IMG/VR virus record: IMGVR_UViG_2737471817_000007
Coordinates: 1 to 42,368 of that record
Reading direction: 5' to 3' (one strand)
DNA: 42,368 nucleotides
From: a virus
Lineage: Duplodnaviria > Heunggongvirae > Uroviricota > Caudoviricetes
Part shown: one piece after another, positions 1 to 42,368 of the stretch
Position numbering within the stretch: the stretch's first letter is position 1
How the letters are laid out: the number at the start of each line of letters is the position of its first letter
Notes under the pieces: generated by a model
Database searches by the model: none
Seen by the model: the letters and a program-made list of their open reading frames with translations, nothing else
Told to the model about the DNA's origin: nothing
Made by a program: the position numbers and the translations under genes

Positions 1-103
1 ATAGCTGCACCTGCACTGCCTGATGTCAGAACAGTATTTTGATGAATTGCCAAGGTTACAATGGCACAAATGCGGCACAGGAGGAAACGTGGTGTATTTA
101 AAT

Positions 104-170
104 ATGGGGTAACTCTTTGATTTTAATGGTGCGATAATAGGAGTCGAACCTACGACCTTCGCATTACGAA
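104..170. repeat. attL: partial copy of the tRNA-Thr 3' end plus about 20 bp of adjacent sequence
   Basis: 127-170 (tggtgcgataataggagtcgaacctacgaccttcgcattacgaa) matches 40925-40969 with one 1-nt deletion; weaker similarity continues over 104-126 versus 40903-40924. Confidence 0.75.
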
Positions 171-672
171 TTATAAGAATCCGCTTCTAATTCAAAGCAT
201 TACCCCATCAACACTGCGCTCACACGTCCCACCAAATCAAAACATGTAAAGCCTTGCAAGCCATTGCGAGGCCTTATGTGTCTCAGTTTTGTCCCACCTT
301 GTATTACGACTTGCATAGCCAATGAAGATAAACGTGACGACAAACGGCGCAGCGGTCTTCTTTTCCTTTATACTTTCCCCACCCAGCATGCATACCTTCT
401 ACCATAACTGTAGTGAATGTCTGTTATGGGCGAAGAGCGGAAAAAGCATACTGAGATCGCCCGGAATATGTCCCATACTTTTGATGAGCTAATTGTGTAC
501 CTCAAGGTGGATGTCGAGGCTTAACCTCGTAGTTATCATCTGCGCGTACCTTTTCAAACAGTTTGTTATCGCTAGCAAATAACATCTAAGGCTTCAGGGC
601 CAATAGATAGATATTGACTAAGCTAAATAGTTTGATTACTCTTCGAAAATTGATTAAATAAATTTTAATTGG

Positions 673-1461
673 ATGGTAAACATGGAAAACAAAAAAAGTT
701 GCGTTTATTGTAAAAGCACAACAAACTTAACTAAAGAACATATTTTCCCTTCAGCAATAATTAAAAGTTTTAATGTTGAACTTTTATCGATGACTGATAA
801 GAGTGACTACCATTTTAAAGGCGATCCAGTTATTGGGGATGTATGCGCTGAGTGTAATAATGGAATACTGTCGCAACTAGATGCTGATTTCGTAACTTGT
901 TTTAAAAATCAGATGCTAACACCTTTAAAACCCGGAAATGAAATAACATTTGAATATGAATATGATTTATTATTACGTGAACTTCTAAAGATATCATATA
1001 ATTCAGCGAGGGCATCAAATGGTGGTTATAATGCCAGAGCCATTTTAGAAAAATACATACCATTCATAATCACTGGCAATAAAAACAAAAATGTAGATAG
1101 TATAATTCTTTCCCTTCTAATTGTAACTTCTGCAAATATGGTTAATCTGGAAACTGGTAAACATGAAGAGCCTTTAGAACCATATCTATTAAGAAGCGCA
1201 TCGATTGGTGGTTTAAACCTCAACCCTAACAATTATATTGTTAGGATGGTTGCATTTAATAGCTTTTGGTTTTTTTTGTTAATTCCAAAGAGGCCAGTTA
1301 CATCCAAAGTGAAAAAAGAATTTTGGGATGAATTTAAAAGAAAAAATCATCTGCATGGAGTTTTGTTAAAAAGAAACAACACGTCAATAAAGATCACAAA
1401 AGATAAAACGACATATTTGCATCCTGACTTAATAGAAAAGATGTGGCGAAAAATAAAGTAG
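673..1461 (+). CDS. HNH-type nuclease-motif protein (CxxC...EHIFP...CxECN), very AT-rich cargo gene of unknown function
   Basis: 262-aa ORF; N-terminal CVYCKSTTNLTKEHIFP followed by CAECNN resembles HNH/His-Me zinc-finger nucleases; far lower GC than the phage backbone. Confidence 0.55.
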   Translation: MVNMENKKSCVYCKSTTNLTKEHIFPSAIIKSFNVELLSMTDKSDYHFKGDPVIGDVCAECNNGILSQLDADFVTCFKNQMLTPLKPGNEITFEYEYDLLLRELLKISYNSARASNGGYNARAILEKYIPFIITGNKNKNVDSIILSLLIVTSANMVNLETGKHEEPLEPYLLRSASIGGLNLNPNNYIVRMVAFNSFWFFLLIPKRPVTSKVKKEFWDEFKRKNHLHGVLLKRNNTSIKITKDKTTYLHPDLIEKMWRKIK

Positions 1462-1718
1462 AACAAATTTTCCAGTTGACAATACCAAAAATAATTAATG
1501 GGGACTAGGTTAAATGACGCAGTGGAACAAACTCACCAGAGAAGAAAATTAATGGTATTAATGTTCAATGTGTTCATTACTGTAACCTAGCCCCTACTAA
1601 TTTATTCACTATATTGCTGAGTATGTCCGCATCTGGCACATAGCAGTCCTAGAGACAGTGGCGTAAAGTCATGGATGATCGGTGGAAGGAGGCGCTAATC
1701 CTTTCATACAAAAAATAT

Positions 1719-1827
1719 GTAAAATCAATAACGGCTGTAAATCATTCAATACTCGCCCTATCGGAAGTTCACCAGCCAACCGCAGCACGTTCTTGCATAC
1801 GACGTGGCTGCGGTTTCAACTCCCGCC
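1719..1827. repeat. Hairpin element copy A (two predicted stem-loops; conserved loop ttcttgcatacga)
   Basis: About 90% identical to 3491-3602; core hairpin 1780-1813 shared with 4573-4608. Confidence 0.7.
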
Positions 1828-1912
1828 AATCATGATTGAGCGATAGTAGAATAGTAATAACAAAAATTGGTAGTTATCAGGCTCAGCAAAACACCAATCG
1901 GGTGGTGAGGAT

Positions 1913-1936
1913 ACAAAAAAGGCACCCGCAGGTGCC
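1913..1936 (-). terminator. Intrinsic terminator closing the XRE-ImmA operon (minus strand)
   Basis: ggcacc-cgca-ggtgcc stem-loop followed on the minus strand by a U-run (plus-strand aaaaaa at 1915-1920). Confidence 0.5.
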
Positions 1937-1999
1937 TTAAATACTAACCCTTAGCAGCGCACTAAAAATGCCCACGCCTCGTACCCGTAATCATGAGCA

Positions 2000-2104
2000 T
2001 CAAGGACTTTTTTTGATTTCCCACGCACCTTGCGGTAACGGCAGAAAACCCAACGGAACCCTTTGGGCGCCGCTTTTGAAGCAATTGATTTCAAACCCAT
2101 TCAT
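2000..2104 (-). CDS. Small 34-aa ORF (MNGFEINCFKSGAQRVPLGFLPLPQGAWEIKKSP) downstream of ImmA
   Basis: Strong Shine-Dalgarno (aaggaggtg) 5-6 nt upstream of the ATG; lies between the ImmA stop and the 1913-1936 terminator; below the ORF-track size cutoff. Confidence 0.25.
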   Translation of the reverse strand: MNGFEINCFKSGAQRVPLGFLPLPQGAWEIKKSP

Positions 2105-2222
2105 AAAACACCTCCTTACCAAGAGAGATTTTTCCCTTGAACATCTTCCCTGAAGGTGTTAATTTCAGGCTGTCTATCGAAGCTGTTCACGGTGGTGATG
2201 CCTCTTGGATTCATCACCTAAA

Positions 2223-2259
2223 GCCCCTTGCACTGGTTGGCGCCAAGCAAGGGGTTTTT
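2223..2259. terminator. GC-rich hairpin with T-run at the ImmA 3' end (terminator-like, better formed on the plus strand)
   Basis: gccccttgc ... gcaagggg stem followed by ttttt. Confidence 0.35.
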
Positions 2260-2779
2260 ACATTTTGTCTAGCTGATAACGCGCTGCCACTAATGAAACT
2301 CCGCATGCCTCAGCAACATCCTCAGCCGTCATACCTTTTAAAATACTGGCATGCATAGCTGGCACTAATAACTCACCACTAAAACATTTAGCTTGCCATT
2401 CACTACTCTCAAAAGGGCGGATTTTTACCCCTGGGGCAGAACGAGCAAATGCGATGTTCCTGTGCATAAGAAGATGACCCAGTTCATGCGCGGCAGTCAT
2501 CCTATCTCGCCCTACCCCATTCAAAGCGCCTTCGTAAATGTCTTCGCGCAGAATCAATAAATGTTCCTGTGGGTATGTAAGACCATGCGTCTCTCCCATT
2601 TCTTTCATACCACCAATGTGGAACTCAAAATCCGGGATCAACTGAGGCAATGCGAACTCAATTACCTCCATTACAGGGAATTTAAGCCCAGTAATACCAA
2701 ATGCGCTCCGCAGAGATCTGACGATAGAACGTATTGATTCACGATTCTGCGGAGGTACACGATAATCTTGTCCGCTCAA
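2258..2779 (-). CDS. ImmA/IrrE-family zinc metallopeptidase (COG2856-like)
   Basis: 173 aa with HELGH zinc-binding motif; immediately downstream of an XRE HTH gene in the same operon. Confidence 0.7.
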   Translation of the reverse strand: MSGQDYRVPPQNRESIRSIVRSLRSAFGITGLKFPVMEVIEFALPQLIPDFEFHIGGMKEMGETHGLTYPQEHLLILREDIYEGALNGVGRDRMTAAHELGHLLMHRNIAFARSAPGVKIRPFESSEWQAKCFSGELLVPAMHASILKGMTAEDVAEACGVSLVAARYQLDKM

Positions 2780-2787
2780 GCCGCCTC

Positions 2788-3147
2788 CTACTGCTGTTTT
2801 CGATTCAAAATCTGTCGTAAATTACGGAAGTCTTCTTCATTTAACTCATCAAAACTACGAGCGAACGCAATTGCGACTTCACGAGCGTGGCCATTCTTAC
2901 CTGACAAGCTGATCTCTACTGACTGCTGAGAGTCACGAGCTGCACTGATAAGCTTTTCTTTTTGTTTTTCATCCGCATTAAAATAGCTAATGATGCTATC
3001 AAGCACGGGCTTAGTGACCGCCCTTTTACCAGTTTCGATCGCTGAAAGATAAGACGAGGTCATACCCATAGCCTCAGCCATGCTTTTAAGCGTAAGCCCC
3101 AAGTCTATGCGCATTTTTCTTACTGTCTTACCAAACGGCGTTAACAT
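2788..3147 (-). CDS. XRE-family helix-turn-helix transcriptional regulator
   Basis: 119 aa; LTLKSMAEAMGMTSSYLSAIETGKR is a typical XRE HTH. Confidence 0.7.
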   Translation of the reverse strand: MLTPFGKTVRKMRIDLGLTLKSMAEAMGMTSSYLSAIETGKRAVTKPVLDSIISYFNADEKQKEKLISAARDSQQSVEISLSGKNGHAREVAIAFARSFDELNEEDFRNLRQILNRKQQ

Positions 3148-3327
3148 AGTTGCTTCTCCAGTGTGTCAAAGACCTTCAGTACTTCAGGTCTCATTTTAAG
3201 TTAACACTCCACAGACATGAAATCAACAAAATTCTGTTAATTTTTTTATCTTGCTTAGTTTATGAGTTTACATCTTATGTTGATAGAACTGTTGGTTGGT
3301 GAAGAATCATGGGGAAATGAGTCGTAA

Positions 3328-3483
3328 TCTCTTGATATTTTATGGTATGGAGATGAGTGTCAAAGCTACCATAGCGATGATTTTCCTGTTACCTACACCG
3401 CAGATAAGGATTCTGCTAATGCTTTTGTTCAGGAGACTCTGAAAGATACCTGGGAGTCTGCTGACGAGTGGTTTGTTCATTAA
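3328..3483 (+). pseudogene. Start-less ORF fragment (...[24 protein letters not shown]) ending exactly where hairpin element B begins
   Basis: About 50 codons of protein-like sequence with no in-frame ATG after the upstream stop. Confidence 0.2.
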
Positions 3484-3490
3484 TTAATAC

Positions 3491-3602
3491 GTAAAATCGA
3501 TAACGGCTGGAAATCATTCAATACTCGCACTATCGGAAGTTCACCAGCCAGTCGTAGCACGTTCTTGCATACGACGTGGCTACGGGTTTCGAGACCGACC
3601 CG
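3491..3602. repeat. Hairpin element copy B
   Basis: About 90% identical to copy A; hairpin 3553-3585 has a compensatory stem change (C-G to T-A) relative to A. Confidence 0.7.
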
Positions 3603-3680
3603 ATCATCAAACGAAACATAAAATTAGCTCACATTATGAGGAAAGGTATCTTTTTGCGCTATGTAAATTCAAAGGGTTAG

Positions 3681-4550
<870 letters not shown>

Positions 4551-4570
4551 GTCTTTAAGTGATAAGCATA

Positions 4571-4628
4571 AACCGCAGCACGATCTTCTTGCATACGACG
4601 TGCTACGGTTTCATTTATCTCCGACCGG
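4571..4628. repeat. Hairpin element copy C (core only), overlapping the 3' end of the invertase gene
   Basis: ccgcagcacg-atcttcttgcatacga-cgtgctacgg; left arm is A-type, right arm is B-type. Confidence 0.6.
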
Positions 4629-5165
4629 AAACTTCTTATACAGTGTCGATATACCAACATCATAGATGATCGCCACCTTCTGGCGAGGAACGCCTGATGC
4701 AATTAATCGTCCGGCCTGCTCCCATTGTTCTGGTGTAAGTTTGGGGCGACGTCCACCAATTCGTCCCTGTGCGCGAGCTGCTTCCAGTCCAGCTTTTGTT
4801 CGTTCAACAATCAGTTCACGCTCCATTTCAGCCAGGGCACCCATCACATGAAAGAAAAAGCGCCCCATTGGGGTACTGGTATCAATTGAATCCGTCAGAC
4901 TACGAAAGTTGATGCCTCGTTCGCGCAACTCCTCCACCAGCACGACAAGATGCCGCATACTGCGCCCCAGTCGGTCCAGTTTCCAGACCACCAGCGTGTC
5001 ACCTGCCGATAATGTCCTGAGCAGCTTTTTCAGTCCTGGTCTGTCGGACTTTGTACCGCTTATCTTGTCTTCAAAAATCAGCTTACATCCTGCACAGTTC
5101 AGCGCATTACGTTGTAGATCGGTATTCTGGTCATTTGTTGATACACGTACATAGCCAATAAGCAT
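4611..5165 (-). CDS. Serine recombinase / DNA invertase (Gin/Hin/Pin/Cin family)
   Basis: MLIGYVRVSTNDQNTDLQ N-terminus typical of resolvase/invertase catalytic domains; adjacent to oppositely oriented tail-fibre cassettes; the ORF track begins 12 codons earlier at 5201. Confidence 0.8.
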   Translation of the reverse strand: MLIGYVRVSTNDQNTDLQRNALNCAGCKLIFEDKISGTKSDRPGLKKLLRTLSAGDTLVVWKLDRLGRSMRHLVVLVEELRERGINFRSLTDSIDTSTPMGRFFFHVMGALAEMERELIVERTKAGLEAARAQGRIGGRRPKLTPEQWEQAGRLIASGVPRQKVAIIYDVGISTLYKKFPVGDK

Positions 5166-5166
5166 G

Positions 5167-5194
5167 TTAAATCCCCCTGGCAAAAGCAGGAATG
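5167..5194. other. Candidate left crossover site of the invertible tail-fibre segment
   Basis: aaATCCccctggcaaaagCAGGAAtg shares a ctggcaaa(a)g core, in inverted orientation, with 6963-6992; both copies encode the peptide LAKA. Confidence 0.4.
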
Positions 5195-5581
5195 ATGCCA
5201 TTTGCTTGTTATTTCTTCATTTTCATAAACATTGGTTTGGGAGAATTATCTCTGGCTGGCACTGCATCGGGTGTCATTGGCCTGAATGGGTATGTAACGA
5301 TCCCGTTAATTATTTCAGGTTCCCGGAGAACACTGATTATTCAGTGGGGGCAGGCGAGATTTGGTGGGTCTGGTGGTGAAGATGCCGGATATCTTAACGA
5401 TTTTCCTTTTGCCTTTCCGTCAGCATGTTATGGAATGATAGTTAGTCATGTGGGGCATACACCTTCAGGCGCAGGAATCTTGTCGGCTTCTGCAATTACA
5501 TCAAATCAGTTCCGCGGTTTTTCAAGCATAGCGACTGCTGCAAACGCTGTATTAGGTCGTTATATCGCTATAGGGGTGTAA
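5192..5581 (+). CDS. Alternative tail-fibre C-terminal (receptor-binding) segment, currently in the silent orientation
   Basis: 129-aa ORF opposite to the expressed fibre; same length as the fibre C-terminal part after the LAKA junction; contains an IIQWG motif of the kind seen in side-tail-fibre C-termini. Confidence 0.45.
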   Translation: MMPFACYFFIFINIGLGELSLAGTASGVIGLNGYVTIPLIISGSRRTLIIQWGQARFGGSGGEDAGYLNDFPFAFPSACYGMIVSHVGHTPSGAGILSASAITSNQFRGFSSIATAANAVLGRYIAIGV

Positions 5582-5582
5582 T

Positions 5583-6019
5583 ATGTTTTATAGTCCATCT
5601 TTAAACATTTTTGTGAATCCTGCACTTAAGGATGATTACATTAATGCAAATTCATGGCCAGATGATGCTCTGGCTGTCAGTGATGATGTTTATAATGAAT
5701 TTGCAATCAATACGCCTCCAGATGACAAAATTCGTGTTGCAGGAAAAAATGGATTACCCACATGGCACTAATACCTCCACCATCACATGAAGAACTTATT
5801 CAACAGGCAGAATCAGAAAGGCAATTATTGCTTAATCAGGCCAACGAATACATGAACAGTAAGCAATGGCCCGGTAAAGCCGCTATTGGTCGTCTGAAAG
5901 GTGATGAACTGGCGCAATATAATTTGTGGCTGGATTATCTGGACGCACTGGAGCTGATCGATACTTCCGGTGCGCCAGATATTGAATGGCCTACGCCTCC
6001 GGCAGTTCAGGCCAGATGA
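5583..6019 (+). CDS. Alternative tail-fibre assembly protein (Tfa'), apparently split into two frames near 5762-5771
   Basis: ORFs 5583-5771 and 5762-6019; the second ends with the Tfa signature DTSGAPDIEWP. Confidence 0.4.
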
Positions 6020-6593
6020 CATCCGGCGCTGTGCTGGTATCTGTTGCCGTCACCGCGTCAATGTAATCCAGCACAGCGTTAAGGCGGGTTGTTTCTGCCT
6101 GCGTCAGTTTACGTCCGGCCTGCAATTTCAGTTGAATCAGACTGATGGAAGCCATTGCTGCATCAATCAGTGACTGGCGCTGTGCTTCTGCCGCTTCTAC
6201 TGCGGCACAGTGTTGTGCCTCAGTGTCGGTCACCCATTTCTCACCATCCCATTTATCATATGGCGTTAACGGGGCGATAGTGGTTGTATTTTCTGGATAG
6301 TCGCCTGGTGCTGTGATTTCTTTGGCATCTCCCGTTTCGGTGTTATAGACGATTTCACCGCGATGGTCTGGCACATATTCCCATGAGTTAAAATCTGCAG
6401 AACGGCAGATTGCATAACCAGCTTTGTATGCGCCTGGAGCATCTAAACAGGAACATGCCGGAATACCGACACCCACAGCAAGATATTCAGTTGATGTGAA
6501 AATATATTCCCGTGTTTCACCATCATAGTTATAAACAGTAATATTTCCTGCCTGAGTGGCGATAAATTCGTTATTTAATACGGCGTAATCCAT
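5991..6593 (-). CDS. Tail-fibre assembly protein (Tfa / Mu U-like)
   Basis: 200 aa; C-terminal DTSTAPDVIWPELP motif; directly downstream of the fibre gene. Confidence 0.7.
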   Translation of the reverse strand: MDYAVLNNEFIATQAGNITVYNYDGETREYIFTSTEYLAVGVGIPACSCLDAPGAYKAGYAICRSADFNSWEYVPDHRGEIVYNTETGDAKEITAPGDYPENTTTIAPLTPYDKWDGEKWVTDTEAQHCAAVEAAEAQRQSLIDAAMASISLIQLKLQAGRKLTQAETTRLNAVLDYIDAVTATDTSTAPDVIWPELPEA

Positions 6594-7393
6594 TATGCAG
6601 CCCTCACGATATATGCAAATGCCAAGTTCCGTGGTCTGGTTTCTTTAATTAAAGAGGAGGCATCAGGTGAACTCACTGATTCAGCACCATTTCTTCCACC
6701 AGTGGTATAAGTAAAAACTCTTTCACTGTTAGACCAGTAATCCACACCAACTGTTTTTGCTGATGAAAAAATGGTTTCATCAGATATAACCTGTTCTATT
6801 CCATACGGGATATTAGTAACTGACCCCACTTTTGTAGGTATTCCATGATTATGAGAAATTACTGCATGCTCTTGATTCGTTAATAAAGTACGACCGCTAT
6901 CCACTCCACGCCCGTCATCCCAGCCACGAATAAACTCACCACGTAAATCAGGCAATTTATTTGTCGGATAAGCCTTTGCCAGTTCCGGGTATTCTTCAGC
7001 AGAAAAAGCGGCACCGTTGCATTTCAGCCAGCCTGTTGGCGGAGTGGCGGAAGGCCACGGAACAGGCACGCCAACGGGTAATGCTGAACCTTCTCCCAAA
7101 CCAAGGTTTTCGAGAGCCGTTTTCACCGTGCCATCCGATTTGATATCGCCAAACGGATTCTTGCGGCTTAACAGCAGCGCACGAAGCGCTGTAAGCAGCT
7201 GGTCATGCCGCCCCTTCTCCAGGCTGGCACCGGATGCCTCCACAACACTGCAAAGTTCCTCCTGCAACATGTCAAAGTAGTCATCATCCAGATCGGTGGC
7301 AGGTGTGCCGGTCTGGGGGTTACCACGGGTAAAACCGTTCTTACCCGCGCCGAACTTATCCTTCTGCGCGGTTTTCGTATCTATACGATGCAT
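6593..7393 (-). CDS. Tail fibre protein (constant N-terminal part plus currently expressed variable C-terminus)
   Basis: 266 aa with the conserved fibre motif [22 protein letters not shown]. Confidence 0.7.
6963..6992. other. Candidate right crossover site inside the tail-fibre gene
   Basis: Inverted partial copy of the 5167-5194 core at the LAKA codons. Confidence 0.35.
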
Positions 7394-7396
7394 GGA

Positions 7397-7981
7397 TTAC
7401 TCCGGATATTTAAAAATTACGTAGGTATGCGACGGGCAGAGTTTGTTAAGCACACACTCGATAACGGTGTCGCCCCATATACGCAGCGCGGAATCACAGG
7501 GATCGCCACATGTCATCCAGGTGGTGTTGGTGGCGGCTGGCATGTTGACCTGCCAGTAATACCGCCATTCCGGCGCATTCACCGCGTCAGTACAGGCCGA
7601 TGAGCAGGTGAACGTGCTTTTGTCGTATCGCGTGATGGTAGCGTCTGGTCTGCCCAGGGCAGCAAGCTGTGCAAGATAAAAATCCTCGTTGATGCCGCCC
7701 GCCAGGTTAACCTTCGCATCCAGCCGTTGCTGACGCTGGCGAAGGGTCTGTGTCCCTGCGGGAATACATTCATCCGGCAGACCGCACAGACGCTCCCAGC
7801 GGTTTATCAGTTCAGTGGTGGTGCGCGGATCCAGCTCCCGCATCAGGGCATCCGCACGCTGATGAACGCGGGTTAATGACGGTGCCGCACCGGCAATCGC
7901 CGGATCGCTGGCTGACCACGCCGGACCGGGGGGCAACAGTGCTGACAACAGACGGATGTAATCATCGTTTGTCACGTCCAT
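7397..7981 (-). CDS. Baseplate/tail protein, Mu gp48-like (DUF2313/YmfQ-like)
   Basis: 194 aa; position and sequence character match Mu-type baseplate modules. Confidence 0.55.
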
Positions 7982-9030
7982 GAAATCGTCCCCAGTACCG
8001 CCAGTTCATTTTTTGCAATGGAGATATTGTCTGCCGGTGCAAGCAACTGATGGCTGTATTCCCCGTTCGCACCGGAAATCGCCTCACTGATACGCGATAC
8101 CTTCAGTTCTCCCTGCGGATAACCATCACGCAGCAGGAACGAACGCAACTCCGCGGTGATGGCAGCCCGTATTTCCGGTGTGTCCGGCGTCACACGGATA
8201 TGAAAATCCACCGTATGTGCCACCGGCCTGAACACATACAAATCAGAGCCTGCCACCGGGGCCAGTGGCTCGATATGTTGTCTTGCCGCCGTTTCCGTTG
8301 ATTCTTCCGGAATGGGATTAATCAGGTCACTGCTGGCAATCATCACACCGACAGTTCCCGTTCCCATCCAGTGACGGTATGTCCATGCGCGGGTAATGCC
8401 GGGCACTTCTTTAGCCCAGACAACATAGTCCCCGTCAGCCCCGCCCTGCGGCGTCCAGTAATACCGCTCAATGACGCGGGCGCGCCACGTTTCCAGCTCT
8501 TCAGTATCAAATCCGCCTGTCAGGGTGTCAGCCACACCGGAAGACGGCAGACCATTCACCGGCGTGACCAGGATTAATGCCGTACCGTCGTCAGCATTAC
8601 CGACCGCACCTGCACTTGAGCAGGCGATCGGCACGCGCAGGACACCACCGGAGCTGGTTGCATCGTCAGTTGTCGTGTACTGCACCAGGTCATCGCGCTG
8701 AATAACACTCCCGGCGGTCACCTTCAGGCCATCGCTGACACCTTCCCAGCGCATATACCCACTGGCAACCGTGGCTCCCTTGCGCGGACACCGTTTCATC
8801 GCAGCATGTCGCGCCAGCCAGGACTCATCGCACAGGTCAGGCAGCATGTTCATTGCCAGATAATCGATGTAACCGTAAACCGTATGCAGCGCCGCCGCAT
8901 ACACCTTTGCCCGCACGTCTTCATCCATGCGCCGGAGCGTGTCGCTGACGTCCAGCCTGGCGAATAAATCGTTACGGAGCATACTAATATTTTCTGCCAG
9001 CGTCGGGCGCTGAAATTCACTGTCCGCCAT
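7972..9030 (-). CDS. Baseplate J-like protein (Mu gp47-like)
   Basis: 352 aa in conserved Mu-type order. Confidence 0.65.
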
Positions 9031-9445
9031 GCGTTATCGCACTCCACAGATCATCAAAAGAAATCATTACCGGTCCGTCACGACGCCAGAGGGTGATACT
9101 GTTACCCAGTTCATTAATCCCGGTGCGGCGGATATCCAGATCAATACGGGACACCACGCCGTCATCAATCATCCATTGCAGGCATTCGCGGATATACCCC
9201 CTTACCGTCTGCACCAGCTGATTGGTCAGTTTGCTGCGCTGAAGCAGCCACAGTCGGGAGCCGTAACGGTCATTCTGTACCGCAGGCCAGGTATCCCCCC
9301 ACCATCCCATCGGGACGTCGGCGTTGTCATCAGGCTCCGCCCGCCGCCAGGTAAACAGGGAAATCACCACGGCGCGGGTCAGCGGATCCAGCGGTGCGCT
9401 GGCGCAGGTGCGTTTACCGTTCACCGTCAGCCACAGTTCCATCAT
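9017..9445 (-). CDS. Baseplate wedge protein (Mu gp46-like)
   Basis: 142 aa; overlaps neighbours as in tail operons. Confidence 0.55.
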   Translation of the reverse strand: MMELWLTVNGKRTCASAPLDPLTRAVVISLFTWRRAEPDDNADVPMGWWGDTWPAVQNDRYGSRLWLLQRSKLTNQLVQTVRGYIRECLQWMIDDGVVSRIDLDIRRTGINELGNSITLWRRDGPVMISFDDLWSAITHGGQ

Positions 9446-9990
9446 GCCTCCATCGCTTTATCAGGTTTGTCGGTGTTACTGCCCTGACCGTTCTCTCTGT
9501 GACGATGCCCGTTATAGGCAAGCCGCATCGCTGACATGGTGGTGCCGCCGGAGTCGCACAGGTCTTTCACCTGTCCTGTCACTTCCAGGTCCATTTCAAA
9601 ACGTGCTTCAGGTGCATTGCGAAACGTGATCGTTTTACCTGCACCGTCCACCACGATCCCCTCCCGGGTCAGCATCACGGACTGCCCCTGATCGTCATAG
9701 ACAGCCACCTCACCCGTCTGCAGCCCTTTCAGGCGGTAGCGCCGGTCCGACACCGTAACAACCACCGCATGAGAACGGTCGCCATCCGGAAACAACACCA
9801 CCGCTTCCGCACCGCTGTTTGCCCTTGCGGTAAAACCGTAGGGTTCAAGATGCTCAACCCCGGCTTTGGGTTCACCGGCAATCAGGGACACATCCACGGT
9901 CTGACATTTCGTGGCGGCACTGATGCTTTTCACCACGGCCCGCCCAATCAGGCCGAGGAGTTGTCGCTGCATGGCTTCAATCGTCCTCAT
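9442..9990 (-). CDS. Baseplate assembly/spike protein (gpV / Mu gp45-like)
   Basis: 182 aa in conserved position. Confidence 0.55.
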   Translation of the reverse strand: MRTIEAMQRQLLGLIGRAVVKSISAATKCQTVDVSLIAGEPKAGVEHLEPYGFTARANSGAEAVVLFPDGDRSHAVVVTVSDRRYRLKGLQTGEVAVYDDQGQSVMLTREGIVVDGAGKTITFRNAPEARFEMDLEVTGQVKDLCDSGGTTMSAMRLAYNGHRHRENGQGSNTDKPDKAMEA

Positions 9991-11069
9991 CAGAACGGAT
10001 CCTCCTGTACTCTGGCTTTTTTCTTTTTCCGCGCGCCGGGGGCTTCGGGTTCAGGCAGATAAGCATCAGGTGGGCCGACACGGATTTCCGTCAGGGTGCC
10101 GTTCTGGTCCTGAGTAAACGTGACTTCCGAGACAAGCAGTTCGGTATTGTCGAAACCACAGACCGGATCGAAGACAATCACCCGCTGGTTGGGCTGCCAC
10201 AGCGTACCGTTACCCTGTCGCCAGCCCTGCACCACATAGGTGGTTTCATCCGTCCGCGCCGCCCGTTGTCGGGCTTCAAAGTCAGCACGCGCAATACAGC
10301 CTGCCCCCGTGGCCTGCCCTGTCTGCCTGATATACATCGGACGGTAACGGGCAATAAATGCGTCCTCTGTGCGGGCCCGCAGCGCGGTGGTGGTGGCCTC
10401 ACCGAAATCATCGTCGTTTCCGGCACGCTGCCCCGCCACCTGGTAAACTGAAAACCGCTCCCGGATACTCTTCTCCGTATCGCAGGAAAGGATGTTTTCC
10501 CCAAGTACCAGCGCGGTATGTGCCCGCGTTGAGCCAATACCGCCAATCACCAGCCTGCCGTGCGGGTCGTCGTAAGCCAGTACCTGCTGCTGACCGAGTA
10601 TTTTGTTGATCACCTCAATCACCGTTTCGCCGTGATCAGGCTGGACGTCAGGAATAACACCCGACGGCGCACCGTTGTTCACCACCTCAATGCCGAAAGG
10701 CGCAGCAAGCGCCTGCGCAATCTGTACCAGCGATCGTCCGTTAAACTGTGTCGGTTCGGCTGCACAGTCAATCAGGTCAGCGGTCAGACTGCGTCCGGCA
10801 ATACCGGTGCTGACCGAACGGGCATCGTAATGAACGGGCGTCGCCTCCACCCAGCCGGTGATCACCAGCTCATCACCAATCAGCACTTCCACTTTTGAAC
10901 CGTTTTTAATGCGCGGCTGAAGCGTGGTGATACCCTCATCTCCCGGCCACTGGCGAGTGATCTCCACACTGAAATCCCGCGCCAGCCGTTCAATACCGGC
11001 ACCGATGCGCACCGATGTCCAGCCATTCCACTCCCGGCCATTTACCCGTAGCGTGACATTGTCGTTCAT
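9990..11069 (-). CDS. Baseplate hub protein (Mu gp44 / P2 gpD-like)
   Basis: 359 aa in conserved position. Confidence 0.55.
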   Translation of the reverse strand: MNDNVTLRVNGREWNGWTSVRIGAGIERLARDFSVEITRQWPGDEGITTLQPRIKNGSKVEVLIGDELVITGWVEATPVHYDARSVSTGIAGRSLTADLIDCAAEPTQFNGRSLVQIAQALAAPFGIEVVNNGAPSGVIPDVQPDHGETVIEVINKILGQQQVLAYDDPHGRLVIGGIGSTRAHTALVLGENILSCDTEKSIRERFSVYQVAGQRAGNDDDFGEATTTALRARTEDAFIARYRPMYIRQTGQATGAGCIARADFEARQRAARTDETTYVVQGWRQGNGTLWQPNQRVIVFDPVCGFDNTELLVSEVTFTQDQNGTLTEIRVGPPDAYLPEPEAPGARKKKKARVQEDPF

Positions 11070-12442
11070 TGCACTGGCACCTTCAGAGGGATCACCGGCA
11101 CAAAGCCGGGATGCGTAATGGCATTACGCCGGATAATGTCCGCGTCACGCGCCGCGTTATCAAACCAGGTCGCCGCCAGCACCAGCGCGGGTAAAACCTC
11201 ATCCGGTGTGCGCTGAATGATCCGTGCAGACTGTTCAAGGCGCGTGTTGATATCCGCATTCAGATCTGCTTTCACCCGGCGCAGCGCCAGAAACAGCGCA
11301 TCACTGGTTGTACGGGACAACTCCTTATCAATTGCCGTATTCAGTGTGTCGCGAATGTCAGTCAGTTCTTCCCACGTCGGCAGGTCAACCGTGTTTTTCA
11401 CCGCCGGTGCATTGTTCAGTGCCGGATGCGTGACGGAAGGCCAGCCAGTGCTCTGCGCGGGTGTTGTTGCCTGCCCCACTGCGGAATTCTGCATCACCGC
11501 GGAAGTTATTGGCGCAGGCAATCGGGTGACGGCATACGCCGCTTCGCTGATTGCGGTCGTACGAAGGGTGCTGGCAACCACGTTACGCTGCTGCGTCGCC
11601 GTGGCGGTGGTTTTACTGTCCGTTTTCCAGACGCCGCGCGGTTGCAGATCGCTGCCGAGGCTGACACCGGAAAGCGTTTTGATCATGGTGACCAGGTCGC
11701 TGGCGTTACCATAAAGGCGTTTCCCGGTACGCCACATTTTCTGCACCTGCTCAACGAAATTTTTGCCTGACGATGGCGGCGGCAGAAGTACCGAGATATC
11801 CCCCTGCAACAGCCTGGCGGCATCCGATACGGCAGAATCCACCACTTTCATCGCATCAGAAACATACCCCAGCATTATGCTGGCATTACCGATAACGTCG
11901 TTCTGCACGAAATCCGCCACACCATCGATACTGAAACCGCTGAAGCTGTCACTGATGCAGTCATCCAGTGCAGAACAGGATGACATCAGCGTCTGCGCCG
12001 TCGCCGCACCTGATGTGGGGTAAGAGAGTTCTCCTGCTTCGACAAACTTCAGGTCAAAGCGGACAATACGTCCTTCACTTTTCGATGTGCTGACCCGAAC
12101 TTCCCCGTCAACACAGACTTTCAGCTCACCATATGTCGGGTGGACAAGCGTGCCGGGACCGGGTTTATTCAGCGCTTCAATCAGGCGATCGCGCTGGTCA
12201 AAGCAGTCATCTCCCACCACATAAGCTGTGATGGACGGGCGGAAAGTGACTTTTCCCAGATCTTCGGTATAGGGCTTGTCGCGGTTCGGGTATTCATGTG
12301 TTTCCACACGGCGACCGGTTCCCGCACTTTCTTCTTCAACCTTAAACGGCACGCTGCGAAATGACGCATCCTGAAGCCTGTCTTTCCACGTCATATAAGT
12401 CCCATATTTATTATCAGTAGTAATATTTACTGGTAATGCCAT
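11066..12442 (-). CDS. DNA circulation protein-like tail protein (Mu N / gp43-like)
   Basis: 458 aa between tape measure and baseplate hub. Confidence 0.55.
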   Translation of the reverse strand: MALPVNITTDNKYGTYMTWKDRLQDASFRSVPFKVEEESAGTGRRVETHEYPNRDKPYTEDLGKVTFRPSITAYVVGDDCFDQRDRLIEALNKPGPGTLVHPTYGELKVCVDGEVRVSTSKSEGRIVRFDLKFVEAGELSYPTSGAATAQTLMSSCSALDDCISDSFSGFSIDGVADFVQNDVIGNASIMLGYVSDAMKVVDSAVSDAARLLQGDISVLLPPPSSGKNFVEQVQKMWRTGKRLYGNASDLVTMIKTLSGVSLGSDLQPRGVWKTDSKTTATATQQRNVVASTLRTTAISEAAYAVTRLPAPITSAVMQNSAVGQATTPAQSTGWPSVTHPALNNAPAVKNTVDLPTWEELTDIRDTLNTAIDKELSRTTSDALFLALRRVKADLNADINTRLEQSARIIQRTPDEVLPALVLAATWFDNAARDADIIRRNAITHPGFVPVIPLKVPVQ

Positions 12443-12504
12443 AATTTGTAGTGGTAGCCATTACCATTTGTAACTATATAAATTATTAGCATTAAGGTGA
12501 TAAC

Positions 12505-12951
12505 ATGAAGAAATTATTAAAATGGATTTTATATATTTTCATCGGGTTGGTGATTATTGGATATTTTGCAGGCAATAACGATAAAGGCTCTAATTCTTCA
12601 TACTCATCCGATACGGAAGCTGCGGCACCGCAAAAAGAAATCTACAACACTACTGCTCGACAGCTGTTTAAAGAGTATGAAGAAAATGAAGTCGCTACCG
12701 ATGAACAGTTAAAAGGTAAATTAATCGCCGTTAGAGGTATCGTACAATCCATTGATAAGGACTTTACTGACTCTATAATTATTAAATTCAGAACTGAAAA
12801 TGAATTCATGCCAGCAAGAATGGAGATGCAAGACTCTGAAAAATCAACAGCTGCTGCTCTTAAAAAAGGAGAACAAGTAACTGTTATTTGCGAAAAAATG
12901 TCCAGAATTGTCGGCTCCCCATCAGGCCGAAATTGCGTGTTCGCACAGTAA
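12505..12951 (+). CDS. Membrane-anchored small protein with a possible OB-fold-like domain; low-GC moron inside the tail operon
   Basis: 148 aa; N-terminal hydrophobic helix (MKKLLKWILYIFIGLVIIGYFAG); opposite strand to all flanking tail genes; AT-rich. Confidence 0.55.
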   Translation: MKKLLKWILYIFIGLVIIGYFAGNNDKGSNSSYSSDTEAAAPQKEIYNTTARQLFKEYEENEVATDEQLKGKLIAVRGIVQSIDKDFTDSIIIKFRTENEFMPARMEMQDSEKSTAAALKKGEQVTVICEKMSRIVGSPSGRNCVFAQ

Positions 12952-12983
12952 GTTCAGGGGGGGGCGACCCTCCCTGTTCGTCT

Positions 12984-14816
12984 TTACCTAAATCTGGTGT
13001 ACCCAACATCGTGATTAATATCAATGCCACTGGAACGTGTTTCCGTAACCCGCATACCTGGTGGCATATTCATAAATGAAACCTTGATCTCGCCATCAAC
13101 TTTTGGCGCGATAGCTTTGTTAATCATGAAGGGATTCGGGCCTGTGGCATCGGAGGCGTTGTTTGACTGAGCCGGATCTACCGCCGGATAAGGTGTGTAT
13201 CCCCGCGTCGGTATTCCCGTCCCATAAGCATCATAAGCACCCGCGCCCCACTGCGCAGAGTTAATGGCATCGACCGTGTCACCGGAACTGTCGGTAAACC
13301 ACTCAATAATTGGCTTCAGCTTGTCCCACATATCCTGAAACCACTTAACAACCGGCCCCCAGTTATTGATCACCATCCCCAGCGGCGACCAGGCAAAAAC
13401 TTTCTTAAGGAGTTCCCAGCCAGCCTCAAAATAAGGACCAATGGTTTCCCAGAGTTTCTTAAAATAAGGTCCGACAACATCCCAGTTAGTGATAATTAAT
13501 CCCGCAGCCAGGGCTATCGCCGTCGCAATCATGCCAATCGGCGTCATCGACATGATCCTGCTGACAATACTGATGGCACCGCCAACGCCCATCAATCCCA
13601 GTTTCAGAATCGCAAGACCGGCAGCAAGCCCGACGACGCCGCGAATAACCCGGGGATTTTCATCCGCAAACTTCGTGAATTTTTCCCCCAACTCCCCCAG
13701 CCATTGCGTGATATTTTTAGCGTCACCAGAAAATGCGCCGCCAATAGCTGCAAGACCGTTAGTTGCGGTCCCCGTCATTGCCTCCCACAGGTTGGACAGC
13801 GTACCAAGCTGAGCCTGAACACGTTTATTCAGGCTGGCCTGTTTATTCATCTTCTGCTGGATCTGATCGTAGCCATCCTTTCCTTTATCGATCAGGGCAT
13901 TGACCACCTGAAGGGTTTCGGCATCATCACCAAATATTGCCTTAAGTACGCCTGTTCGCTTAACGTCGGTCAGTTTTCGCAACTTTGCCAGTTGCCTGAA
14001 CATGTTATCAAGACCGCCAAAACTTCCTTTGCCGTCAGTAAAATCGAGCTGTACCCCGAGTTTCTGGCGGGCCATGACTTTATTGACGTCCCTGATTTTC
14101 TTAACACTTAATCCGGACTGGATAACTTTTCGCAGGGCATTACCTGCCGACTCCCCGTTCATCCCCATCTGATCCATCATGACGCTGATGGGGGCAAGGC
14201 TCTGTGCAGCCTGAAGACCGTCCTTGTTCACCATCTTCAGAACAGAACTGGTTTTAGTGAAGAAGGACAACATGTTGGTATCGTCAACGCCCAGATAAAA
14301 CGCCTTCTGGATAGTGTCGAACAGCCCCATCATGTCTTCTGACGCCGTTCCGGTAGCATCCTGCATCTTTGCAGCAAACTCAGCAGCCGCTTCCGGTGTT
14401 TTTTTCAGTTGTACCGCAAGATAAGCTGTCGCTTTACCCACACCACCCAGAATGTTTTCTGCCGGGATCCCCTGACGCACCAGCATCTGCATCATGTTCT
14501 GGAAATCAGCCGTTGTACCGGGTAGCTGGTTACCCAGGCCAATAGCCAGTTTATTGATGTCCTGAAAGCTCTTTCCAACCTCGCCGTTCGCATCCATCAT
14601 GGCGACTTTCAGCCCGGTAGCGGCGTTTTCCTGATCGGCATAAGATTTCAGGGAAAGCGTCAGCCCCGCTGCCAGTCCTCCACCAAGCGCCAGCCCACCC
14701 TGTGACGCTTCTTCCGCCTGGCGTTTAAATCCCCGGATTTTCTTTTGCATTTTCGACAGCGCGGGAGAAAGCCTGTCGACACCGGTGATCAACGCCTTAA
14801 GCTCAAATTCAGCCAT
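12984..14816 (-). CDS. Tail tape measure protein
   Basis: 610 aa, Ala/Gly-rich with hydrophobic segments, downstream of the frameshifted chaperone pair. Confidence 0.75.
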   Translation of the reverse strand: MAEFELKALITGVDRLSPALSKMQKKIRGFKRQAEEASQGGLALGGGLAAGLTLSLKSYADQENAATGLKVAMMDANGEVGKSFQDINKLAIGLGNQLPGTTADFQNMMQMLVRQGIPAENILGGVGKATAYLAVQLKKTPEAAAEFAAKMQDATGTASEDMMGLFDTIQKAFYLGVDDTNMLSFFTKTSSVLKMVNKDGLQAAQSLAPISVMMDQMGMNGESAGNALRKVIQSGLSVKKIRDVNKVMARQKLGVQLDFTDGKGSFGGLDNMFRQLAKLRKLTDVKRTGVLKAIFGDDAETLQVVNALIDKGKDGYDQIQQKMNKQASLNKRVQAQLGTLSNLWEAMTGTATNGLAAIGGAFSGDAKNITQWLGELGEKFTKFADENPRVIRGVVGLAAGLAILKLGLMGVGGAISIVSRIMSMTPIGMIATAIALAAGLIITNWDVVGPYFKKLWETIGPYFEAGWELLKKVFAWSPLGMVINNWGPVVKWFQDMWDKLKPIIEWFTDSSGDTVDAINSAQWGAGAYDAYGTGIPTRGYTPYPAVDPAQSNNASDATGPNPFMINKAIAPKVDGEIKVSFMNMPPGMRVTETRSSGIDINHDVGYTRFR

Positions 14817-14991
14817 GTGTGCGTTTCTCCTGCTCTATCCTGTTTGCCTGACTGACCAGCAAGGGAATTTCACTGATCGGCATATTCAGCAATTCGAAGG
14901 GATTAATGCGCCAGTAGCTGGCGCAGTCAAAGAAGCGATCAGTGAGGTATTCAGCCGTCAGGCCTGGAGGAAAAAACCAGCCACAAGCCAC
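14809..14991 (-). CDS. Frameshift extension of the tail assembly chaperone (-1 frame)
   Basis: Overlaps the 3' end of 14958-15227; slippery TTTTTTC on the minus strand (plus-strand gaaaaaa about 14970-14976); ends at the tape measure start. Confidence 0.5.
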   Translation of the reverse strand: MACGWFFPPGLTAEYLTDRFFDCASYWRINPFELLNMPISEIPLLVSQANRIEQEKRTHG

Positions 14992-15227
14992 GCCGCTGCA
15001 TTCAGGTCTGCCGGAGACATCTGGTCGACAGAGCTTTGCGGCACTTTCGCCAGCCGCACAATGTATTTCGACACCACATGCGCCAGAAGTCTGACGGACT
15101 CATCCTGATTCATCTGGTAGGGATACCCCAGCTCGCGGACATCTTTCCCGGTGGGCTCATCAAACTCCAGTACGGAGAGTGTCTCGCCATGAGCGGTAAT
15201 CGGTTTCTTTAACTCAAGCTCTTTCAT
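14958..15227 (-). CDS. Tail assembly chaperone (lambda G / P2 E analogue)
   Basis: 89 aa between tube and tape measure, with an overlapping -1 frame ORF. Confidence 0.55.
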   Translation of the reverse strand: MKELELKKPITAHGETLSVLEFDEPTGKDVRELGYPYQMNQDESVRLLAHVVSKYIVRLAKVPQSSVDQMSPADLNAAAWLVAGFFLQA

Positions 15228-15583
15228 TACTGGTAATCCCCTTCTTCACCGTGGAACTCAAGATCGACCGTGCCTTCTTCGGCATTATGGTTCGCTTCGC
15301 CGTGCAGCCAGGCAGACGACAGTACATAGACCTGACCGTTCGCCAGCTCGGCAGTGATGGTCATCTCATCAGACGAGGTGATTTTGCTCACCGGAAAATT
15401 CTTCGGCACCTTGAAGGTCCCTTTGACATAAGGCGCACGGTGAGTTTCCTTGCGGTCCACTGAACCGTCCAGGCCGATGATGTCATCATTGACCGTCCTG
15501 TTCATGGGCACCTCAATGCCGCCGGTCAGCGATAGCTGCTGACCGTCAATTTTGAAATAACAGGTTCCCCCGATACGGGCCAT
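15227..15583 (-). CDS. Tail tube protein (Mu-type)
   Basis: 118 aa immediately downstream of the sheath gene. Confidence 0.6.
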   Translation of the reverse strand: MARIGGTCYFKIDGQQLSLTGGIEVPMNRTVNDDIIGLDGSVDRKETHRAPYVKGTFKVPKNFPVSKITSSDEMTITAELANGQVYVLSSAWLHGEANHNAEEGTVDLEFHGEEGDYQ

Positions 15584-17079
15584 TATGCGGACTCCTCTGA
15601 ATACTGAAGACGGAACTGGTTAACCACGGCAAAGACACGCAACTGGTTAACATAGTCAGGCGGGAACAGCGTGTTCAGGCGGTTCGGATCGCTGGCATCA
15701 CGCTCCACAACCAGGTACTGCTTAAACAGTTCGTAGTTTTCCACGATCCCCGCACGCTCAAGCTGACGGTAGGTTGCCAGCAGTTCCCCTTTGATCACCG
15801 CCGGGGTGACAATCGCCTGACCGGGACCAAAGCGGGTACCGTCACTGGCAAGCTTGTGACGCCCGTACTTACTGGTAATGACAGATTTCAGTTTGCGCAG
15901 TACATACGCGCTGGTATGCAGAGTCTCACTGTCTAGGTAGCTGTTATCCGCAACCCCGTAAGCGTTTTTCCTGTACGTGGTGACATCACGCTGAATGCGC
16001 AGTACCCCGCTTTCGACATACGCCGTTGCCACGCCATGAGACAGCAGGGTCTGTTGTTCGGTCATCGTGAACCGTTTCCCCTTCGGCGCAGGCAGCATAC
16101 CCACCAGCTCACCGGTCTGCGTGGGACGTGCCGGATCGTTGCGAATAAACACCGCTGCGCGGGCGGTACGGCTTGCCGCCAGTTCGTCGGCAGGCGTCTG
16201 GGTCTCTTTTTCGTACCCCGCCAGGGTAATGTGCTGCTGATTAAACTGGTCACCTGCGGTCACCAGTTCTGACAGCGTGCCGATCTTTGCCGTATACACA
16301 TGACCATACAGCTGACGCGCATAGCTCCAGCGACCGCTGGTATCGTTCATCTCGGTCACCAGCGTGTTAACGGAGGCCGTGTCGTTGAACGGCAGGCCGA
16401 TATAATCAAACGGCTCATCCGCCATTGCAGCCACCGCGCCGGTGAGAACCGGAGCACCCGTACCGGCGGTACCCGTCGCCACGGCAATCTGTACGCCCGC
16501 TGGCAGCACTTCGCCCCCACCAAAGCCGTAGTAATTGAGGCTGACAGGAATTTCATTCCCGCAAAGCCCCTTATGACGCGCGGTCAGTGTGACCACGCCT
16601 GCCGAAGATGAAGCCGTAAACGGCAGGGCCGGAACGGCATTGATGGCATCTTTGATACTGCTGGCAATCGTCGTGACGTTATCGCCGTTGGTCACCGGTG
16701 CCTGCACGCGGGTACGTCCCACATAAACATTCACCGTGCCGGTTTCGGTTGCCGCCCCGGTCACCGTCAGCGTAACCGTTGCCGCCGCGCCTGTGGCTTC
16801 CGGAACGGCAATCACATACAGCTCACCAAACGGGTCGGTCTGGCGATAAGCCTCGACCATACGCGCCAGCTGACTTCCCGCACCACAAATCTGGCGGGCA
16901 TAGTCTGCCGACGGCATCAGCACCAGACTGTTGGCAACAATCTCTGCACCGTTATTGGCATGACCAATCAGCAGCGATGCTCCGCTGTCCTGTGCAGTAT
17001 TCGCCGCCTGGTTATCCATTTCCGCATAAAACAGCGGAACCAGCGTATTCGACGGAATGGTGTTAAAGCTTATCGTCAT
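15583..17079 (-). CDS. Contractile tail sheath protein
   Basis: 498 aa; size, position and composition typical of Mu/P2-type sheath. Confidence 0.75.
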   Translation of the reverse strand: MTISFNTIPSNTLVPLFYAEMDNQAANTAQDSGASLLIGHANNGAEIVANSLVLMPSADYARQICGAGSQLARMVEAYRQTDPFGELYVIAVPEATGAAATVTLTVTGAATETGTVNVYVGRTRVQAPVTNGDNVTTIASSIKDAINAVPALPFTASSSAGVVTLTARHKGLCGNEIPVSLNYYGFGGGEVLPAGVQIAVATGTAGTGAPVLTGAVAAMADEPFDYIGLPFNDTASVNTLVTEMNDTSGRWSYARQLYGHVYTAKIGTLSELVTAGDQFNQQHITLAGYEKETQTPADELAASRTARAAVFIRNDPARPTQTGELVGMLPAPKGKRFTMTEQQTLLSHGVATAYVESGVLRIQRDVTTYRKNAYGVADNSYLDSETLHTSAYVLRKLKSVITSKYGRHKLASDGTRFGPGQAIVTPAVIKGELLATYRQLERAGIVENYELFKQYLVVERDASDPNRLNTLFPPDYVNQLRVFAVVNQFRLQYSEESA

Positions 17080-17241
17080 CGGTGTTCACCTTTTTATTCA
17101 CGCGCCGGATATCACCCGCTGCTTCACGGCGCAGCCAGTAGTTGTTCTCGTCAACATTTCGCCCTTCGGCGGGCAAAAGGTCGCCGCGGGCAGGGTCAGG
17201 AACTGACCGCCCTTTAACAGGTTTGACAAACATGAGGATCC

Positions 17242-17802
17242 TCAGGAAGGAAGGGTTATTTCGGTGTGATGTTCGATATCGCCGTCAGGCCCGTTACCGG
17301 GCTCGAGATAATCAACATCAATCGCCAGCGTTTGCAGTTCATCCAGACTGTTCAGATCATCCTGCTGGCGGGTATCGTCTTCAGTCAGCTCGCTGATGAC
17401 CGAAAAATCGAACTGATAAATCAGTTCATGACGATTCAGATCCAGCAGCGTGCCGCCGTCATAGGTAATCGGGTTACCGCACGCTTCCGGGTTCCAGCCC
17501 AGCAGGGCCTTAAAGAGCATCTGCCGGACATCGTCCACCACATCATACGAGGCAAACTGACCGCGCTCATCACGCCCGTTACTCAGTATGACAACCACGG
17601 AGAAGCCCTCTTTCAGCTCCTGCCAGTAGTCGGTCTGGCTTTTGTTTTCTCCCGGAGAGTCATCACCCGGTACCACATACGCCGCCGGGAGTCTCAGCTT
17701 TCCGACCTCCGGCAGATTTTTGAACTGTGCCGCGCCTGCCACCCGGTTTTCAAAATACGGGCAGCGGGCACGCAGCGCAGCAATAACAGGCGTCAGTTTC
17801 AT
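17242..17802 (-). CDS. Tail completion / neck protein (Mu gp37-like)
   Basis: 186 aa between the head-tail joining genes and the sheath. Confidence 0.4.
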   Translation of the reverse strand: MKLTPVIAALRARCPYFENRVAGAAQFKNLPEVGKLRLPAAYVVPGDDSPGENKSQTDYWQELKEGFSVVVILSNGRDERGQFASYDVVDDVRQMLFKALLGWNPEACGNPITYDGGTLLDLNRHELIYQFDFSVISELTEDDTRQQDDLNSLDELQTLAIDVDYLEPGNGPDGDIEHHTEITLPS

Positions 17803-18305
17803 CTGTGTCGTCGCTCCGGCTTCAGTGATTTACGCAATTCCCGCGCCAGAAAATAGCGTGTCCAGCTGCGGTTCTTTTCAAGAGTTTCCACCATGAAGTT
17901 ATTACGTGGAGCCAGTCGCCAGCCGCTGCCACCGGATGCACCACGATGATGACTACGACGACGTTTTGCTCCTCCCCGGACACCAAAAAACAGAAACGCC
18001 GGATAGAAGTCACCAGAGATCATCCGGTTCCCCTTCCCGTTGCGCTGGTTAGGGGCAATGCGTGTCATAAAACCGGCTCGCTTTTTACTGGCTCTCGGCA
18101 CCATATAACCAATCGAACGAGCCAGGCGTCCGGTCTGATAACCGGGGTTTTCACCCGGTGCCGACCGCGCACGGCGCATCACCAGCCGACGGGCATCACG
18201 CATATGACGCTGCCCAATCGTGACAAACGCCCGCCGGACACGGGCGCGGTTAAAGCGCATCTCGGCGGGCTGCTGAACATCAACGTGAAAAAAGGGAGTC
18301 GCCAT
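17799..18305 (-). CDS. Virion morphogenesis / head-tail joining protein (HK97 gp10-like)
   Basis: 168 aa, basic, in connector module. Confidence 0.4.
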   Translation of the reverse strand: MATPFFHVDVQQPAEMRFNRARVRRAFVTIGQRHMRDARRLVMRRARSAPGENPGYQTGRLARSIGYMVPRASKKRAGFMTRIAPNQRNGKGNRMISGDFYPAFLFFGVRGGAKRRRSHHRGASGGSGWRLAPRNNFMVETLEKNRSWTRYFLARELRKSLKPERRHR

Positions 18306-18690
18306 TGCTGCCTCCGTGACTCTGCCTACATTCGCCCAGCTCCGTACACTCCAGCAGCAGAAAGCGCCGCGCCCCGTTCAGATCACGCTGACGTTTCACC
18401 CGGTACACACTGTCATCACAGACCACCTCATAATCAGCAGTGATCCCCCGGCGGTAACGAATGGTGATGTAATGGGTGATGGCGTCCCCGGTCTGCGCGG
18501 TTTCCTGCCAGGTGGTGGCACTGGTCTGGATAACCTTCGCCCATGTCCGGAACGTAACCGGGTATTGAGGCTCCACGCCAAAGTTATCCGCGGGCATATC
18601 CACCCGCTGGCGGATCAGGACGCGTTTATTCAGTTCACCGGGGTCCGGCAGAATGTAGGTTGCGCTGGTCTGCGCCTGACGAATTTTCAT
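18280..18690 (-). CDS. Head closure / head-tail adaptor protein
   Basis: 136 aa in connector module. Confidence 0.45.
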   Translation of the reverse strand: MKIRQAQTSATYILPDPGELNKRVLIRQRVDMPADNFGVEPQYPVTFRTWAKVIQTSATTWQETAQTGDAITHYITIRYRRGITADYEVVCDDSVYRVKRQRDLNGARRFLLLECTELGECRQSHGGSNGDSLFSR

Positions 18691-19010
18691 TGCGGAAAGT
18701 ACCTGTACGGGCCGACAAGCCAGCCAAAACTCTGCGGCATGTCGAGTTTCTCCACTTCCGTAACCGACGAGCGGTTTTCGTAAAAATGGCTGATAAGCAT
18801 CAGCATCCCCAGACGAATATCATCCGGCAGGTGCAGCCCGTCCGGATCGCTGTCCGGAATGGTTTCATCCGGTGCATAGAGCTTCCGGTTCAGATACGTT
18901 TCCGTCCGCTTTTGTGCCGCACAGGCCAGCAGTTGCAGATGGCGGTCATCAGCATCGAAATCCTCATCCAGCCGGAGTTGGGCTTTAATCTCTTCCATTG
19001 TCAGAAGCAT
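18687..19010 (-). CDS. Head-tail connector protein (gp6-like)
   Basis: 107 aa; acidic N-terminal region as in gp6-like connectors. Confidence 0.5.
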   Translation of the reverse strand: MLLTMEEIKAQLRLDEDFDADDRHLQLLACAAQKRTETYLNRKLYAPDETIPDSDPDGLHLPDDIRLGMLMLISHFYENRSSVTEVEKLDMPQSFGWLVGPYRYFPQ

Positions 19011-19012
19011 AC

Positions 19013-19213
19013 TCAGCCCTCTTTACTGGTCGTGGCTTTTTTCTCTTTTGTCGCTTTACTGCTTTTTGCACTGGTTCCGCGCTCTGCTAACCCGGCCTGA
19101 AGTGCAATCTCCTGCACCCGGGCAGGAAGCGCCCCGTCGTCATACTCACCGGCCCGAATGACCTCAACACGCATACCGTCCGGTGACCATTTCAGATCTT
19201 GTTTCAGGATCAT
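19013..19213 (-). CDS. Small hypothetical head-module protein
   Basis: 66-aa ORF packed between capsid and connector genes. Confidence 0.35.
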   Translation of the reverse strand: MILKQDLKWSPDGMRVEVIRAGEYDDGALPARVQEIALQAGLAERGTSAKSSKATKEKKATTSKEG

Positions 19214-19262
19214 GATTCTTCACCCGTCAGAACAGGGGGCGCGGTTCCGCGCCCCTGAGTGA

Positions 19263-20468
19263 TTACGCCGCTGCAATCTTCAGCAGTTTGATGGCCTGCG
19301 AATCGACCAGCATCCCGCCGGTGCGCTTGGTGGTATAAAAACCGACAAACGGTTTATTGGTGTACGGGTCACGCAGAATGCGGGTGCCGATACGGTCAAC
19401 GATGGTGTAACCCCGTTTGAAGTTACCAAATGCAATGGCTTTCGCATCAGCGGCGATATCCGGCATCTGTTCGTTTTCAGCGATACCGTAACCCGCCAGA
19501 GAGGACGGCTGCCCCAGCTCCAGCCCCGGACGCCACAGATAGTTACCCTCGCTGTCTTTCAGCAGACGGATGGCAAACAGGCTGTTGTTGTTCATCATGA
19601 ACTTCGCGCCAGTGCGGTGTGCCTTACGCAACGTGTAAATCAGTTTGATAATGGCGTCTGCGGTCACCGCCGTCGCTTCGCCGGATACAATATGCTGAAG
19701 TTTGCCGAACGCCCGGACCTTATCGGTTTCATCAGTGGATTCATACGCCAGGAACCCTTTCGGCTTCTTGGTGCCATCGCCTGAGGTAAAGGCAATTTCT
19801 TCCTGTTCGGCAAATTCGGTTGCCAGCTCGCTGTTGATCCATGCTTCCACGTTGAAAAAGGCATCATCCAGCATTTTCTGGGTGGCCTGCGGGTTACCGT
19901 AGATTTCCCCCATGAAAGGTTCAATCAGGCCCAGTTTTGAGGTGGCAGTCTGGGAGCGCGCGTCAGTCTCGCCAACCCATCCGGAAGCCGTGCCGCCCAG
20001 ATTCACCAGTTTTTTGTAGTCGGAACCACCAATGGTGATCACCGTGGCTTCCTGACGCATCACCACTTCATCTTTCAGCAAGGTCAGAATGTTGCGATCC
20101 AGCGCTTCCGGCACGGCATAGCCGCCGTCTTCATCGGTGCCCACCTGTAATGCCTTGCGCTCCAGATCGCGCAGACCATCTTCACGGCCTTTACGCAGGA
20201 AGCCCACAAACGCTTCTTTATGCTCGGTGGTCAGTTTATTTTGCGCACCACCTGCCGGACGTTTCAGCTCAAGCAGCTCTTTTTCAAGATCGCTTTTGAG
20301 GTTTTCCAGCTCGCTGAGTTTTCCGTTCAGGGTTTCCACCTGCCCGGCAAGCTTGCCTTTTTCCTGCTCAATCGCATCCACGCGCTTGTCGTTCTTTGCT
20401 TTGAAGTCGTCAAACTTCTGCTGCAGCTCCTGCGCGACCTGTTCGACATCTTTAATATCAACCGCCAT
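19263..20468 (-). CDS. Major capsid protein (HK97 fold, with N-terminal coiled-coil delta region)
   Basis: 401 aa directly downstream of the prohead protease. Confidence 0.75.
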   Translation of the reverse strand: MAVDIKDVEQVAQELQQKFDDFKAKNDKRVDAIEQEKGKLAGQVETLNGKLSELENLKSDLEKELLELKRPAGGAQNKLTTEHKEAFVGFLRKGREDGLRDLERKALQVGTDEDGGYAVPEALDRNILTLLKDEVVMRQEATVITIGGSDYKKLVNLGGTASGWVGETDARSQTATSKLGLIEPFMGEIYGNPQATQKMLDDAFFNVEAWINSELATEFAEQEEIAFTSGDGTKKPKGFLAYESTDETDKVRAFGKLQHIVSGEATAVTADAIIKLIYTLRKAHRTGAKFMMNNNSLFAIRLLKDSEGNYLWRPGLELGQPSSLAGYGIAENEQMPDIAADAKAIAFGNFKRGYTIVDRIGTRILRDPYTNKPFVGFYTTKRTGGMLVDSQAIKLLKIAAA

Positions 20469-20482
20469 CGTATTTCTCCTGA

Positions 20483-21169
20483 TTAGAAGTTCAGATTTTT
20501 CAGTGCATTCAGTGCAGAGCCCACATCCTCAGCGTCGCGCAGGGACAGTGCGCCATAGCCCCCGGCCATGAATGCTTTGGCCTGGGTACGGGAGAGTCCG
20601 ACATCACGCAGGACTCTTTCGATTTTTTTCTGTTCGGGGATTTCCCCGCGGGCCAGCGCGTTCTTGACGTCGCTGATCCGCGCCTCGTCGTTAGACGGAA
20701 ACGTCACCAGACTGACTTCCCAGAGGTCGATTTCTTTCAGCAGAAAGGCTTCTTTGCTCCGGTCGTATTCCCAGTCTTTCAGGACGTACCCAATAGAAAG
20801 GCCGGTTAACGAACCGGCCTTCATATGTGCATGTGCGCGTTTTGCCAGGGGATCATCATCAATAAGCAACCGACCCCTGACATAAAGCCCGACATCGTCT
20901 TCCTTCATTTCGGTGTAAACACCGATGGGCTCATCCATGCGGTGCTGCCAGAGCAGCGCAGGTAACGCTTTTCTGTCACTCCACGCCCGCAGGGAAGCAG
21001 CAAATGCCCCGGACATCACCACATCATCGTGGCTGTCCTTTACACCAAAGACGGAGCCATACCCTTCAAACTCACCGGAGTCACTGACAGATTTCAGACT
21101 CAGCGGTACATCAAGACGTTGTTTCGTCTGCATTGGCGTTATCCTTCTGCTTACCGGCTTTACTGCCAT
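20483..21169 (-). CDS. Prohead maturation protease (HK97 family)
   Basis: 228 aa between portal and capsid genes. Confidence 0.65.
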   Translation of the reverse strand: MAVKPVSRRITPMQTKQRLDVPLSLKSVSDSGEFEGYGSVFGVKDSHDDVVMSGAFAASLRAWSDRKALPALLWQHRMDEPIGVYTEMKEDDVGLYVRGRLLIDDDPLAKRAHAHMKAGSLTGLSIGYVLKDWEYDRSKEAFLLKEIDLWEVSLVTFPSNDEARISDVKNALARGEIPEQKKIERVLRDVGLSRTQAKAFMAGGYGALSLRDAEDVGSALNALKNLNF

Positions 21170-22352
21170 CGGAGGGTTTCGTGGTCATGTTCATCGGGGT
21201 GAGATAGACATCACCACCGGGACGCGGATTCATATCTTCCAGGTCGCGGCAGTCATTAGGAGAGTAAATTCCCCAGTTGATCCCGGTGGCGTAGGCTTCA
21301 AAACGGGACTTCATATCCCCGCGCAGTAACGCCCCGGCGTTAAATTTGGCGTAATAAACGCCCTGCTTACTTTTTCGTACCAGTCCGGTGTTGATCCGCT
21401 GCTCAATGCGGGTCAGATACGGCACCAGTGAATAGTTGATAAATCCCAGCCCCAGCTCTTCGATATTGTTGAAGGTGGCGCGATCGGTGTTCTGCACCAT
21501 GTGCAATGGCACCCGGAACAGACGACAGATTTCTTCAAGCTGAAACTTGCGGGTTTCCAGAAACTGGCTGTCCTCGGCGTTCAGCGCCATCGACTTCCAG
21601 TCCAGCCCCATCTCAAGGATCATCGGGCGGTGAGCATTGCCAAGCCCGGTGTGACGCTCCTCAAAATCTTTCTTCAGGCGCTCATAAGCCTGATCCGACA
21701 GCGTCTGCTCTGTACGCAACACACCGGACGTCACCGCACCATTGCTGAACAGTCTGGCCCCGTGCTCTTCGGTCGCAGCTGCCAGCGATATTGCCTCGCG
21801 GGCATAGGCGATGGGATTCAGTCCCACCAGACCGTCCAGCGTCAGCGTGCGCACATGCCAGATATCTTCCTGGCTCAGTACATCCGTGGAGCCGTCCGGG
21901 AATGTGACCTGATAGACCGGCTCCCAGCTACTGTTAAGCTTCGGTACCACACAACCGGGATCGACGGGCAGCAGTTCAGCCACTTCGCCAAATGCTTTCA
22001 CTTTGTAGGCGTAAAAGTTGCCCCGCAGGCACAGACAGGTGACCACCAGCTCCCAGAACTCCTGCGGCGTCATATAGCCATTGGGATGCGTGGAGATCAG
22101 CTTATGCAGACGTTCGCCGGTGGCTCTCTGTTTCAGGCTGCCGTTCAGGTGATACAGATTGCAGGGCAACATCCCGACCGACTCTGCCAGCACCCTGACG
22201 CAGGAAAAAACCGCCGTCAGTCGCATGGCCCGCTGGCTGCTGATCTGCTTTCCGGTATAGGTGTCGTAGGACAACCCGATGGCATCCGCCAGCTCTGCTG
22301 GCGTGGTCACCGGTGCGTCACTTTTTCGTTGAAATAATCCCGAAAAGAACAC
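21111..22352 (-). CDS. Portal protein (HK97 family)
   Basis: 413 aa downstream of the large terminase. Confidence 0.7.
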   Translation of the reverse strand: MFFSGLFQRKSDAPVTTPAELADAIGLSYDTYTGKQISSQRAMRLTAVFSCVRVLAESVGMLPCNLYHLNGSLKQRATGERLHKLISTHPNGYMTPQEFWELVVTCLCLRGNFYAYKVKAFGEVAELLPVDPGCVVPKLNSSWEPVYQVTFPDGSTDVLSQEDIWHVRTLTLDGLVGLNPIAYAREAISLAAATEEHGARLFSNGAVTSGVLRTEQTLSDQAYERLKKDFEERHTGLGNAHRPMILEMGLDWKSMALNAEDSQFLETRKFQLEEICRLFRVPLHMVQNTDRATFNNIEELGLGFINYSLVPYLTRIEQRINTGLVRKSKQGVYYAKFNAGALLRGDMKSRFEAYATGINWGIYSPNDCRDLEDMNPRPGGDVYLTPMNMTTKPSDGSKAGKQKDNANADETTS

Positions 22353-22534
22353 TATTTACCTCCACCAACAGACAGCTGTGTACGGTCGAGATATCGCGCC
22401 ACCAGCCACGACCAGAACAGGCACAACGCCCCGGCAACAACAAACCCCGCCGGGGGATAAATCAGCCAGGCACCATACGCCAGCAAAAGCGCCCCCAGCA
22501 CGCCTACCAGAGGCGCGAGAATCAGCATGATCAT
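22352..22534 (-). CDS. Small membrane protein, hypothetical
   Basis: 60 aa, strongly hydrophobic, between terminase and portal. Confidence 0.35.
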
Positions 22535-22545
22535 AATTACCTCAG

Positions 22546-24279
22546 TTAAAGCGAGCGGATCCCGTAGGACTCAATGTGGTCAGACAGCGTGTCTTCTTTC
22601 TCGTACAGCATGGCTCTGCCAACCGCCATAATCAGCGCAACTGCACCATCGATTTTGTTTTCCGCCTGCTCTTTGACGGGCTTCACCACATCATCGTTAC
22701 CCGGAATGGTTTTGCCGACCACGTTGCCGATACACCAGGTCATGATGGGATTGCCATCATGATGAAAGCGCCCCGATTCAATCGCCGCTTCCAGCTCTTT
22801 CATCGGATCGGACATGTTGGTGTAGTTCTGAATGATGGTGACGGGGTTCAGGTCTTCATCAGCAAGGTCATGTGACAGCCCGGTCGCCCCGAAGGGGTCG
22901 ATGGGTGACTCACTGACCGGGCTGATTTTGTTCGCCGCTTTGGCCTCTTCGAGGATGTAGCGATAATCCACCTCCGCACCATCGGTAACGGTCAGAACGC
23001 CCATTTCCACCCATTTCTGAAAGCGTTCGGCTGTCCGGCGATCTTCATTTTTCTCGACGCTGTACACCGTGTCATACGGTACCCAGAAACGCGGGGCCAC
23101 ACTGTAGTAATGCGTTTTACCGTCAATCTCGCGGGTATAAAGTCGCGCCATGCTGTTCATATCCAGCTTACGCGCCAGGTCAAAGGCCAGAATGCACGGC
23201 TGCCCCTCGAACTGCTCAAGGGTCAGTGATTTATCCTCGCAGCTCTGCCAGCTCACCAGGTTGAAATACGCCGAACGCGCCGACACCCAGATATTGAGGT
23301 GTTTTGTTTTAAAGACGTTTGCCAGACGGGCGTTATTTTTCGCACGCTGCTGCTGACTTAACAAAAATTCGCGATAAACCGACACGCCAATATTTGGATT
23401 GGCTTTTTCCAGCACCTGCGGGTCGGTCCAGTCGTCACCTTCATCAACGGTATAGATGATCCCGAACAGTTCATCGTTTGGCACCGAGCCGTTGAGCATC
23501 TCGATGACTTCCCGCCGTTTGTCGTAGCACGGCCCCTCAATGTTGTACCCGGCGGTGGTAATGGCCCACATCAGTGGCTGGCGTCGCGCCCCCATCCCGG
23601 TAAGCATCGTGGTGTAAAGCGCATCTGTGGCGTGCTCGTGATATTCATCCACCACGGCACAGTGGGGTGATGAACCATCACCGGGGTTACCGATCAGCGG
23701 TTCAAACCGCGCACCATCCTCCGGACGGTTCATGTTTGAGGCGTTAACCTCAATCCCGAACGCTTCCGTCAGCATGGGTGTGCGTTTACACATCAGTCGT
23801 GCCGGACGAAAGACTTCCCACGCCTGTTTCTCCGTCGTGGCACCGGAATACACTTCCGCGCCGAACTCGTTATCACAGGCAAAACAATACAGGGCAACAC
23901 CGGCAGAGATTGCCGATTTGCCGTTCTTACGGGGAATTTCGGTATACACCTCCCGGAAGCGGCGCAACCGGGTGCCTTTATTGACCCAGCCAAACGCACA
24001 GCAGATCACAAATAGCTGCCACGGCTCCAGCGTGATGGGCATCCGTTTAAATGCCCACTCACCCTTGGTGTGCGGCAACAGCTGAATAAATTTGGCGGCC
24101 CGTTCAGCCAGGTCCTTGTCGAAGCGGTAACGAAACGACTTACTTTTTTCCGCCATCAGGTCATCAAGATGGCGCTGGCAGGCCTGAATCACAAACTGGC
24201 AGGCAATAATCTTTCCGCGCACGACATCCCGGGCATACTGATTTGCAGCATTTACGTTGGGGTAAGATTTCCGGCTCAT
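22546..24279 (-). CDS. Terminase large subunit
   Basis: 577 aa in the expected position downstream of the small terminase subunit and upstream of portal. Confidence 0.8.
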
Positions 24280-24779
24280 GATTCGATAATTTTCAGAAAC
24301 GGGTTAGTGGCTTTCTTCTTCCCCGCCAGGCCAATCAGACGCTGGCGGCTGCTGGGGTCGAGTCCGAGCATTGCCCCCGTACTGCTCATCTCGGACTCCT
24401 GTTCTTTTTTGGCGGTCAGCTCCGGATTTTTGACCATACCGCCCATTGCACCGGTGATGGTGTTGCCCTGTCTGGCAATATTTTTCACGGCACGTCGCCA
24501 GAACTCGTAGGCCACGCACCACCGCTCAAGCACCACGAGGTCAGTCACGCACAGCAGGCCCTGACCGCAGAGTTCTTTGGTTGTCAGTTGCCACATGATC
24601 GTGGCGAGAGGGAGATCTTCTTCAGCGAACCACTCCGGTGGCTCAACACCTTTGATGGGCGTAAAAACAGGTTCATCTTTATTCAGGGCTCGCTTGCCGG
24701 GGTTTCCGGCCAGCGCCTTGCGCGCCGTTGGCTTGGGGCGACGCCCGGAACGCCCCGCCGTTCCAGCCATATGCGGCAC
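24276..24779 (-). CDS. Terminase small subunit
   Basis: 167 aa, overlapping the terminase large subunit start. Confidence 0.6.
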
Positions 24780-24896
24780 TCCTGGTTAAATTTCATTTTT
24801 CGCGGGTATAAAAAAACGATGGGGCGGGCAGTCCGGAAGGCGCGCGGTCGCAGAGATTTGACCTCCCCCTCCCCAGTCTGATGATGACATTAATTA

Positions 24897-25253
24897 TCAC
24901 TTGAGCCGCTCACGCGCGGTCTTCGCTGCGTGACACGACCAGCACAGGCTTTCAAGGTTGCTGTCTTCATCAGTACCGCCGTGGGCCTTCGCCTTGATGT
25001 GGTCCACGCAGGACGCCTGCTTCACTATCGCCTGCCGTAGATGGTTCTGACACAGCCCTTTGTCGCGCTTAAGTATCCGCTCCCGGATGACTTCCCACTT
25101 TGTTCCGTATCCTCGCTGCTGCCGTGATTGACCAGGCTTGTAGGACTTCCAGCCTTCACCTTTGTGATTTTCACAGTAGCCAGATGGGTCTGTTGTGGTG
25201 TTGCGACAGCCGCGAACACGGCAAGCCTTTGGTGTGCGCGGTGGCATATTCAC
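24897..25253 (-). CDS. HNH endonuclease (packaging-associated)
   Basis: 118 aa with CxxC ... VDHIKAKAHGG ... N ... CWSCH motif, just upstream of the terminase genes. Confidence 0.75.
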   Translation of the reverse strand: MNMPPRTPKACRVRGCRNTTTDPSGYCENHKGEGWKSYKPGQSRQQRGYGTKWEVIRERILKRDKGLCQNHLRQAIVKQASCVDHIKAKAHGGTDEDSNLESLCWSCHAAKTARERLK

Positions 25254-25310
25254 TCCCTAAAAAACGTATAGCATTATCGCAGACACTTAATGAATGCCTG
25301 CTGAATGCCA

Positions 25311-25514
25311 CTAATCGTCGAGTTGCAATACACCGTGCTCAAGTGACTCTGAGTAAGCGATCAGCCCTGTGTATTCAGGGATAATCTCGCCATCATCCGC
25401 TTCGAATTCCGGGATTGTACCAGTGGTGATGGTGTATTGGGGCTGACCATCTTCTTTCGCGAATGCTGCTAGGTCTTCAATCTGCTTAGCTGTAAGAACT
25501 ACTGTCATGCTCAT
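25311..25514 (-). CDS. Hypothetical acidic small protein
   Basis: 67-aa ORF with GAGG Shine-Dalgarno. Confidence 0.35.
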   Translation of the reverse strand: MSMTVVLTAKQIEDLAAFAKEDGQPQYTITTGTIPEFEADDGEIIPEYTGLIAYSESLEHGVLQLDD

Positions 25515-25532
25515 ACCTCAGTTGTTAAAAAG

Positions 25533-25557
25533 CCCCGCTATTGCGAGGCTATGATTG
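25533..25557 (-). terminator. Intrinsic terminator after the 25573-25848 membrane-protein gene
   Basis: agcctcgcaatagcggggct hairpin followed by UUUUU on the minus strand. Confidence 0.4.
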
Positions 25558-25572
25558 ACTAAAGTGATGCTG

Positions 25573-25848
25573 TCAGGTGTGGGTCCAAATGAATTTAACA
25601 ATCCCAATAATGCTAGCCAGAACGCCAAAACCAAAAATAAATTGACCACATACCCCTATGATTCCCGATGCAATGGCACCGGCATTTGTCTGAGCATTTT
25701 CGTTTATGCTCGCCCCCACTAGATACATAATCAAACCAACTATGAGAGATGCGATAATCCAATGTTCCACTGCTAATACAATTACAATGCTCAAAATATC
25801 TGCTAAACCATCACTATGACCACTCACTGCATATCCTTGCTTTGACAT
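25573..25848 (-). CDS. Small multi-pass membrane protein (moron candidate)
   Basis: 91 aa with 2-3 predicted transmembrane helices; AT-rich; followed by its own terminator. Confidence 0.45.
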   Translation of the reverse strand: MSKQGYAVSGHSDGLADILSIVIVLAVEHWIIASLIVGLIMYLVGASINENAQTNAGAIASGIIGVCGQFIFGFGVLASIIGIVKFIWTHT

Positions 25849-25914
25849 TTGAAAAATTCATCACTGGATTATAATTGTTTACACCCTTCATAGTCGTTCG
25901 AATATGATAAAAAA

Positions 25915-26451
25915 TCAATTGTGGGGGATAGCGTTATTTGACTCTCTCAACGAGTCGTAAATACGTTCACACGTCATCCCGGCGGTGTAGCGTTCGTCAG
26001 CGATTCCAGCATAACGTTTAGCTTCTGCTGCAATATCTCCGAGCATGTCGGCGAACATTCCGGCGTCGGCGTCGGTTGTTTTGCTTCGGACGGCAGCGGC
26101 AAGATCAGCGGTGTGCTTTGCGGCGTCCAGGCGTGCGGCAAGCTTTGTTGCTTCGGTACGCAACTGGCTAACAGTGGCAGACAGGCCAGCAGCAGTGGCA
26201 GCAGATTTAGCGGCTTGTGCTTGTGCATCTTTTACAGCCTCATCACGGGCAATTATGCGCCCTTGTTCAATCCAGCGTGCGGCAGTCTGCGCGTTCGCTT
26301 CCTGTGAAGATTCCATGCTATTGTGGTCAGCCCACTTCTTTTGCCAGCCCCGCTCACTCCAGATGTTCCCGACAAGAAATGCACCAGCCAACATCAGCAA
26401 AACAATGATTGTTTTCCACCGCGCCTGAACAAAAGCAAAGACCGCTGTCAT
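25915..26451 (-). CDS. Rz-like i-spanin
   Basis: 178 aa; N-terminal transmembrane helix then Ala/Gln-rich coiled coil; follows the endolysin. Confidence 0.65.
25974..26228 (-). CDS. Rz1-like o-spanin lipoprotein embedded in Rz
   Basis: Out-of-frame ORF inside Rz; signal peptide with LLASC lipobox, proline-rich mature part. Confidence 0.55.
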
Positions 26452-27065
26452 ACCAGCAACGCCGCCCGCGCTTTGTTATAACGACTATTTCTGTCAGCCA
26501 GTCCATTCTGGCCACCGTTGATGATCTGCGTTACACGGACAACATCACCTGAATACATCAGACAACCACGTAATGTGAAATACCATGCAGCAGAACGGGC
26601 TGCATGTTTCTCCTGTGTCAGCAACTCTGGTGTGCTGATCAGATCCAACTTCAGCGCCGCACCGCATTTGGCGTAGTTCTCGCGGCCGGTGATTTGAAGC
26701 AGGCCACGACCGCGATATTTCCAGCCGTCACCCTGGCTGTTATTCCCCATGCGGTCACCATAAACCAGATTGGCTATTTGCGGCTGGTGGGCTACCTGCT
26801 TACCATCGACACGCCCCAGCATTTCACACTGATAAGGCGTCAGGCGTTTACTAAAGGTTTTCTTCAGCCCGTCTACCGAGTAGTTGAAGCTTTCCACCAG
26901 CGAGGTAAAACCAGCAGATTCATGCCCAACTTGTGCAATGAACATGGCCTGATCGTTAACTGCTGTGATTCCAAACTCTTTCATTGCAGCATCAATGTGC
27001 GGAAACCAGCGTGCAGCCAGCCCGGCGCTAATACCAGCCGCCTTTTGAAATAATTGTTGGTTCAT
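26448..27065 (-). CDS. Endolysin, glycoside hydrolase family 19 (chitinase-like)
   Basis: 205 aa with [10 protein letters not shown] and [13 protein letters not shown] motifs. Confidence 0.7.
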
Positions 27066-27346
27066 TAGTGCCTCAGATGATCAACCAGACGTGCAACGTT
27101 GCCTCTTACGGCCACCAGCACGGAAAGAAAAATAGTGTTCGCCACGATAATGGGCCATGAGGAATGGGGATAAATCCCACAGAGATAGGCCAACGGAACA
27201 GCACTGTATGTAACAGTAATCAGCCAGGCTAAACGTGAAACCCAAGGACGATGCCGCGAATCACCACGACGATAAAACATCAGAGTAATAACAACACAAG
27301 CACATAACAGCGCATTTATAGTTGCTGTCGGGTCATTTAGCTCCAC
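27065..27346 (-). CDS. Holin/antiholin-like membrane protein
   Basis: 93 aa, hydrophobic, between holin and endolysin. Confidence 0.5.
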   Translation of the reverse strand: MELNDPTATINALLCACVVITLMFYRRGDSRHRPWVSRLAWLITVTYSAVPLAYLCGIYPHSSWPIIVANTIFLSVLVAVRGNVARLVDHLRH

Positions 27347-27719
27347 CTGAACCTCCCCGGCGCGTTATGAGCGCCACCAGCGAGCCGATATCCTGATTAT
27401 TCAGGAACGTCAGGATTTTAACGGCTAAAGCAGAGACGATTACGGCACCAATAGCATCCAGAGGTTTATCACTGTATCCGGTCAAGTGCGCCAGCTTGGA
27501 GCCAACCAACCCAGAGCAAAGGATCCCGGCAATATACGACACGATAAAATATGCCAGTCGGCGCGATGCGCTCAGATCCGCTGCTGTTGCTATGTAGAAT
27601 ACAGCCCCTGCAAATGCGCCAAATACAACGCCGTAATCAGTTCCGGTCAGCAGTCCATAAACACTGGCACCCGTCAGGGCACCACCAGCCAGCCCAGTAC
27701 CGGAAATCGGATCGGACAT
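27333..27719 (-). CDS. Holin
   Basis: 128 aa, Gly/Ala-rich transmembrane segments, first gene of the lysis cassette. Confidence 0.55.
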   Translation of the reverse strand: MSDPISGTGLAGGALTGASVYGLLTGTDYGVVFGAFAGAVFYIATAADLSASRRLAYFIVSYIAGILCSGLVGSKLAHLTGYSDKPLDAIGAVIVSALAVKILTFLNNQDIGSLVALITRRGGSGGAK

Positions 27720-27775
27720 TTAGCCCCCTCTTAATTGCTGTTGGTCCTCTCAGAACGAGGGGAAACAAAAAAGGC

Positions 27776-27799
27776 CGCATTAAGGCGGCCTTGGTAAGG
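27776..27799 (-). terminator. Intrinsic terminator downstream of the 27810-28406 moron
   Basis: ggccgc-attaag-gcggcc stem followed by U6 on the minus strand. Confidence 0.6.
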
Positions 27800-27809
27800 T
27801 ATAGTTTTT

Positions 27810-28406
27810 TTAAGATAAACTTTGATTGATATACTCATGACACCCAAAAATAAAGGCGTTTTGTGCATCAATAAATGACTTTTTTTCTTCCGGAGTAAAA
27901 TACCCTTTTGTAAAACATACTTTTAGCGCTTTTTGAAGATCTGCCGTCAGGGTTATCAACTTACAACCTTCCTCATCAGGCCTTATTAATAGAAGTAATT
28001 TATTTTTACTTATTTCAGCGGCCTTTATTGGAACTTGAATCTCCTCAGGGAAAACACCCTTAGCCAATATATCCATATTCTTATTTCCGACCAGATGCCA
28101 TTGCTCAAATGTGCTGGCCAACATAATTACGTCTGTCACATGCTCAGCGCCAGCAAAACGTATTTGTTGCGCCAATTCTTTATTAGTATTCAAGTGAGCC
28201 TGTAATGTGGCTAAGGCAAAATTTTCTTTGATTGCCCTGTATGCAACCCAACCAGTTATTCCTGCGGCAATAACGCCTGCAAGAGCAGTAATGAGTGTTT
28301 CAAAAGGAAAGGAAGAACTGATTTCAATTGGCGGTAATTTTTCTATTACCAAGGTCAACTCGCCAGTAGTTTTTTCGAAAGCGTACGGTACGTTTTGCCA
28401 AGTCAT
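27810..28406 (-). CDS. Low-GC moron protein of unknown function with one internal hydrophobic helix, between Q and the lysis cassette
   Basis: 198 aa; AGGAGG Shine-Dalgarno; terminators on both sides; AT-rich relative to backbone. Confidence 0.6.
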   Translation of the reverse strand: MTWQNVPYAFEKTTGELTLVIEKLPPIEISSSFPFETLITALAGVIAAGITGWVAYRAIKENFALATLQAHLNTNKELAQQIRFAGAEHVTDVIMLASTFEQWHLVGNKNMDILAKGVFPEEIQVPIKAAEISKNKLLLLIRPDEEGCKLITLTADLQKALKVCFTKGYFTPEEKKSFIDAQNAFIFGCHEYINQSLS

Positions 28407-28436
28407 GAAGCCTCCTGAGTTTCAGAGGAATCATAA

Positions 28437-28460
28437 CAAAAAAACCCGCTCAATGGCGGG
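28437..28460 (-). terminator. tR'-like intrinsic terminator just downstream of the Q-like gene
   Basis: cccgc-cattga-gcggg stem followed by U7 on the minus strand. Confidence 0.55.
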
Positions 28461-28512
28461 CTCTTAATGTTGTGTTGCTCAGTTCGCTTTAACGTCCCGA
28501 GCCTACCACAAT

Positions 28513-29091
28513 TTAAGCACTTTCTTGCTCACTCTGCAACTTAAATCTGTCGCTATTTGTGCCGAATGCGTCACAAACTGGAGCGTACAGGATCGATTCT
28601 GCAAGACTTAGCCAAGTGTCAATGCGTCGACGACAGGTGATCAGCGGCCAGTCAGGATGTTTAGCCTGCAGTTCATTGGCCATCTGCAACTTGCTCTTAC
28701 GAAGACGATACCGGTCAACAATCACGCTATAGAGCGATCGGTAGTCATCATTCATCAGTACTGAAGCAATGACACCGTCCACTAACAACCCTTCTTCATC
28801 TGAACAGAACGCCAGGCCGCTTTTATTTTTGCTGTTGAGAATTTCACGCAGGTACGCTTCAAGTTCAGGCTTGGTGATACCCGCTATCTTCATCCGGCGT
28901 AGCGCTTCATTGATAGCTGTCTTGGTGATTTTCCCGGATGCCAGAAGCTGGTTAAACATGTTTCCACCACTACCACCGCCGATATAAGACCAGCGGCCCC
29001 ACATGCGCAACTTGCCTTGTATCCAGATACTTTCCAGAGTACGAAGGCGAACCATTTCACCTGATTTGCCAACTTCAGAAGGATTAATCAT
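28513..29091 (-). CDS. Late-gene antiterminator Q-like protein
   Basis: 192 aa immediately upstream of a terminator and the lysis genes; no clear motif match, call rests on position. Confidence 0.45.
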   Translation of the reverse strand: MINPSEVGKSGEMVRLRTLESIWIQGKLRMWGRWSYIGGGSGGNMFNQLLASGKITKTAINEALRRMKIAGITKPELEAYLREILNSKNKSGLAFCSDEEGLLVDGVIASVLMNDDYRSLYSVIVDRYRLRKSKLQMANELQAKHPDWPLITCRRRIDTWLSLAESILYAPVCDAFGTNSDRFKLQSEQESA

Positions 29092-29105
29092 TTAGCATTC
29101 TCCAC

Positions 29106-29900
29106 TTACGCCAGTACGCCTATTGCCAGCGCACGATCGATAAAACGAAATATCAGCTCCAGCTGGGAGCCATACTTCTCTTCAAATGCCACGGTATCCG
29201 CATGCAGCTCGTCGTGATGCTTTCTGCACAAAGGCAACACAAAGAGGTCATGCGCTTTTGTACCCATTCCACCCTGACCGTGACCTATCAGGTGGTGGGG
29301 ATCATCAGCAGGCTTTCCACAACATGCACACGGCTGTGTCTTAACCCAGCGCGTGTACTTTTCATTAACCCAGCGGCGACGTTTGGGGCGTAACATAAAA
29401 GACTCCGGCGACTCCGGATCCACTTTCAGCGCCAGCACCTTTTTCGCCTTATCCTGGATGATGCTGGTGGCAGGAACCGAAGGCACAAGGTCACTTTCCC
29501 GGGTGACAGACTGCACAACAGGCTTCGGTAATCTCAGTGCCTTACGGGCTGCACTTTCCGGTAAGGCATCTGCCAGATCATTACGAATCAGCCACCAGCA
29601 CAGTTCCGGCATTGTCACAACGTGACTATCATCAAAACCGAGATCCCGACGCACAACAGACAACACCCAGCGGGCACAGTTATCCGTTGCCATTGATTCC
29701 AGCCGTTCCGTGAACTGATCGCGCAGCTGGTTATCGCAGTGCCAGCACAGACGGATTGCGCCCGGAGCGTGTCGCATTGTGGTCATGTTCTCGCTGTGCC
29801 AGTCGGAATGAGGCCACTGGCAGCCTTTTTCACGAAGTAACCAGCTTTCAAGACATTCCACGCCACCAGCACGACGGATCACTGCCTCATTGCGGAACAC
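29106..29900 (-). CDS. DUF968 / NinG-like phage protein with Cys/His zinc-finger-like motif
   Basis: 264 aa; CACCGKPADDPHHL ... CRKHHDELH motif; nin-region position. Confidence 0.45.
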   Translation of the reverse strand: MFRNEAVIRRAGGVECLESWLLREKGCQWPHSDWHSENMTTMRHAPGAIRLCWHCDNQLRDQFTERLESMATDNCARWVLSVVRRDLGFDDSHVVTMPELCWWLIRNDLADALPESAARKALRLPKPVVQSVTRESDLVPSVPATSIIQDKAKKVLALKVDPESPESFMLRPKRRRWVNEKYTRWVKTQPCACCGKPADDPHHLIGHGQGGMGTKAHDLFVLPLCRKHHDELHADTVAFEEKYGSQLELIFRFIDRALAIGVLA

Positions 29901-30101
29901 GGCCCGAACGGCAGGAGCATCCGCCAGCGGTTGTGATGCCGCCGGAACAGCACCACTGGCGAAAGATGAATAACGTTCCGGCTCAGGCTCCAGCAGGACA
30001 CGCCCTGCATAAACAAGGGCATCAGCTCTGAACCTGGCCTGAACAATACGATCCCCATACGCGGGGCAATTTCAGGGGTCAGTAGTGCTCTCACGGTCAC
30101 C

Positions 30102-30911
30102 TCAATGAACGGTATCGAGCAGCTTTAACAGCTCAGGGAATCGGGATTCGAAGAAATGCGGCTGCGTCTCGCGCGGATTTGCGGGACTGGTGATGTTCTT
30201 GCCGAACATGCAGCCTTTCGCTGTCAGCGACCAGAATTTTTTGATGTTGTTAATCGCGGTACGGCTGTATCGTTCGCGCTGCTCGACGATCCCCAGCTTC
30301 ACCATCTGGTGATATGCCTGATTAGCCGTCAGGCGGATACCATACTGTTTCAGCAGTGCACTCAGTGACAGCGTGGGGCGGCTTGAACCATCAGGCGCGT
30401 CAGCAGGAGCATCAATGGCATAGCGCGGTGCCAGATTCGGTAAGCCAACAGCCTCCTGGAGTTTCTGACAGGCACCAAGCACTGAAGAGTTAGACAGGTT
30501 TAATTCCCGGCGCATAAAGTCCAGCAGAATCACACCAGCCTGCATCTTGTCAGCAGCCTGTCCGGATAATTTTTCCGGTGCGCTGGTTACCATGTCGAAA
30601 GTACGGATCACCTTCAGATGGAATGACGGGCTGATCCACATTGCATAGGCATACACCAGTTCCTTGCAGACATAAGTTCCCCGTTCATTTCCCCCATGAA
30701 TCACACTCACCGGGTCAACACCCAAATTCTGGGTGTTGGTCAATTCATGAACAAGTTCAACAGTTTGTTGGCTGGAAAGAAACTTTCCTGGCTCCTTGGT
30801 TCTGGCATTTGCACCAGATGCTACTGCTGCGCGATGCAGATCGTTCAGGCTGTAACGCCCATAAGCATCACGACGAACTTCAATACCATCAATGACCATC
30901 AGATTATTCAT
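30102..30911 (-). CDS. KilA-N domain protein
   Basis: 269 aa; N-terminal region resembles KilA-N DNA-binding domains. Confidence 0.55.
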   Translation of the reverse strand: MNNLMVIDGIEVRRDAYGRYSLNDLHRAAVASGANARTKEPGKFLSSQQTVELVHELTNTQNLGVDPVSVIHGGNERGTYVCKELVYAYAMWISPSFHLKVIRTFDMVTSAPEKLSGQAADKMQAGVILLDFMRRELNLSNSSVLGACQKLQEAVGLPNLAPRYAIDAPADAPDGSSRPTLSLSALLKQYGIRLTANQAYHQMVKLGIVEQRERYSRTAINNIKKFWSLTAKGCMFGKNITSPANPRETQPHFFESRFPELLKLLDTVH

Positions 30912-30930
30912 ACTTCGTTTCTCCTCTTAA

Positions 30931-31320
30931 TCAGGCGGCTGCACCCGCCGTTTTCTCGTACTTACTGATAGTGATCTCGACCTTCCCTCCCGGGATAACC
31001 GGTCCCCACTCCACCAGCATTCTTTTCACCTGGCTGTCGTCTTCCCACACACCCGCGTGGGTCAGAACGTCAAACAGCGCCTTGTTATAGTTGTCCAGAT
31101 CGCGGATCCTGTTATCCGGAGGAAACAACACGATCTCCACTGAAGCAGGTGCCGACGTTGGTTTCGGCAGACGACGTAACTGTTCAACTATTGCTGCGCA
31201 CGCCGCGCTCTGAAATTTTCGCCCCGCCGCGCTTATCAGGCTCTTACCTGCAAATGCCCCTTTGTTGGGGTGTCGCCAATACGTGTTCACGCTGGGCGGG
31301 AAAGGCAAGATCAGCTTCAT
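30931..31320 (-). CDS. rusA: RusA-family Holliday junction resolvase
   Basis: 129 aa; size, acidic DxD region and position match phage RusA. Confidence 0.6.
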   Translation of the reverse strand: MKLILPFPPSVNTYWRHPNKGAFAGKSLISAAGRKFQSAACAAIVEQLRRLPKPTSAPASVEIVLFPPDNRIRDLDNYNKALFDVLTHAGVWEDDSQVKRMLVEWGPVIPGGKVEITISKYEKTAGAAA

Positions 31321-31643
31321 ACTTTCAGGCCCCTCTCATGTAACCAGTGGGCTGCACGCAGCCTGGCGTTTTCCTCACCGGCAAGCAGTGCGCGGATAAT
31401 CCCGACCGCCTCACTGTCGTCGTCCTTCACCGCGGTATGAAGCGTTATCCCCCGGGCCACGCCACGCTTTATCGTGATGACGCCTTTTTTCTCCAGTGCG
31501 CGAAGATGCTCCACCGCTGCATTCACCGAACGGTATCCCAGCATGGTTGCCACCTCCTGATTGGTTGGCGGGAAGCCACGTTCTTTCTGGTAAGAAATCA
31601 GCATATCCAGCACCTGCTGCTGGCATTGAGTTAACGTCGTCAT
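31317..31643 (-). CDS. LexA-like N-terminal DNA-binding domain protein (no peptidase domain)
   Basis: 108 aa; QQQVLDMLISYQKERGFPPTNQEVATMLGYRSVNAAVEHLRALEKKGVI closely parallels the LexA winged-helix domain. Confidence 0.6.
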   Translation of the reverse strand: MTTLTQCQQQVLDMLISYQKERGFPPTNQEVATMLGYRSVNAAVEHLRALEKKGVITIKRGVARGITLHTAVKDDDSEAVGIIRALLAGEENARLRAAHWLHERGLKV

Positions 31644-32326
31644 GCCGCCATCTCCCTGACCAGTTTTTCCGCCTGCTGGCGAACCTGCGCCAGAAAGGCC
31701 TCACCACATGCCTCAAGTTCATCGCGCCCGATGTAGCTGATTGCCGGTCCCTTCCAGGTCTTGTCGAAAACAGCAATAGCACCAGCGAAGAACGCTCCTG
31801 TAGGCACCTGCTTCTCATCCTTCGGGATAAACCAGGCAGGCAGTTCAAAACCAATACGCCCGCGAATAAAAGCAATATGGTCTGCATCTTCCGGCCACCA
31901 AACTTCGCTGGTGGCAGCTTTGATCAGGAAAACATAGCGCCCGCCTTTATCACGCATGGCACTGGCATGTTTCATGATGTAACGCATGCCGGTGATGTAT
32001 TGCCCCTCATGCTGACTGGCGCGGCTGTACGGGGGATTACCAAAGGCAGCACCTTTAAGCTCCGCAAGACGTTCAGACCAGTCATGCGCCAGCGCGTTGT
32101 CTTCCGCAGTGTAATAAGCGGCACATTTGGCGTTATCACCATCAGTGAACAGATCCAGAACAAACGGGCCAAACAGGGTGTTAATTCCCCAGAAAATGTT
32201 GTCCGGCGTGCGCCACTGATCGCCCACTTCCTTCAGTTCATGGGCTGGTTTGTTCCGCAGCTCCACCAGCGCCTGGCAATATTTATTACTCATTAAGCCC
32301 CCACGTAATTCCCTGACAGATACCAC
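31640..32326 (-). CDS. Phage N6-adenine DNA methyltransferase (Dam-like, orphan)
   Basis: 228 aa with FGNPPYS (motif IV, NPPY). Confidence 0.7.
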   Translation of the reverse strand: MVSVRELRGGLMSNKYCQALVELRNKPAHELKEVGDQWRTPDNIFWGINTLFGPFVLDLFTDGDNAKCAAYYTAEDNALAHDWSERLAELKGAAFGNPPYSRASQHEGQYITGMRYIMKHASAMRDKGGRYVFLIKAATSEVWWPEDADHIAFIRGRIGFELPAWFIPKDEKQVPTGAFFAGAIAVFDKTWKGPAISYIGRDELEACGEAFLAQVRQQAEKLVREMAA

Positions 32327-32859
32327 TCTTCACCCGATGCAGCGCGCTTGCTGCTTTTCTGTAAGCACTGCTCACGACGCGCCAAAAAATTGTTTCGTTC
32401 TGGCTGGGAGTGGCTTTCACGGAATGCCGCCATCCACACCGTTGCAGCACGACGGTATAGGCCCCTGGACTCCAGTTCTTCAGCCTGGCTGGTCAGGCAC
32501 AAAATCACCCGGGGGTCGTTAGTGCCGACATAGAAATTGCGCACAGGTCTGGTTTCACGAACTTGTTGTGGTTCCGGCTCCTGCGCTCTCTCAGTCAGGC
32601 GCGGGAAATGTCTGCGTGTATCCCCTTCACAACGGTGAGCCACACGCCCACTCTGACGTAACTTGCTTGCTGACTGCAGAACGCGCTGCCGTGAGTAACC
32701 AGCAAAAGCATCTGCAATGTCTCCGGAAGTACACCCCGGATGGGCTTCAATGAATTTCTGAACGTCATTCAAAAGACTCATGATCACCCCCTGAATCCTG
32801 CCGGGATCTGGCTGTAGTCCACATTGTCGTAACTGGCTTTGAAGTACGGGTCTTCGCAT
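32293..32859 (-). CDS. Hypothetical protein (likely true start about 32780, coupled to the O-like gene stop)
   Basis: 188-aa ORF; downstream of and overlapping the replication gene. Confidence 0.4.
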   Translation of the reverse strand: MRRPVLQSQLRQCGLQPDPGRIQGVIMSLLNDVQKFIEAHPGCTSGDIADAFAGYSRQRVLQSASKLRQSGRVAHRCEGDTRRHFPRLTERAQEPEPQQVRETRPVRNFYVGTNDPRVILCLTSQAEELESRGLYRRAATVWMAAFRESHSQPERNNFLARREQCLQKSSKRAASGEEWYLSGNYVGA

Positions 32860-33725
32860 TTTTCTGTGTGCGTGCTGACGGACGGCGATAAGCGCAGGGA
32901 AAGCTCATCCCATTTTTCCCGCAGCTTCGACGGGCTGAGCACGTTACGGCACCAGAACGGATCGCGGCTGACGCGGCTGTACATCTCGCAGATTTGTTTG
33001 TGAGTACGACCATCCTGCACACACATCAGGCGAATTTCGTTTGCCCAGGCTGTCCAGTTCGGTTCTTTGGGACGAACCACCTCGCCGTCACATTCGGCAG
33101 CCTGCTCGTACAGGGCGATGATTTTTTTCCAGAACCACTGTGCGCAGGTCAAATCATCCTGCGTTCCCCACTGGCGCTTTTTAGGGCTGAATACAACCGC
33201 ATCAGGATGGCGAGTTAAAAAATCCTGTTCATCCGTCTGCGTGTCCGGTTGCGAAGCGTCCGGACGAGAAGGTTTTTTATCTGACGGATCATGTTTTGAT
33301 TTTACTGACGGATCCCCGCCAGATTCTGACGGGTGAAAACCCGCTTTTTTGCCAGATTTCGACGCATCAAATTTTGACGGGTCAGATTTTGATGCGTCAG
33401 ATTTTGACGGGTCAGAATCTGACAGTTGAGAAAATGCCGCTGCCTGAAGCTTCGCAACGTTAAGCTGATAAACATTCGACGCATTGCGGTTACCCTGGCG
33501 ACGCGCCTTACGCGTTAACCAGCCTTCTGCTTCCAGCCGTGCGATAGCCGTTCTGACGGTACTCATCCCCGCGCCAATCTGACGGGCAATGGTTTCAATT
33601 GATGGCCAGCACACACCTTCGTCATTACTGAAATCAGCCAGGCGGGCCATAATTGCCACGCTGGATAATTTCATGCCTGACGCTGCGCAACCATCCCATA
33701 CATAGCCGGTTAATTTAGTGCTCAT
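32784..33725 (-). CDS. Replication initiation protein (lambda O-like, N-terminal HTH) with internal iterons
   Basis: 313 aa; N-terminal HTH; repetitive SKSDASKSDPSKFDASKSG segment encoded by tandem DNA repeats. Confidence 0.6.
   Translation of the reverse strand: MSTKLTGYVWDGCAASGMKLSSVAIMARLADFSNDEGVCWPSIETIARQIGAGMSTVRTAIARLEAEGWLTRKARRQGNRNASNVYQLNVAKLQAAAFSQLSDSDPSKSDASKSDPSKFDASKSGKKAGFHPSESGGDPSVKSKHDPSDKKPSRPDASQPDTQTDEQDFLTRHPDAVVFSPKKRQWGTQDDLTCAQWFWKKIIALYEQAAECDGEVVRPKEPNWTAWANEIRLMCVQDGRTHKQICEMYSRVSRDPFWCRNVLSPSKLREKWDELSLRLSPSVSTHTEKCEDPYFKASYDNVDYSQIPAGFRG
33278..33430. repeat. Iteron array (candidate origin of replication) inside the O-like gene
   Basis: At least six approximately 15-bp direct repeats of cagattttgacgggt type. 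Confidence 0.5.
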
Positions 33726-33734
33726 GACCGACCT

Positions 33735-34073
33735 CTATTTCCCTGAATTTACGACGAAACTGTTCGAGCGGACTGAAGCACTCATGCTCATAGCCTTCGC
33801 GGAGGTAGATAACCCGTTGTGTTTCCGGTTCCCAACGAATGACTCTGACGGGCACTCCGTAGTGATCTTTGAACCAGCGGTTAACTTGTCGCAAAGGACT
33901 GTCTCCTTCTGCCGGTTGAAATCACCCACAGCCCACTCTGCAAAGCTGTGGGTTACAATTTCCCTGTCACCTGGTACATTTACTGCATAGCAATACTCCA
34001 CCTTCGCTTTTCCACCCGGTACAGGAAGCGCAATCAGTTGCGAGCGACGGTAGTGTGTTGTTAAACTGTTCAT
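33735..34073 (-). CDS. Hypothetical early protein
   Basis: 112-aa ORF tightly packed between the CII/YdaT-like and O-like genes. Confidence 0.4.
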
Positions 34074-34633
34074 GCGTTAGTTTCTCCACAGTCACGACAC
34101 GCCACGGCGCCCGGAGCTGCACACTCGCGGGCGTCACTACTTTCTGAAACGCAAAAGATTTTGTAGACCAGAGCTGCATGCTCCTGCAGCTTCGAAATTG
34201 AGAGGTACAGCTCATCGTTAATTGCTGTCTTCTCATGCGGTTCCACTACACCGTCTTCAATTGCTGAACGAATCTGTTTTGAATAACTGCCGATCTGTTC
34301 AATGACTTCCAGCAGGCGTTGGTTGATATCGGCGTTGTCCACATCCTCGACATCAGGAAGAGACACAAAGACGCCATTTGCAGACTGCGCCACAGCGTCA
34401 GCAATGAAGTGAGTTCCACCAGCACGTTGCAAAATCATTGCCCATCCCAGCGGGAAAATCTGATCGCCATCGGCACGAAGGCGGTTAAATAATGCGTGCT
34501 CTGTTACATCCAGCCAGTCAGCAGCTTCAGCGTACCCCCCCGGCAACGCTGCGATAGTTTTTCTGACAGCTTTCACGTACCACTCAGGCTGTTTTTCTAC
34601 TTTCCAGTGATGCTTACCCACGGTTAGCCTCAT
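34070..34633 (-). CDS. CII-like / YdaT-family regulatory protein
   Basis: 187 aa directly downstream of cro in the rightward-operon equivalent. Confidence 0.4.
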
Positions 34634-34664
34634 CGTTCTGTGGTTAAAAATTGAAAGTGTTCTG

Positions 34665-34865
34665 CTAATCTTTCGGATAGATATCCGGTCTTAAGTCAGA
34701 TTTCGTAATTGCACCTGACGTGCATTGCTCAAGTTTTTTAGCCAGCACAAAACTGGCTTTTTTATAGCCATTGAAAACCAGCCGTAAGTAGCCAGGTGTT
34801 GAGCCAACTTTTCCGGCCAACTCGCCCTGCTGTTCTTTGGTTAAAGAGTCCCAATACGCTTTCAT
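34665..34865 (-). CDS. cro: Cro-like repressor (YdaS/Cro HTH family)
   Basis: About 66 aa from MKAYWDSLTKEQQGELAGKVG; divergent from the CI gene across the operator region. Confidence 0.6.
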   Translation of the reverse strand: MKAYWDSLTKEQQGELAGKVGSTPGYLRLVFNGYKKASFVLAKKLEQCTSGAITKSDLRPDIYPKD

Positions 34866-34955
34866 ACAATATGTACCTCCAGTGTACATATTACATGATT
34901 AAAATGAACCTTCAAGATACTTGTACCTTAACGGTACAAGGGTTTTAATTTCGTT
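34866..34955. promoter_or_regulatory. Immunity switch: divergent promoters with palindromic operators
   Basis: atatgtac-N7-gtacatat (about 34869-34891) and cttgtacc-N5-ggtacaag (about 34919-34939). Confidence 0.55.
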
Positions 34956-35630
34956 ATGAAAACAATCCATGACATCCGGCGGTCTAACGCCAGAAAACTG
35001 AGAGATGGTGTTGGCGGGAATTCTTCCTTTGCCACTATGATTGATCGCGAGCCAACCCAGACCAGCAGGTTTATGGGAGATGGTGCTACTAAAAATATCG
35101 GTGACAGCATGGCACGACACATCGAAAAATGTTTCGACCTGCCTGTTGGATGGCTCGATCAAGAACACCAGACAACGAACATCACAAAAAAACCTGATGT
35201 TTCAATCACTAATAAACAAATCACATTAGTCCCTGTCATATCATGGGTACAGGCCGGAGCATGGAAAGAAGTTGGATATTCTGAGGTTGATTTGAGCACA
35301 GCAGAAACGTATCCCTGCCCTGTACCCTGTGGGGAAATGACTTATATCTTGCGGGTGATAGGTGATTCAATGATTGATGAGTACCGCCCGGGAGACATGA
35401 TTTTTGTCGATCCTGAAGTACCAGCCTGCCACGGTGACGACGTTATTGCATTGATGCACGATACAGGTGAAACCACCTTCAAAAGGTTGATAGAAGATGG
35501 GACACAGCGTTATCTCAAAGCGTTAAACCCAAACTGGCCTGAGCCTTACATTAAGATCAACGGTAATTGCTCTATAATTGGAACTGTGATTTTCTCAGGA
35601 AAACCAAGAAGATACAAAATCAAAGCCTAA
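34956..35630 (+). CDS. cI: CI-type prophage repressor (HTH + S24 LexA-like peptidase domain)
   Basis: 224 aa; C-terminal GDSM ... FKRL Ser/Lys dyad region typical of S24 autoproteolytic repressors. Confidence 0.75.
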   Translation: MKTIHDIRRSNARKLRDGVGGNSSFATMIDREPTQTSRFMGDGATKNIGDSMARHIEKCFDLPVGWLDQEHQTTNITKKPDVSITNKQITLVPVISWVQAGAWKEVGYSEVDLSTAETYPCPVPCGEMTYILRVIGDSMIDEYRPGDMIFVDPEVPACHGDDVIALMHDTGETTFKRLIEDGTQRYLKALNPNWPEPYIKINGNCSIIGTVIFSGKPRRYKIKA

Positions 35631-35642
35631 TCAATGTTTATG

Positions 35643-35665
35643 AACCTGCTTCGGCAGGTTTTTTT
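35643..35665 (+). terminator. Intrinsic terminator after the repressor gene
   Basis: cctgc-ttcg-gcagg stem plus T7. Confidence 0.6.
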
Positions 35666-35669
35666 ATAC

Positions 35670-35706
35670 TTGACAATGTACCCATGAGATACATAATGTA
35701 CCCAAG
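35670..35706 (+). promoter_or_regulatory. PL-like early-left promoter with overlapping TGTACCC operator repeats
   Basis: TTGACA, 16-17 bp spacer, cATAATg; tgtaccca repeated across the spacer and downstream. Confidence 0.5.
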
Positions 35707-35786
35707 AGAAACAACGAACAGGCAGGACGCCCACGAAGTAGCCGCCTGGGGCATATAAAGTCTAGGGTGATTCGTTAGCAACAAAA

Positions 35787-35819
35787 AAGCGCCCTACAGG
35801 ACGCTTAGCTCTTTAACAA
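35787..35819 (+). promoter_or_regulatory. Hairpin plus rrn-type boxA (GCTCTTTAACAA): candidate antitermination (nut-like) site
   Basis: 35808-35819 is identical to the ribosomal-operon boxA core; preceded by a short stem-loop as in rrn leaders. Confidence 0.45.
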
Positions 35820-35864
35820 TCTGGTCCCCATCAACAAGTAACTGATAACTTGAGGAGGTGTGAA

Positions 35865-36071
35865 ATGCACAAAACAGAACCCACAATCGTCGCGCCCGGA
35901 TACACAAATGAGGAAATTTACGAGTGGATGGCAAAGAAGCTGGCAGCTATAAACCAGCTTCGTGAAGTGCTGTCTTATCGACAGGAAACAATAGACTCCT
36001 TAAAAAAACTGGATCAGGAAATCACGGTTTTATCACAGGATGTTACTTTAGATATTGTGCAGACAAATTAG
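35865..36071 (+). CDS. Hypothetical first early-left protein (about 68 aa)
   Basis: GAGGAGG Shine-Dalgarno 5 nt before the ATG at 35865; the ORF track starts at 35850. Confidence 0.4.
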   Translation: MHKTEPTIVAPGYTNEEIYEWMAKKLAAINQLREVLSYRQETIDSLKKLDQEITVLSQDVTLDIVQTN

Positions 36072-36477
36072 GATCCCATTCATTTTCGTCAAAATCATCA
36101 AAGTGATGAATTTGTGATCTCCAGTCTCGATAATCTAAAAATTTCTGGGCGGTTACGCTTATTTTATCAAGTGTGAGTTCATCCTGAATTGAAAGAAGAA
36201 GTTCATCAAATTTCATCTCATTAATCTGTTTTGGCATCCAGTGATGCTTCATCAGAATAAGGTGAACCAGAGCCTTTTTCCCATTCAACTGATTATAGGG
36301 AGTGCCGAATTTCTTCCGGTGCTCATGTAAGACAAGGTCCAGAAGAGTAAGTAATGTTGCCCTTGATTCCACTTTGCTTATTTCGACTGATGACACTACC
36401 CCACTGATTTCAATGCCCCGATACTTTCCAACATTTTCACAGTGGGATTTGTACAGCGTGTAGATATTACCGGACAT
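36043..36477 (-). CDS. Low-GC moron protein of unknown function, antisense to the early-left operon
   Basis: 144 aa; AT-rich; own Shine-Dalgarno; direct repeats in its upstream region. Confidence 0.55.
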   Translation of the reverse strand: MSGNIYTLYKSHCENVGKYRGIEISGVVSSVEISKVESRATLLTLLDLVLHEHRKKFGTPYNQLNGKKALVHLILMKHHWMPKQINEMKFDELLLSIQDELTLDKISVTAQKFLDYRDWRSQIHHFDDFDENEWDPNLSAQYLK

Positions 36478-36619
36478 TTCTTTTCCTTTTGCGTTGTTGG
36501 GGATAACCAGATTAACCGAATCCTTGTTGTTGGGGAATAACCAGGTCCACCTCGCCTGATGTGGCTAAAAGCAGGCACATAACAGCTAAGTATTTTTAAC
36601 CAGAGAGAATCCTTAGCGT

Positions 36620-36930
36620 TGTGGTGAATGCGGCTCAGCGCACGCGGGTTAAGGTTGAGGCTGACAGTCGACCTTCTGTGGATACCCACCCGTCTGGTGT
36701 GCAACCTTCGCCAGGCACCGGGAGGCACCCGGCACCACAACTTTATGCTGTGTGTAGTCCTGGAGGTACCAGTTTGTACCCTTGCTTCCGGCTGGTACCG
36801 TCCTTTTTACAAAACAGAGAAGAGCATCACCGGACGACGGGCTCATAACCCAATCCATCCGGGCGGCTGCCACCGCAGGTGTTCTTCTCTGTTTTGTGGA
36901 GAAACTAATCGGCCTTGCAGGGTCGATATG
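36620..36930. other. GC-rich untranslated region with nested inverted repeats and operator-like TGTACC motifs
   Basis: IR acaaaacagagaagag (36809-36824) / ttcttctctgttttgt (36883-36898); ggtaccag ... ctggtacc (36765-36799); ctggaggtacc resembles operator O1. Confidence 0.45.
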
Positions 36931-36945
36931 ATGAGGAGCAGCAAA

Positions 36946-37308
36946 ATGGCTAGCGAACGCAGTACTGATGTGCAGGCATTTATCGGGGAGCTGGACGGCG
37001 GCGTATTTGAAACCAAAATCGGCGCAGTTCTCAGTGAAGTCGCTTCCGGTGTGATGAACACGAAAACCAAAGGTAAGGTCTCACTCAACCTGGAAATCGA
37101 ACCATTTGATGAGAACCGTGTGAAAATCAAACACAAACTCTCATATGTTCGCCCGACTAACCGCGGGAAAATTTCCGAAGAAGACACCACCGAAACGCCG
37201 ATGTATGTCAATCGCGGTGGTCGCCTGACTATTCTGCAGGAAGACCAGGGACAGTTACTGACTCTTGCCGGTGAACCTGACGGAAAACTCCGCGCAGCAG
37301 GTCGTTAA
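36946..37308 (+). CDS. Hypothetical early protein, same length as CPS-53 YfdP (120 aa)
   Basis: AGGAG Shine-Dalgarno before the ATG at 36946; the upstream part of track ORF 36628-37308 is Arg/Cys-rich read-through of the GC-rich region. Confidence 0.5.
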   Translation: MASERSTDVQAFIGELDGGVFETKIGAVLSEVASGVMNTKTKGKVSLNLEIEPFDENRVKIKHKLSYVRPTNRGKISEEDTTETPMYVNRGGRLTILQEDQGQLLTLAGEPDGKLRAAGR

Positions 37309-37373
37309 TATCGTTTTTAATTAACTGATTATTTATCTCATCACTGAATATCTTTATATAGTGAGGACTTATT

Positions 37374-38198
37374 ATGTCTCAGAACTTAGACGCAACCGCA
37401 ATTAATCAAATCCATGCCCTTATTTCTGCTCAGGGTGTTAATGAAATTATCAGTAAGATTGGTGCCGATGCTGTGGCATTGCCTGAGAATTTCCGCATTC
37501 ATGATCTGGAAAAATTTAATTTAAATCGCTTCCGTTTCCGTGGTGCGCTTTCCACTGCCAGCATCGATGACTTTACCCGTTATTCTAAAGATCTTGCAGA
37601 TGAAGGCACCCGCTGCTTTATCGATGCTGATAATATGCGTGCCGTCAGTGTGCTTAACCTGGGTACTATTGATGAACCAGGTCACGCAGATAACACCGCC
37701 ACACTCAAACTGAAAAAGACAGCACCGTTCTCTGCTCTGTTGTCTGTTAACGGCGAGCGTAACTCCCAGAAGTCACTGGCAGAATGGATTGAAGACTGGG
37801 CCGACTATCTTGTGGGCTTTGATGCTAATGGTGACGCTATTCAGGCAACAAAAGCGGCTGCGGCTGTCCGTAAAATCACGATTGAAGCAAACCAGACCGC
37901 TGATTTTGAAGATAATGACTTCAGCGGCAAACGCTCCCTGATGGAGTCTGTCGAAGCGAAGACCAAAGACATTATGCCAGTGGCATTTGAATTTAAATGC
38001 GTTCCGTTTGAAGGTCTGAAAGAACGTCCGTTTAAATTACGCCTCAGTATTATCACTGGCGATCGTCCTGTACTGGTTCTGCGCATTATTCAGCTGGAGG
38101 CGGTGCAGGAAGAAATGGCTAACGAATTTCGTGATCTGCTTGTTGAGAAATTCAAGGACAGCAAAGTAGAAACCTTTATTGGTACTTTCACCGCCTGA
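37374..38198 (+). CDS. Hypothetical early protein, same length as CPS-53 YfdQ (274 aa)
   Basis: Position and length in a YfdP-Q-R-S-T-like series; similarity asserted from memory, not verified. Confidence 0.5.
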
Positions 38199-38325
38199 TT
38201 TCATTACTGCAAATGCCCTTGCGGGGGCATTTATGGAAACGTAATTTACTCAATAATCGCCGGATGGTGAGGGATTCTTTTTACCAGAATTCAGCGCGGT
38301 GCAGCGCATATACGTGGAGAACAAA

Positions 38326-38862
38326 ATGTCATTTATTAAAACTTTTTCCGGGAAGCATTTTTATTATGACAGGATAAATAAAGACGACATCGATATTAAC
38401 GATATCGCGGTTTCCCTTTCAAATATCTGTCGCTTTGCCGGTCATCTTTCGCACTTCTACAGCGTCGCCCAACATGCGGTTCTTTGCAGCCAGTTGGTGC
38501 CGCAGGAATTTGCTTTTGAAGCGTTAATGCATGATGCAACAGAAGCGTATTGCCAGGACATTCCCGCACCACTGAAACGCCTTCTTCCTGACTATAAACA
38601 AATGGAAGAAAAAATAGACGCCGTAATCCGTGAGAAATACGGGTTACCCCCAGTTATGAGTACGCCCGTGAAATATGCCGATCTCATCATGCTGGCAACC
38701 GAACGCCGCGATCTCGGGCTTGATGATGGCTCTTTCTGGCCTGTACTGGAAGGTATCCCGGCAACAGAGATGTTCAACGTGATTCCACTGGCACCGGGCC
38801 ATGCCTACGGGATGTTTATGGAACGCTTTAACGAGTTATCGGAGTTACGCAAATGCGCATGA
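38326..38862 (+). CDS. HD-domain phosphohydrolase (YfdR-like 5'-deoxynucleotidase)
   Basis: H ... HD ... D metal-binding pattern (AQHAVLCS, MHDATEAY); 178 aa from MSFIKTF. Confidence 0.6.
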   Translation: MSFIKTFSGKHFYYDRINKDDIDINDIAVSLSNICRFAGHLSHFYSVAQHAVLCSQLVPQEFAFEALMHDATEAYCQDIPAPLKRLLPDYKQMEEKIDAVIREKYGLPPVMSTPVKYADLIMLATERRDLGLDDGSFWPVLEGIPATEMFNVIPLAPGHAYGMFMERFNELSELRKCA

Positions 38863-39215
38863 ATGTTTTCGAAATGGAAGGGTTTCTTCGTGGGAGATGT
38901 GTACCGCGAGATCTGAAAGTAAATGAAACAGATGCTGAATACCTGGTGCGTAAATTCGATGCGCTTGAAGCTAAATGTGCAGCACAGGAAAACAAAGTAA
39001 TACCAGTGTCAACTGAACTGCCACCAGCAAATGAAAGTGTTTTGTTATTCGATGCTAACGGAGAAGGCTGGCTAATTGGCTGGCGTTCTCTCTGGTACAC
39101 CTGGGGACAAAAAGAAACCGGAGAATGGCAGTGGACATTTCAGGTCGGGGACCTTGAAAACGTCAATATCACTCACTGGGCAGTAATGCCAAAAGCACCG
39201 GAGGCTGGAGCATAA
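38853..39215 (+). CDS. Hypothetical early protein, same length as CPS-53 YfdS (120 aa)
   Basis: Operon position and length. Confidence 0.45.
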   Translation: MRMNVFEMEGFLRGRCVPRDLKVNETDAEYLVRKFDALEAKCAAQENKVIPVSTELPPANESVLLFDANGEGWLIGWRSLWYTWGQKETGEWQWTFQVGDLENVNITHWAVMPKAPEAGA

Positions 39216-39520
39216 TGACCACTTTTACCGACAAAGAACTGATTAAAGAAATTAAAGAGCGTATCAGCAGCCTTGACGTGCGAGACGATATTGAGCGCCG
39301 TGCTTATGAAATCGCACTCCTATCTCTGGAAGTAGAACCAGATGAACGCGAAACTTATGAATTATTCATGGAAAAGCGTTTCGGTGACTTAGTAGATCGT
39401 CGGAGAGCAAAAAACGGCGATAACGAATACATGGCATGGGATATGACTCTCGGTTGGATCGTCTGGCAGCAACGAGCTGGTATCCATTTTTCAACAATGT
39501 CACAGCAAGAGGTGAAATAA
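39215..39520 (+). CDS. Hypothetical early protein, same length as CPS-53 YfdT (101 aa)
   Basis: Operon position and length. Confidence 0.45.
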   Translation: MTTFTDKELIKEIKERISSLDVRDDIERRAYEIALLSLEVEPDERETYELFMEKRFGDLVDRRRAKNGDNEYMAWDMTLGWIVWQQRAGIHFSTMSQQEVK

Positions 39521-39870
39521 TGGAGCCATACAGCCTCACACTCGATGAGGCCTGTCATTTTCTCAAGATATCCAGACCGACTGCCATTAACTGGATACGC
39601 ACAGGGCGTCTTCAGGCAACACGCAAAGATCCCACTAAGAATAAATCTCCTTACCTCACAACACGACAAGCCTGCATTGCGGCTCTTCAGTCTCCGCTGC
39701 ATACTGTCCAGGTGAGCGCGGGTGATGGCATAACAGAGGAAAGAAAATGTCACTCTTCCGCAGAGGTGAAATATGGTACGCCAGTTTCACATTGCCGAAC
39801 GGTAAAAGATTTAAACAGTCTCTTGGAACAAAGGACAAAAGGCAGGCGACAGAACTCCATGACAAGCTAA
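39520..39870 (+). CDS. xis: Excisionase (AlpA/MerR-like HTH)
   Basis: [34 protein letters not shown] immediately upstream of and overlapping int. Confidence 0.55.
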
Positions 39871-40910
39871 AGGCTGAAGCATGGCGGGTCAGCAAACTTG
39901 GTGAAATACCTGATATAACGTTCGAGGAAGCGTGTGTCAGGTGGCTTGAAGAGAAAGCACATAAAAAATCACTGGACGATGACAAAAGCCGGATCGGATT
40001 CTGGCTTCAACATTTCGCAGGAATGCAACTAAGAGACATTACTGAATCAAAAATTTATTCAGCAATGCAGAAAATGACGAACCGGCGTCATGAGGAAAAC
40101 TGGAAACTCAGGGCAGAAGCATGCAGAAAAAAAGGGAAACCTGTTCCAGAATACACGCCAAAACCAGCGTCCGTTGCAACGAAGGCTACGCATCTTTCAT
40201 TTATAAAGGCCCTACTAAGAGCCGCAGAGCGTGAATGGAAAATGCTGGATAAGGCACCAATTATTAAAGTGCCTCAACCAAAGAATAAACGGATCCGCTG
40301 GCTGGAGCCCCATGAAGCACAAAGGCTGATTGATGAATGTCCGGAGCCATTAAAGTCTGTTGTTGAATTTGCACTGGCAACAGGCTTAAGACGCTCGAAC
40401 ATCATCAACCTTGAATGGCAACAAATAGATATGCAGCGCCGGGTGGCATGGATAAACCCGGAAGAGAGTAAATCAAACCGCGCAATTGGCGTTGCGCTGA
40501 ATGATACTGCATGTCGCGTTTTGAAAAAACAAATCGGGAATCATCACCGTTGGGTATTTGTGTACAAGGAAAGCTGTACCAAACCAGACGGAACGAAAGC
40601 GCCAACAGTAAGGAAGATGCGGTATGACGCAAACACAGCCTGGAAAGCGGCGCTGAGACGGGCTGGTATTGATGATTTCAGATTTCACGACTTGAGACAC
40701 ACCTGGGCAAGTTGGCTGGTTCAAGCCGGAGTCCCGTTGTCAGTGTTACAGGAAATGGGAGGCTGGGAGTCTATCGAAATGGTTCGTCGATATGCTCACC
40801 TTGCACCTAATCACCTTACCGAACACGCACGGCAAATAGACTCGATCCTGAACCCATCGGTCCCAAATTCGTCCCAGTCAAAAAATAAGGAAGGTACTAA
40901 TGATGTGTAA
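39747..40910 (+). CDS. int: Tyrosine integrase
   Basis: 387 aa; C-terminal HDLRHT ... VRRYAHL catalytic region; ends 14 bp from the tRNA. Confidence 0.85.
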
Positions 40911-40969
40911 CTTATTGATTTAAATGGTGCCGATAATAGGAGTCGAACCTACGACCTTCGCATTACGAA
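40903..40969. repeat. attR: phage/tRNA junction copy of the attachment repeat
   Basis: Matches 104-170; lies inside the tRNA 3' half. Confidence 0.75.
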
Positions 40970-41000
40970 TGCGCTGCTCTACCAACTGAGCTATATCGGC
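40925..41000 (-). tRNA. thrW: tRNA-Thr (anticodon CGU)
   Basis: Reverse complement reads GCCGATATAGCTCAGTTGGTAGAGCAGCGCATTCGTAATGCGAAGGTCGTAGGTTCGACTCCTATTATCGGCACCA: cloverleaf with CGT anticodon and CCA end. Confidence 0.85.
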
Positions 41001-41114
41001 CCTGAAAGGACATGTTCACGAACGTGAATCACGGTGGACAAGGTTAAAACTAACCGGGCGATGCGTCAATGGCCTTGTGAATCAAATGGCTACTTTTGCA
41101 TCACCCGGTTTTAT

Positions 41115-42368
41115 TTACGCACGAATGGTGTAATCACCAATGCCGATCCACTTGTAAGTGGTCAGTGCTTCCAGCCCCATTGGGCCACGCGCGTGGAGTT
41201 TTTGTGTGCTTACCGCCACTTCCGCACCCAGACCAAACTGGCCGCCGTCGGTAAAACGCGTAGAGGCGTTAACGTAAACAGCGGACGAATCCACTTCGTT
41301 AACAAAACGCTGGGCGTTGCGCATATCGCGGGTCAAGATCGCATCGGAGTGTTGTGTGCCGTGTTCACGAATATGGGCGATGGCATCGTCAAGATCGCTG
41401 ACGATTTTGACGTTCAAATCTAATGACAGAAACTCATCGTCATACTCTTCGGCTTTAACAGCAACCACCTTCGCAGGGCCTGTCTGCAACTGCGCCAGTG
41501 CAGCTGCATCTGCGTGTAATGTCACGCCGCTTTCCGCCATTTGTTTGCTTAATGCGGGCAGGAAGCTATCGGCGATGTTTTTATTCACCAGCAACGTTTC
41601 AACCGTATTACATGTGCTCGGACGCTGAGTTTTCGCGTTGACGATCACTTTTAATGCTTCAGCGATCTCTACACTTTCATCAACGTAAATATGGCATACG
41701 CCTATACCACCTGTGATCACCGGGATTGTCGACTGTTCACGGCACAGTTTATGCAAACCAGCGCCACCACGCGGGATCAGCATGTCGATGTATTTATCCA
41801 TACGCAGCATTTCACTGACCAGCGCACGGTCAGGATTATCAATCGCCTGCACGGCACCCGCCGGTAAGCCGCAGGATTTCAGGGCGTCCTGAATCACCGC
41901 CACCGTTGCAGCGTTAGTGCGACACGTTTCTTTGCCACCGCGCAGGATCACCGCATTACCGGTTTTCAGGCACAGCGAAGCGACATCAACCGTCACGTTC
42001 GGGCGCGCTTCATAAATCACGCCAATAACCCCCAGCGGTACGCGACGACGCTCAAGACGCAGGCCGCTGTCCAGTACGCTGCCATCGATTACCTGCCCCA
42101 CCGGATCGGCGAGGTTACACACCTGGCGCACATCATCGGCAATGCCTTTCAGCCGTGCGGGCGTCAGTGCCAGACGGTCAAGCATCGCTTCGCCAAGGCC
42201 ATTGGCACGCGCGTCAGCAACATCCTGGGCGTTAGCGTTGAGGATGATTTCGCTTTGTGCTTCCAGTTCATCGGCGATTTTTTCCAGCACGCGATTTTTT
42301 TCGCGGCTGGAGAGTTGCGCTAATTTATACGAGGCTTGCTTCGCGGCAATGCCCATTTGTTCCAGCAT
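41115..42368 (-). CDS. proA: Gamma-glutamyl phosphate reductase
   Basis: 417-aa protein recognisable as enterobacterial ProA (aldehyde dehydrogenase fold); host gene flanking the tRNA. Confidence 0.9.

Follow-up and report, generated by a model that had tools for sequence, protein, structure and literature searches.

Sirona and Nemetona are single-gene integron cassettes of Vibrio cholerae that are related to the His-Me/HNH nucleases, protect against phages experimentally, and occur on mobile elements in other Pseudomonadota as well (bioRxiv 10.1101/2024.07.02.601686). Their described relatives are a type II restriction domain and lambda NinG (PF05766), not HNH_5. Divona, a validated Vibrio defense system, is an Mrr-type nuclease fused to a Crr6 domain (bioRxiv 10.1101/2024.07.02.601686). 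EcoKMcrA (PDB 6ghc), a Type IV HNH enzyme of the Escherichia coli e14 prophage, is a prophage-borne parallel for Type IV-like logic, and PtuB is the HNH partner of the PtuA ATPase in Septu. On the computational side, the DefensePredictor study predicted 1,041 E. coli clusters as uncharacterized defense proteins (Science 2026, PMC13092281, Table S10), and 45% of the predictions that were tested in that study protected (PMC13092281).

Here we describe an HNH gene in the window, by which we mean the whole stretch of 42,368 nucleotides of E. coli prophage DNA that we analyzed. Judged from sequence and genomic setting, its product is somewhat more likely than not a self-contained, one-protein anti-phage nuclease carried as prophage cargo in a hotspot for defense cassettes. 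The gene is an open frame of 262 amino acids at positions 673 to 1461 on the plus strand, counted from the ATG at 673. A second ATG at 682 is the start used by RefSeq and by most homologues and gives a protein of 259 amino acids. This shorter product is identical to WP_000428315.1 (259 amino acids) and differs from WP_086625066.1 by one residue. Both accessions appear in Table S10 of the DefensePredictor study, where WP_000428315.1 is listed as a "Predicted novel defense gene" with a mean log-odds of 8.39 against a cutoff of 4 and WP_086625066.1 is its cluster representative (PMC13092281). The sole remote match given there for WP_000428315.1 is the Cas9 HNH domain, over 24% of its length (PMC13092281). 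The tables of units that were cloned and tested do not include the protein, which is thus predicted, not validated (PMC13092281). We found neither accession in the main text of any paper; they are present only in the DefensePredictor supplement.

A stop-free run of 262 codons would arise by chance with a probability of ~9e-11 at the gene's own base composition. The identity to the Klebsiella, Enterobacter, and Hafnia copies is 0.88 to 0.91 at the first codon position, 0.91 to 0.95 at the second, and 0.69 to 0.85 at the third. This pattern argues for purifying selection, and by this measure the open reading frame is a real gene. Its composition deviates from that of the prophage, as the original prediction had stated. 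We found a GC content of 0.312 and a GC3 of 0.259, compared with a GC content of 0.52 for the prophage body (6000 to 40000) and a GC3 of 0.56 to 0.68 for the structural genes. The interpretation in the original prediction, which read this composition as a mark of recent acquisition, was supported. In each of the 22 loci that we examined, the HNH gene is 7 to 29 GC points poorer than the DNA around it, so low GC is a trait of the family and not merely a sign of recent arrival. A gene this AT-rich may be silenced in E. coli. Our scan for promoters and terminators around the gene did no better than on shuffled sequence and gave no promoter above chance.

The original prediction also described CxxC, EHIFP, and CxECN elements spaced more widely than in canonical HNH endonucleases. 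All three are there, as C10-x2-C13, E22-H23-I-F-P26, and C58-A-E-C61-N62, and the spacing is indeed long. H23 and N62 lie 39 residues apart, compared with 23, His to His, in the terminase-associated HNH protein of the same prophage (24897 to 25253; H85...N99...H108). The unusual spacing is due to the insertion of residues 27 to 52, which forms a short helix and an extra beta-hairpin in the predicted model. We modeled the full-length protein with AlphaFold2 and the family alignment and obtained a compact single body (pLDDT, 89.2; pTM, 0.89). In this model, a strand of residues 19 to 23 ends in the acidic residue and histidine of E22-H23, a second strand spans residues 53 to 58, and the helix that follows, residues 59 to 80, carries the asparagine N62. 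This is the beta-beta-alpha arrangement of a His-Me finger, for which a structure prediction had been proposed as the check. The coordinates of these and the other features are collected in Table 1.

Table 1. Features of the HNH gene, its mobile unit, and the prophage ends (positions in the window)
Feature	Position	Strand	Remarks
Partial copy of tRNA-Thr(CGT) 3' end	126..170	-	Distal attachment-site repeat
Mobile unit, ~1.2 kb	419..1639	+	Gene, ~250 nt upstream, and ~180 nt downstream
First Cys pair, C10-x2-C13	700..711	+	Half of predicted structural Cys4 zinc site
E22-H23-I-F-P26, end of beta-1	736..750	+	DSSP strand 19-23
Insertion of ~26 residues (27-52), beta-1 to beta-2	751..828	+	DSSP H27-32, E39-41, E44-48
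D56-V-C58-x2-C61-N62-N63...L66-S67..D70	838..882	+	Beta-2, second Cys pair, start of alpha-helix
C-terminal domain, residues ~86-262 (~175 residues)	928..1458	+	Basic, alpha/beta
Repeat R1, ~100 nt	1714..1816		Bounds HNH cassette; copies at 3486-3588 and, core only, 4571-4610
Cassette	1951..3147	-	HTH CapH-like, 2788-3147; ImmA/IrrE CapP-like, 2258-2779; 49-aa ORF, 1951-2100
PD-T4-3, GIY-YIG single-gene anti-phage system	3726..4550	+	PADLOC E 2.6e-140, full length; Pfam LEM-3_GIY-YIG
Pin/Gin-type DNA invertase	4611..5201	-	Inner edge of hotspot; Resolvase + HTH_7
Alternative fiber C terminus	5192-5581	+	Orientation opposite to invertase
Tail-fiber assembly gene	5991-6593	-	
Integrase	39747-40910		
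Intact tRNA-Thr(CGT)	40925-41000		Other prophage end

The residues of this module are kept across 192 diverse relatives. N62 is present in all 192 sequences, H23 in 191, and E22 in 186, while C10 and C13 are present in 187, the other 5 having gaps there. P26, D56, V57, C58, C61, L66, and D70 are likewise invariant or nearly so. H23 is predicted to act as the general base, and E22 and the helix residue N62 as metal ligands. The counterpart motif in Cas9 is D839-H840-IVP. Together with the brace of C10, C13, C58, and C61, which is predicted to bind zinc, these residues make up a complete HNH catalytic set.

We compared the protein with known families and structures. The N-terminal part showed a resemblance to solved HNH nuclease structures that was selective but at best weak. 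When its profile was aligned by hhalign with the canonical HNH protein of the same prophage, C58, C61, and N62 fell on C, C, and H, in an alignment that was not significant. When the PDB was searched by sequence, whether with the protein itself or with the profile of the family or of the N-terminal part, the only matches were to CxxCH cytochromes, and we rejected them as due to chance. HNH_5 (PF14279) was the sole Pfam family to match, at 23.9 bits (E 4.1e-5) and split in two stretches by the insertion, which is below the curated gathering threshold of 27.5 bits. HNH_5 matches 33 of 35 relatives at an E value of ≤0.01, and the longer relative P0179 reaches 28.2 bits, above the threshold. Given these profile matches, a divergent HNH_5-like domain with an insertion is the best description of the protein. 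Searches with the HNH protein gave no match to any PADLOC or NCBIfam model and, in PHROGs, weak matches to families of unknown function alone. The HNH domains of Cas9 and of phage GVE2 (PDB 5h0o) lack the inserted hairpin and the spacing of 39, and, unlike Cas9, the window protein has no guide RNA or RuvC context.

PtuB has the same CxxC...EH opening of the HNH_5-type motif, and it is the only PADLOC defense model with any similarity to the family. Two family members match it (E 0.008 and 0.09), whereas the window protein does not match even at an E value of ≤10. We found no PtuA-type ATPase conserved beside the family, and the C-terminal domain is unrelated, which sets the family apart from Septu.

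The original prediction recognized nothing in the remainder of the protein, and this stood: residues ~86 to 262 gave no match in Pfam, NCBIfam, PADLOC, or the PDB, and comparisons of the C-terminal domain with Pfam and with the solved structures in the PDB, by sequence and by fold, returned no relative. The protein is one already flagged computationally as a defense candidate, with a C-terminal domain that has no likeness to a solved structure. We also found no modified-base reader domain (SRA, EVE/ASCH, McrA-N, or sulfur-binding) in the C-terminal domain by Pfam or PDB. The domain is well conserved in places. Near-invariant R102, K106, N110, and R113 share one helix (residues 97 to 113), and R174, R191, and F200 are also conserved among the 192 sequences. 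It is strongly basic, with a pI of 9.77 in the window protein and a family median of 9.56, and 89% of members are above 8. We infer that this domain is the part of the protein that contacts nucleic acid and chooses the target.

Eleven family variants of ~430 amino acids (P0160, P0179, P0185, P0198, P0200, P0203, P0208, P0214, P0215, P0224, and P0225) carry an extra C-terminal domain of 160 amino acids with the motif GYDxDxREL..I.EV....L....PYW, which the window protein lacks. This extra domain gave a weak Pfam match to Crr6 in 7 of the 11 (best E, 0.0017). These weak matches suggest that the longer variants combine a nuclease with a Crr6-like domain as Divona does. The Divona nuclease is of another type.

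A search with the single sequence returned 90 full-length relatives of ~255 to 260 amino acids from Enterobacterales, Shewanella, Vibrio, Aeromonas, Alteromonas, and Corallococcus, all annotated as "hypothetical protein" or "HNH endonuclease." When 1.84 billion cluster representatives, clustered at 50% identity, were searched with a profile, 1,208 clusters matched at an E value of ≤1e-3 and 336 at ≤1e-30. The family loci are in Gamma-, Beta-, and Alphaproteobacteria, Bacteroidota, Cyanobacteria, Bacillota, and Myxococcota. Since no V. cholerae protein is among the matches listed from the two homology searches, we tentatively regard Sirona and Nemetona as analogues of the window protein rather than members of its family, set apart by their descriptions.

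The gene travels in a short unit. The same ~1.2 kb is common to Klebsiella, Enterobacter, and Hafnia (87%, 79%, and 81% identity, respectively) in unrelated contexts. Its flanks diverge at about the rate of third codon positions and so look like neutral hitchhiking DNA. We considered a small gene or RNA for the conserved ~250 nt upstream and rejected both: the frames shift and the rate is neutral, which leaves a decayed open reading frame remnant. Positions 419 to 640 (plus strand) are the 3' end of this decayed frame, which is open in the Klebsiella copy L009 (...FGELLVYLKVDVEALPTGYHLHVTFQAVCYRYQITSKAS...) and broken by stops in the window. Rfam matched only the tRNA.

The genomic settings of the gene are diverse. 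In the window and in E. coli AR437 and F467, it occupies the far end of prophages that are inserted at tRNA-Thr. A P2-like prophage of Hafnia carries it between gpS and gpV, next to a DUF4238 protein; in a Morganella prophage it is between the tail-fiber genes and the integrase; and in Enterobacter it ends prophages with Mu-type tails. It is downstream of tniA/B/Q and a resolvase gene on a Citrobacter IncFII plasmid and adjoins a transposase gene in Corallococcus. By comparison of these copies, the HNH gene moves between genomes on its own. The prediction that it stands alone was borne out as well. When we compared all genes up to 6 kb away, all against all, across 29 loci, no neighbor was conserved, and the only one to recur was a serine recombinase, in three loci; nor did we find a conserved partner, immunity gene, or small open reading frame beside the HNH gene.

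Like Sirona and Nemetona, the family has a member that is an integron cassette, in Vibrio parahaemolyticus. In L039, the HNH relative (5688 to 6455) forms a single-gene cassette with repeats at 5537 to 5666 and 6454 to 6588; the repeats on both sides are of the attC type (129 nt). The region from 3500 to 10600 of L039 is a chromosomal integron array in which ten attC-type repeats separate single-gene cassettes, among them Mrr_cat, Phd/ParE, the HNH relative, acetyltransferases, and Shedu (SduA_C). A second V. parahaemolyticus isolate, L040, has a TIR-domain gene after the HNH relative. The window copy is not an integron cassette of this form; its limits are the att copy on one side and repeat R1 on the other.

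The cargo hotspot of the window runs from the invertase (4611) to the att copy (170) and holds three cassettes. PD-T4-3, a validated single-gene defense, resembles the HNH gene in being one AT-rich nuclease gene in a cassette of the same prophage hotspot, but it is of the GIY-YIG superfamily and the two show no homology. Its true start is probably the ATG at 3777, because the match begins at residue 18. The middle cassette has a CapH-like match (E 6e-10) and a CapP-like match (E 6e-11), its 49-amino-acid product has no match, and the operon ends in a strong terminator (1938 to 1919). This operon is transcribed away from PD-T4-3, which it could regulate. The slot beside the HNH gene is taken by AbiLi/AbiLii in E. 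coli AR437 and F467, and F467 has the same layout with pinE. At the inner edge, positions 4611 to 6593 are a typical invertible tail-fiber segment.

Repeat R1 separates the three cargo cassettes and occurs again directly downstream of the invertase gene. At its core is a hairpin, CCGCAGCACG..TTCTTGCATACGACGTGGCTRCGGTTTC, and the BLAST match to E. coli AR437 stops at 1812, at the R1 edge. We found R1 to be a dispersed, unannotated intergenic repeat, present in 5,413 of 5,426 complete E. coli genomes (median, 3 copies; maximum, 10). R1 may be a recombination substrate by which cassettes are stacked and swapped. Elsewhere in the prophage, a 148-amino-acid tRNA_anti-like (OB-fold) gene at 12505 to 12951 (plus strand) sits on the opposite strand within the tail/baseplate block, in a GC dip of 0.39. 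It has the look of a further moron, and no PADLOC model matches it. Other local GC dips are at 25501 to 26000 (0.41), 28001 to 28500 (0.42), and 36001 to 36500 (0.38) and may be acquired genes.

The company of the family in other genomes includes conflict systems. The 103 nearest neighbors, pooled from related loci, include Hachiman HamA/B/C, a CBASS cyclase, a dGTPase, AbiEii, AbiLi, NsnA, ZorD-like proteins, and several PDC candidates. Loci such as those of Shewanella, where housekeeping genes alone flank the HNH gene, count against a role in defense. In Thioalkalivibrio denitrificans (L014, 10001 to 14641), open reading frames of 269 and 992 amino acids come after the HNH relative on the same strand. 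By their size, these are probably the HamA and HamB of the pooled neighbors, which would make a Hachiman system that adjoins the HNH relative.

These contexts fit equally well with a protein that excludes other mobile elements (plasmids, satellites, or transforming DNA) rather than lytic phages, and the HNH gene is itself carried on plasmids and in transposon-like cargo. The neighboring PD-T4-3 and AbiL, however, are anti-phage systems. We consider exclusion of mobile elements unlikely, and the present data do not separate such a target from anti-phage defense.

Many free-standing phage HNH genes are homing endonucleases. The window gene could thus be a selfish, free-standing HNH endonuclease of the homing type, which would spread the 1.2-kb cassette by cutting alleles that lack it. 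Consistently with this, the gene enters unrelated sites with short conserved flanks, and it is AT-rich and sporadic, being present in 14 of 5,426 complete E. coli genomes (all copies with at least 99.8% identity). In contrast, we found no match to it in 50,697 phage genomes and neither a recurrent target gene nor a recurrent insertion context in the 29 loci, so that neither the phage or intron residence nor the target expected of a free-standing homing endonuclease was seen in these two sets. The Vibrio copy, as an integron cassette bounded by attC, owes its movement to the integrase rather than to cleavage of its own. The flanks evolve neutrally, unlike the homology arms of a homing site, and the large conserved basic domain is unlike the DNA-binding modules of homing endonucleases. 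Homing is therefore quite improbable in our judgment.

A nuclease of the prophage life cycle, whether a packaging HNH, a recombination/repair enzyme, or a structure-specific resolvase akin to T4 endonuclease VII or to lambda NinG/Rap, is a still poorer explanation and very unlikely. The packaging role is already filled by the canonical HNH protein beside the terminase, and the HNH gene studied here is ~21 kb from the terminase (22546 to 24279). It lies in the variable cargo region, on the strand opposite the late genes, and has a foreign composition; nearly all related prophages lack it, and integron arrays, plasmids, and chromosomal islets carry relatives that are not in prophages. Toxins often use HNH domains as warheads (colicin E7/E9 class), and the Vibrio relative sits among toxin-antitoxin cassettes, but a toxin (half of a toxin-antitoxin or addiction pair or a bacteriocin-like or contact-dependent nuclease, rather than a phage-sensing defense) is hardly credible for a protein with no conserved adjacent small immunity or antitoxin gene in the 29 loci, with small open reading frames downstream in the window that are not conserved, with no signal peptide, transmembrane segment, or delivery domain that we could find, and with a predicted model that is one compact body. 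The absence from phage genomes, the lack of a recurrent target or immunity gene, the integron form, and the separate packaging HNH weaken the homing, housekeeping, and toxin explanations.

We return to the anti-phage nuclease, the reading that we prefer. According to this model, the basic C-terminal domain would bind nucleic acid and pick the target, and the HNH module would then cut what is bound. Because the gene has no methyltransferase, immunity gene, or ATPase partner, self-DNA must be spared either by recognition or by inactivity. The enzyme might recognize a feature of phage DNA, such as a modification or a replication structure, in a Type IV-like manner. Alternatively, it might be held inactive or autoinhibited until infection. 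We prefer direct recognition of phage DNA over autoinhibition only slightly. As in Type IV systems, the nuclease has no cognate methyltransferase, given that no partner is conserved in the 29 loci.

The C-terminal domain could be an undescribed fold that senses nucleic acid or modified bases and could form, with the split HNH module, a new and widespread class of one-protein nuclease that is restriction-like or triggered by infection. We put this forward tentatively, as a possibility that we hold to be less than even. If it is true, the class would comprise more than 1,200 clusters and would be a minimal cassette in prophage ends, integrons, and transposons.

If validated, the HNH protein would represent a compact single-gene defense family of ~780 bp with a defined catalytic module and a candidate target-selecting domain. 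Single-gene systems of this type are easily dissected, since a point mutation of H23 or N62 provides a clean negative control, and they can reveal ways to tell phage DNA from self that do not require a methyltransferase. The locus also suggests how prophage ends stack interchangeable defense cassettes, with the HNH, CapH/CapP-like, and PD-T4-3 cassettes in series here and AbiL elsewhere. The layout of cassettes separated by a short repeat would offer a practical route to further candidates.

Follow-up and report, generated by a model that had tools for sequence, protein, structure and literature searches.

Background

The Pin/P-segment inversion switch is an established system that has been known since 1985. 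In the e14 element of Escherichia coli K-12, the P segment, which is 1,797 bp long, inverts between TTGGTTTGGGAGAAGG and CCTTCTCCCAAACCAA (PMC12529663), and both P-segment states coexist in K-12 cultures (PMC4272514). A 2025 report indicates that inversion of the e14 P segment protects against T2, and that the e14 product StfE2 is a free receptor-binding fragment that blocks the adsorption of other phages (PMC12529663). In the related E. coli genomes examined, the invertase is routinely labelled pinE by PGAP.

The locus described here lies in a 42,368-nt stretch of viral DNA (the window), which contains an apparently complete SfV-like myovirus prophage of ~40.8 kb, integrated at tRNA-Thr (thrW) in E. 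coli. The prophage carries SfII/SfV-like structural genes and an integrase, and 40-bp tRNA-Thr repeats flank the element beside proA; tRNA was the sole match to Rfam. An initial annotation, made from the letters of the sequence and its open reading frames, had described a Gin/Pin-type invertible tail-fibre segment. That description holds, and both the identity of the invertase with Pin and the presence of pix sites place it more narrowly, in the e14 P-segment type. The tail-fibre end of this thrW prophage very probably carries a Din-family (Gin/Hin/Cin/Pin) inversion switch of that type.

Organization of the segment and its flanks

An intact 184-aa serine invertase gene adjoins a 1,871-bp segment with two opposed sets, each consisting of a fibre C-terminus and a fibre-assembly gene (Table 1). 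The ORF map and the Pfam domains thus bear out the arrangement proposed in the initial annotation, and they locate the constant N-terminus of the fibre (Sc) outside the segment. The segment itself encloses the two variable C-termini in opposed orientation, each paired with an assembly gene. Sc is the last gene segment of a Mu-like baseplate operon, and it is preceded on the minus strand by genes that resemble those for Mu Gp48, Gp47/J, Gp46, Gp45, and Gp44. In the present orientation, the expressed fibre gene runs from 7393 to 6593 on the minus strand and encodes 266 aa. Its variable portion (Sv) is 54% identical to K-12 StfE, and the Sv DNA is ~90% identical to the fibre cassettes found in pro483 and other P2-like phages. 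On the opposite strand, the silent C-terminus (Sv') together with a leader forms an ORF at 5192-5581, the counterpart of K-12 'StfE2'.

Table 1. Features of the inversion locus, in window coordinates
Feature	Position	Strand	Evidence or remark
Probable terminator hairpin, then UUUAUGCUUAU	4567..4609	-	Just downstream of pin stop; RNA fold -22.5 kcal/mol, z=-4.0
pin, serine DNA invertase, 184 aa	4611..5165	-	Pfam Resolvase E=1e-51, HTH_7 E=4e-13
Putative recombinational (Fis) enhancer	5076..5147	-	Within 5' end of pin, nt 19-90
pixR-like 26-bp crossover site	5220..5245	-	TTCTCCCAAACC AA TGTTTATGAAAA; 25/26 match to published pixR
Invertible segment, P-segment type	5233..7103		1,871 bp, bounded by two core dinucleotides
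Silent alternative fibre C-terminus (Sv'), gp53-like	5234..5581	+	Pfam Gp53-like_C E=1e-12
Silent alternative assembly gene (tfa')	5583..6019	+	Both halves match Caudo_TAP
Expressed tail-fibre assembly gene (tfaE-like), 200 aa	5991..6593	-	Caudo_TAP E=2.5e-32; 89% identical to K-12 TfaE
Expressed variable fibre C-terminus (Sv), Collar domain	6593..7103	-	Pfam Collar E=2e-15, aa 108-155
pixL 26-bp crossover site	7091..7116	+	TTCTCCCAAACC AA GGTTTTCGAGAG; 26/26 match to published pixL of e14
Constant fibre N-terminus (Sc), ~97 aa	7104..7393	-	97% identical to K-12 StfP residues 1-105

The invertase gene and its surroundings

Pin has the architecture of a Din-family small serine recombinase, with an N-terminal catalytic domain that contains the nucleophilic Ser and a C-terminal helix-turn-helix. 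It is 95% identical to K-12 PinE, 81% identical to P1 Cin, and 79% identical to Mu Gin, and residues Ser9, Arg7, Asp64, Arg65, and Arg68 are invariant in an alignment of the four proteins. The start of the gene is taken as the conserved MLIGYVRVS at 5165; the start listed for the ORF, at 5201, is an upstream in-frame ATG. A simple scan for a σ70-like promoter for pin found none, and overall matches were fewer than expected from shuffled sequence. The hairpin just downstream of pin is a probable terminator, situated where the pin and GIY-YIG genes converge. The same hairpin is also present at ~1780-1815 and 3552-3587.

The 5' end of pin contains a putative recombinational enhancer. Nucleotides 19-90 of the gene are homologous to nt 19-90 of P1 cin, which are annotated as 'enhancer of Cin-mediated C-segment inversion'. 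Within this stretch 55 of 72 positions are identical to cin, 55 of 72 to gin, and 67 of 72 to K-12 pinE, a conservation that is confounded by coding constraint, given that identity is 0.76 inside the stretch and 0.69-0.74 outside it. A scan of the pin 5' end with the Fis consensus GNNYRNNWNNYRNNC gave one 7/7 match, at nt 71-85, which is kept in pin, pinE, gin, and cin, and a weak match 49 bp upstream; the consensus is too degenerate to single out two specific sites.

The crossover sites

The two sites at which Pin would act are found at the ends of the segment. [quoted passage not shown] The right-hand site, identical to pixL, is located inside the fibre gene, within the codons for ..ALENLGLGE.., and its sequence is unchanged in K-12 and in loci L001-L004. 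The left-hand site reads TTTTCATAAACA TT GGTTTGGGAGAA on the plus strand, with exchange at the core 5232/5233, and departs from published pixR in having T for C at position 15, a position that is outside the dix consensus. Recognisable dyad sites, which the initial annotation had proposed to seek by alignment to the consensus, are therefore present. The sequence TTCTCCCAAACCAA occurs in just two copies in the 42-kb window, both of them at the pix sites, and the pix pair is the best high-identity inverted repeat of the region (19 nt, 95%). In terms of exact matching, the length of this repeat (14 nt) is unexceptional, as shuffled sequences average ~12 nt and reach up to 18. Consequently, the case rests on the identity with the published pix sites and on the end-points of natural inversions. 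The site equivalent to 5220-5245 bounds the natural inversion by which the paired E. coli loci L001 and L002 differ. In addition, the exact T-variant of the left site is found beside a Collar cassette, that is, in the flipped state, in one IMG/VR contig; collection scans for the exact T-variant found only 3 contigs, none isogenic with the window.

These positions differ from those of the initial annotation, which had placed the exchange at 5167-5194 and 6963-6992, in strings sharing ctggcaaa(a)g, and had argued that the frame would be kept because both encode LAKA, with ~128 C-terminal residues being swapped. The strings do exist, at 5177-5186 and 6974-6983; they are inverted, and both can be read in frame as LAKA. 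However, exact inverted pairs number 135 for 8-mers and 45 for 9-mers in the 3.3-kb region, compared with ~92 and ~25 in mononucleotide shuffles, and so a match of 8-9 nt is at chance level. The strings lack dyad symmetry and bear no resemblance to the dix consensus. The left one falls within the ribosome-binding/leader region of pin, and the right one would cut the Collar domain, since LAKA there is aa 138-141. Furthermore, natural inversions terminate at the pix sites, and the junction of the naturally flipped fibre is ENLGLGE/LSLAG rather than LAKA/GMMPF, so that the argument from the reading frame of LAKA is wrong as well. Given the chance matches, the natural inversion ends, and the natural flipped-fibre junction, exchange at the LAKA strings is rejected as practically inconceivable. 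With the pix sites as the true positions, the exchange involves ~169 versus 115 C-terminal residues, not ~128, and the two fibres diverge from residue 102.

The two orientations

Inversion of the segment in silico at the pix cores yields an in-frame fibre of 212 aa with the junction …ALENLGLGE/LSLAG…, and this upholds the earlier proposal of an in-frame swap of the fibre C-terminus together with its assembly protein. The predicted fibre is 99% identical to the annotated expressed fibre of E. coli strain 998, in which the segment is flipped. The flipped sequence is matched by 5 complete E. coli genomes with 91-93% coverage and ~95% identity, and among complete genomes at ≥80% coverage, 13 have the orientation of the window and 8 are flipped. 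In particular, O157:H7 strain 7409 and strain 7784 (unserotyped) show no difference over 6,322 bp other than an exact inversion of 1,863 bp, both ends of which fall in the repeats making up the inner half-sites. Thus, both orientations occur naturally in close relatives. When junctions are counted across 5,426 complete E. coli genomes, the window type is found in 517 and the flipped type in 913, counts that pool different prophages (e14 and SfV-like). Together with the published inversion of e14, these comparisons suggest that this very copy of the segment may also invert.

The assembly gene of the alternative state, tfa', is broken into ORFs of 62 aa and 85 aa because a G run at 5764-5765 has lost 1 nt. 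The halves cover positions 6-53 and 55-130 of the Caudo_TAP profile. At this point the window reads GG and three relatives read GGG; in the latter tfa' is intact, at 438-444 nt. Because of this frameshift, the alternative state of this prophage may be impaired or defective. As tfa' would then be a pseudogene, the switch could be decaying or one-sided, with functional fibres made from the current (Collar) orientation only and inversion leading to fibre-defective particles, or the copy could itself be drifting toward an e14-like fossil. Besides the deletion relative to the three relatives, which breaks Caudo_TAP into two ORFs, e14 itself provides a precedent, being a degraded relative in which stfE carries a pseudogene annotation. 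On the other hand, the deletion may be a homopolymer sequencing error, and Pin, both pix sites, Sv', and the remaining prophage appear intact. Moreover, the 85-aa C-terminal ORF, which has an ATG of its own, still contains the conserved core of the chaperone, and help from the other Tfa is conceivable, the two Tfa proteins being ~36% identical in their C-terminal part. On balance, a one-sided switch is considered a real but rather unlikely possibility.

A model for inversion

Taken together, these analyses argue for a two-state fibre switch that would operate as follows. By homology to Hin and Gin, Pin dimers would bind the two inverted 26-bp pix sites, at 5220-5245 and 7091-7116, and the bound sites would then synapse with a Fis-bound enhancer in the 5' end of pin; by analogy with these systems, inversion is expected to depend on both Fis and the enhancer. 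Pin would cleave each of the sites within its central AA/TT dinucleotide, and a 180-degree rotation followed by religation would leave 5233-7103 inverted. The fibre gene belongs to the baseplate operon, transcribed on the minus strand, and its first ~97 codons (Sc) are outside the segment. As the segment now lies, Sc is joined to the Collar-domain C-terminus, with the tfaE-like chaperone gene next; inversion puts it in frame with the gp53-like C-terminus, with the second chaperone gene next. Virions of the two states would then carry different receptor-binding tips. As the Collar-type and gp53-like receptor-binding domains are unrelated, the two orientations are predicted to differ in host range, and by analogy with the known switches this prophage would be expected to change its host range by inversion.

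A possible role in phage defence

The ORF at 5192-5581 consists of a MMPFACYFFIFINIGLGE leader followed by the gp53-like domain, and it is built like K-12 StfE2, in which the leader peptide is the same and the C-terminal domain is also gp53-like. This raises the possibility that the switch is mainly a phage-defence toggle of the lysogen, in which the silent ORF would supply a free fragment that binds receptors and keeps other phages from adsorbing. In PMC12529663 the orientation found in the window is named 'inverted' (T2-resistant), and the neighbouring genes form a defence-type island with PD-T4-3 (E=2e-140) and a CapH/CapP-like pair. However, the gp53-like domain is just 36% identical to that of K-12, a simple scan gave no promoter, and the StfE2 mechanism is based on one recent study and docking models. 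In addition, because the prophage looks complete, a role in virion host range is more economical. A switch that serves mainly for defence is therefore unlikely. Somewhat less likely still is the specific proposal that the pin-proximal ORF, as a new StfE2 allele, blocks unrelated phages, whether alongside or instead of virion host-range switching. If it were true, inversion by Pin would toggle superinfection defence of the lysogen within an island at the prophage end that contains PD-T4-3 and the CapH/CapP-like pair.

For the inversion switch in tail fibres, which is the preferred reading, the importance of the locus beyond its correct annotation is small. The analysis does define, for this prophage, both the true crossover sites and the pair of fibre products. 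The e14 switch is seen here in an intact SfV-like myovirus at thrW, presumably the setting it had originally, and the frameshift in tfa' predicts that one switch state may be defective. In light of the reported protection against T2, a functional prophage whose cassette alleles differ from those of e14 could be of use as a strain for comparison.

Comparison with known systems

The locus follows the same logic as the Mu G segment, in which Sc lies outside, Sv-U and U'-Sv' lie inside, and the invertase is immediately outside beside one site. The upstream baseplate genes (gp44-48) are Mu-like, Gin is 79% identical to Pin, and the sites are likewise 26-bp dyads. In contrast, the G segment is ~3.06 kb, with a GA core and an Sc of ~170 aa, whereas here the segment measures 1.87 kb, the core is AA, Sc is ~97 aa, and the Collar and gp53-like fibre cassettes are short and of unrelated types. 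The P1 C segment shares the AA core, and Cin is 81% identical to Pin; the enhancer annotated in the first 90 nt of cin has a homologous stretch here. However, the C segment is 4.26 kb, its fibres are much longer, and cin is on the other side relative to Sc.

The thrW SfV-like prophages of other E. coli strains, such as 7409, 7784, PapM-32-1, and 998, have the same local context, with GIY-YIG, pinE, the invertible segment, ymfQ, and baseplate J. Identity is ~94-95%, their Sv' allele is of the same type, and, as noted above, the flipped fibre is nearly the same in strain 998 (99%). They differ in the distal part of the expressed Collar-type tip (73.5% overall), in having an intact tfa', and in lacking the extra left-hand ImmA/XRE and DinI-like cassettes of the window.

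The system most like this one is the P segment with PinE of e14 in K-12, which has the same gene order, stfP-tfaP-tfaE-stfE-pinE. Identities are 95% for Pin, 97% for the constant fibre N-terminus, 98% for YmfQ, and 89% for TfaE; pixL is identical, pixR matches at 25 of 26 positions, and the segment is 1,871 bp here and 1,797 bp in e14. Compared with the MG1655 reference, the window is in the opposite orientation. The variable tips represent different alleles, with identities of 54% and 36%, tfa' is frameshifted here, and the neighbouring gene is a PD-T4-3 GIY-YIG gene rather than the mcrA of e14. Finally, e14 is a remnant at icd, whereas this prophage at thrW is SfV-like and apparently complete. 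Judged by its sequence, the element is an ortholog of the e14 P segment in a different, intact prophage, and not e14 itself.

Gene arrangement at the tail-fibre end

The Mu-like baseplate operon ends with a short tail-fibre gene. A plus-strand cassette faces the minus-strand fibre set, and the serine invertase gene pin lies beyond it (Table). ORFs and domains across 4611-11069 bear out the arrangement in the initial annotation, which had an invertase gene next to two opposed sets of fibre and assembly genes. The ORF list starts pin at 5201, but PinE, Gin, and Cin share with it a start at 5165 (MLIGYVRVS).

Table. Coordinates of the switch, the baseplate operon, and other genes of the prophage
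Feature	Position	Strand	Remarks
Gp44/P-like baseplate gene	9990-11069	-	Mu-like operon
Gp45-like gene	9442-9990	-	Mu-like baseplate operon
Gp46-like gene	9017-9445	-	Mu-like baseplate operon
Baseplate J/Gp47-like gene	7972-9030	-	Mu-like baseplate operon
Gp48/YmfQ-like gene	7397-7981	-	Mu-like baseplate operon
Tail-fibre gene	7393-6593	-	266 aa; phage tail Collar domain, residues 108-155
Fibre-assembly gene	6593-5991	-	200 aa; Caudo_TAP; directly after fibre gene
Second assembly gene	5583-6019	+	Caudo_TAP
ORF with gp53-like fibre tip domain as C-terminus	5192-5581	+	129 aa; pin-proximal
Serine recombinase pin	4611-5165	-	184 aa; Resolvase + HTH_7; directly beyond plus-strand cassette
GIY-YIG protein	3777-4550	+	LEM-3-like; convergent with pin
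XRE-HTH gene	2788-3147	-	
ImmA/IrrE metallopeptidase gene	2258-2779	-	
Tyrosine integrase	39747-40910		beside tRNA-Thr(CGT), at tRNA end of prophage

Crossover sites and predicted product of inversion

The best high-identity inverted repeat of the region pairs 5227-5245 with 7091-7109 (19 nt, 95%). When the repeat is extended to 26 bp, the site at 7091-7116 reads TTCTCCCAAACC AA GGTTTTCGAGAG, and the reverse complement of 5220-5245 reads TTCTCCCAAACC AA TGTTTATGAAAA. A published table of Din-family sites (PMC3241671) gives pixL as TTCTCCCAAACC AA GGTTTTCGAGAG and pixR as TTCTCCCAAACC AA CGTTTATGAAAA. Thus, 7091-7116 matches pixL at 26/26 positions and 5220-5245 matches pixR at 25/26, the sole mismatch falling at position 15, which is free in the dix consensus. 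Whether up to 2 mismatches are tolerated or none, the sequence TTCTCCCAAACCAA has exactly two copies in the 42-kb window, and these face in opposite directions.

Crossover had been placed instead at two ctggcaaa(a)g strings, both encoding LAKA. The strings are present, but they match at chance level and the pix sites lie elsewhere. Such a match is uninformative because the 3.3-kb region holds many exact inverted pairs (135 8-mers versus about 92 in shuffles; 45 9-mers versus about 25). The left string sits in the pin leader/Shine-Dalgarno region, and the right one falls within the Collar domain (LAKA being residues 138-141).

In silico, exchange at the dinucleotide cores (5232/5233 and 7103/7104) flips 1,871 bp and retains the first ~97 fibre codons, with the junction codons N-L-G-L-G-E supplied by the crossover site itself. 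The flipped product is an in-frame 212-aa fibre in which LSLAGTASG follows the join and the gp53-like domain comes at the end. The two fibre forms part from residue 102 on, so that inversion would exchange 165 residues for 111, rather than the ~128 initially proposed.

By homology with related invertases, Pin dimers on both pix sites would assemble into an invertasome with a Fis-bound enhancer located within the 5' end of pin; cleavage of each site at its AA/TT core, subunit rotation, and religation would then leave the segment inverted. Late transcription across the baseplate operon would read the constant fibre N-terminus (Sc) joined to the variable C-terminus facing it, then the cognate chaperone gene; the cassette pair not facing Sc, with no start upstream, would be silent. 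The enhancer of Cin is annotated in the P1 record at nt 19-90 of cin. Its counterpart in pin, 5076-5147, is identical at 55/72 positions to cin, 55/72 to gin, and 67/72 to pinE, which fits a putative conserved Fis enhancer. However, pin is nearly as well conserved outside this stretch, and a Fis-consensus scan of pin was uninformative, so this conservation is not independent evidence.

The silent assembly gene, tfa', reads ACATGGCACT at 5764-5765 versus ACATGGGCACT in three E. coli relatives; a run of G has lost 1 nt, and the resulting frameshift splits the gene into 62-aa and 85-aa ORFs. This deletion either makes the gene a pseudogene or is a sequencing error in the homopolymer; if it is genuine, flipped-state particles may be without properly assembled fibres.

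Both orientations in related genomes

Complete E. coli genomes (5,426) were searched with the window region as it stands and with the segment flipped in silico. The window's orientation is matched by 13 genomes and the flipped one by 8 at ≥80% coverage, with identities of ~93-95% throughout. Across a 6,322-bp locus, O157:H7 strain 7409 and E. coli strain 7784 (whose record is without serotype) differ only in the middle 1,863 bp, which are exactly reverse-complemented between them and whose ends lie inside …TTGGTTTGGGAGAAG and CTTCTCCCAAACCAA…, the inner half-sites. Strain 998 carries the segment flipped; its annotated 212-aa fibre shows 99% identity to the product predicted for the flip and has precisely the junction expected. 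Junction-specific 300-nt queries, which pool e14 and SfV-like prophages, place the Collar cassette next to the constant part in 517 genomes and on the pin side in 913. The left site in its exact T-variant form also occurs in an IMG/VR contig, where a Collar cassette lies beside pin, the state opposite to the window's. In K-12, PinE, PinQ, and PinR drive inversion of the 1,797-bp P segment of e14 between TTGGTTTGGGAGAAGG and CCTTCTCCCAAACCAA (PMC12529663), and clonal cultures contain both states side by side (PMC4272514).

Prophage context and neighbouring genes

A 40-bp direct repeat (132-171/40931-40970) copies the 3' part of tRNA-Thr(CGT) (40925-41000), which adjoins a proA 100% identical to that of E. 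coli. The structural genes are ~97% identical to those of Shigella phages SfII, SfI, SfIV, and SfV, which are serotype-converting phages, and of Escherichia phage vB_EcoM-689R6. Because of these att repeats, the integrase, and the SfII/SfV-like structural genes, the host element is apparently a complete ~40.8-kb prophage at thrW, with the switch at its attR-proximal end. Among the ORFs checked at that end there is no gtr-like gene; pin and defence-type genes are there instead. Fibre tips are commonly shuffled horizontally, and here the stretch 5770-7110, which holds the expressed tip, its assembly gene, and some of the silent one, has ~89-91% DNA identity to cassettes of P2-like Escherichia (pro483, P2 variants), Klebsiella, and Citrobacter phages, a likeness that points to swapping of fibre cassettes across phage types.

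Judged by sequence, the genes neighbouring the switch are of defence type. The GIY-YIG protein matches PADLOC PD-T4-3 over its full length (E=2e-140), and the ImmA/IrrE and XRE-HTH genes form a pair like CapP/CapH, DNA-damage-responsive regulators of defence operons. Near this pair, a 262-aa ORF (673-1461) has a weak HNH_5 match. Two copies of a direct repeat of 103 nt (1714-1816 and 3486-3588, 91% identical) occur downstream of remnants of DinI-like genes; at the core of the repeat is a strong hairpin, AACCGCAGCACG..TTCTTGCATACGACGTGGCTGCGGTTT, and a third, partial hairpin copy (4565-4610) separates the convergent PD-T4-3 and pin genes. The repeat has no match in Rfam and looks like a common terminator or cassette-boundary element of the moron region.

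Comparison with known systems

In the present orientation, the pin-proximal ORF is free-standing and consists of a leader, MMPFACYFFIFINIGLGE, and the gp53-like domain, an architecture identical to that of K-12 StfE2. StfE2 is a chimeric protein that, once the P segment has inverted, reportedly prevents T2 from adsorbing (PMC12529663, 2025), and the window's orientation is the state called 'inverted' in that study. By analogy, the 'silent' cassette might conceivably have a defence function.

The kind of system initially proposed was essentially right: this is a Pin/P-segment invertible tail-fibre switch. Catalytic Ser9 and the Arg and Asp residues are invariant in an alignment of Pin, Gin, and Cin; Pin is 79% identical to Mu Gin, 81% to P1 Cin, and 95% to e14 PinE. 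Likeness to e14 is also high for YmfQ (98%), fibre residues 1-105 (97% to StfP), and the expressed Tfa (89% to TfaE); it is lower for the Collar-type tip (54% to StfE), the gp53-like tip (36% to the StfP C-terminus), and the 85-aa C-terminal part of tfa' (58% to TfaP). The switch is of little interest in itself because it is a textbook system, already known, and PGAP annotates pinE in the related E. coli genomes examined. Its carrier differs from e14, being another element, at thrW beside proA; e14 would be a decayed relative of such a phage.

Follow-up and report, generated by a model that had tools for sequence, protein, structure and literature searches.

A Sie2009-like OB-fold membrane protein encoded antisense in the tail operon of an SfV-type prophage, a candidate superinfection exclusion factor

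The plus-strand ORF at positions 12505–12951 of the window, by which we mean the whole 42,368-nt stretch of caudoviricete DNA analysed here (IMG/VR record IMGVR_UViG_2737471817_000007), almost certainly encodes an accessory membrane protein of family PF12869/PHROG 8545 and not a tail component. On sequence grounds, it is most likely an ordinary phage-exclusion gene and remains a candidate for that role; specifically, we predict, with a probability of roughly 0.55, that its 148-aa product is expressed in the lysogen, resides in the inner membrane and excludes superinfecting phages by acting on genome entry. An initial annotation of this DNA had guessed at an exclusion function, and the guess finds support in the homology of the protein to the injection blocker Sie2009. 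The gene would be the expected kind of cargo in the expected kind of place, and the 'Sie-like' label of its PHROG already hints at the function.

A cargo cassette at the TMP/gp43 junction

The window derives from an SfV/SfII/SfI-type temperate phage integrated in E. coli, whose head is HK97-like and whose contractile tail is Mu-like. Positions 6882–25223 are collinear, at 97.4% identity, with a prophage of E. coli L725 annotated in RefSeq, where this exact protein is WP_000734912.1, named 'OB-fold protein'. The ORF, which begins with ATG, is present exactly as first annotated, and its neighbours were also correctly recognized: it is wedged between the gene for the tape measure protein (TMP; PF10145), at 12984–14816 on the minus strand, and a Mu N/gp43-like DNA-circulation (baseplate) gene (PF07157, 5.6e-33), at 11066–12394 on the same strand. 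A 458-aa version of gp43 starting at 12442, taken from a mechanical ORF listing, was rejected as an artefact; the true start is the ATG at 12394 (MTWKDRLQD), since the SfV, SKA5 and L725 annotations begin there. In the annotated L725 prophage, no other plus-strand gene interrupts the roughly 19 kb that separate the tail-fibre genes and the HNH/terminase genes, in agreement with the first annotation. Its site is a junction between tail genes, outside any lysogeny module of this prophage, which counts against an exclusion role; the known defence gene PD-T4-3, also carried by the prophage, speaks for one.

The ORF is AT-rich, as had been claimed, with a GC content of 0.371 and a GC3 of 0.338, well under both flanks (GC3 of 0.561 for the TMP gene and 0.607 for the gp43-like gene). 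For the entire insert (12399–12983) the GC content is 0.373, against 0.566 in the 2 kb to its left and 0.512 in the 2 kb to its right, and the 400-nt bin 12401–12800 falls to 0.33, compared with 0.53–0.60 on the left and 0.47–0.52 on the right. Overall, flanks of 51–57% GC surround a 585-bp cassette of 37%.

The limits of this cassette, at 12399–12983 between the start codon of gp43/N and the stop codon of the TMP gene, were set by homology breakpoints and GC content. Across the 4-kb tail segment, phages SfV, SfII and SfI are 97–98% identical to the window, though in two separate pieces; homology to SfV, SfII and SKA5 ends at 12398 and restarts at 12985–12997. The left breakpoint, at 12398, is 4 nt ahead of the start codon of gp43, and the right one is at the TMP stop codon. 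Because the gp43 Shine-Dalgarno sequence falls within its limits, every cassette brings one along for gp43. The empty site of SfV and SfII consists of about 60 nt, with a rho-independent terminator, between the TMP and gp43 genes, whereas SKA5 contains at the same junction an unrelated AT-rich minus-strand gene for a 170-aa protein (phrog_8976) with a signal-peptide-like N-terminus. A second E. coli prophage and one of Buttiauxella have alleles 71–73% identical to the gene in this slot, again antisense. Altogether, no fewer than two unrelated kinds of cargo, in addition to deeply diverged OB alleles, are found there.

Short stretches of the tail-module flanks matched in 1048 of 5426 complete E. 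coli genomes, while the cassette was found at ≥99% identity in 74, the 71%-identical allele in seven and the SKA5-type cargo in 85. The existence of empty sites, the alternative cargo and this patchy frequency indicate that we are dealing with a 585-bp cargo cassette in a recombination hotspot, and not with a tail gene. Presence or absence between near-identical genomes, sharp boundaries, deviant GC and a terminator of its own are all features of a moron. The moron-like, non-tail status first proposed is thus upheld, in that homologues are not universal at this position: SfV, SfII and SfI lack the gene and SKA5 carries other cargo. A role as a tail component was ruled out on this absence and on the location of the gene on the opposite strand. 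The cassette resembles the morons of lambdoid and HK97-like phages (Hendrix/Juhala) in being an autonomous unit of deviant composition between conserved genes, equipped with a terminator and a probable promoter and found in some close relatives but not in others, but differs from them in being antisense to the late operon and in occupying a slot with several cargo types.

The last 60–110 codons of the TMP gene (about 12984–13310) form a mosaic, hypervariable segment. Identity to the SfV protein, in blocks of 50 aa, is 100% in ten blocks and then 98, 86 and 82%. We considered co-adaptation of cassette and TMP C-terminus, but for the main TMP class it is unsupported: one and the same cassette was found with TMP C-terminal variants of 93–100% identity, and this TMP class can be combined with the OB cassette, the SKA5 cargo or no cargo at all. 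Deeply diverged TMP ends were paired solely with deeply diverged OB alleles. Loci L005, L013 and L039 carry alleles of the OB gene.

Cassette signals, selection and decay

The cassette contains putative signals for independent expression. A ribosome-binding site, AAGGTGA (12494–12500, plus strand), can be read 4 nt before the ATG, and its AGGTGAT is kept in allele L005. Further upstream, an alignment of three cassettes, read by eye, points to a putative extended −10 element, TGcCATAAT, at 12437–12445 on the plus strand, accompanied by a weak −35 (TAGTAA) at about 12418–12423 and a predicted transcription start near 12452. This is the sole conserved upstream block in the three cassettes (TGcCATAAT in the window, TGcTATAAA and TGcGATAAA in the others), and the aligned regions come from alleles with saturated synonymous sites in the coding region. 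A consensus sigma-70 scan upstream of the ORF, which demands a match to the −35, called no −35/−10 pair.

Downstream, a terminator scan identified a terminator-like hairpin on the plus strand at 12955–12986, CAGGGGGGGG-CGAC-CCTCCCTG followed by TTCGTCTTTA. Its stem (12955–12976) lies right after the ORF stop and comprises 9 bp, seven of them GC pairs, a T-rich tail comes next, and the whole runs up to the TMP stop codon. Folded as RNA, it gives −19.8 kcal/mol (z = −2.4), and the GGGAGGG/CCCTCCC stem is kept in alleles L005 and L013, despite saturation of their coding synonymous sites.

Divergent alleles gave pN of 0.11–0.25 against pS of 0.68–0.89, indicating that this is not a chance ORF; with dN/dS at most about 0.1, the 148-aa protein is under purifying selection. 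Since the core of the flanking TMP is 100% identical at the protein level, alleles have been swapped by recombination and have not diverged in place. Upkeep of the cassette is not universal, because the match to it was only partial in about 20 of the 74 carrier genomes, some of which have a 143-bp deletion. This deletion, present in L031–L035 and similar E. coli copies, removes the −10 element, the RBS, the ATG and the TM helix. Additionally, copy P0002 has a frameshift within an A-run, and an IS1-disrupted copy of the second allele is present.

These deletion, frameshift and IS1-disrupted copies, and the failure of the consensus scan to call a promoter, would suit a neutral or decaying hitch-hiker, or else an accessory of the tail or its assembly with no role in the lysogen. 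Such a gene would hardly keep dN/dS at or below about 0.1 across alleles with saturated synonymous sites, though, nor conserve the promoter-like block and the hairpin. As for an assembly role, SfV, SfII and SfI lack the gene and are functional phages nonetheless; it also lies on the strand opposite to the late operon. We consider this explanation extremely unlikely in either form.

Family, fold and predicted topology

The 148-aa protein cleared the curated threshold of PF12869 (tRNA_anti-like), 23.5 bits, with a score of 69.5 (E = 2.9e-19, covering positions 5–131 of the 146 in the model), and it matched phrog_8545, 'superinfection exclusion Sie-like', at 1.5e-49 over residues 1–146. A precomputed PF12869 match exists for 89 of 90 homologues, the exception being the weakest one. 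Sie2009 (orf2 of Tuc2009) falls in the same two families, with 1.7e-79 to phrog_8545 and 3.5e-11 (43 bits, above the cutoff) to PF12869. Alignment of the 44-sequence enterobacterial family to Sie2009 with hhalign gave a probability of 97.5% and an E-value of 6.5e-12 over 130 columns, a stretch that takes in the TM anchor, the tether and the core motif of the OB domain, Y..N..A.D..KGK…G.V.S. As identity to Sie2009 is about 26% and the C-terminal, Cys-containing strands stay unaligned, the function of the two proteins may differ.

Other searches with the 148-aa protein were less informative. Nothing meaningful came from a sequence search of the PDB, which returned spurious spike-protein matches (E >0.05), and a sub-threshold match to NCBIfam SpoIIIAG was discarded. 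Pfam and PHROG scans did not pick up TcdC, another protein of this kind that is considered below.

The N-terminal anchor noted in the initial annotation is predicted as one hydrophobic segment at residues ~4–22 (KD19 = 2.16). Hydropathy, charge and an AlphaFold2 (AF2) helix at 2–22 define a signal-anchor TM helix at 12514–12570 (plus strand), with K2, K3 and K6 ahead; the N side of the anchor has three K/R, the C side one K/R and two D/E. From this we predict a type II topology, N-in/C-out, with a single TM helix. The anchor is probably uncleaved, because there is neither a lipobox Cys nor a small residue at −3. A lipoprotein, as implied by some NCBI names, was ruled out, there being no Cys before residue 129. 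The anchor is followed by a disordered Ser/Asn/Thr-rich tether of about 22 residues (23–44; 12571–12636, plus strand; pLDDT <50 at 25–37), whose length and sequence differ between homologues.

Residues 45–148 (12637–12948, plus strand) form an OB-fold domain, predicted to be periplasmic and delimited by AF2, Foldseek and conservation. It contains the motifs Y-x-x-NEVA-x-DE and QSIDKDFTD and the invariant pair C129/C144, the only Cys of the protein; L54, Y58, N61, E62, V63, A64, D66, G78, K85, G122 and R134 are likewise invariant in the alignment. The AF2 model, built on the 44-sequence alignment, has a helix at 2–22, disorder at 25–37 and, from 45, a confident OB barrel with a helical cap (pLDDT 87 overall; block means of 87 at 41–50 and 95–98 from 51 to the C-terminus); its strands and helices follow each other in the order usual for this fold. 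The OB-like domain that had been suspected is thus borne out by the model and by its top PDB match, 3F1Z, the structure of KPN03535, a putative lipoprotein of Klebsiella pneumoniae. All of the top five Foldseek hits in the PDB were 3F1Z chains (best E = 5.9e-5, target-normalised TM 0.63), followed by anticodon-binding domains of aaRS and OB domains of RPA/Stn1. Matches in BFVD include phage 'tRNA_anti-like' proteins and one 'Host cell surface-exposed lipoprotein'.

KPN03535, likewise a variant OB fold in an exported envelope protein, is the only solved structure among the close matches, and its kinship to the 148-aa protein is visible at the fold level only. It differs in its low identity (17–20%), in having a lipobox anchor instead of a TM helix, in its basic pI (9.4, against 5.1–5.6 for the OB domain here) and in being chromosomal. 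TcdC of Clostridioides difficile also combines an N-terminal membrane anchor with a C-terminal OB fold, which matches PF12869 by HHpred. It has a coiled-coil dimerisation helix before the OB domain, whereas the protein studied here has a disordered Ser/Asn-rich linker (pLDDT <50), and its proposed role is toxin regulation. Homologues of TcdC in Lactobacillus and Leuconostoc phages sit between cI and int, and the TcdC paper took them for regulators.

We infer that the OB domain faces the periplasm from the Lys flank, the invariant Cys pair, which probably forms a C129–C144 disulfide, the variants found among homologues, the 3F1Z lipoprotein and TcdC, the OB domain of which is extracellular by experiment. 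The variants are homologues that swap the anchor for a lipobox (ISGC, LTAC) and others that add a zinc ribbon before the TM helix.

A cytoplasmic location would be needed for abortive infection of the AbiP/PdpSau kind, with an OB domain that binds phage nucleic acid and brings about cell death or replication arrest. AbiP and PdpSau are indeed membrane-anchored proteins with OB-like domains that act by abortive infection, and the Pfam name of the family and the structural neighbours among aaRS and RPA proteins suggest nucleic-acid binding. Against this, the positive-inside rule, the lipobox and zinc-ribbon+TM variants, the Cys pair and the pI predict a periplasmic, non-DNA-binding domain, TcdC being an extracellular precedent, and PADLOC-DB v2 contained no family matching the protein at E ≤ 0.1, a result that also counts against an exclusion function. 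The predicted periplasmic placement and the acidity of the domain argue against a cytoplasmic nucleic-acid-binding role, and a domain like that of AbiP and PdpSau is not predicted for the 148-aa protein. Abortive infection is, consequently, a highly improbable mode of action.

Predicted exclusion at genome entry and the setting of relatives

Sie2009 of phage Tuc2009 blocks DNA injection without preventing adsorption, and over-expression of an identical copy from phage LC3 confers broad resistance (PMC7693887; PMC10883804). Contact with distal tail components, or a masked injection trigger, have been suggested as its way of action (PMC7693887). Both Sie2009 (173 aa) and the 148-aa protein are products of prophage-borne accessory genes that belong to PHROG 8545 and PF12869, and in both a hydrophobic anchor at the N-terminus precedes a low-complexity linker and an OB domain. 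They differ in setting, since Sie2009 is lactococcal with its domain at the cell surface and the domain here is predicted to lie in the periplasm of a Gram-negative host. They also differ in the extra C-terminal segment with two invariant Cys, which does not align to Sie2009, and in gene location, between int and the repressor for Sie2009 and antisense in a tail-operon slot here.

Our preferred reading is that a self-contained moron, consisting of a putative promoter, RBS, ORF and terminator, recombined antisense into the TMP/gp43 junction of an SfV-like prophage. The protein would be made in the lysogen and anchored in the inner membrane, with the tether of ~22 residues holding the OB domain in the periplasm. 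There it would most likely do what its homologue Sie2009 does, stopping a superinfecting phage after adsorption, and the block would fall at the step where the tail tip or the tape measure protein meets the cytoplasmic membrane for DNA delivery. HK97 gp15, P22 SieA, T4 Imm and TP-J34 Ltp would be functional analogues, being membrane or envelope proteins, encoded by phages or prophages, that block genome entry post-adsorption. Escape mutations from Ltp and HK97 gp15 map to tape measure and tail tube genes (PMC10883804). Our analysis detected no sequence or fold relationship of the 148-aa protein to any of these four: SieA and Imm are polytopic or of another build, and the lipoprotein Ltp has helical repeat domains.

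Exclusion could in principle act earlier, at the level of the receptor or adsorption, as with Cor or the Llp protein of T5, if an outer-membrane or periplasm-spanning uptake component were inactivated and irreversible adsorption failed. The predicted periplasmic location and flexible tether would fit such a block, and some homologues are true lipoproteins that could be sorted to the outer membrane. The 148-aa protein, however, has a predicted uncleaved inner-membrane anchor and a tether too modest in length (only ~22 residues) to sit well with this, and Sie2009 blocks injection with adsorption unaffected, which makes a receptor-level block very doubtful.

The predicted block of genome entry can be extended to a wider proposal, which we regard as speculative and quite unlikely to hold in full. 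The tethered OB proteins of PF12869 would be one widespread injection-blocker class of temperate phages of Gram-positive and Gram-negative hosts, with TcdC as a domesticated member. The E. coli protein would hit the C-terminal end of the TMP (or the hub) of contractile Mu-tail-type phages from the periplasm, and the cargo slot and the hypervariable TMP C-terminus next to it would be opponents in a local arms race.

Should the protein prove to exclude phages, the lactococcal Sie2009 family would gain its first characterized Gram-negative counterpart, and E. coli and Shigella would become a tractable system in which to learn how genome entry is halted by a small tethered OB domain. Our search of the literature on PF12869, tRNA_anti-like, 3F1Z and OB-fold exclusion proteins found no study of an enterobacterial or Gram-negative member, a 2024 review of superinfection exclusion includes no Gram-negative PF12869 member, and we found no paper stating that Sie2009, PF12869/3F1Z and TcdC share one architecture. 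A functional assignment would spread widely, because the family is very large and its members are mostly named 'OB-fold protein', 'tRNA_anti-like' or 'putative lipoprotein'. An exclusion role could also reframe TcdC, and genes of this type bear on the host range of therapeutic phages and on prophage competition in E. coli and Shigella.

To place the gene among its relatives, we compared their positions in 80 viral contigs. The TMP/gp43 slot holds the relative in 25 of them, always antisense and with a GC content of ~0.37–0.41 against 0.55 in the flanks. In the 55 contigs with the relative outside the SfV-like slot, HTH and CI-type repressors predominate among the two upstream genes, with HTH_3 (22), HTH_31 (15), Phage_CI_repr (12), Phage_CI_C (9) and CII (4), and the two downstream genes are chiefly P2 gpD (12) and gpU (8). 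About four to five of these loci have defence-type genes downstream, namely an OLD-like AAA ATPase (AAA_15/AAA_21, OLD-like TOPRIM) and SIR2. In P2-like phages, the usual place of a relative is immediately after the CI repressor.

Other relatives are found away from phages. A Pantoea homologue is chromosomal, adjoining yebY-copCD, with no phage genes within 8 kb; these chromosomal copies, together with TcdC and the 3F1Z protein, which are family members with no known phage link, are points against exclusion as the common function. They would fit a lysogenic-conversion envelope factor that benefits the host, its periplasmic OB domain sensing or modifying the envelope through NlpE/Cpx-like stress signalling or through glycan or peptidoglycan binding. 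Apart from the non-prophage context of the Pantoea homologues, such a role would agree with 3F1Z, a Klebsiella lipoprotein encoded beside a CpxP-like gene for which the authors proposed an NlpE-like role, and with TcdC, which has the same TM + OB architecture, is encoded in a pathogenicity locus and is not known to act against phages. The family, at 7776 clusters (50% identity, E ≤ 1e-3), is also so large that it is probably multifunctional. Nevertheless, exclusion is the activity of the closest experimentally characterized homologue, the copies found in phages are concentrated downstream of CI repressors, a few of them beside defence-type genes, and no data favour envelope signalling by PF12869 proteins. 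An envelope factor is thus unlikely, if a reading of some weight, and exclusion at genome entry is the one we retain.

Individual relatives illustrate the range of settings. In the P2-like Burkholderia phage Carl1 the homologue is gene 3 of the immunity-repressor operon and is followed by a terminator. Klebsiella phage ST405-OXA48phi1.2 carries the zinc-ribbon+TM+OB version as a lone antisense gene within the baseplate operon, and a Serratia relative is found at a prophage edge, near an O-antigen-type acyltransferase.

Junction between the tape measure gene and its neighbouring cargo

The cargo slot adjoins the 3' end of the tape measure protein (TMP) gene, where window 12984–13310 (minus strand) encodes the C-terminal ~110 amino acids of the protein. 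Across ~500 amino acids TMP was 100% identical to its counterparts in phages SfV, SfII and SKA5 and in the prophage carrying a diverged allele of the OB-fold gene (L005), and in the last 60–110 amino acids identity fell to 82–86% versus SfV and to 40–52% versus L005. Within the main TMP C-terminal class, the slot was found empty, with the OB cassette or with SKA5-type cargo. Because cargo state varies freely inside this class, the pattern of sequence identity at the junction looks like mosaicism, and not strict co-adaptation of TMP with its neighbour.

The SKA5-type alternative (L002:1986–2498 in phage SKA5, minus strand) occupies the identical TMP/gp43 junction, which is the slot of window 12399–12983. 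It is an AT-rich gene with a signal-peptide-like N-terminus in its 170-aa product (phrog_8976), which had no match in Pfam or PADLOC, and cargo of this type was found in 85 complete E. coli genomes.

Start codons, internal signals and broken copies

On the other side of the slot, the mechanical list of ORFs started gp43 at the ATG at 12442, adding 16 codons (window 12395–12442, minus strand); we rejected this start in favour of the real one at 12394. The spurious extension falls within the cassette, overlapping the moron's putative −10 element. The moron ORF itself contains, at 12752–12779 on the plus strand, a promoter-like site close to the sigma-70 consensus (TTGATA-16 nt-TATAAT, 11 of 12 matches). 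This site may be an artefact of AT-richness or, alternatively, may drive antisense transcripts that enter the 3' end of the TMP gene.

Several copies of the OB cassette are broken. Loci L031–L035 (around 5990–6010) have lost 143 bp, and with them the −10 element, the RBS, the start codon and the TM helix; homologous protein P0002 has a frameshift in an A-run close to the 3' end, resulting in a 161-aa product, and a 71%-identical allele in E. coli CX12 (hit H52) is interrupted by an IS1A insertion.

Relatives of the OB-fold protein in other settings

In Klebsiella phage ST405-OXA48phi1.2, which is unrelated, the gene for QBP08214 (L010:4632–5300), a zinc-ribbon, TM and PF12869 protein annotated as 'hydrogenase maduration factor', is the single antisense gene within a baseplate operon, an independent occurrence of the lone-antisense layout. 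A 65%-identical homologue from Pantoea (L006–L008:8001–8480) resides in a variable region of the chromosome, with yebY-copCD on one side, genes encoding IraP and an immunity protein resembling WapI on the other, and no phage genes within 8 kb; contigs with similarly diverged alleles (61–65% identical) are classed as viral by IMG/VR. Among phage and metagenomic proteins, some, such as BFVD entry A0A8S5U313 (352 aa), have an OB domain and are annotated as 'host cell surface-exposed lipoprotein', and some (P0096, P0110, P0141 and others) contain 2–5 OB repeats in tandem. These domain arrangements hint at modular surface-exclusion proteins.

Other candidate defence genes in the prophage

A very AT-rich ORF of 262 aa (window 673–1461, plus strand; GC 0.32–0.35), with only a weak match to HNH_5, stands beside a pair of minus-strand genes for an HTH protein and an M78/IrrE peptidase (2258–2779 and 2788–3147), resembling CapH/CapP regulators (E 3.6e-10 and 6e-11). 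This ORF is possibly a defence or toxin gene under regulatory control, and the region containing it and the CapH/CapP-like pair is not the same as in the collinear annotated E. coli prophage (L725). Adjoining the tail-fibre/invertase end of the prophage, a GIY-YIG (LEM-3-like) protein gene (3726–4550, plus strand) matched PADLOC's PD-T4-3 defence-system model (E 2.6e-140).

Follow-up and report, generated by a model that had tools for sequence, protein, structure and literature searches.

A probable SfV-family cohesive-end site between the HNH endonuclease and small terminase genes of an Escherichia coli prophage

The window analyzed here, a stretch of 42,368 nucleotides that spans positions 1 to 42,368 of the IMG/VR record IMGVR_UViG_2737471817_000007, wholly contains a prophage unit genome of ~40.8 kb, which is comparable in size to the genomes of SfII (41.5 kb) and SfIV (39.8 kb). 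The unit is bounded by a 40-bp exact direct repeat (att) at 132-171 and 40931-40970, and the second copy lies inside a tRNA-Thr(CGU) gene (40925-41000, minus strand) beside proA, where phages of the SfV family integrate (PMC3636060). Full-length open reading frames are present for the integrase, portal, protease, capsid, sheath, tape-measure and baseplate proteins, as well as for the small terminase (TerS), the large terminase (TerL) and an HNH endonuclease; the tape-measure frame, at 12984-14816, is intact and encodes 610 aa. On the minus strand, the lysis genes are followed by the HNH gene, a gap, terS and terL, with these coordinates:

24897-25247, minus strand: HNH endonuclease gene, 116-118 aa, with an ATG at 25247 and a frame extendable to a GTG at 25253
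24276-24783, minus strand: Shine-Dalgarno sequence AGGAG (24779-24783) and terS, with its ATG at 24770 and its stop at 24276
22546-24279, minus strand: terL, large terminase gene, 577 aa, with Pfam TerL_ATPase and TerL_nuclease domains

The HNH protein belongs to Pfam PF01844 (E=2e-10), has the HNH endonuclease 5H0M as its top PDB match (E=5e-10) and is 30% identical to gp74 of phage HK97 (E=5e-6), on which grounds we regard its gene as packaging-associated and as the counterpart of that of HK97 gp74. In an E. coli locus with 100% identity to the window over the gap, an HNH gene of 351 nt is likewise annotated by PGAP. TerL is similarly related to HK97, with 26% BLASTP identity to gp2 over 522 aligned columns (E=5e-30) and the HK97 TerL structure 6Z6D as its sole PDB sequence match (E=2.7e-25), and it is 97-100% identical to TerL of the SfV-family phages. 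TerS, a protein of 164 aa, is 97-99% identical to its SfV-family counterparts and falls into the P27/Terminase_4 family (Pfam PF05119, E=1e-20); a single-sequence AlphaFold model of it reached a pLDDT of 39, too low to be of use.

The space between the HNH and terS genes had been proposed in a preliminary description as a possible packaging (cos) region, described as a GC-rich, non-coding gap of 117 bp in which no specific site could be identified. The gap itself exists, and its upper boundary is given by the HNH stop codon TGA at 24897-24899. Its lower boundary of 24780, however, derives from a GTG at 24779, while terS starts at the ATG at 24770 both in SfV orf1 and in the PGAP annotation of the identical E. 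coli locus, 8 nt downstream of the AGGAG. Since terS begins at this ATG, the gap extends from 24771 to 24896 and measures 126 bp rather than 117. As a whole, it is also not GC-rich: its GC content of 50.4% compares with a window mean of 50.6% and corresponds to the 41st percentile among all 117-nt windows of the stretch. Only the central 54 bp are rich in GC, as seen when the gap is divided into three parts:

24875-24896: part on the HNH side, 27% GC
24821-24874: central part, 74% GC
24771-24820: part on the terS side, 38% GC

The description as non-coding, on the other hand, is borne out, given that the identical E. coli locus has no annotated gene in the gap, that an Rfam scan of the gap returned zero family matches and that a consensus terminator scan of it predicted none. 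The sole open reading frame touching the gap (24588-24881, plus strand) runs antisense to terS. The gap might instead be a mere translational or transcriptional spacer that carries the terS ribosome binding site and perhaps a promoter or terminator, with the packaging site located elsewhere. The terS Shine-Dalgarno sequence does lie inside the gap, and a single weak sigma-70-like match is found at 24858-24885; this match, however, is on the plus (non-coding) strand and at chance level (1 found against 0.5 expected), and the missing terminator speaks against such a role as well. Two further observations given below, the position of mapped phage ends and the spacing of the most conserved block, make a mere spacer very improbable.

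A megablast search against phage records connected the region to the Shigella flexneri serotype-converting phages SfV, SfI, SfII and SfIV, to Salmonella phage ST64B and to related E. coli and Klebsiella phages, and several of the matched records start or stop inside the gap. On the minus strand, positions 24834-24817 read GGAC-TGCCCGCCCC-ATCG. The termini of SfI virion DNA have been sequenced directly by run-off, and 10 nt, 5'-TGCCCGCCCC-3', that were missing relative to the prophage were taken as its cos (PMC3636060). The window 10-mer at 24821-24830 is an exact match to these missing nucleotides, so that the mapped SfI ends fall within the sequence of the gap. In agreement with this position, the SfI GenBank record ends in ...GGACTGCCCGCCCC / ...TTCCGGACTGCCCGCCCC, closing with TGCCCGCCCC, and its first base is the counterpart of window position 24820; the published SfI primer cos-R, GGCTTGGGGCGACGCCCGGA, has an exact match on the plus strand at 24730-24749. 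The first base of the SfV record, the counterpart of 24837, lies 7 nt upstream of the SfI 10-mer, and from this base to the end of terS the window shows 5 mismatches in 562 nt, with none in the first 234 nt. SfI, SfII, SfIV and SfV are said to have a common cos (PMC3851460).

The hallmarks of an SfV/SfI-family cos are thus present in the gap and its surroundings, namely GGAC followed by TGCCCGCCCC, the flanking sequence and the terminase genes. Contrary to the view that no specific site could be recognized, the window contains a single copy of the full composite motif and a single copy of the 10-mer TGCCCGCCCC, both inside the gap and on the coding strand. Because of this exact and single 10-mer and the identity with SfV, the earlier packaging inference is correct and the site, whose core is homologous base for base to the cos of SfV, SfI, SfII and SfIV, can be located with single-base precision. 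In common with these four phages, the window has TGCCCGCCCC, an identical sequence from GGAC up to nucleotide 234 of the SfV record, the gene order HNH-cos-terS-terL and integration at tRNA-Thr beside proA. Taken together, the gap is very probably, as judged from the sequence, the cos of a myovirus prophage that belongs to the SfV family, resides in E. coli and appears to be intact.

There are nonetheless differences from these phages. The host of the window prophage is E. coli, unlike the Shigella flexneri host of SfI, SfV, SfII and SfIV, and the base at +1 is an A in the window and in SfV, whereas it is a G in SfI. The remaining differences lie left of GGAC: the G-rich box reads GGGGAGGGGGAGG in the window and GGGGAGGGGCGGG in the SfV lineage, the following spacer is the minority variant GCGACCGCGCGCC as opposed to GTGACCTGACGTC, and the HNH protein is ~75-81% identical to that of the SfV lineage. 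Given that the sequence from TTCCGGAC rightwards is identical to SfV while the left half is diverged, a recombination boundary appears to lie inside cos, immediately left of GGAC. The variant of G-rich box and spacer (24835-24874) travels with the diverged HNH lineage (24897-25247), and no isolated phage with mapped ends was found to carry this left-half variant (GGGGAGGGGGAGG plus GCGACCGCGCGCC with the diverged HNH).

To resolve the anatomy of the site, we compared the regions upstream of terS in species-representative genomes, whose loci were picked by TerS peptide words and not by any DNA motif. This sample comprises 38 distinct upstream regions with TerS proteins 51-99% identical to that of the window, from hosts that include Xenorhabdus, Photorhabdus, Morganella, Gilliamella, Serratia, Citrobacter and Cupriavidus; a search of viral contigs with TerS returned only relatives that are 97-99% identical and was informative for the left half alone. 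Alignment of the 38 regions revealed four conserved blocks separated by variable segments of constant length. Listed in the direction of the minus strand, and with the cut placed by homology, the elements are the following:

24875-24896, minus strand: AT-rich linker after the HNH stop, poorly conserved, mean information 0.67 bits
24862-24874, minus strand: G-rich box GGGGAGGGGGAGG, the upstream conserved cos element, mean information 1.33 bits
24852-24861, minus strand: TCAAATC(TCT) box TCAAATCTCT, adjoining the G-rich box, mean information 1.62 bits
24835-24851, minus strand: spacer of variable sequence and fixed length, mean information 0.61 bits
24831-24834, minus strand: GGAC, directly 5' of the putative cohesive end, mean information 1.70 bits, with an invariant AC
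24821-24830, minus strand: putative cohesive-end 10-mer TGCCCGCCCC (plus strand GGGGCGGGCA), mean information 1.20 bits
24788-24820, minus strand: predicted first-packaged side, +1 to +33
24815-24820, minus strand: +1 to +6, variable, mean information 0.64 bits
24788-24814, minus strand: +7 to +33, almost invariant block TTTTTATACCCGCGAAAAATGAAATTT, mean information 1.77 bits

Between the G-rich box and the right-hand block, the only change in length is a 1-nt insertion in one of the 38 sequences. Within the 10-mer, conservation is confined to the 5' half, and the 3' half varies. The right-hand block contains CCGCGAAA, which shows no variation even in the relatives with the least similar TerS (51% identity). 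The block lies at a constant distance from the cut, whereas between 30 and 102 nt separate it from the terS ATG, owing to inserts in Xenorhabdus, Photorhabdus and Morganella. With its spacing fixed to the cut and not to the ATG, the block is part of cos and not a translation signal, and this counts against a mere spacer in the same way as the mapped SfI ends do. By analogy, TTTTTATACCCGCGAAAAATGAAATTT (24788-24814) is a candidate for the binding site of the small terminase, equivalent to cosB.

The core of the right-hand block, the 8-mer TACCCGCG, is overrepresented in the window, where it occurs 6 times against 0.98 expected and a maximum of 3 in dinucleotide shuffles:

7342-7349, plus strand: TACCCGCG
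8388-8395, minus strand: TACCCGCG
11186-11193, minus strand: TACCCGCG
16707-16714, minus strand: TACCCGCG
23130-23137, minus strand: TACCCGCG
24801-24808, minus strand: TACCCGCG, the copy in cos

We considered the five copies outside cos as extra terminase sites and rejected them, as they lie inside genes and have no flanking A/T tracts; the excess is probably a codon-related chance effect.

A second point of reference is phage HK97, in which the DNA has 10-nt 3' overhangs and the HNH protein gp74 stimulates the cutting of cos by TerL (PMC9410871, PMC11331095). The Discussion of PMC9410871 assigns 10-nt 5' overhangs to lambda and 12-nt 3' overhangs to HK97, which contradicts both its own Figure 1 legend and PMC11331095, and the numbers in that Discussion appear to be swapped. 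When the ends of the HK97 record are joined, the sequence reads GGGGGGGGGATCAAATC-21 nt-GAC-CGCCGCCAAA|GTTTGAATTTAACGCTAACCCGATTTTTTT. Base 1 of this record corresponds to the +1 position of Chechik et al., since their T16, C:G 21 and A-tract 24-29 fit the record numbering. HK97 itself has the HNH-cos-terS layout, so the HK97-type placement that the preliminary description had invoked is confirmed. Beyond this position, HK97 and the window have in common homologous TerL and HNH proteins and, at the DNA level, a G-rich box followed by TCAAATC, 21 nt, GAC and a GC-rich 10-mer at the genome end. The G-rich box is also found in Klebsiella phages, and TCAAATC (24855-24861 in the window) lies exactly 21 nt upstream of GAC in the window, in SfV, in a Klebsiella phage and in HK97 alike.

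There are also differences from HK97. The 10-mers are not the same (TGCCCGCCCC in the window, CGCCGCCAAA in HK97), and the right halves are unrelated except for an ACCCG beside an A/T tract at a similar distance from the cut, which occupies +14 to +25 in the window (ACCCGCG, 24801-24807, plus A5) and +18 to +30 in HK97 and is thus 4 nt nearer to the cut in the window. In HK97, the TerS binding site is CTAACCCGATTTTTT at +15 to +29 (PMC11331095). The HK97 small terminase gp1, an arginine-clamp TerS, is not detectably related to the P27/Terminase_4 protein of the window: the comparison of the two gave a BLASTP E value of 7 and an hhalign probability of 0.1%, and gp1 has no Pfam family hit, as opposed to PF05119 for the window TerS. 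Because the two proteins are unrelated in sequence, the binding mode of the HK97 TerS is not simply transferable. When compared with HK97 as a type, the window therefore has cos in the HNH-cos-terS position and a gp2-homologous TerL, and it lacks a TerS with detectable homology to gp1; it also has the left-half motif, whose use as a mark of HK97-type sites is an operational definition of this analysis and not a published one.

The occurrence of this left half was surveyed by scanning IMG/VR with the pattern GG-N5-TCAAATC-N21-GAC-N-GCC, which returned 81 sites and is circular with respect to the spacing fixed in the pattern, so that independent evidence for the spacing comes from HK97 and from the TerS-selected sample. 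The G-rich box, as a feature outside the search pattern, was recovered in most sites: in 76 of the 81, 8 or more of the 12 nt that precede TCAAATC are G. Nearly all sites with enough flanking sequence lie downstream of an HNH homologue and have a terS or terL homologue on the other side. By their right halves, the sites divide into an SfV type, an HK97 type, a 'CCTTTTTTCACACCGCCGCAGGTTAGAAAAC' type, whose TerS is 27-33% identical to that of the window, and other, rarer types. We also looked for a third lineage with mapped ends in the 'CGCCGCCTAA CCTTTTTTCACACC' class; the phage records that match it are prophage-derived, and none of them starts or ends at the site.

The left module is present in HK97 and the SfV family as well as in a number of further enterobacterial phage lineages, with small terminases that are unrelated or show no more than 27-33% identity. 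Given that the site classes differ in their right halves, the left half of cos is associated with the conserved TerL/HNH pair, whereas the right half follows the TerS family. It is tempting to speculate that the G-rich box and TCAAATC, placed 21 nt upstream of GAC and the 10-mer, constitute a distinct cos subsite and that HK97-type cos sites are modular, with a conserved left module read by TerL/HNH and an exchangeable right module read by the TerS family of the phage in question, an idea that we put forward tentatively and consider somewhat more doubtful than not. Under this modular reading, the left module may be a termination or nick-positioning element similar to cosQ of lambda. No earlier description of the G-box/TCAAATC element was found in the literature searched, to which Juhala 2000, Allison 2002 and Kala 2014 did not belong, and the modular left half of fixed spacing in common with HK97 is the sole mildly new point of this analysis.

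The analogy with lambda raises the question of whether packaging could instead follow a different scheme altogether, be it from a lambda-type cos with 12-nt 5' ends or by a headful (pac) mechanism. The lambda cos (cosQ-cosN-cosB) has 12-nt 5' overhangs, a Nu1-type TerS and IHF sites, and operates without an HNH protein. In its general plan the site in the gap may resemble it, as both would combine a nicking site with a downstream binding region for the small terminase and an upstream conserved element that is packaged last (cosQ). However, none of the lambda features cosN, Nu1-type TerS and IHF site was found in the window: the TerS belongs to PF05119 and is not Nu1-like, lambda cosN (GGGCGGCGACCT, allowing ≤2 mismatches) matches in the window at the chance rate and has no match in the gap, and the IHF consensus WATCAANNNNTTR does not occur in 24650-24960. 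As for headful packaging, it is used by the serotype-converting Shigella phages Sf6 and SfX (PMC3851460), but SfI virion DNA has defined ends, and the presence of an HK97-like TerL and an HNH gene argues against both schemes. We therefore consider headful packaging or a lambda-type cos extremely improbable here.

A different concern is that the gap could be a cos by descent that is no longer used, i.e., an uncut relic in a cryptic or defective prophage. Many E. coli prophages are defective, and of 5426 complete E. coli genomes, 1098 (about a fifth) contain sequences that match the gap, mostly in unstudied prophages. In one relative, a prophage of E. coli KSC1031 that has a matching integration site and shows 97-99% identity to the window element over most of its length, the tape-measure gene is frameshifted and the tail-fibre gene truncated. 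In the window, by contrast, the tape-measure gene is intact, the integrase, portal, protease, capsid, sheath, terS, terL and HNH genes are full length, both att repeats are retained and the cos core does not differ from that of viable phages. An abandoned site is thus unlikely, and we retain the interpretation as the cos of an apparently intact prophage. Since the virion-end mapping concerns SfI and not this prophage, its activity and the positions of its ends are assigned by homology.

The alignment with KSC1031 left four segments of the window without a megablast match, which we interpret as mosaic replacements at four places: 1-7100, the tail-fibre/accessory end; 12398-12984, near the end of the tape-measure gene; 27756-29097, between the antiterminator and lysis genes; and 34646-36546, in the immunity region.

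On the assumption that the site works as its homologues do, packaging could proceed as follows. After excision and concatemer formation, the P27-family TerS would bind the A/T-tract/ACCCGCG block at 24788-24814, downstream of the cut, and thereby position the HK97-like TerL at this block. TerL and the adjacent HNH protein would then introduce nicks 10 nt apart, in the minus strand presumably between 24821 and 24820 and in the plus strand presumably between 24830 and 24831, leaving 10-nt 3' cohesive ends composed of TGCCCGCCCC and its complement. Packaging would start at 24820 and run towards terS, terL and the head and tail genes until it stops at the next cos, so that the lysis genes, the HNH gene, the G-box/TCAAATC element and the 10-mer would enter last. 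Under this scheme, and by analogy with lambda cosQ, the G-rich box would most likely help to position TerL/HNH or act in termination.

The polarity of the ends follows from the way in which the SfI termini were read. A run-off read directed outward terminates where its template strand has its 5' end, and run-off reads from both ends miss the overhang only when it is a 3' extension. We thus infer 3' polarity from this run-off logic together with the example of HK97, and the length of 10 nt from SfI.

As the cos of the SfV/SfI phage family and of the HK97 kind, the site is of an already known sort, real but ordinary, and the result leaves current understanding unchanged. Its practical value is that it fixes the genome ends and the packaging mode for a prophage type found in about one in five complete E. 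coli genomes, which is of use for prophage annotation, for choosing the start coordinate of phage records and for predicting transduction, given that cos packaging implies little generalized transduction. As a by-product, the comparison nominates specific bases for mutation, which may serve research on HK97 packaging.

Another observation concerns a second viral contig, L173 (IMGVR_UViG_2547132270_000003), which at 5306-5347 on the minus strand carries a complete cos-like module of the form G-box-TCAAATC-21 nt-GAC-TGCCCGCCCC-ATCGATTTTTTATACCCGCGAAAAATGAAAA; sites similar to it are present in three further contigs (L136, L116 and L170). No HNH, terS or terL gene was found within -1.5/+3 kb of the L173 module, which lies near an open reading frame with a Phage_Nu1 C-terminal domain and adjoins the host genes clpS/clpA. 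The contig could thus represent a PICI-like satellite whose cos allows its packaging by SfV-type helper phages; the cos sites of known E. coli PICIs are lambda/80-like (PMC6739421).

What the first reader, a model, noticed from the sequence alone, without database searches (positions are those of the whole stretch)
27776..28460. Moron in the Q-to-holin position, bracketed by two intrinsic terminators
The 198-aa AT-rich gene sits exactly where lambdoid phages carry cargo such as stx, downstream of the Q-like gene and a tR'-like terminator and upstream of the holin. It has a strong Shine-Dalgarno and its own downstream terminator. The protein has one internal hydrophobic helix and no recognisable motif. 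Its placement suggests Q-dependent expression on induction plus possible basal expression in the lysogen.
Basis: partly seen in the sequence, partly recalled or inferred. Interest (0 to 1): 0.7.

Follow-up and report, generated by a model that had tools for sequence, protein, structure and literature searches.

The report
Prophage cargo gene between Q and holin
This is a real, self-contained accessory gene cassette in an E. coli prophage, sitting just after the late-gene activator Q; it encodes a membrane-anchored protein from a small family of unknown function, so it is an ordinary kind of phage cargo that happens to be very consistently placed.

Summary
A 198-codon AT-rich gene (27810-28406, GC 0.38 against 0.51 in the flanks) lies between a DUF1133-type Q gene with its tR'-like terminator T1 (28438-28465) and the holin (27333-27719). 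It is followed by its own terminator T2 (27763-27792).

Relatives fix the cassette borders at about 28438 and 27765. The same Q module and the same holin module occur elsewhere with unrelated AT-rich cargo in this slot. Only 32 of 5426 complete E. coli genomes carry this cassette.

It recurs in most divergent homologues, so the cassette fits the textbook moron layout.

The protein belongs to PHROG 18859, a small Enterobacterales family with no annotated function. It is predicted to have one transmembrane helix (residues 37-55), probably with the N-terminus outside, and a four-helix bundle. It is under purifying selection.

In 14 of the 16 independent contexts examined the family gene directly follows Q, across four Pfam families of Q and several holin types. 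That argues against a holin-specific lysis regulator.

Function is unknown. My best guess is membrane-level protection against other phages, held at low confidence. I rate this a new member of a known kind, of moderate interest.

The parts
28513..29091 (-). Q-type late antiterminator gene (DUF1133 family, 192 aa)
   Evidence: Matches PF06576 at 3e-92 and PF06530 at 2e-8, and PHROG 753 'anti-termination protein Q-like'. Where this gene travels with ORF198 it stays 97-100% identical even though the flanking genes differ.
28511..28539 (-). Candidate late promoter pR' (TTGCAG, 17 nt spacer, TGcTTAAAT) overlapping the Q stop codon; inferred only
   Evidence: The motif and the following roughly 50-nt leader are conserved among DUF1133-type Q modules whatever cargo follows (alignment). 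The simple promoter scan did not pick it up.
28438..28465 (-). Intrinsic terminator T1 (tR'-like): stem CCCGC/GCGGG, loop CATTGA, 7 T
   Evidence: -12.2 kcal/mol. It is shared with Q modules that carry other cargo (FAM21845, Klebsiella phage 1 LV-2017), and homology ends at its T-run. A T1-like terminator with the identical core stem-loop also follows a PF03589-type Q in L066.
28430..28438 (-). Extended -10 promoter-like motif TGTTATGAT (TG 28437-28438, hexamer TATGAT 28430-28435); predicted transcription start near 28422-28423
   Evidence: This is the only match in the 42-kb window. The same motif lies 29-41 nt upstream of the ATG in 11 of 15 independent homologue contexts, with consensus-keeping variants TATTAT, TAAAAT and TATCAT. 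It is also present in phage LLS and as TGTTAATAT in L066. It is absent from the same Q module when that module carries other cargo.
28411..28416 (-). Shine-Dalgarno AGGAGG, 4 nt before the ATG
   Evidence: It is conserved in the orthologues.
27810..28406 (-). 198-aa gene. Predicted layout: acidic N-terminal tail (residues 1-36), one transmembrane helix (37-55), and a C-terminal four-helix bundle (about 60-197). PHROG 18859.
   Evidence: the family. One search gives the AF2 model, pLDDT 82. One search gives the transmembrane helix and the charge bias. One search shows purifying selection. Searches give the fold matches.
27763..27792 (-). Intrinsic terminator T2: stem AAGGCCGC/GCGGCCTT, loop CTTAAT, T-run
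   Evidence: -14.0 kcal/mol. Homology with holin modules that lack this gene starts at 27764, right after its T-run.
27333..27719 (-). First holin gene (Phage_holin_8), which starts the lysis cassette. It is followed by holin_3_7 (27065-27346), a GH19 endolysin (26448-27065) and an Rz-like spanin (25915-26451).

Best explanation
**What it is.** A self-contained moron cassette at window ~28438-27765, minus strand. It consists of an extended -10 promoter, a Shine-Dalgarno site, a 198-codon gene and terminator T2. It sits exactly between the tR'-type terminator of a DUF1133-type Q module and the 5' UTR of the holin.

**Predicted expression (inferred).**
- In the lysogen, the cassette's own promoter would make a short monocistronic mRNA of about 650 nt.
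- T2 would stop that transcript before the lethal lysis genes.
- After induction, Q-modified RNA polymerase starting at pR' would read through T1, the gene and T2, making this the first late protein.

**The protein.**
- It is predicted to be a single-pass inner-membrane protein.
- Its conserved acidic tail of about 35 aa probably faces the periplasm, and the helical bundle probably lies in the cytoplasm.
- The conserved core is the tail, the transmembrane helix and the juxtamembrane helix. This points to an interaction in or at the membrane.

**Most likely role (hypothesis only).** Prophage-encoded protection of the lysogen or the induced cell against other phages at the membrane step, by superinfection exclusion or a membrane-linked abortive mechanism.

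**My confidence in each part.**
- Cassette architecture and membrane protein: about 0.85.
- Own promoter: about 0.6.
- Defence or exclusion function: about 0.3.
For: **Cassette borders**
- Q-module homology ends at the T1 T-run in relatives that carry other cargo.
- Holin-module homology begins at 27764 in about 200 E. coli genomes that lack the gene.

**Composition:** GC 0.38 in the gene against 0.51 in the flanks. Homologues show the same contrast, 0.30-0.40 against 0.46-0.53.

**Promoter motif:** TGnTA...T lies at a fixed distance from the ATG in 11 of 15 contexts plus LLS and L066. One of these is a degraded prophage remnant (L058) that has lost T1 but keeps TGCTAAAAT and an intact gene.

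**Terminators:** they flank most homologues.

**Real gene:** pN 0.13-0.17 against pS 0.77-0.88.

**Topology:** across 34 family members the 15 residues before the transmembrane helix hold 33 K/R and 67 D/E. The 15 residues after it hold 95 K/R and 34 D/E.

**Fold:** the AF2 model has pLDDT 82. The transmembrane helix runs on into a four-helix bundle.

**Conservation:** it is concentrated in residues 1-72, where the mean fraction of the commonest residue is 0.51, against 0.28 for residues 73-198.

**Position:** the gene sits directly after Q in 14 of 16 independent contexts, with Q of PF06576, PF06323, PF06530 and PF03589. In 1 of those 14 (P0033) the upstream 200-aa gene after NinG matches no Q family and is only presumed to be Q.

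**The slot holds accessory cargo:** methyltransferases, a DNA pol III theta homologue, an Endonuclease_NS gene, a TerB-like gene and UspF.
Against: - No expression, localisation or phenotype data exist. Promoter, topology and function are all inferred.
- The promoter has no recognisable -35 element. The generic promoter scan missed it, and one match per 42 kb is what chance predicts. Only the positional conservation supports it.
- Four of the 15 contexts lack the motif.
- There is no similarity to any known exclusion or defence protein: PADLOC found nothing, and hhalign against P22 SieA and HK97 gp15 gave probability below 1%.
- tblastn of this protein found nothing in 50,697 deposited phage genomes. 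Only one isolated phage, LLS, carries a distant homologue.
Confidence: 0.45

Rival explanations
1. Lysis-timing regulator, either antiholin-like or a membrane sensor in the manner of T4 RI. It would be made together with the holins and would modulate when the membrane is permeabilised.
For: - It is a membrane-anchored protein at the head of the late operon and lies immediately upstream of two holin genes in this window.
- Its four-helix bundle resembles membrane-proximal sensor domains in which helix 1 continues from a transmembrane helix.
- Its transmembrane segment is conserved.
Against: - The conserved adjacency is to Q, not to the holin. Other cargo separates the gene from the holin in L046, L049, L056 and phage LLS.
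- Homologues sit with at least four different holin types: holin_8 plus holin_3_7, holin_2_1/2_3, holin_3_1, a pinholin, and holin-position genes with no Pfam match.
- About 200 E. coli prophages with the same holins lack the gene.
- An intact copy with a promoter-like motif persists in a degraded prophage remnant that has no lysis genes.
- It matches no holin or antiholin family.
Confidence: 0.12
2. A purely Q-dependent late gene that is silent in the lysogen. The TGnTATGAT motif is not an active promoter, and the protein acts only during lytic growth, for example by excluding secondary infection or altering the membrane before lysis.
For: - The gene lies behind a strong terminator, with only 31 nt between the T-run and the ATG and no -35 element.
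- An upstream terminator about 35-44 nt before the ATG is itself a conserved feature of the family.
- The gene is always the first one reached after Q.
Against: - The motif keeps the key -10 positions through substitutions. It also survives where the upstream terminator is gone (L058) and where the upstream gene is not Q (L060).
- A terminator after the gene is most useful if transcription starts within the cassette.
- The gene is retained in a cryptic remnant.
Confidence: 0.2
3. A lysogenic-conversion factor that acts on host physiology (envelope stress, colonisation, metabolism) rather than on phages.
For: - It has the moron layout.
- The slot is known to carry such cargo. Stx genes in Stx phages are an example from established knowledge; UspF and a TerB-like gene are seen in relatives here.
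- It occurs in strains from many hosts and environments.
Against: - It has no signal peptide and no similarity to any known virulence or stress family.
- It is rare (32 of 5426 genomes) and is not tied to any pathotype in the listed hosts.
- Its strict association with the position after Q suggests a phage-centred role.
Confidence: 0.1
4. It is not a functional unit: a decaying or spurious ORF in an AT-rich spacer between two terminators.
For: A frameshifted allele (224 aa, cluster P0002) exists in some E. coli.
Against: - It is full-length and conserved across Escherichia, Enterobacter, Salmonella, Citrobacter, Pantoea, Pectobacterium and Providencia.
- pN is far below pS.
- The start codon, Shine-Dalgarno site and N-terminus are conserved.
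- The AF2 fold is confident.
Confidence: 0.02

Closest known systems
HK97 gp15 moron (superinfection-exclusion gene inserted among the tail genes of phage HK97)
   Same: Both are single small genes with their own terminator, inserted into the late operon of a lambdoid phage. The HK97 record annotates gp15 as 'moron product' with flanking putative terminators. From the literature (PMC3594210), gp15 is an inner-membrane superinfection-exclusion protein expressed from the prophage.
   Different: There is no sequence relationship (hhalign probability 0.9%). gp15 is 62 aa against 198 aa here. The slot differs: between tail genes in HK97, after Q here. Function is demonstrated for gp15 and unknown for this gene.
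Cargo in the Q-to-S slot of lambdoid phages (stx in Stx phages such as 933W; tRNAs; nmpC/lc porin genes) - comparison from established knowledge
   Same: Same genomic slot, downstream of Q/pR'/tR' and upstream of the holin. Expression is boosted by Q antitermination on induction. The slot varies between otherwise related phages.
   Different: The cargo is unrelated. This cassette is a single membrane-protein gene with its own extended -10-like promoter and terminator. Its family keeps this slot across four Pfam families of Q.
P22 SieA (inner-membrane superinfection-exclusion protein; PMC10883804)
   Same: Both are prophage-encoded inner-membrane proteins of similar size (164 aa against 198 aa), encoded in a late-region moron with its own promoter.
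   Different: There is no homology (hhalign probability 0.15%). The location and orientation in the genome differ. Exclusion is shown for SieA and only hypothesised here.
Four-helix-bundle sensor domains of histidine kinases and chemoreceptors (McpN, Adeh_2942, TorS, NarQ, Tsr/Tar ligand-binding domains)
   Different: Sequence identity is 4-14%. There is no second transmembrane helix and no output domain. The charge bias places the bundle in the cytoplasm, not the periplasm. Generic bundles such as talin and catenin score almost as high, so this is fold resemblance only.
T4 RI antiholin
   Same: Both are membrane-tethered proteins encoded by a phage and made during lytic growth.
   Different: There is no sequence match to any lysis family. 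This gene does not co-vary with the holin type and is absent from most phages that have the same holins. The comparison with RI itself rests on my own knowledge and was not tested.

Membership tests
Moron (independent accessory transcription unit inserted in a phage operon) | Present at a site where closely related phages lack it or carry something else | tested here: met
   The same Q allele with T1 carries a different cargo in FAM21845, and a related DUF1133 Q module (76% protein identity) with T1 carries yet another in Klebsiella phage 1 LV-2017. The same holin module occurs in about 235 E. coli genomes, of which only 32 hold this gene.
Moron (independent accessory transcription unit inserted in a phage operon) | Own promoter | tested here: inconclusive
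   The extended -10-like motif TGnTATGAT at 28430-28438 is positionally conserved in 11 of 15 contexts plus LLS and L066. There is no -35 element, no expression data, and a single window match is what chance predicts.
Moron (independent accessory transcription unit inserted in a phage operon) | Own terminator | tested here: met
   T2 at 27763-27792, -14 kcal/mol. Downstream terminators are present in most homologue contexts.
Moron (independent accessory transcription unit inserted in a phage operon) | Base composition differs from the surrounding phage genes | tested here: met
   GC 0.38 against 0.51 here; 0.30-0.40 against 0.46-0.53 in homologue contexts.
Moron (independent accessory transcription unit inserted in a phage operon) | Expressed from the repressed prophage | not testable with these tools
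   This needs RNA-seq, 5'-RACE or protein detection in an uninduced lysogen.
Q-dependent late-operon gene of a lambdoid phage | Lies downstream of, and on the same strand as, a Q gene followed by a promoter-proximal terminator, ahead of the lysis and morphogenesis genes | tested here: met
   The order is Q (PF06576/PF06530), T1, this gene, T2, holins, endolysin, spanin, terminase.
Q-dependent late-operon gene of a lambdoid phage | Transcription requires Q antitermination | not testable with these tools
   Inferred from position only.
Holin / antiholin lysis regulators | Sequence membership in a holin or antiholin family | tested here: not met
   No such hit in Pfam, PHROGs or NCBIfam; PHROG 18859 has no annotated function.
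Holin / antiholin lysis regulators | Co-inherited with a particular holin | tested here: not met
   Homologues sit with at least four different holin types and are sometimes separated from the holin by other cargo. Most prophages with the same holins lack the gene.
Holin / antiholin lysis regulators | Alters lysis timing | not testable with these tools
   Needs deletion and lysis-curve experiments.
Superinfection-exclusion proteins (P22 SieA, HK97 gp15 type) | Inner-membrane protein | tested here: met
   Prediction only: a single hydrophobic helix in all 34 members, and an AF2 transmembrane helix.
Superinfection-exclusion proteins (P22 SieA, HK97 gp15 type) | Homology to a characterised exclusion protein | tested here: not met
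   hhalign probability 0.15% against SieA and 0.9% against gp15.
Superinfection-exclusion proteins (P22 SieA, HK97 gp15 type) | Blocks DNA entry of superinfecting phages | not testable with these tools
   Needs plating, adsorption and DNA-entry assays.
Known anti-phage defence systems (PADLOC-DB 2.0) | Match to a defence protein model | tested here: not met
   No hits for this protein. Across the 34 family members there were only scattered weak hits, best E-value 5e-4 in 2 members.
Four-helix-bundle (4HB_MCP-type) sensor domains | Four-helix up-down bundle continuing from a transmembrane helix | tested here: met
Four-helix-bundle (4HB_MCP-type) sensor domains | Periplasmic location between two transmembrane helices, coupled to a cytoplasmic output domain | tested here: not met
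   There is only one transmembrane helix and the protein ends with the bundle. The charge bias places the bundle in the cytoplasm. No Pfam 4HB_MCP hit.

The most novel reading that the evidence does not exclude
PHROG 18859 could be a previously unrecognised class of lambdoid-prophage membrane protein that is functionally tied to the head of the late operon. It would be transcribed both from a promoter fused to the tR' terminator and by Q antitermination. It would act either as a new membrane-level superinfection-exclusion or abortive-infection factor, or as a lysis checkpoint that does not depend on the holin type. Its conserved N-terminal tail and transmembrane core would bind a conserved host or phage membrane component. 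Its near-invariable place as the first gene after Q, across four Pfam families of Q, would then reflect function rather than insertion history.
Probability: 0.2. Interest if true: 0.6.

Novelty: new member of a known kind. Interest (0 to 1): 0.4.

Why it matters
**Why the slot matters.** The Q-to-holin slot is where lambdoid prophages carry high-impact cargo such as Shiga toxin, so a catalogue of what else sits there, and how it is expressed, is useful.

**What this case adds.**
- Its borders are precisely mapped.
- It has a compact terminator / extended -10 junction that would allow low expression in the lysogen and high expression on induction.
- Its protein family keeps the same place behind four different Pfam families of Q across Enterobacterales.

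**If the protein does exclude phages or act on the membrane,** it would add a new family to prophage-encoded defences. A distant homologue in an isolated K-12 coliphage (LLS) makes this directly testable. If the protein does nothing measurable, this remains a routine moron of unknown function.

Tried and rejected
- **Nucleoside 2-deoxyribosyltransferase / TIR-like lead.** A PDB profile search gave only E about 1.7 for residues 90-154. I dropped it once the confident AF2 model proved all-helical.
- **First AF2 run.** With 10 close sequences it gave pLDDT 41 and was unusable. Only the 34-sequence alignment gave a confident model.
- **Family libraries.** Pfam, NCBIfam and PADLOC gave nothing meaningful for this protein or for the 34 family members.
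- **Rfam.** Only sub-threshold attenuator-leader matches were found; they simply reflect the two terminators.
- **Phage genomes.** tblastn of this protein against 50,697 phage genomes found no match.
- **Literature.** Searches for the accession, and for cargo or defence hotspots between Q and the holin, found nothing on this family. The Tai systems lie upstream of the packaging module, which is a different slot.
- **Co-variation of the variable C-terminal domain.** It tracks neither the Q family nor the holin family. The 73% orthologues sit behind a different Q, and copies that are 99-100% identical sit in front of holins that are only 65% identical.
- **Loci search.** The search for related loci with the divergent alignment failed because it had no conserved stretch.
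Full report
**1. What is there**

All features lie on the minus strand of the window. Reading 5' to 3' on that strand:

- a DUF968/HNH gene (29900-29106);
- a Q-type antiterminator of the DUF1133 family (29091-28513; PF06576 at 3e-92, PF06530 at 2e-8, PHROG 753 'anti-termination protein Q-like');
- intrinsic terminator T1 (core stem CCCGC/GCGGG at 28460-28445, seven T at 28444-28438);
- a Shine-Dalgarno AGGAGG (28416-28411);
- a 198-codon ORF (28406-27810);
- intrinsic terminator T2 (stem 27792-27771 plus a T-run);
- the lysis cassette: Phage_holin_8 (27719-27333), Phage_holin_3_7 (27346-27065), a GH19 endolysin (27065-26448) and a DUF2514 Rz-like spanin (26451-25915).

The ORF is AT-rich, at GC 0.38 against 0.51 in its flanks. 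The window is an E. coli prophage integrated at tRNA-Thr(CGU) next to proA. It has an HK97-type head module and a contractile tail.

**2. It is a real gene in a small, uncharacterised family**

- The protein matches PHROG 18859 (function unknown) end to end at 7e-91.
- It has no significant match in Pfam, NCBIfam or PADLOC.
- The word-indexed search of 5.8 billion proteins found only 11 clusters, from E. coli and Enterobacter, at 70-99% identity.
- An exhaustive HMMER scan of 1.84 billion representatives found only 36 clusters at 50% identity, nearly all 190-232 aa apart from a few fragments.
- All 34 aligned members hit PHROG 18859 and nothing else of note.
- Named members come from Escherichia, Enterobacter, Salmonella, Citrobacter, Pantoea, Pectobacterium and Providencia. 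Every one is annotated 'hypothetical protein'.
- Against the 70-76% identical orthologues, synonymous sites are saturated (pS 0.77-0.88) while pN is 0.13-0.17. The protein is therefore under purifying selection.

**3. The protein**

*Membrane anchor and topology.*
- Every family member has one strongly hydrophobic segment (residues 37-55 here) and no second one.
- Across the 34 members, the 15 residues before the helix hold 33 K/R and 67 D/E. The 15 residues after it hold 95 K/R and 34 D/E.
- By the positive-inside rule, the acidic N-terminal tail of about 35 aa faces the periplasm and the C-terminal domain lies in the cytoplasm. This is an inference.

*Fold.*
- AF2 with 10 close sequences failed, at pLDDT 41.
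- With the 34-sequence alignment it gave pLDDT 82. The transmembrane helix runs on into a long helix (35-106). Three further helices (121-140, 145-167, 172-197) pack against it as a four-helix bundle. Residues 1-31 are modelled with low confidence.
- Generic bundles such as talin and catenin score nearly as well. There is no second transmembrane helix and no output domain. I treat this as fold resemblance only.
- Those sensor domains are periplasmic, which is a caution against the charge-based topology.

*Conservation.* It is concentrated in residues 1-10 and 23-72, that is the tail, the transmembrane helix and the juxtamembrane helix. The mean fraction of the commonest residue is 0.51 for residues 1-72 against 0.28 for residues 73-198. 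The functional core is therefore at the membrane.

**4. Cassette borders and moron status**

*Left border.*
- The DUF1133 Q module, with a conserved promoter-like stretch overlapping the Q stop codon and with T1, is shared by relatives that carry different cargo: E. coli FAM21845 (249 aa) and Klebsiella phage 1 LV-2017 (TerB-like).
- It is also shared by a prophage carrying a homologue only 28% identical (L041).
- Similarity stops at the T1 T-run.

*Right border.*
- The holin module occurs in about 235 E. coli genomes.
- In those lacking the gene, similarity begins at window 27764-27755, right after the T2 T-run.

*Alternative cargo and frequency.*
- The other occupants of the slot are unrelated to this family (HMM E > 0.1). 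All but the Klebsiella TerB-like gene (GC 0.51) are AT-rich, at GC 0.33-0.44.
- Only 32 of 5426 complete E. coli genomes carry this cassette.
- Within E. coli it is tightly linked to this Q allele. About 34 genomes have the allele at 90% identity or more, and at least one of them (FAM21845) carries other cargo.
- Q and the gene travel together at 97-100% identity, while the neighbouring DUF968 and holin genes drop to about 65-70%.

**5.

- Directly after the T1 T-run lies TGTTATGAT (28438-28430). This is an extended -10 motif (TGn plus TATGAT) and the only match in the window.
- On its own that is not significant, since 1.5 matches are expected by chance.
- The same element sits 29-41 nt upstream of the ATG in 11 of 15 independent homologue contexts. 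The variants keep the critical positions: TATGAT, TATTAT, TAAAAT, TATCAT. It also occurs in phage LLS and as TGTTAATAT in L066.
- It persists in L058, a degraded prophage remnant that has lost the upstream terminator. It also persists in L060, where the upstream gene is a methyltransferase.
- It is absent from the same Q module when that module carries other cargo.
- The predicted transcription start (about 28422-28423) would leave a leader of roughly 17 nt holding the Shine-Dalgarno site.

I therefore read the cassette as promoter, Shine-Dalgarno site, gene and terminator, which is the classic moron layout. T2 would serve to stop cassette-initiated transcripts before the lysis genes. This is sequence inference and no expression data were available.

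**6.

I examined 16 independent contexts. In 14 of them the family gene is the first gene downstream of Q.

| Q family | Contexts |
|---|---|
| PF06576 (DUF1133) | window, P0019, P0045 |
| PF06323 | P0012, P0022, a fragment in P0025 |
| PF06530 | P0035, P0013 |
| PF03589 | the 73% orthologues, P0044, P0073 |
| no Pfam match; 200-aa gene after NinG, presumed Q | P0033 |
| annotated in the record as putative antitermination protein Q; I did not scan it | isolated coliphage LLS |

- The two exceptions are P0040, where the upstream gene is a methyltransferase, and P0020, whose short contig shows no upstream gene.
- Where further cargo is present (MT-A70 or Dam methylases, a DNA pol III theta homologue, an Endonuclease_NS gene), it lies after this gene and before the holin.
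- The holins and endolysins differ widely among these contexts.
- The terminator-gene-terminator arrangement and the low GC are also conserved.
- The core stem-loop of T1 (CCCGC, CATTGA loop, GCGGG) is identical behind a DUF1133 Q (this window) and a PF03589 Q (L066). This suggests the terminator acts as a module junction for recombination.

**7. What it most likely does**

*Inferred with reasonable support.*
- It is a membrane-anchored accessory protein.
- It would be made at a low level from its own promoter in the lysogen.
- It would be made strongly as the first late protein once Q-modified polymerase reads through T1 and T2.

*Hypothesis.* It protects the lysogen or the induced cell against other phages at the membrane, by superinfection exclusion or a membrane-linked abortive mechanism. 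The reasons are indirect:
- characterised inner-membrane morons in lambdoid late regions (HK97 gp15, P22 SieA) do this (PMC3594210, PMC10883804);
- the conserved part of the protein is the membrane core;
- an intact, promoter-bearing copy survives in a decayed prophage remnant.

*Against.* There is no homology to SieA, gp15 or any PADLOC model, and there is no phenotype.

*The main rival* is a lysis-timing regulator. It is weakened because:
- the conserved neighbour is Q and not the holin;
- the family occurs with many holin types;
- about 200 prophages with the same holins lack the gene.

**8. Comparison with known systems, and novelty**

This is a new member of a known kind: a moron in the well-known variable slot between Q and the holin, encoding a protein of an uncharacterised family. 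Four points go beyond the routine:
- the near-invariable position as first gene after Q across four Pfam families of Q;
- the compact, conserved junction of terminator and extended -10 motif;
- the small size of the family (36 clusters at 50% identity among 1.84 billion representatives);
- an isolated K-12 phage (LLS) that carries a distant homologue, which makes experiments straightforward.

**Scores:** interest 0.4. The most novel reading that the evidence does not exclude is a new membrane-level exclusion or lysis-checkpoint family functionally tied to the head of the late operon. I give it a probability of about 0.2, and an interest of about 0.6 if true.

Noticed in passing
window 25573-25848 (-), with 25311-25514 (-): A second AT-rich stretch (GC 0.38-0.41) lies between the spanin and the HNH/terminase genes. 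It holds a 91-aa ORF with several hydrophobic segments and a 67-aa acidic ORF. Neither has a Pfam match. It looks like another moron-type insertion, after the lysis cassette.
   Followed up: partly
window 25974-26228 (-): An 84-aa ORF is embedded in a different frame inside the Rz-like gene (25915-26451). It has a lipobox-like LLASC motif, which is the typical embedded Rz1 (o-spanin) arrangement.
   Followed up: no
L051:3217-3966 (E. coli FAM21845) and L054:1694-2479 (E. coli KSC64): The alternative cargo in the same slot is a pair of related 249/261-aa AT-rich proteins with no Pfam or PADLOC hit. They share a conserved R-x4-H stretch (VRDSSHHIEDR / VRNSTQHLEDR) that is reminiscent of HEPN nuclease motifs. 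This is a possible defence gene in the same slot.
   Followed up: partly
L063:3469-4103 (Escherichia phage LLS, PQ299149, genes 49 and 50): The family homologue in this isolated coliphage is annotated as two overlapping ORFs. The conserved N-terminus (MWQGIPF...) shows that the true start is an ATG at about L063:3498. It is preceded by the same terminator, TGTTATGAT motif and Shine-Dalgarno arrangement.
   Followed up: yes
protein cluster P0002 (224 aa; e.g. E. coli UPEC-245U, hit H57): A frameshifted allele of the gene (16 member sequences on 31 contigs) changes frame near residue 175 and reads on past the normal stop, into or through T2. This shows occasional decay of the gene.
   Followed up: partly
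L005:6600-6700: Downstream of the 74%-identical orthologue there is a fossil of the holin_8 5' UTR and start region (...TTTCCCCTCATTCTAAGAGGAC...GCTAAAAGTCCGATCC, with the ATG mutated), although the present holin there is a different gene. The cassette seems to have moved together with a piece of a holin_8-type module.
   Followed up: partly
window 28445-28460 versus L066:~4445-4470: The core T1 stem-loop (CCCGC, CATTGA loop, GCGGG, then a T-run) is identical behind a DUF1133-type Q (window) and a PF03589-type Q (L066). Terminators at this junction may act as shared linker sequences for modular recombination.
   Followed up: partly
window 1-24300 versus L001 (E. coli D10): The same early, Q, cargo and holin region, at the same thrW/proA integration site, is joined to different virion modules. 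The window has an HK97-type terminase/portal/capsid and a contractile tail (sheath at 15583-17079). Strain D10 has lambda-like siphovirus tail genes (G/T, tape measure, J). This is a clear mosaic.
   Followed up: partly
L066:7640-7921: The prophage carrying the 230-aa family member P0073 also encodes, after its lysis cassette, a small protein with a precomputed hit to the Acb2/Tad1 hairpin family (anti-defence sponge).
   Followed up: no
window 27765-27855 and 28436-28516 (-): Rfam gives sub-threshold matches to the Trp and Phe attenuator leaders (28 and 22 bits for Trp_leader against a gathering score of 41). They are explained by the two terminator hairpins and are not real leaders.
   Followed up: yes

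Follow-up and report, generated by a model that had tools for sequence, protein, structure and literature searches.

A peptidase-free protein with a LexA-type DNA-binding domain encoded in the early lytic operon of an SfV-like prophage

The window, by which we mean the whole 42,368-nt stretch of DNA that was analyzed, is an SfV-like prophage integrated at thrW. Its right end is marked by a tRNA-Thr gene with anticodon cgt (40925-41000, minus strand), which lies between the phage integrase gene (39747-40910, plus strand) and a proA-like gene of the aldehyde-dehydrogenase family (41115-42368, minus strand). This tRNA-Thr/proA-like junction is the thrW-proA attachment site of SfV-type phages. The immunity region encodes a cI-like repressor of 224 amino acids with a Peptidase_S24 domain (34956-35630, plus strand; E = 1.5e-26). 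From there, the genes on the minus strand encode, in order, a CP76-type cII-like protein, an O-like replication initiator, a PerC/YfdN-like protein, a phage N-6-adenine methyltransferase (Dam, 31640-32326), the LexA-like protein that is the subject of this analysis (31317-31643, 108 amino acids with an ATG start), the RusA Holliday-junction resolvase (30931-31320), a KilA-N protein, a DUF968/HNH protein and a Q-like antiterminator (DUF1133/Phage_antitermQ, 28513-29091). The early-right operon ends with the Q-like gene and a strong intrinsic terminator on the same strand (28465-28440; 10-bp stem, 5 GC pairs and a T-run), 48 nt further downstream, which together span 28440-29091. This is the layout expected for a Q-antiterminated late transcript (tR'-like). 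Around the LexA-like gene, the DNA shares 97% identity with SfV, mEp460, phage 1720a-02 and Stx2a/Stx2c-converting phages.

Other genes of the prophage deserve a brief description. Flanked by the O-like gene and dam, the PerC/YfdN-like gene (32293-32859, minus strand) encodes a PerC domain (residues 125-175, E = 1.5e-8) and, in the N-terminal part, gives a weak MarR/BilQ-like match. Its identity between related prophages is only 24-44%, a divergence that far exceeds that of its neighbors and recalls that of the LexA-like gene. PerC homologs (Pch) of EHEC prophages activate LEE. The DUF968/HNH gene (29106-30100, minus strand) is apparently frameshifted: a 73-aa ORF (29879-30100) matches the N-terminus of intact homologs of 329-330 amino acids (for example, L232 1453-2442 and L236 5868-6860), and a 264-aa ORF (29106-29900) corresponds to the remainder. 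Either the gene is a pseudogene or the sequence contains an error. The cargo at the far end of the prophage includes an XRE-type HTH gene (2788-3147, minus strand) followed by a gene for a Peptidase_M78/IrrE (ImmA-like) metalloprotease (2258-2779, minus strand), a pair that resembles ImmR/ImmA-type modules. Close to it, a gene with a LEM-3-like GIY-YIG nuclease domain (3726-4550, plus strand) lies beside a Hin/Gin-type serine invertase gene (4611-5201, minus strand). Since both adjoin a tail-fiber assembly gene (5991-6593) and a tail-collar gene (6593-7393), their presence suggests an invertible tail-fiber segment.

The LexA-like gene is tightly packed between its two neighbors. Its start codon overlaps the TGA stop codon of dam in the sequence ATGA (31640-31643), its stop codon overlaps the ATG of rusA in a second ATGA (31317-31320), and a Shine-Dalgarno-like GGGAG is found within dam, 7 nt upstream of the ATG. 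On the coding strand, neither promoter nor terminator motifs interrupt the stretch from dam through the LexA-like gene to rusA, and the LexA-like gene thus belongs to the delayed-early lytic genes of the nin region. The association with rusA is also seen elsewhere: in two other allele groups, the LexA-like gene is directly upstream of rusA in 85 out of 91 loci, and dam precedes it in just two of the 91.

An earlier note on this DNA had proposed that the protein modulates prophage induction. For its own prophage, such a role is unlikely, because the gene is a delayed-early gene beyond the replication genes and the prophage has an S24 repressor of its own. The cI-like protein is the RecA*/SOS-sensitive switch of this prophage and is separate from the LexA-like gene. 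We also rejected the LexA-like gene as an SOS-cleavable immunity repressor, since it lies approximately 3.3 kb downstream in the early-right operon and the gene at 34956-35630 fills that role.

The 108-aa protein is identical to the RefSeq entry WP_000210154.1, 'LexA family transcriptional regulator'. Residues 1-65 match the Pfam profile PF01726 (LexA_DNA_bind) over its entire length (1-65 out of 65; E = 2.9e-19, 69 bits with a cutoff of 23.7). The same Pfam search finds no Peptidase_S24 domain (PF00717) in the protein, and the next ORF downstream is rusA. Consistently, the NCBIfam lexA equivalog profile TIGR00498 is matched only at positions 1-91 out of 203, with 70.5 bits that remain under the cutoff of 110.95. 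When compared to the PDB sequences with phmmer, the protein retrieves E. coli LexA (1lea, 3jso and 1jhf) at E of about 1e-15, with residues 2-70 aligned without gaps. The ungapped comparison of residues 1-68 with the N-terminal domain of E. coli LexA gives 35 identical residues (51%). The catalytic Ser/Lys dyad and the RecA* docking surface are both missing. The proposal that the gene encodes the LexA N-terminal winged helix without the S24 domain is therefore borne out by the Pfam and PDB sequence matches, as well as by the structural model described below. So is its independence of RecA: without the autoproteolytic domain, the bound protein cannot be released from its target by RecA*-stimulated self-cleavage.

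This gene is ordinary, widespread and previously annotated. The protein belongs to PHROG 362 over its full length (residues 1-108 match positions 1-106 out of 106 of the phrog_362 profile; E = 1.6e-59), a family labeled 'transcriptional repressor'. The gene is annotated as 'unknown' in SfV (orf42) and as 'repressor, lexA family' in Stx2a phages. A survey of the Stx-phage pangenome lists pham 237 as 'LexA family transcriptional regulator, pfam01726', with no assigned role (PMC8136144). Many stand-alone LexA-domain proteins of 65-150 amino acids are also present among predicted viral structures (BFVD). At 95% identity or more, the 327-bp gene is detectable in 2,233 of 5,426 complete E. coli genomes (41%), with up to four copies per genome. 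A search of the full-text literature returned no functional study of this enterobacterial family. We also discarded a role as a component of anti-phage defense, as the only match among the PADLOC defense models is a marginal one to a CARF-associated HTH region (E = 3.6e-4). What distinguishes the protein is its conserved helical tail, the close linkage of its gene to rusA within the nin region and an immunity-like diversity of the recognition helix.

We asked whether the gene is intact and under selection. Thousands of database sequences are homologs of 104-111 amino acids with PF01726 as their sole Pfam domain. A set of 80 related viral contigs yields 53 distinct DNA alleles, all 324 nt long, for which dN/dS is 0.05, and a second allele group shows a value of 0.20. 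Given the ATGA overlaps on both sides, the narrow length range of the homologs and the dN/dS of 0.05, the missing peptidase domain is not an artifact of truncation.

We then modeled the structure of the protein. From the single sequence, AlphaFold2 gave a poor model (pLDDT 58.8), which was set aside for one based on an alignment of 34 family members (pLDDT 83.9). The latter has three helices and a wing of two strands, after which come two more helices. The first part is a winged helix-turn-helix formed by residues 1-68 (31440-31643, minus strand), with helices at 6-22, 28-35 and 40-52 and the beta wing at 56-58/66-68. Foldseek superposes this part on LexA as crystallized with its operator (3jso) with an rmsd of 0.9-1.0 A over 67-68 residues and 50-51% identity; 1jhh and 1jhf are also among the structure matches.

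The second part is a family-specific two-helix module of the C-terminus (residues 73-104; 31332-31427, minus strand; helices 73-88 and 93-103), which occupies the place of the LexA linker, cleavage site and S24 domain. Neither the Pfam nor the PDB-sequence searches detect any similarity between this tail and the C-terminal domain of LexA. In the 34-member family alignment, A97 and L101 never vary and A79 and A93 hardly do, and the tail is conserved across the alleles of E. coli, Salmonella, Citrobacter, Cronobacter, Klebsiella, Enterobacter, Atlantibacter and Kosakonia. This conservation suggests that the module may act as a dimerization element that stands in for the C-terminal domain of LexA. 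The hydrophobic moments of the tail helices are only moderate (0.18-0.35), so it is the conservation that supports this interpretation.

The recognition helix spans residues 39-50 (31494-31529, minus strand). Judging from its sequence, SVNAAVEHLRAL, it is clearly of the gamma-proteobacterial LexA type, the LexA counterpart being SPNAAEEHLKAL. The residues of LexA helix 3 that contact DNA are reported to be Ser39, Asn41, Ala42, Glu44 and Glu45 (PMC3091678). Of the five contacts named there, the LexA-like protein keeps S39, N41, A42 and E45, while E44 is replaced by valine. The alignment to LexA that had been suggested as a check on the DNA-contact residues is thus favorable at four positions and unfavorable at one. 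Overall, S39, N41, K53, R64, G65 and I66 do not vary in the family alignment, and they are located in helix 3 and in the wing, which fits selection for DNA binding. Position 7, which is arginine in LexA and in 31 of the 34 family members, is cysteine in the protein encoded at 31317-31643.

The rest of helix 3 shows a different picture. Positions 40, 44 and 45 are its most variable ones, with an entropy of 2.1-2.4 bits compared to 0-1 bits for their neighbors, and position 44 is acidic in no member of the alignment. At least 18 variants of the recognition helix occur among the tail-bearing family members. Moreover, the LexA-like proteins of related prophages are only 42-52% identical to each other, whereas the products of the flanking genes of the same prophages are far more similar (RusA 64-83%, Dam 77-81%, DUF968 mostly 64-74% and Q up to 93%). 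As judged from these comparisons, the family is composed of old alleles, each of them constrained, that differ most at the positions reading the DNA. Such a pattern is expected of regulators with diverging targets and not of mimics of a single host operator. To our knowledge, host SOS boxes are identical throughout Enterobacteriaceae, so divergent targets fit the variability of positions 40, 44 and 45 better than a common SOS-box target.

The LexA-type DNA-binding domain also combines with alternative partner domains, as indicated by the prophage group L084-L091. Here, a 158-aa gene (6001-6477, plus strand) occupies the same position just upstream of rusA, and its product contains a LexA DNA-binding domain, with 60-62% identity to the protein encoded at 31317-31643, fused to another C-terminal domain of approximately 90 amino acids that has no match in Pfam. 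Separately, several database proteins of 140-350 amino acids (P0133, P0134, P0148, P0151, P0152 and others) have two matched stretches, corresponding to tandem LexA-type DNA-binding domains.

To look for the DNA target, we scanned the window for SOS boxes and for other palindromes. No perfect CTGT-N8-ACAG box is present in the 42 kb, and the 20 matches with one mismatch are not in significant excess over the 13.8 expected. A position weight matrix, which we built from approximately 20 E. coli boxes, detects nothing above chance in the prophage: the best score is 11.4, compared to a mean of 11.5 in shuffled sequences and to 12.4 for the lowest training box. Recurrent palindromes with half-sites of 6 or 7 nt are also absent from the window.

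Two candidate sites emerged from these scans and were rejected. The first is the inverted arrangement of the SOS-type half-sites, ACAG-N13-CTGT and ACAG-N14-CTGT, which occur five and six times, respectively, compared to approximately 0.7 and 0.5 expected (together 11 and approximately 1.25). Sites of this kind lie at 7171, 9558, 14756, 17786, 19535, 24944, 25173, 27307, 33928, 34207 and 37719. All 11 lie in unrelated coding DNA with no common flank, and their excess may be an effect of codon usage. The second is the palindrome CCAGCA-N5-TGCTGG at the 5' end of the gene, which results from the conserved Q-Q-x-V-L codons, CAG being the reverse complement of CTG.

We further compared the surroundings of the gene between related prophages. 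Across six allele groups and approximately 240 loci, no palindrome between cI and Q co-varies with the allele at syntenic positions, in a search that relied on exact half-sites of 6 nt or longer, up to approximately 6 kb away on each side, and thus misses degenerate or distant sites. The alleles of the LexA-like gene do not correlate with cI immunity type or with Q type either.

Altogether, we consider it likely, with a probability of roughly 0.8, that the gene encodes a regulator of the lytic program that binds DNA sequence-specifically and is insensitive to RecA. With no promoter of its own and with its translation linked to that of dam and rusA in the delayed-early region, the protein would be made only once cI repression is lifted, that is, upon induction or infection. 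According to this model, the conserved tail module would hold two copies of a non-cleavable winged-helix protein together, and the resulting dimer could occupy CTGT-type palindromes through its LexA-like recognition helix (S39, N41, A42 and E45). As for the targets, we tentatively propose that those of this particular allele are SOS-type operators, namely those of the host and of co-resident SOS-controlled elements. Binding of this allele to SOS boxes is plausible because four of the five contact residues are kept and the predicted fold matches DNA-bound LexA. With neither an S24 domain nor a RecA*-docking surface, the LexA-like protein would stay on these operators while LexA gets cleaved, and SOS-controlled genes would be dampened or re-silenced during lytic growth. 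Several observations argue against this choice of target, in particular the valine at position 44 and the cysteine at position 7 of this allele, the at least 18 variants of the recognition helix and the fact that the base-facing positions 40, 44 and 45 are the most variable.

In a bolder version of the same proposal, which we regard as rather doubtful, the protein would be an anti-SOS factor of the prophage, an uncleavable LexA mimic that is produced from the onset of lytic growth, re-occupies SOS-type operators as host LexA is destroyed and silences competing SOS-controlled elements. The competitors could be LexA-controlled antirepressors encoded by other prophages, colicin operons, and defenses or toxins triggered by SOS. 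Host recombination and repair genes might be silenced as well, which would favor the adjacent phage RusA. The alleles of the recognition helix would then mark different sets of operators and provide a second, immunity-like layer of specificity in the competition between prophages.

The strongest alternative to SOS-type operators is that the LexA-derived domain has acquired a new target site in the phage itself or in related prophages, where it would time lytic development by repressing or activating a promoter, with the allelic recognition helices defining specificity groups. There is a precedent in gp6 of phage GIL01, the only characterized truncated phage LexA homolog, which binds the palindrome GaCACAn nTGTGaC, different from the SOS box, and activates the late phage promoter P3 (PMC6182141). 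A phage-specific target fits the family-wide variation at the reading positions better than SOS operators do: the hypervariable positions 40, 44 and 45, the low identity between allele groups that are each under purifying selection next to much better conserved flanks, and the fusion of the same-position domain to another C-terminal domain in L084-L091 are all in line with it. Against it, the window contains no recurrent palindrome, no syntenic palindrome follows the allele between cI and Q in the six groups, and the alleles are independent of cI immunity type and Q type. In addition, late transcription is already served by a Q-like antiterminator with a downstream terminator. We regard a phage-specific operator as almost as likely as SOS-type operators, which we slightly prefer for this allele.

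Alternatively, the protein could interfere with host LexA directly, by forming mixed complexes with it, either in solution or, by way of contacts of the DNA-binding domains, on the operator, and so altering SOS repression. The two N-terminal domains of operator-bound LexA share an extensive interface (PMC3159453), and G54, located near this interface, is conserved in the LexA-like protein. The determinants of LexA dimerization, though, reside in the C-terminal domain (PMC3159453), which is missing here, and the tail that replaces it has no similarity to that domain. LexA is also a stable dimer in vivo (PMC3159453), so that one LexA dimer would fill both half-sites. Finally, such poisoning does not require the strong conservation of DNA-facing residues that we observe. 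We consider this mechanism very unlikely, and the earlier suggestion that the protein heterodimerizes with LexA finds no support, since the dimerizing C-terminal domain (PMC3159453) is replaced by an unrelated two-helix module.

The similarity to LexA extends slightly beyond the winged helix and raises the question of whether the protein might be a pseudo-substrate or decoy of S24 peptidases, either cleaved in trans or competing for the active sites of LexA, cI or UmuD. Both HMMER and BLAST align residues 79-90 (AVGIIRALLAGE) with the LexA cleavage region LPLVGRVAA-GE. The LexA alignment reaches residue 90 and places A88-G89-E90 opposite A84-G85-E86 of LexA, and the TIGR00498 match continues through profile position 91. 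In the family, A88 and G89 are the most frequent residues at their positions, each with just 18 of the 34 members, and AlphaFold2 predicts the segment as an alpha-helix (pLDDT 86-88). The cleavage region of LexA is a strand-loop. Owing to this poor conservation and to the predicted helix, the resemblance of LLA-GE to the VAA-GE cleavage site is probably vestigial. No RecA-docking domain is present, and a decoy function appears even more improbable than a mixed complex with LexA. The last explanation, a non-functional remnant of a captured lexA gene, has only the shorter length of the protein in its favor and is refuted by the dN/dS of 0.05 over 53 alleles of equal length, the presence in 41% of complete E. 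coli genomes, the conservation of the C-terminal module across genera and the tight coupling to both neighbors.

These alternatives differ in their consequences. In E. coli, the SOS response governs the induction of prophages, the release of Shiga toxin, mutagenesis and persistence. If the LexA-like protein binds SOS operators, SOS output, induction of co-resident prophages and toxin production would be altered in polylysogens, and the carriers at stake comprise approximately 40% of E. coli genomes, including Stx2a/Stx2c-converting phages. It would also offer a simple case in which a phage rewires a stress regulon of its host. If the protein binds an operator of its own instead, it would represent a second, so far unstudied regulatory specificity in the nin regions of SfV-like and lambdoid phages. 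The question is now a narrow one, as it concerns one small protein that touches both SOS control and the biology of Stx phages.

We finally compared the LexA-like protein to known systems. With E. coli LexA (1lea, 1jhf and 3jso) it shares the winged-helix fold of residues 1-68 (rmsd of approximately 1 A, 51% identity), the recognition-helix type S-x-N-A-A-x-E-H-L and the wing residues R64-G65-I66. Unlike LexA, it has no S24/dimerization domain, carries V44 instead of E44 and ends in a helical tail of 40 residues; its gene is part of a lytic operon of the phage, with no autoregulation through an SOS box. Nothing sets it apart from PHROG 362 and the other stand-alone PF01726 proteins of phages. 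PHROG 362, pham 237 (PMC8136144) and the BFVD entries come with no experimentally determined target, so that assigning the protein to them names it and does not explain it.

The closest characterized analog is gp6 of GIL01, a Bam35-type tectivirus. This 66-aa truncated LexA homolog activates P3 from a palindrome that overlaps the -35 element of the promoter (PMC6182141). Both proteins are phage-encoded LexA-type DNA-binding domains without a peptidase, and gp6 is likewise produced from an early lytic operon of an SOS-inducible temperate phage. We rejected homology between the two, because BLASTP returns no alignment of the LexA-like protein with GIL01 ORF6 (gp6) at E up to 100. In contrast to the LexA-like protein, gp6 has no C-terminal module and acts in a Gram-positive host with another type of LexA box. 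GIL01 has no cI and relies on host LexA, whereas the SfV-like prophage has an S24 repressor and a Q antiterminator, and the palindrome search with exact half-sites found no site overlapping a -35 element in this prophage.

The functional analogy that best illustrates our preferred model, in which the protein stays on SOS-type operators during lytic growth, is provided by the uncleavable LexA mutants of the Ind- class (for example, S119A or G85D). In these mutants, an operator binder that RecA* cannot remove makes the SOS regulon non-inducible, and the LexA-like protein would likewise be a LexA-type operator binder that RecA* cannot displace. The difference lies in the origin of this property: the Ind- proteins are full-length products of point mutations in the host gene, whereas the insensitivity of the LexA-like protein comes from its domain architecture.

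Follow-up and report, generated by a model that had tools for sequence, protein, structure and literature searches.

How transcription of the early-left operon is sustained as far as xis and int has so far been undescribed for phages of the SfIV/SfV/SfII/e14/KplE1 type, which lack N and which we take to rank among the commonest prophages in E. coli and Shigella. The question is raised by the stretch of DNA analysed here (the window; 42,368 nt), which is essentially Shigella phage SfIV (99.8% identity over 34600-36600) and whose early-left transcript carries a 12-nt sequence known from ribosomal RNA (rrn) operons, boxA. Based on comparative analysis, it can be said with moderate confidence that this 12-mer acts as a functional rrn-type, N-independent boxA that would give Rho-resistant readthrough on the early-left transcript of an SfIV-type prophage.

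The boxA of the early-left transcript

The region from the repressor gene to the boxA contains the following features:

34956-35630, plus strand: cI-type repressor gene, 224 aa, S24 peptidase (Pfam Peptidase_S24, E=1.5e-26; SfIV and SfV annotation)
35642-35668, plus strand: intrinsic terminator of the cI transcript (terminator scan: 8-bp stem, then TTTTTTT; a terminator is annotated in SfV)
35670-35697, plus strand: PL-like promoter (TTGACA, 16-nt spacer, CATAAT; 11/12 sigma70 consensus matches, the best of the region)
35808-35819, plus strand: rrn-type boxA, putative NusB-NusE site on the PL transcript (GCUCUUUAACAA; exact, unique in the window)
35820-35824, plus strand: conserved extension UCUGG (UCUGGAUAUCC in most relatives; kept across unrelated right flanks)

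The repressor is of an immunity type common to SfV and E. coli K-12 e14, whose ymfK is equal to it in length and position, and cro, a CII-like gene and the replication genes lie leftward on the minus strand. The promoter at 35670-35697 is directed away from cI, toward homologues of yfdP/Q/R/S/T, xis and int, and was therefore regarded as the PL equivalent, with a start site that would lie near 35704. Between 36400 and 41000 no other plus-strand site resembling a sigma70 promoter was detected, and no further plus-strand promoter was predicted before int. The original prediction had placed the boxA downstream of the early-left promoter. By sequence this is correct, as the near-consensus promoter, which follows the cI-like gene and its terminator, lies ~105 nt upstream of the boxA with no plus-strand terminator between them.

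The claimed identity with the rrn boxA was confirmed as an exact plus-strand match. The copy of GCTCTTTAACAA at 35808-35819 is the sole exact one in the 42 kb, and none occurred in dinucleotide-preserving shuffles of the window (0/100). The same 12 nt form the window's one perfect match, with the extra U included, to GYTCTTTAANA (UGCUCUUUA), the published gamma-proteobacterial boxA consensus (PMC5725501), and an rrn-type boxA with this extra U binds NusB-NusE more tightly than the lambda boxA (PMC3177189). The boxA was unpaired in the centroid folds of two structure predictions and in one of the MFE folds; the other MFE fold, with an ensemble frequency of 0.012, pairs its first two bases. At gathering thresholds a tRNA was the sole Rfam match in the window, and a permissive Rfam scan of 35600-37000 gave no match at the boxA or the leader and an STnc100 match further downstream.

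The conserved block past the boxA core reads ACAA-TCTGG(ATATCC), and within it ACAAUCUGG is conserved and common to the rrn spacer and T7 leaders. The 12-nt boxA itself is that of the rrn leader, and GCTCTTTAA(A/C)AATCTGGAT is also found in the rrn 16S-23S spacer, where the E. coli boxA reads TGCTCTTTAAAAATCTGGATCAAGC and stands between tRNA-Glu and 23S, seven times per genome. NusA binds the rrn and nut spacers adjoining boxA, and, together with a few bases upstream, the rrn boxA-spacer is enough against Rho-dependent terminators, N and boxB being dispensable (PMC2724277). ACAA and UCUGG together may thus represent a spacer-like segment and a possible NusA contact. The form GCTCTTTAA(A/C)AATCTGGAT is likewise present in the early leaders of T7, T3 and phiYeO3-12. 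There CGCTCTTTAACAATCTGG (T7 813-823, phiYeO3-12 915-934) lies downstream of the promoters A1-A3 for the host polymerase and ahead of gene 0.3, and it was recovered from about 300 T7-group records; none of those searched annotates the motif. The rrn-spacer and T7-group copies are all sense-oriented, N-free and without a minus-strand terminator. In the literature collection searched, no paper described a boxA for phages of the SfV/SfIV type or for T7 leaders.

The adjacent hairpin and the recurrent terminator-boxA unit

Immediately upstream of the boxA lies one further element:

35780-35806, minus strand: predicted intrinsic terminator for convergent transcription (stem 35806-35787, AAGCGUCC UGUA GGGCGCUU, then UUUUUUGUU)

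The short hairpin that had been noted ahead of the boxA is present at 35787-35806. Its reading as the first half of a boxB-then-boxA order, as in rrn leaders, was not upheld, as the hairpin belongs to the opposite strand. It ranked first in the terminator scan, on the minus strand, and received no plus-strand call. The predicted RNA fold was -11.5 kcal/mol for the minus strand, with 8 continuous pairs, versus -7.5 kcal/mol for the plus strand, where the stem is interrupted because the G.U pair of the minus strand becomes a C.A mismatch. The minus strand was also the more stable in 40/41 distinct variants (means of -11.6 versus -7.3 kcal/mol), and the U-run lies on the minus strand only, in the window as in all 41 variants. 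In a Klebsiella phage variant the loop alone was changed, giving a C(UUCG)G tetraloop on the minus strand. Energies, U-run and G.U/C.A asymmetry together led to the dismissal of an rrn-like boxB, and on these sequence features the hairpin at 35780-35806 is predicted to be the terminator of the convergent cargo gene's transcript.

The hairpin and the boxA recur together as one unit. Pattern scans of IMG/VR returned 125 instances in 47 distinct contexts (+/-60 nt) and 24 right-flank groups. The unit was always found in the sense of PL, 170-250 nt 3' of a cI-type gene (359 nt in context L109), behind at least seven repressor types, and nearly always 10-40 nt ahead of the end (stop codon) of a 130-170-aa ORF on the minus strand. 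The ~45-nt piece of hairpin and boxA is all that the window has in common here with PhiR29-type coliphages and with Klebsiella phages of unrelated immunity type. A scan of one genome per species recovered the unit from 12 species, which belong to at least nine enterobacterial genera (Escherichia, Shigella, Citrobacter, Kosakonia, Buttiauxella, Mangrovibacter, Izhakiella, Sodalis and Symbiopectobacterium, plus one further Enterobacteriaceae genome), with a layout that stayed constant even beside an unrelated leader. The arrangement of PL, leader and boxA was detected at ≥80% query coverage in 381 of 5,426 complete E. coli genomes. Chance occurrence of the boxA was ruled out by the 0/100 shuffles and by this recurrence, because the motif returns with its relative position unchanged across many unrelated prophage contexts.

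Selection on the motif was assessed in a search that was anchored on the hairpin alone and did not require a boxA, which yielded 115 contexts. Right after the hairpin, the 9-nt core GCTCTTTAA was exact in 63 contexts, carried one mismatch in 1 and two mismatches in 0; the remaining contexts were unrelated terminators with at least three mismatches to the core. Within the boxA class the spacer base was A, C, T or absent, position 10 was C or A and the terminator loop took more than 20 variants, whereas the core was fixed. The core thus appears to be under purifying selection, given that it is exact in 63/64 contexts next to a freely varying spacer and loop, although the contexts are not phylogenetically independent and a single cassette edge that spread recently could make the conservation look stronger than it is.

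The motif might accordingly have no Nus role and be kept as the edge of a terminator cassette, either as a U-rich tract for weak bidirectionality or as homology for exchange. The unit does stand at a mosaic boundary, the motif is fused to the minus-strand terminator in most contexts, and the U-rich GCUCUUUAA directly follows the hairpin on the plus strand. However, U-tracts tolerate variation, yet the core is exact in 63/64 contexts while its neighbours vary, and the plus-strand hairpin is weak (-7.5 kcal/mol, with a mismatch) and was not called by the terminator scan. Furthermore, rrn spacers and T7-group leaders carry the extended motif without such a terminator, and the boxA is retained where the terminator is missing or replaced: it stands at its usual position without a terminator in L021 and L103, it comes after a translated plus-strand ORF and a non-terminator hairpin and before the convergent gene in L217, L237 and L252, and in L264 and L278 it follows a hairpin resembling stem I of HK022 put. 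This retention argues against simple hitch-hiking on the terminator, and a mere cassette edge is considered unlikely.

Function could also reside on the minus strand, in which case the 3'-terminal part of the cargo message (…GGAUAUCCAGAUUGUUAAAGAGC plus the terminator) would be an anti-boxA RNA that pairs with the rrn boxA or the PL leader. Complementarity of the minus-strand 3' UTR is perfect over 12 nt of the rrn leader boxA and covers 18/19 nt of the rrn spacer boxA region, and this UTR ends in a strong terminator hairpin, like small RNAs derived from 3' UTRs. In contrast, the motif is sense-oriented and terminator-free in T7-group leaders and several lambdoid lineages, the base beside the core, which would lengthen the pairing with rrn, varies freely, and a stable small RNA is without support. 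Such an anti-boxA RNA is regarded as extremely improbable.

Absence of N and the leader RNA module

No N-like arginine-rich protein had been evident in the original prediction, and all further searches agreed. A scan for arginine-rich windows in all ORFs of at least 40 aa returned only spurious alternative-frame ORFs, Pfam and PHROG scans of the ORFs of the PL and PR operons found no N family, and the SfIV genome paper reports cII, cIII and N all to be absent from SfIV, SfII and SfV (PMC3851460). In most contexts, moreover, an N gene would not fit into the short interval that separates cI from the convergent gene. No match to the boxA consensus was found on the PR (minus) strand near cro/cII, so there is no nutR-like boxA; the one-mismatch matches of the minus strand lie far off and have altered core positions, such as GCTTTTTAACA at 25523 (C4T). 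On the 3' side of the boxA there is only a weak, context-specific 5-bp AU-rich stem (35835-35852; centroid -3.4 kcal/mol), and the sequence 3' of TCTGG is wholly different between contexts. A lambda-type nut site was rejected on boxB, cognate N and nutR. The locus resembles the nut sites of lambda, P22 and phage 21 in having an early-left leader boxA at the nutL position, which is of the consensus type as in phage 21, and differs from them in the lack of an N gene, a conserved boxB and a nutR-like boxA.

Between the promoter and the terminator-boxA unit lies a second conserved element:

35714-35775, plus strand: PL-leader RNA module (5' block GAACAGGCAGGACGCCCACGAAGTAGCCGCC; hairpin L1 at ~35743-35769 with loop GGCAUAUAAAGU; then GAUGAUUCG-like)

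By alignment and RNAalifold, the L1 stem has 5 bp, three of which covary, and closes a conserved loop of 12 nt. In the alignment, 93% of cells were paired and the covariation was 0.474, compared with 0.122 in shuffles (0/500) and at most 0.12 in slid controls. The L1 of the window folds only on the plus strand (-10.5 versus -3.6 kcal/mol on the minus strand), and no further copy of the leader block was found within the window. More than 100 prophage contexts, some with a boxA and some lacking it, carry the module, which sits after at least 10 different promoter/operator types. A leader-anchored survey comprised 108 distinct contexts, 36 with a boxA and 72 without. Both e14 and SfV have the module and lack the boxA: in e14 the PL and the leader hairpin are as in the window, and SfV shares PL and leader up to ~35776 and then diverges, hairpin and boxA being absent. 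In CPS-53 the region is lost. Conversely, a boxA also follows differing leaders that lack L1 (L004, L015, L383, L384 and L387). Since the leader is present with or without a boxA, it is a separate element, and the two do not form an obligatory boxB-boxA pair.

These data bear on the proposal that the boxA forms one half of a nut-like site and depends on a phage factor or a further one, with L1 as the boxB equivalent for a non-canonical N analogue or for RNAP. L1 is a real hairpin of the plus strand only, with a conserved 12-nt loop and a covarying stem, and it lies ~40 nt upstream of the boxA, in an rrn-like order. The match of the window to Stx2c and cdtI phages stops at ~35713, and beyond this point, downstream of the same immunity region, those phages have a nutL-N module where the leader module stands here. 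Nevertheless, L1 without a boxA (e14, SfV and 72/108 surveyed contexts) and a boxA without L1 (the five contexts named above) show that the elements are separable, and neither an arginine-rich nor an N-family protein was found, which leaves a nut-like site quite unlikely.

A related possibility gives the leading part to the leader, whose 30-nt 5' block and L1 would be a new cis-acting element that modifies RNAP or recruits a host factor, the boxA being an add-on for convergent cassettes. This is considered fairly unlikely. If it held, the leader would be put-like in role and unrelated to put in sequence, and N-free antitermination by an RNA plus a host factor would be typical of a very large enterobacterial prophage family (SfV, SfIV, e14 and KplE1 type). 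The put RNA of the N-less lambdoid phage HK022 is a cis-acting, factor-independent antiterminator of ~70 nt that folds into two long stem-loops just downstream of PL and works without boxA or Nus factors. The present locus shares with it the problem, processivity of an early operon without N, and a site just downstream of PL. However, BLAST of the leader against the putL/PL region of HK022 gave no similarity, and RNAalifold supports one short covarying stem of 5 bp here, not two long stems; an identity with put RNA was rejected on both grounds.

Convergent cargo, untranslated RNA and the proposed antitermination

With an N-independent boxA as the favoured reading, attention turns to the RNA that follows it, which contains these features:

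35865-36071, plus strand: 68-aa ORF, phrog_1744 (PHROG full-length match, E=1.5e-33; Shine-Dalgarno GAGGAGG at 35853-35859)
36043-36477, minus strand: convergent 144-aa cargo ('moron') gene, phrog_5286 (PHROG E=1.5e-90)
36360-36437, plus strand: C-rich, G-poor RNA, candidate Rho-loading (rut) region (25 C and 8 G in 78 nt; C/G = 3.1; composition scan)
36588-36810, plus strand: STnc100-like structured RNA (Rfam RF02076, 38.4 bits against a gathering score of 47, E=1.9e-6, full model length)
36946-37308, plus strand: yfdP-like gene, the first well-supported sense ORF past the 68-aa ORF

In this phage, translation of the PL transcript would begin with the 68-aa ORF, which has homologues in L028 and L252. 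The window represents the commonest type of context, in which this plus-strand ORF is inserted between the boxA and the convergent 144-aa gene. PL transcripts cross the 144-aa gene in antisense, and its own transcript would stop at the terminator at 35806-35780. In relatives the same slot holds cargo of at least six unrelated PHROG families by Pfam and PHROG scans; these families appear to be without an assigned role, and a SieB or defence label was withheld. The STnc100-like RNA belongs to a GC-rich untranslated stretch that precedes the yfdP-like gene and is conserved, among others in SfV and PhiR29. No credible sense ORF was seen in the PL-sense RNA from 36072 to 36627, and this ORF-free part extends to 36945 with the ATG annotated in SfV. 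The SfIV annotation has a longer reading of 226 aa from 36628, which is broken in L059 and L085 and unused in the SfV annotation; because this reading is poorly supported and the yfdP homologue starts at 36946, at least 550 nt and probably ~870 nt of PL-sense RNA are untranslated. RNA that is untranslated and antisense is a classical Rho substrate. The original prediction had left out the reason for a boxA at this place, namely the convergent cargo gene and the long untranslated stretch directly downstream.

In the leader-anchored survey, a convergent ORF of at least 100 aa ended within 350 nt in 35/36 contexts with a boxA and in 9/72 without (Fisher 8e-19), a comparison in which the contexts are related by descent and the association is partly explained by the linked terminator, because the boxA is mostly fused to it. 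The nine contexts that combine a convergent gene with no boxA indicate that the boxA is not obligatory.

The comparisons are consistent with an antitermination of the early-left operon that relies on Nus factors and not on N. Upon induction, RNAP from PL would transcribe the conserved leader and then the boxA, to which NusB-NusE(S10) would bind, with NusA, NusG and probably SuhB joining. The polymerase would thereby be converted to the Rho-resistant form known from rRNA operons, for which phage N and boxB would be dispensable. So modified, it could cross the antisense of the cargo gene and the structured untranslated region and reach the distal early-left genes, that is the yfdP-T homologues, xis and int. 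On the other strand the hairpin would halt the cargo transcript before PL and cI, and terminator and boxA would together form a compact back-to-back unit that marks the left edge of a cargo-gene slot. The identity, strand and position of the element, its conservation pattern, its linkage to convergent cargo genes and the lack of an N gene are established by sequence and comparison; for Nus-factor binding, downstream Rho sensitivity and the antitermination outcome, we infer from what is known of the boxA of rrn operons and of CRISPR arrays, where it shields untranslated arrays from Rho (PMC7665894).

Several facts weigh against this mechanism. SfV and K-12 e14, with the same immunity region and leader, manage without a boxA, and SfV is viable. 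Complexes of the rrn type read poorly through intrinsic terminators, and a weak plus-strand terminator-like site lies at 36146-36161. A boxA can also enhance Rho termination, as in hisG, and for the boxA of the suhB leader repression and Rho termination are the outcome (PMC5725501). By analogy, Nus binding near the ribosome-binding site might repress the 68-aa ORF, promote Rho polarity and dampen early-left expression. The two sites are alike in a perfect GYTCTTTAANA in a 5' leader less than 50 nt from a start codon, as the boxA of the window ends 45 nt before the ATG at 35865, within the 50-nt range of the prediction for such sites (PMC5725501). However, a plus-strand ORF follows the boxA in only ~3/24 right-flank groups, most homologous prophage contexts having no downstream sense ORF, in contrast to suhB. 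Elsewhere the antisense of the convergent gene follows directly, and in L252 the boxA comes after the homologous ORF. A suhB-like role is therefore very unlikely.

Among known systems, the prophage boxA is best filed under Nus-factor/boxA antitermination, with a new setting and a back-to-back terminator-boxA architecture at the edge of a cargo slot. The rrn system (NusA/B/E/G, SuhB and S4) is alike in the 12-nt boxA, its extension, the long untranslated RNA, the absence of N and an upstream hairpin. It differs in that the phage boxA stands in a repressor-controlled early operon, has a hairpin that is the terminator of the other strand and is without a boxC-like GU-rich element; the RNA protected here would be antisense and untranslated mRNA, not rRNA, and Nus binding is putative. 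The boxA of CRISPR arrays is similar as a stand-alone boxA that starts a long untranslated transcript without phage factors, in another genomic setting; that case has been demonstrated experimentally, whereas the prophage case is drawn from sequence (PMC7665894). The early-leader boxA of the T7 group shares CGCTCTTTAACAATCTGG, the sense orientation to host-RNAP early promoters and the lack of N, but belongs to lytic podoviruses that have no convergent cargo gene or back-to-back terminator.

If the proposed mechanism is true, Nus-factor antitermination, known for rRNA and CRISPR arrays, would also have a part in the induction and excision of prophages, and it would explain how these phages tolerate backward-facing cargo genes within an operon. 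The minus-strand terminator, the boxA and TCTGGATATCC together provide a sequence marker for the left edge of a cargo hotspot, which may hold defence or exclusion genes.

A cargo-gene slot bordered by boxA

By sequence comparison, positions 35787-36600 of the window are a cargo-gene slot, the same one as in ten related viral or prophage sequences (L003, L004, L015, L019, L023, L029, L036, L059, L109 and L237). The left edge conserved among these relatives consists of the minus-strand terminator, the rrn-type boxA and TCTGGATATCC. The right edge (36480-36560) is also conserved, and two direct repeats, TTGTTGGGGA(A)TAACCAG, are found in this region, which is probably the cargo promoter region. 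Between the edges, the relatives carry at least six unrelated minus-strand genes encoding 130-170 aa each, and membrane-like N-termini were predicted for several of the cargo proteins. The slot resembles a defence or exclusion hotspot. The window itself carries the following genes:

35865-36071, plus strand: 68-aa gene, phrog_1744
36043-36477, minus strand: 144-aa gene, phrog_5286

The two genes are convergent and their 3' ends overlap by 29 nt. A diverged homologous pair was found in the related sequence L028, and in L252 a homologue of the 68-aa gene lies upstream of boxA, together with a cargo gene of a different kind. The pair may represent a two-gene module with antisense coupling.

A full-length match to the Rfam family STnc100 was found at 36588-36810 (+), with a score of 38.4 bits that falls below the gathering score of 47 (E=1.9e-6). 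The matching stretch is located in a GC-rich (58-59%) non-coding region upstream of a yfdP homologue, and this region is conserved in SfV, PhiR29, e14-like and many other prophages. The annotation of Shigella phage SfIV places a 226-aa ORF over the stretch, the frame of which is broken in relatives.

A conserved RNA module in the PL leader

Downstream of the early-left promoter PL lies a conserved element:

35714-35775, plus strand: PL-leader RNA module, including a covarying hairpin and a conserved 12-nt loop

The module is widely conserved, being present after at least ten immunity types, and E. coli K-12 prophage e14 carries it on the minus strand, at about 6110-6175 of the sequence L281. 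No description of it was found in the literature searched.

boxA arrangements in other phages

In two lambdoid contigs, L264 (1195-1260) and L278 (minus strand, near 4735-4800), a hairpin (GUCGAACGGCGCGACUUUAAACCAUGCGUCGG) 3' of PL closely resembles stem I of the HK022 antiterminator RNA put, from which it differs by an A-U to U-A swap. boxA directly follows this hairpin, where put stem II would be, suggesting possible put/boxA hybrids. Exact boxA sequences also occur in several copies per contig in the viral contigs L258 (104 kb), L215, L249 and L268 (about 44 kb). Some copies lie a few bases 3' of sigma70-like promoters, for example ttgaca..17..tataat followed by GCTCTTTAAAAA. In these phages, boxA of the rrn type may operate at many of the early promoters. 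In the T7 group, an exact boxA plus TCTGG was identified in T7 (813-823) and phiYeO3-12 (915-934), with host promoters A1-A3 on one side and the R0.3 RNase III site and gene 0.3 on the other; it carried no annotation in the records examined.

Other sites in the window

A near-boxA, GCTTTTTAACAA, at 25522-25533 (-) lies on the strand of PR and the late operons. Its single mismatch falls at a position where mutation inactivates the suhB boxA. Two further features were recorded:

29223-29582, minus strand: ORF, "antitermination Q" in the SfIV annotation; Pfam DUF968, E=2e-55
40928-41000, minus strand: tRNA gene just past int; Rfam, 71.8 bits

The Pfam match of the ORF is to DUF968 and not to any named Q family; its identity as the late antiterminator is by annotation only. 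The tRNA gene probably lies at the end of the prophage and serves as its attachment site.
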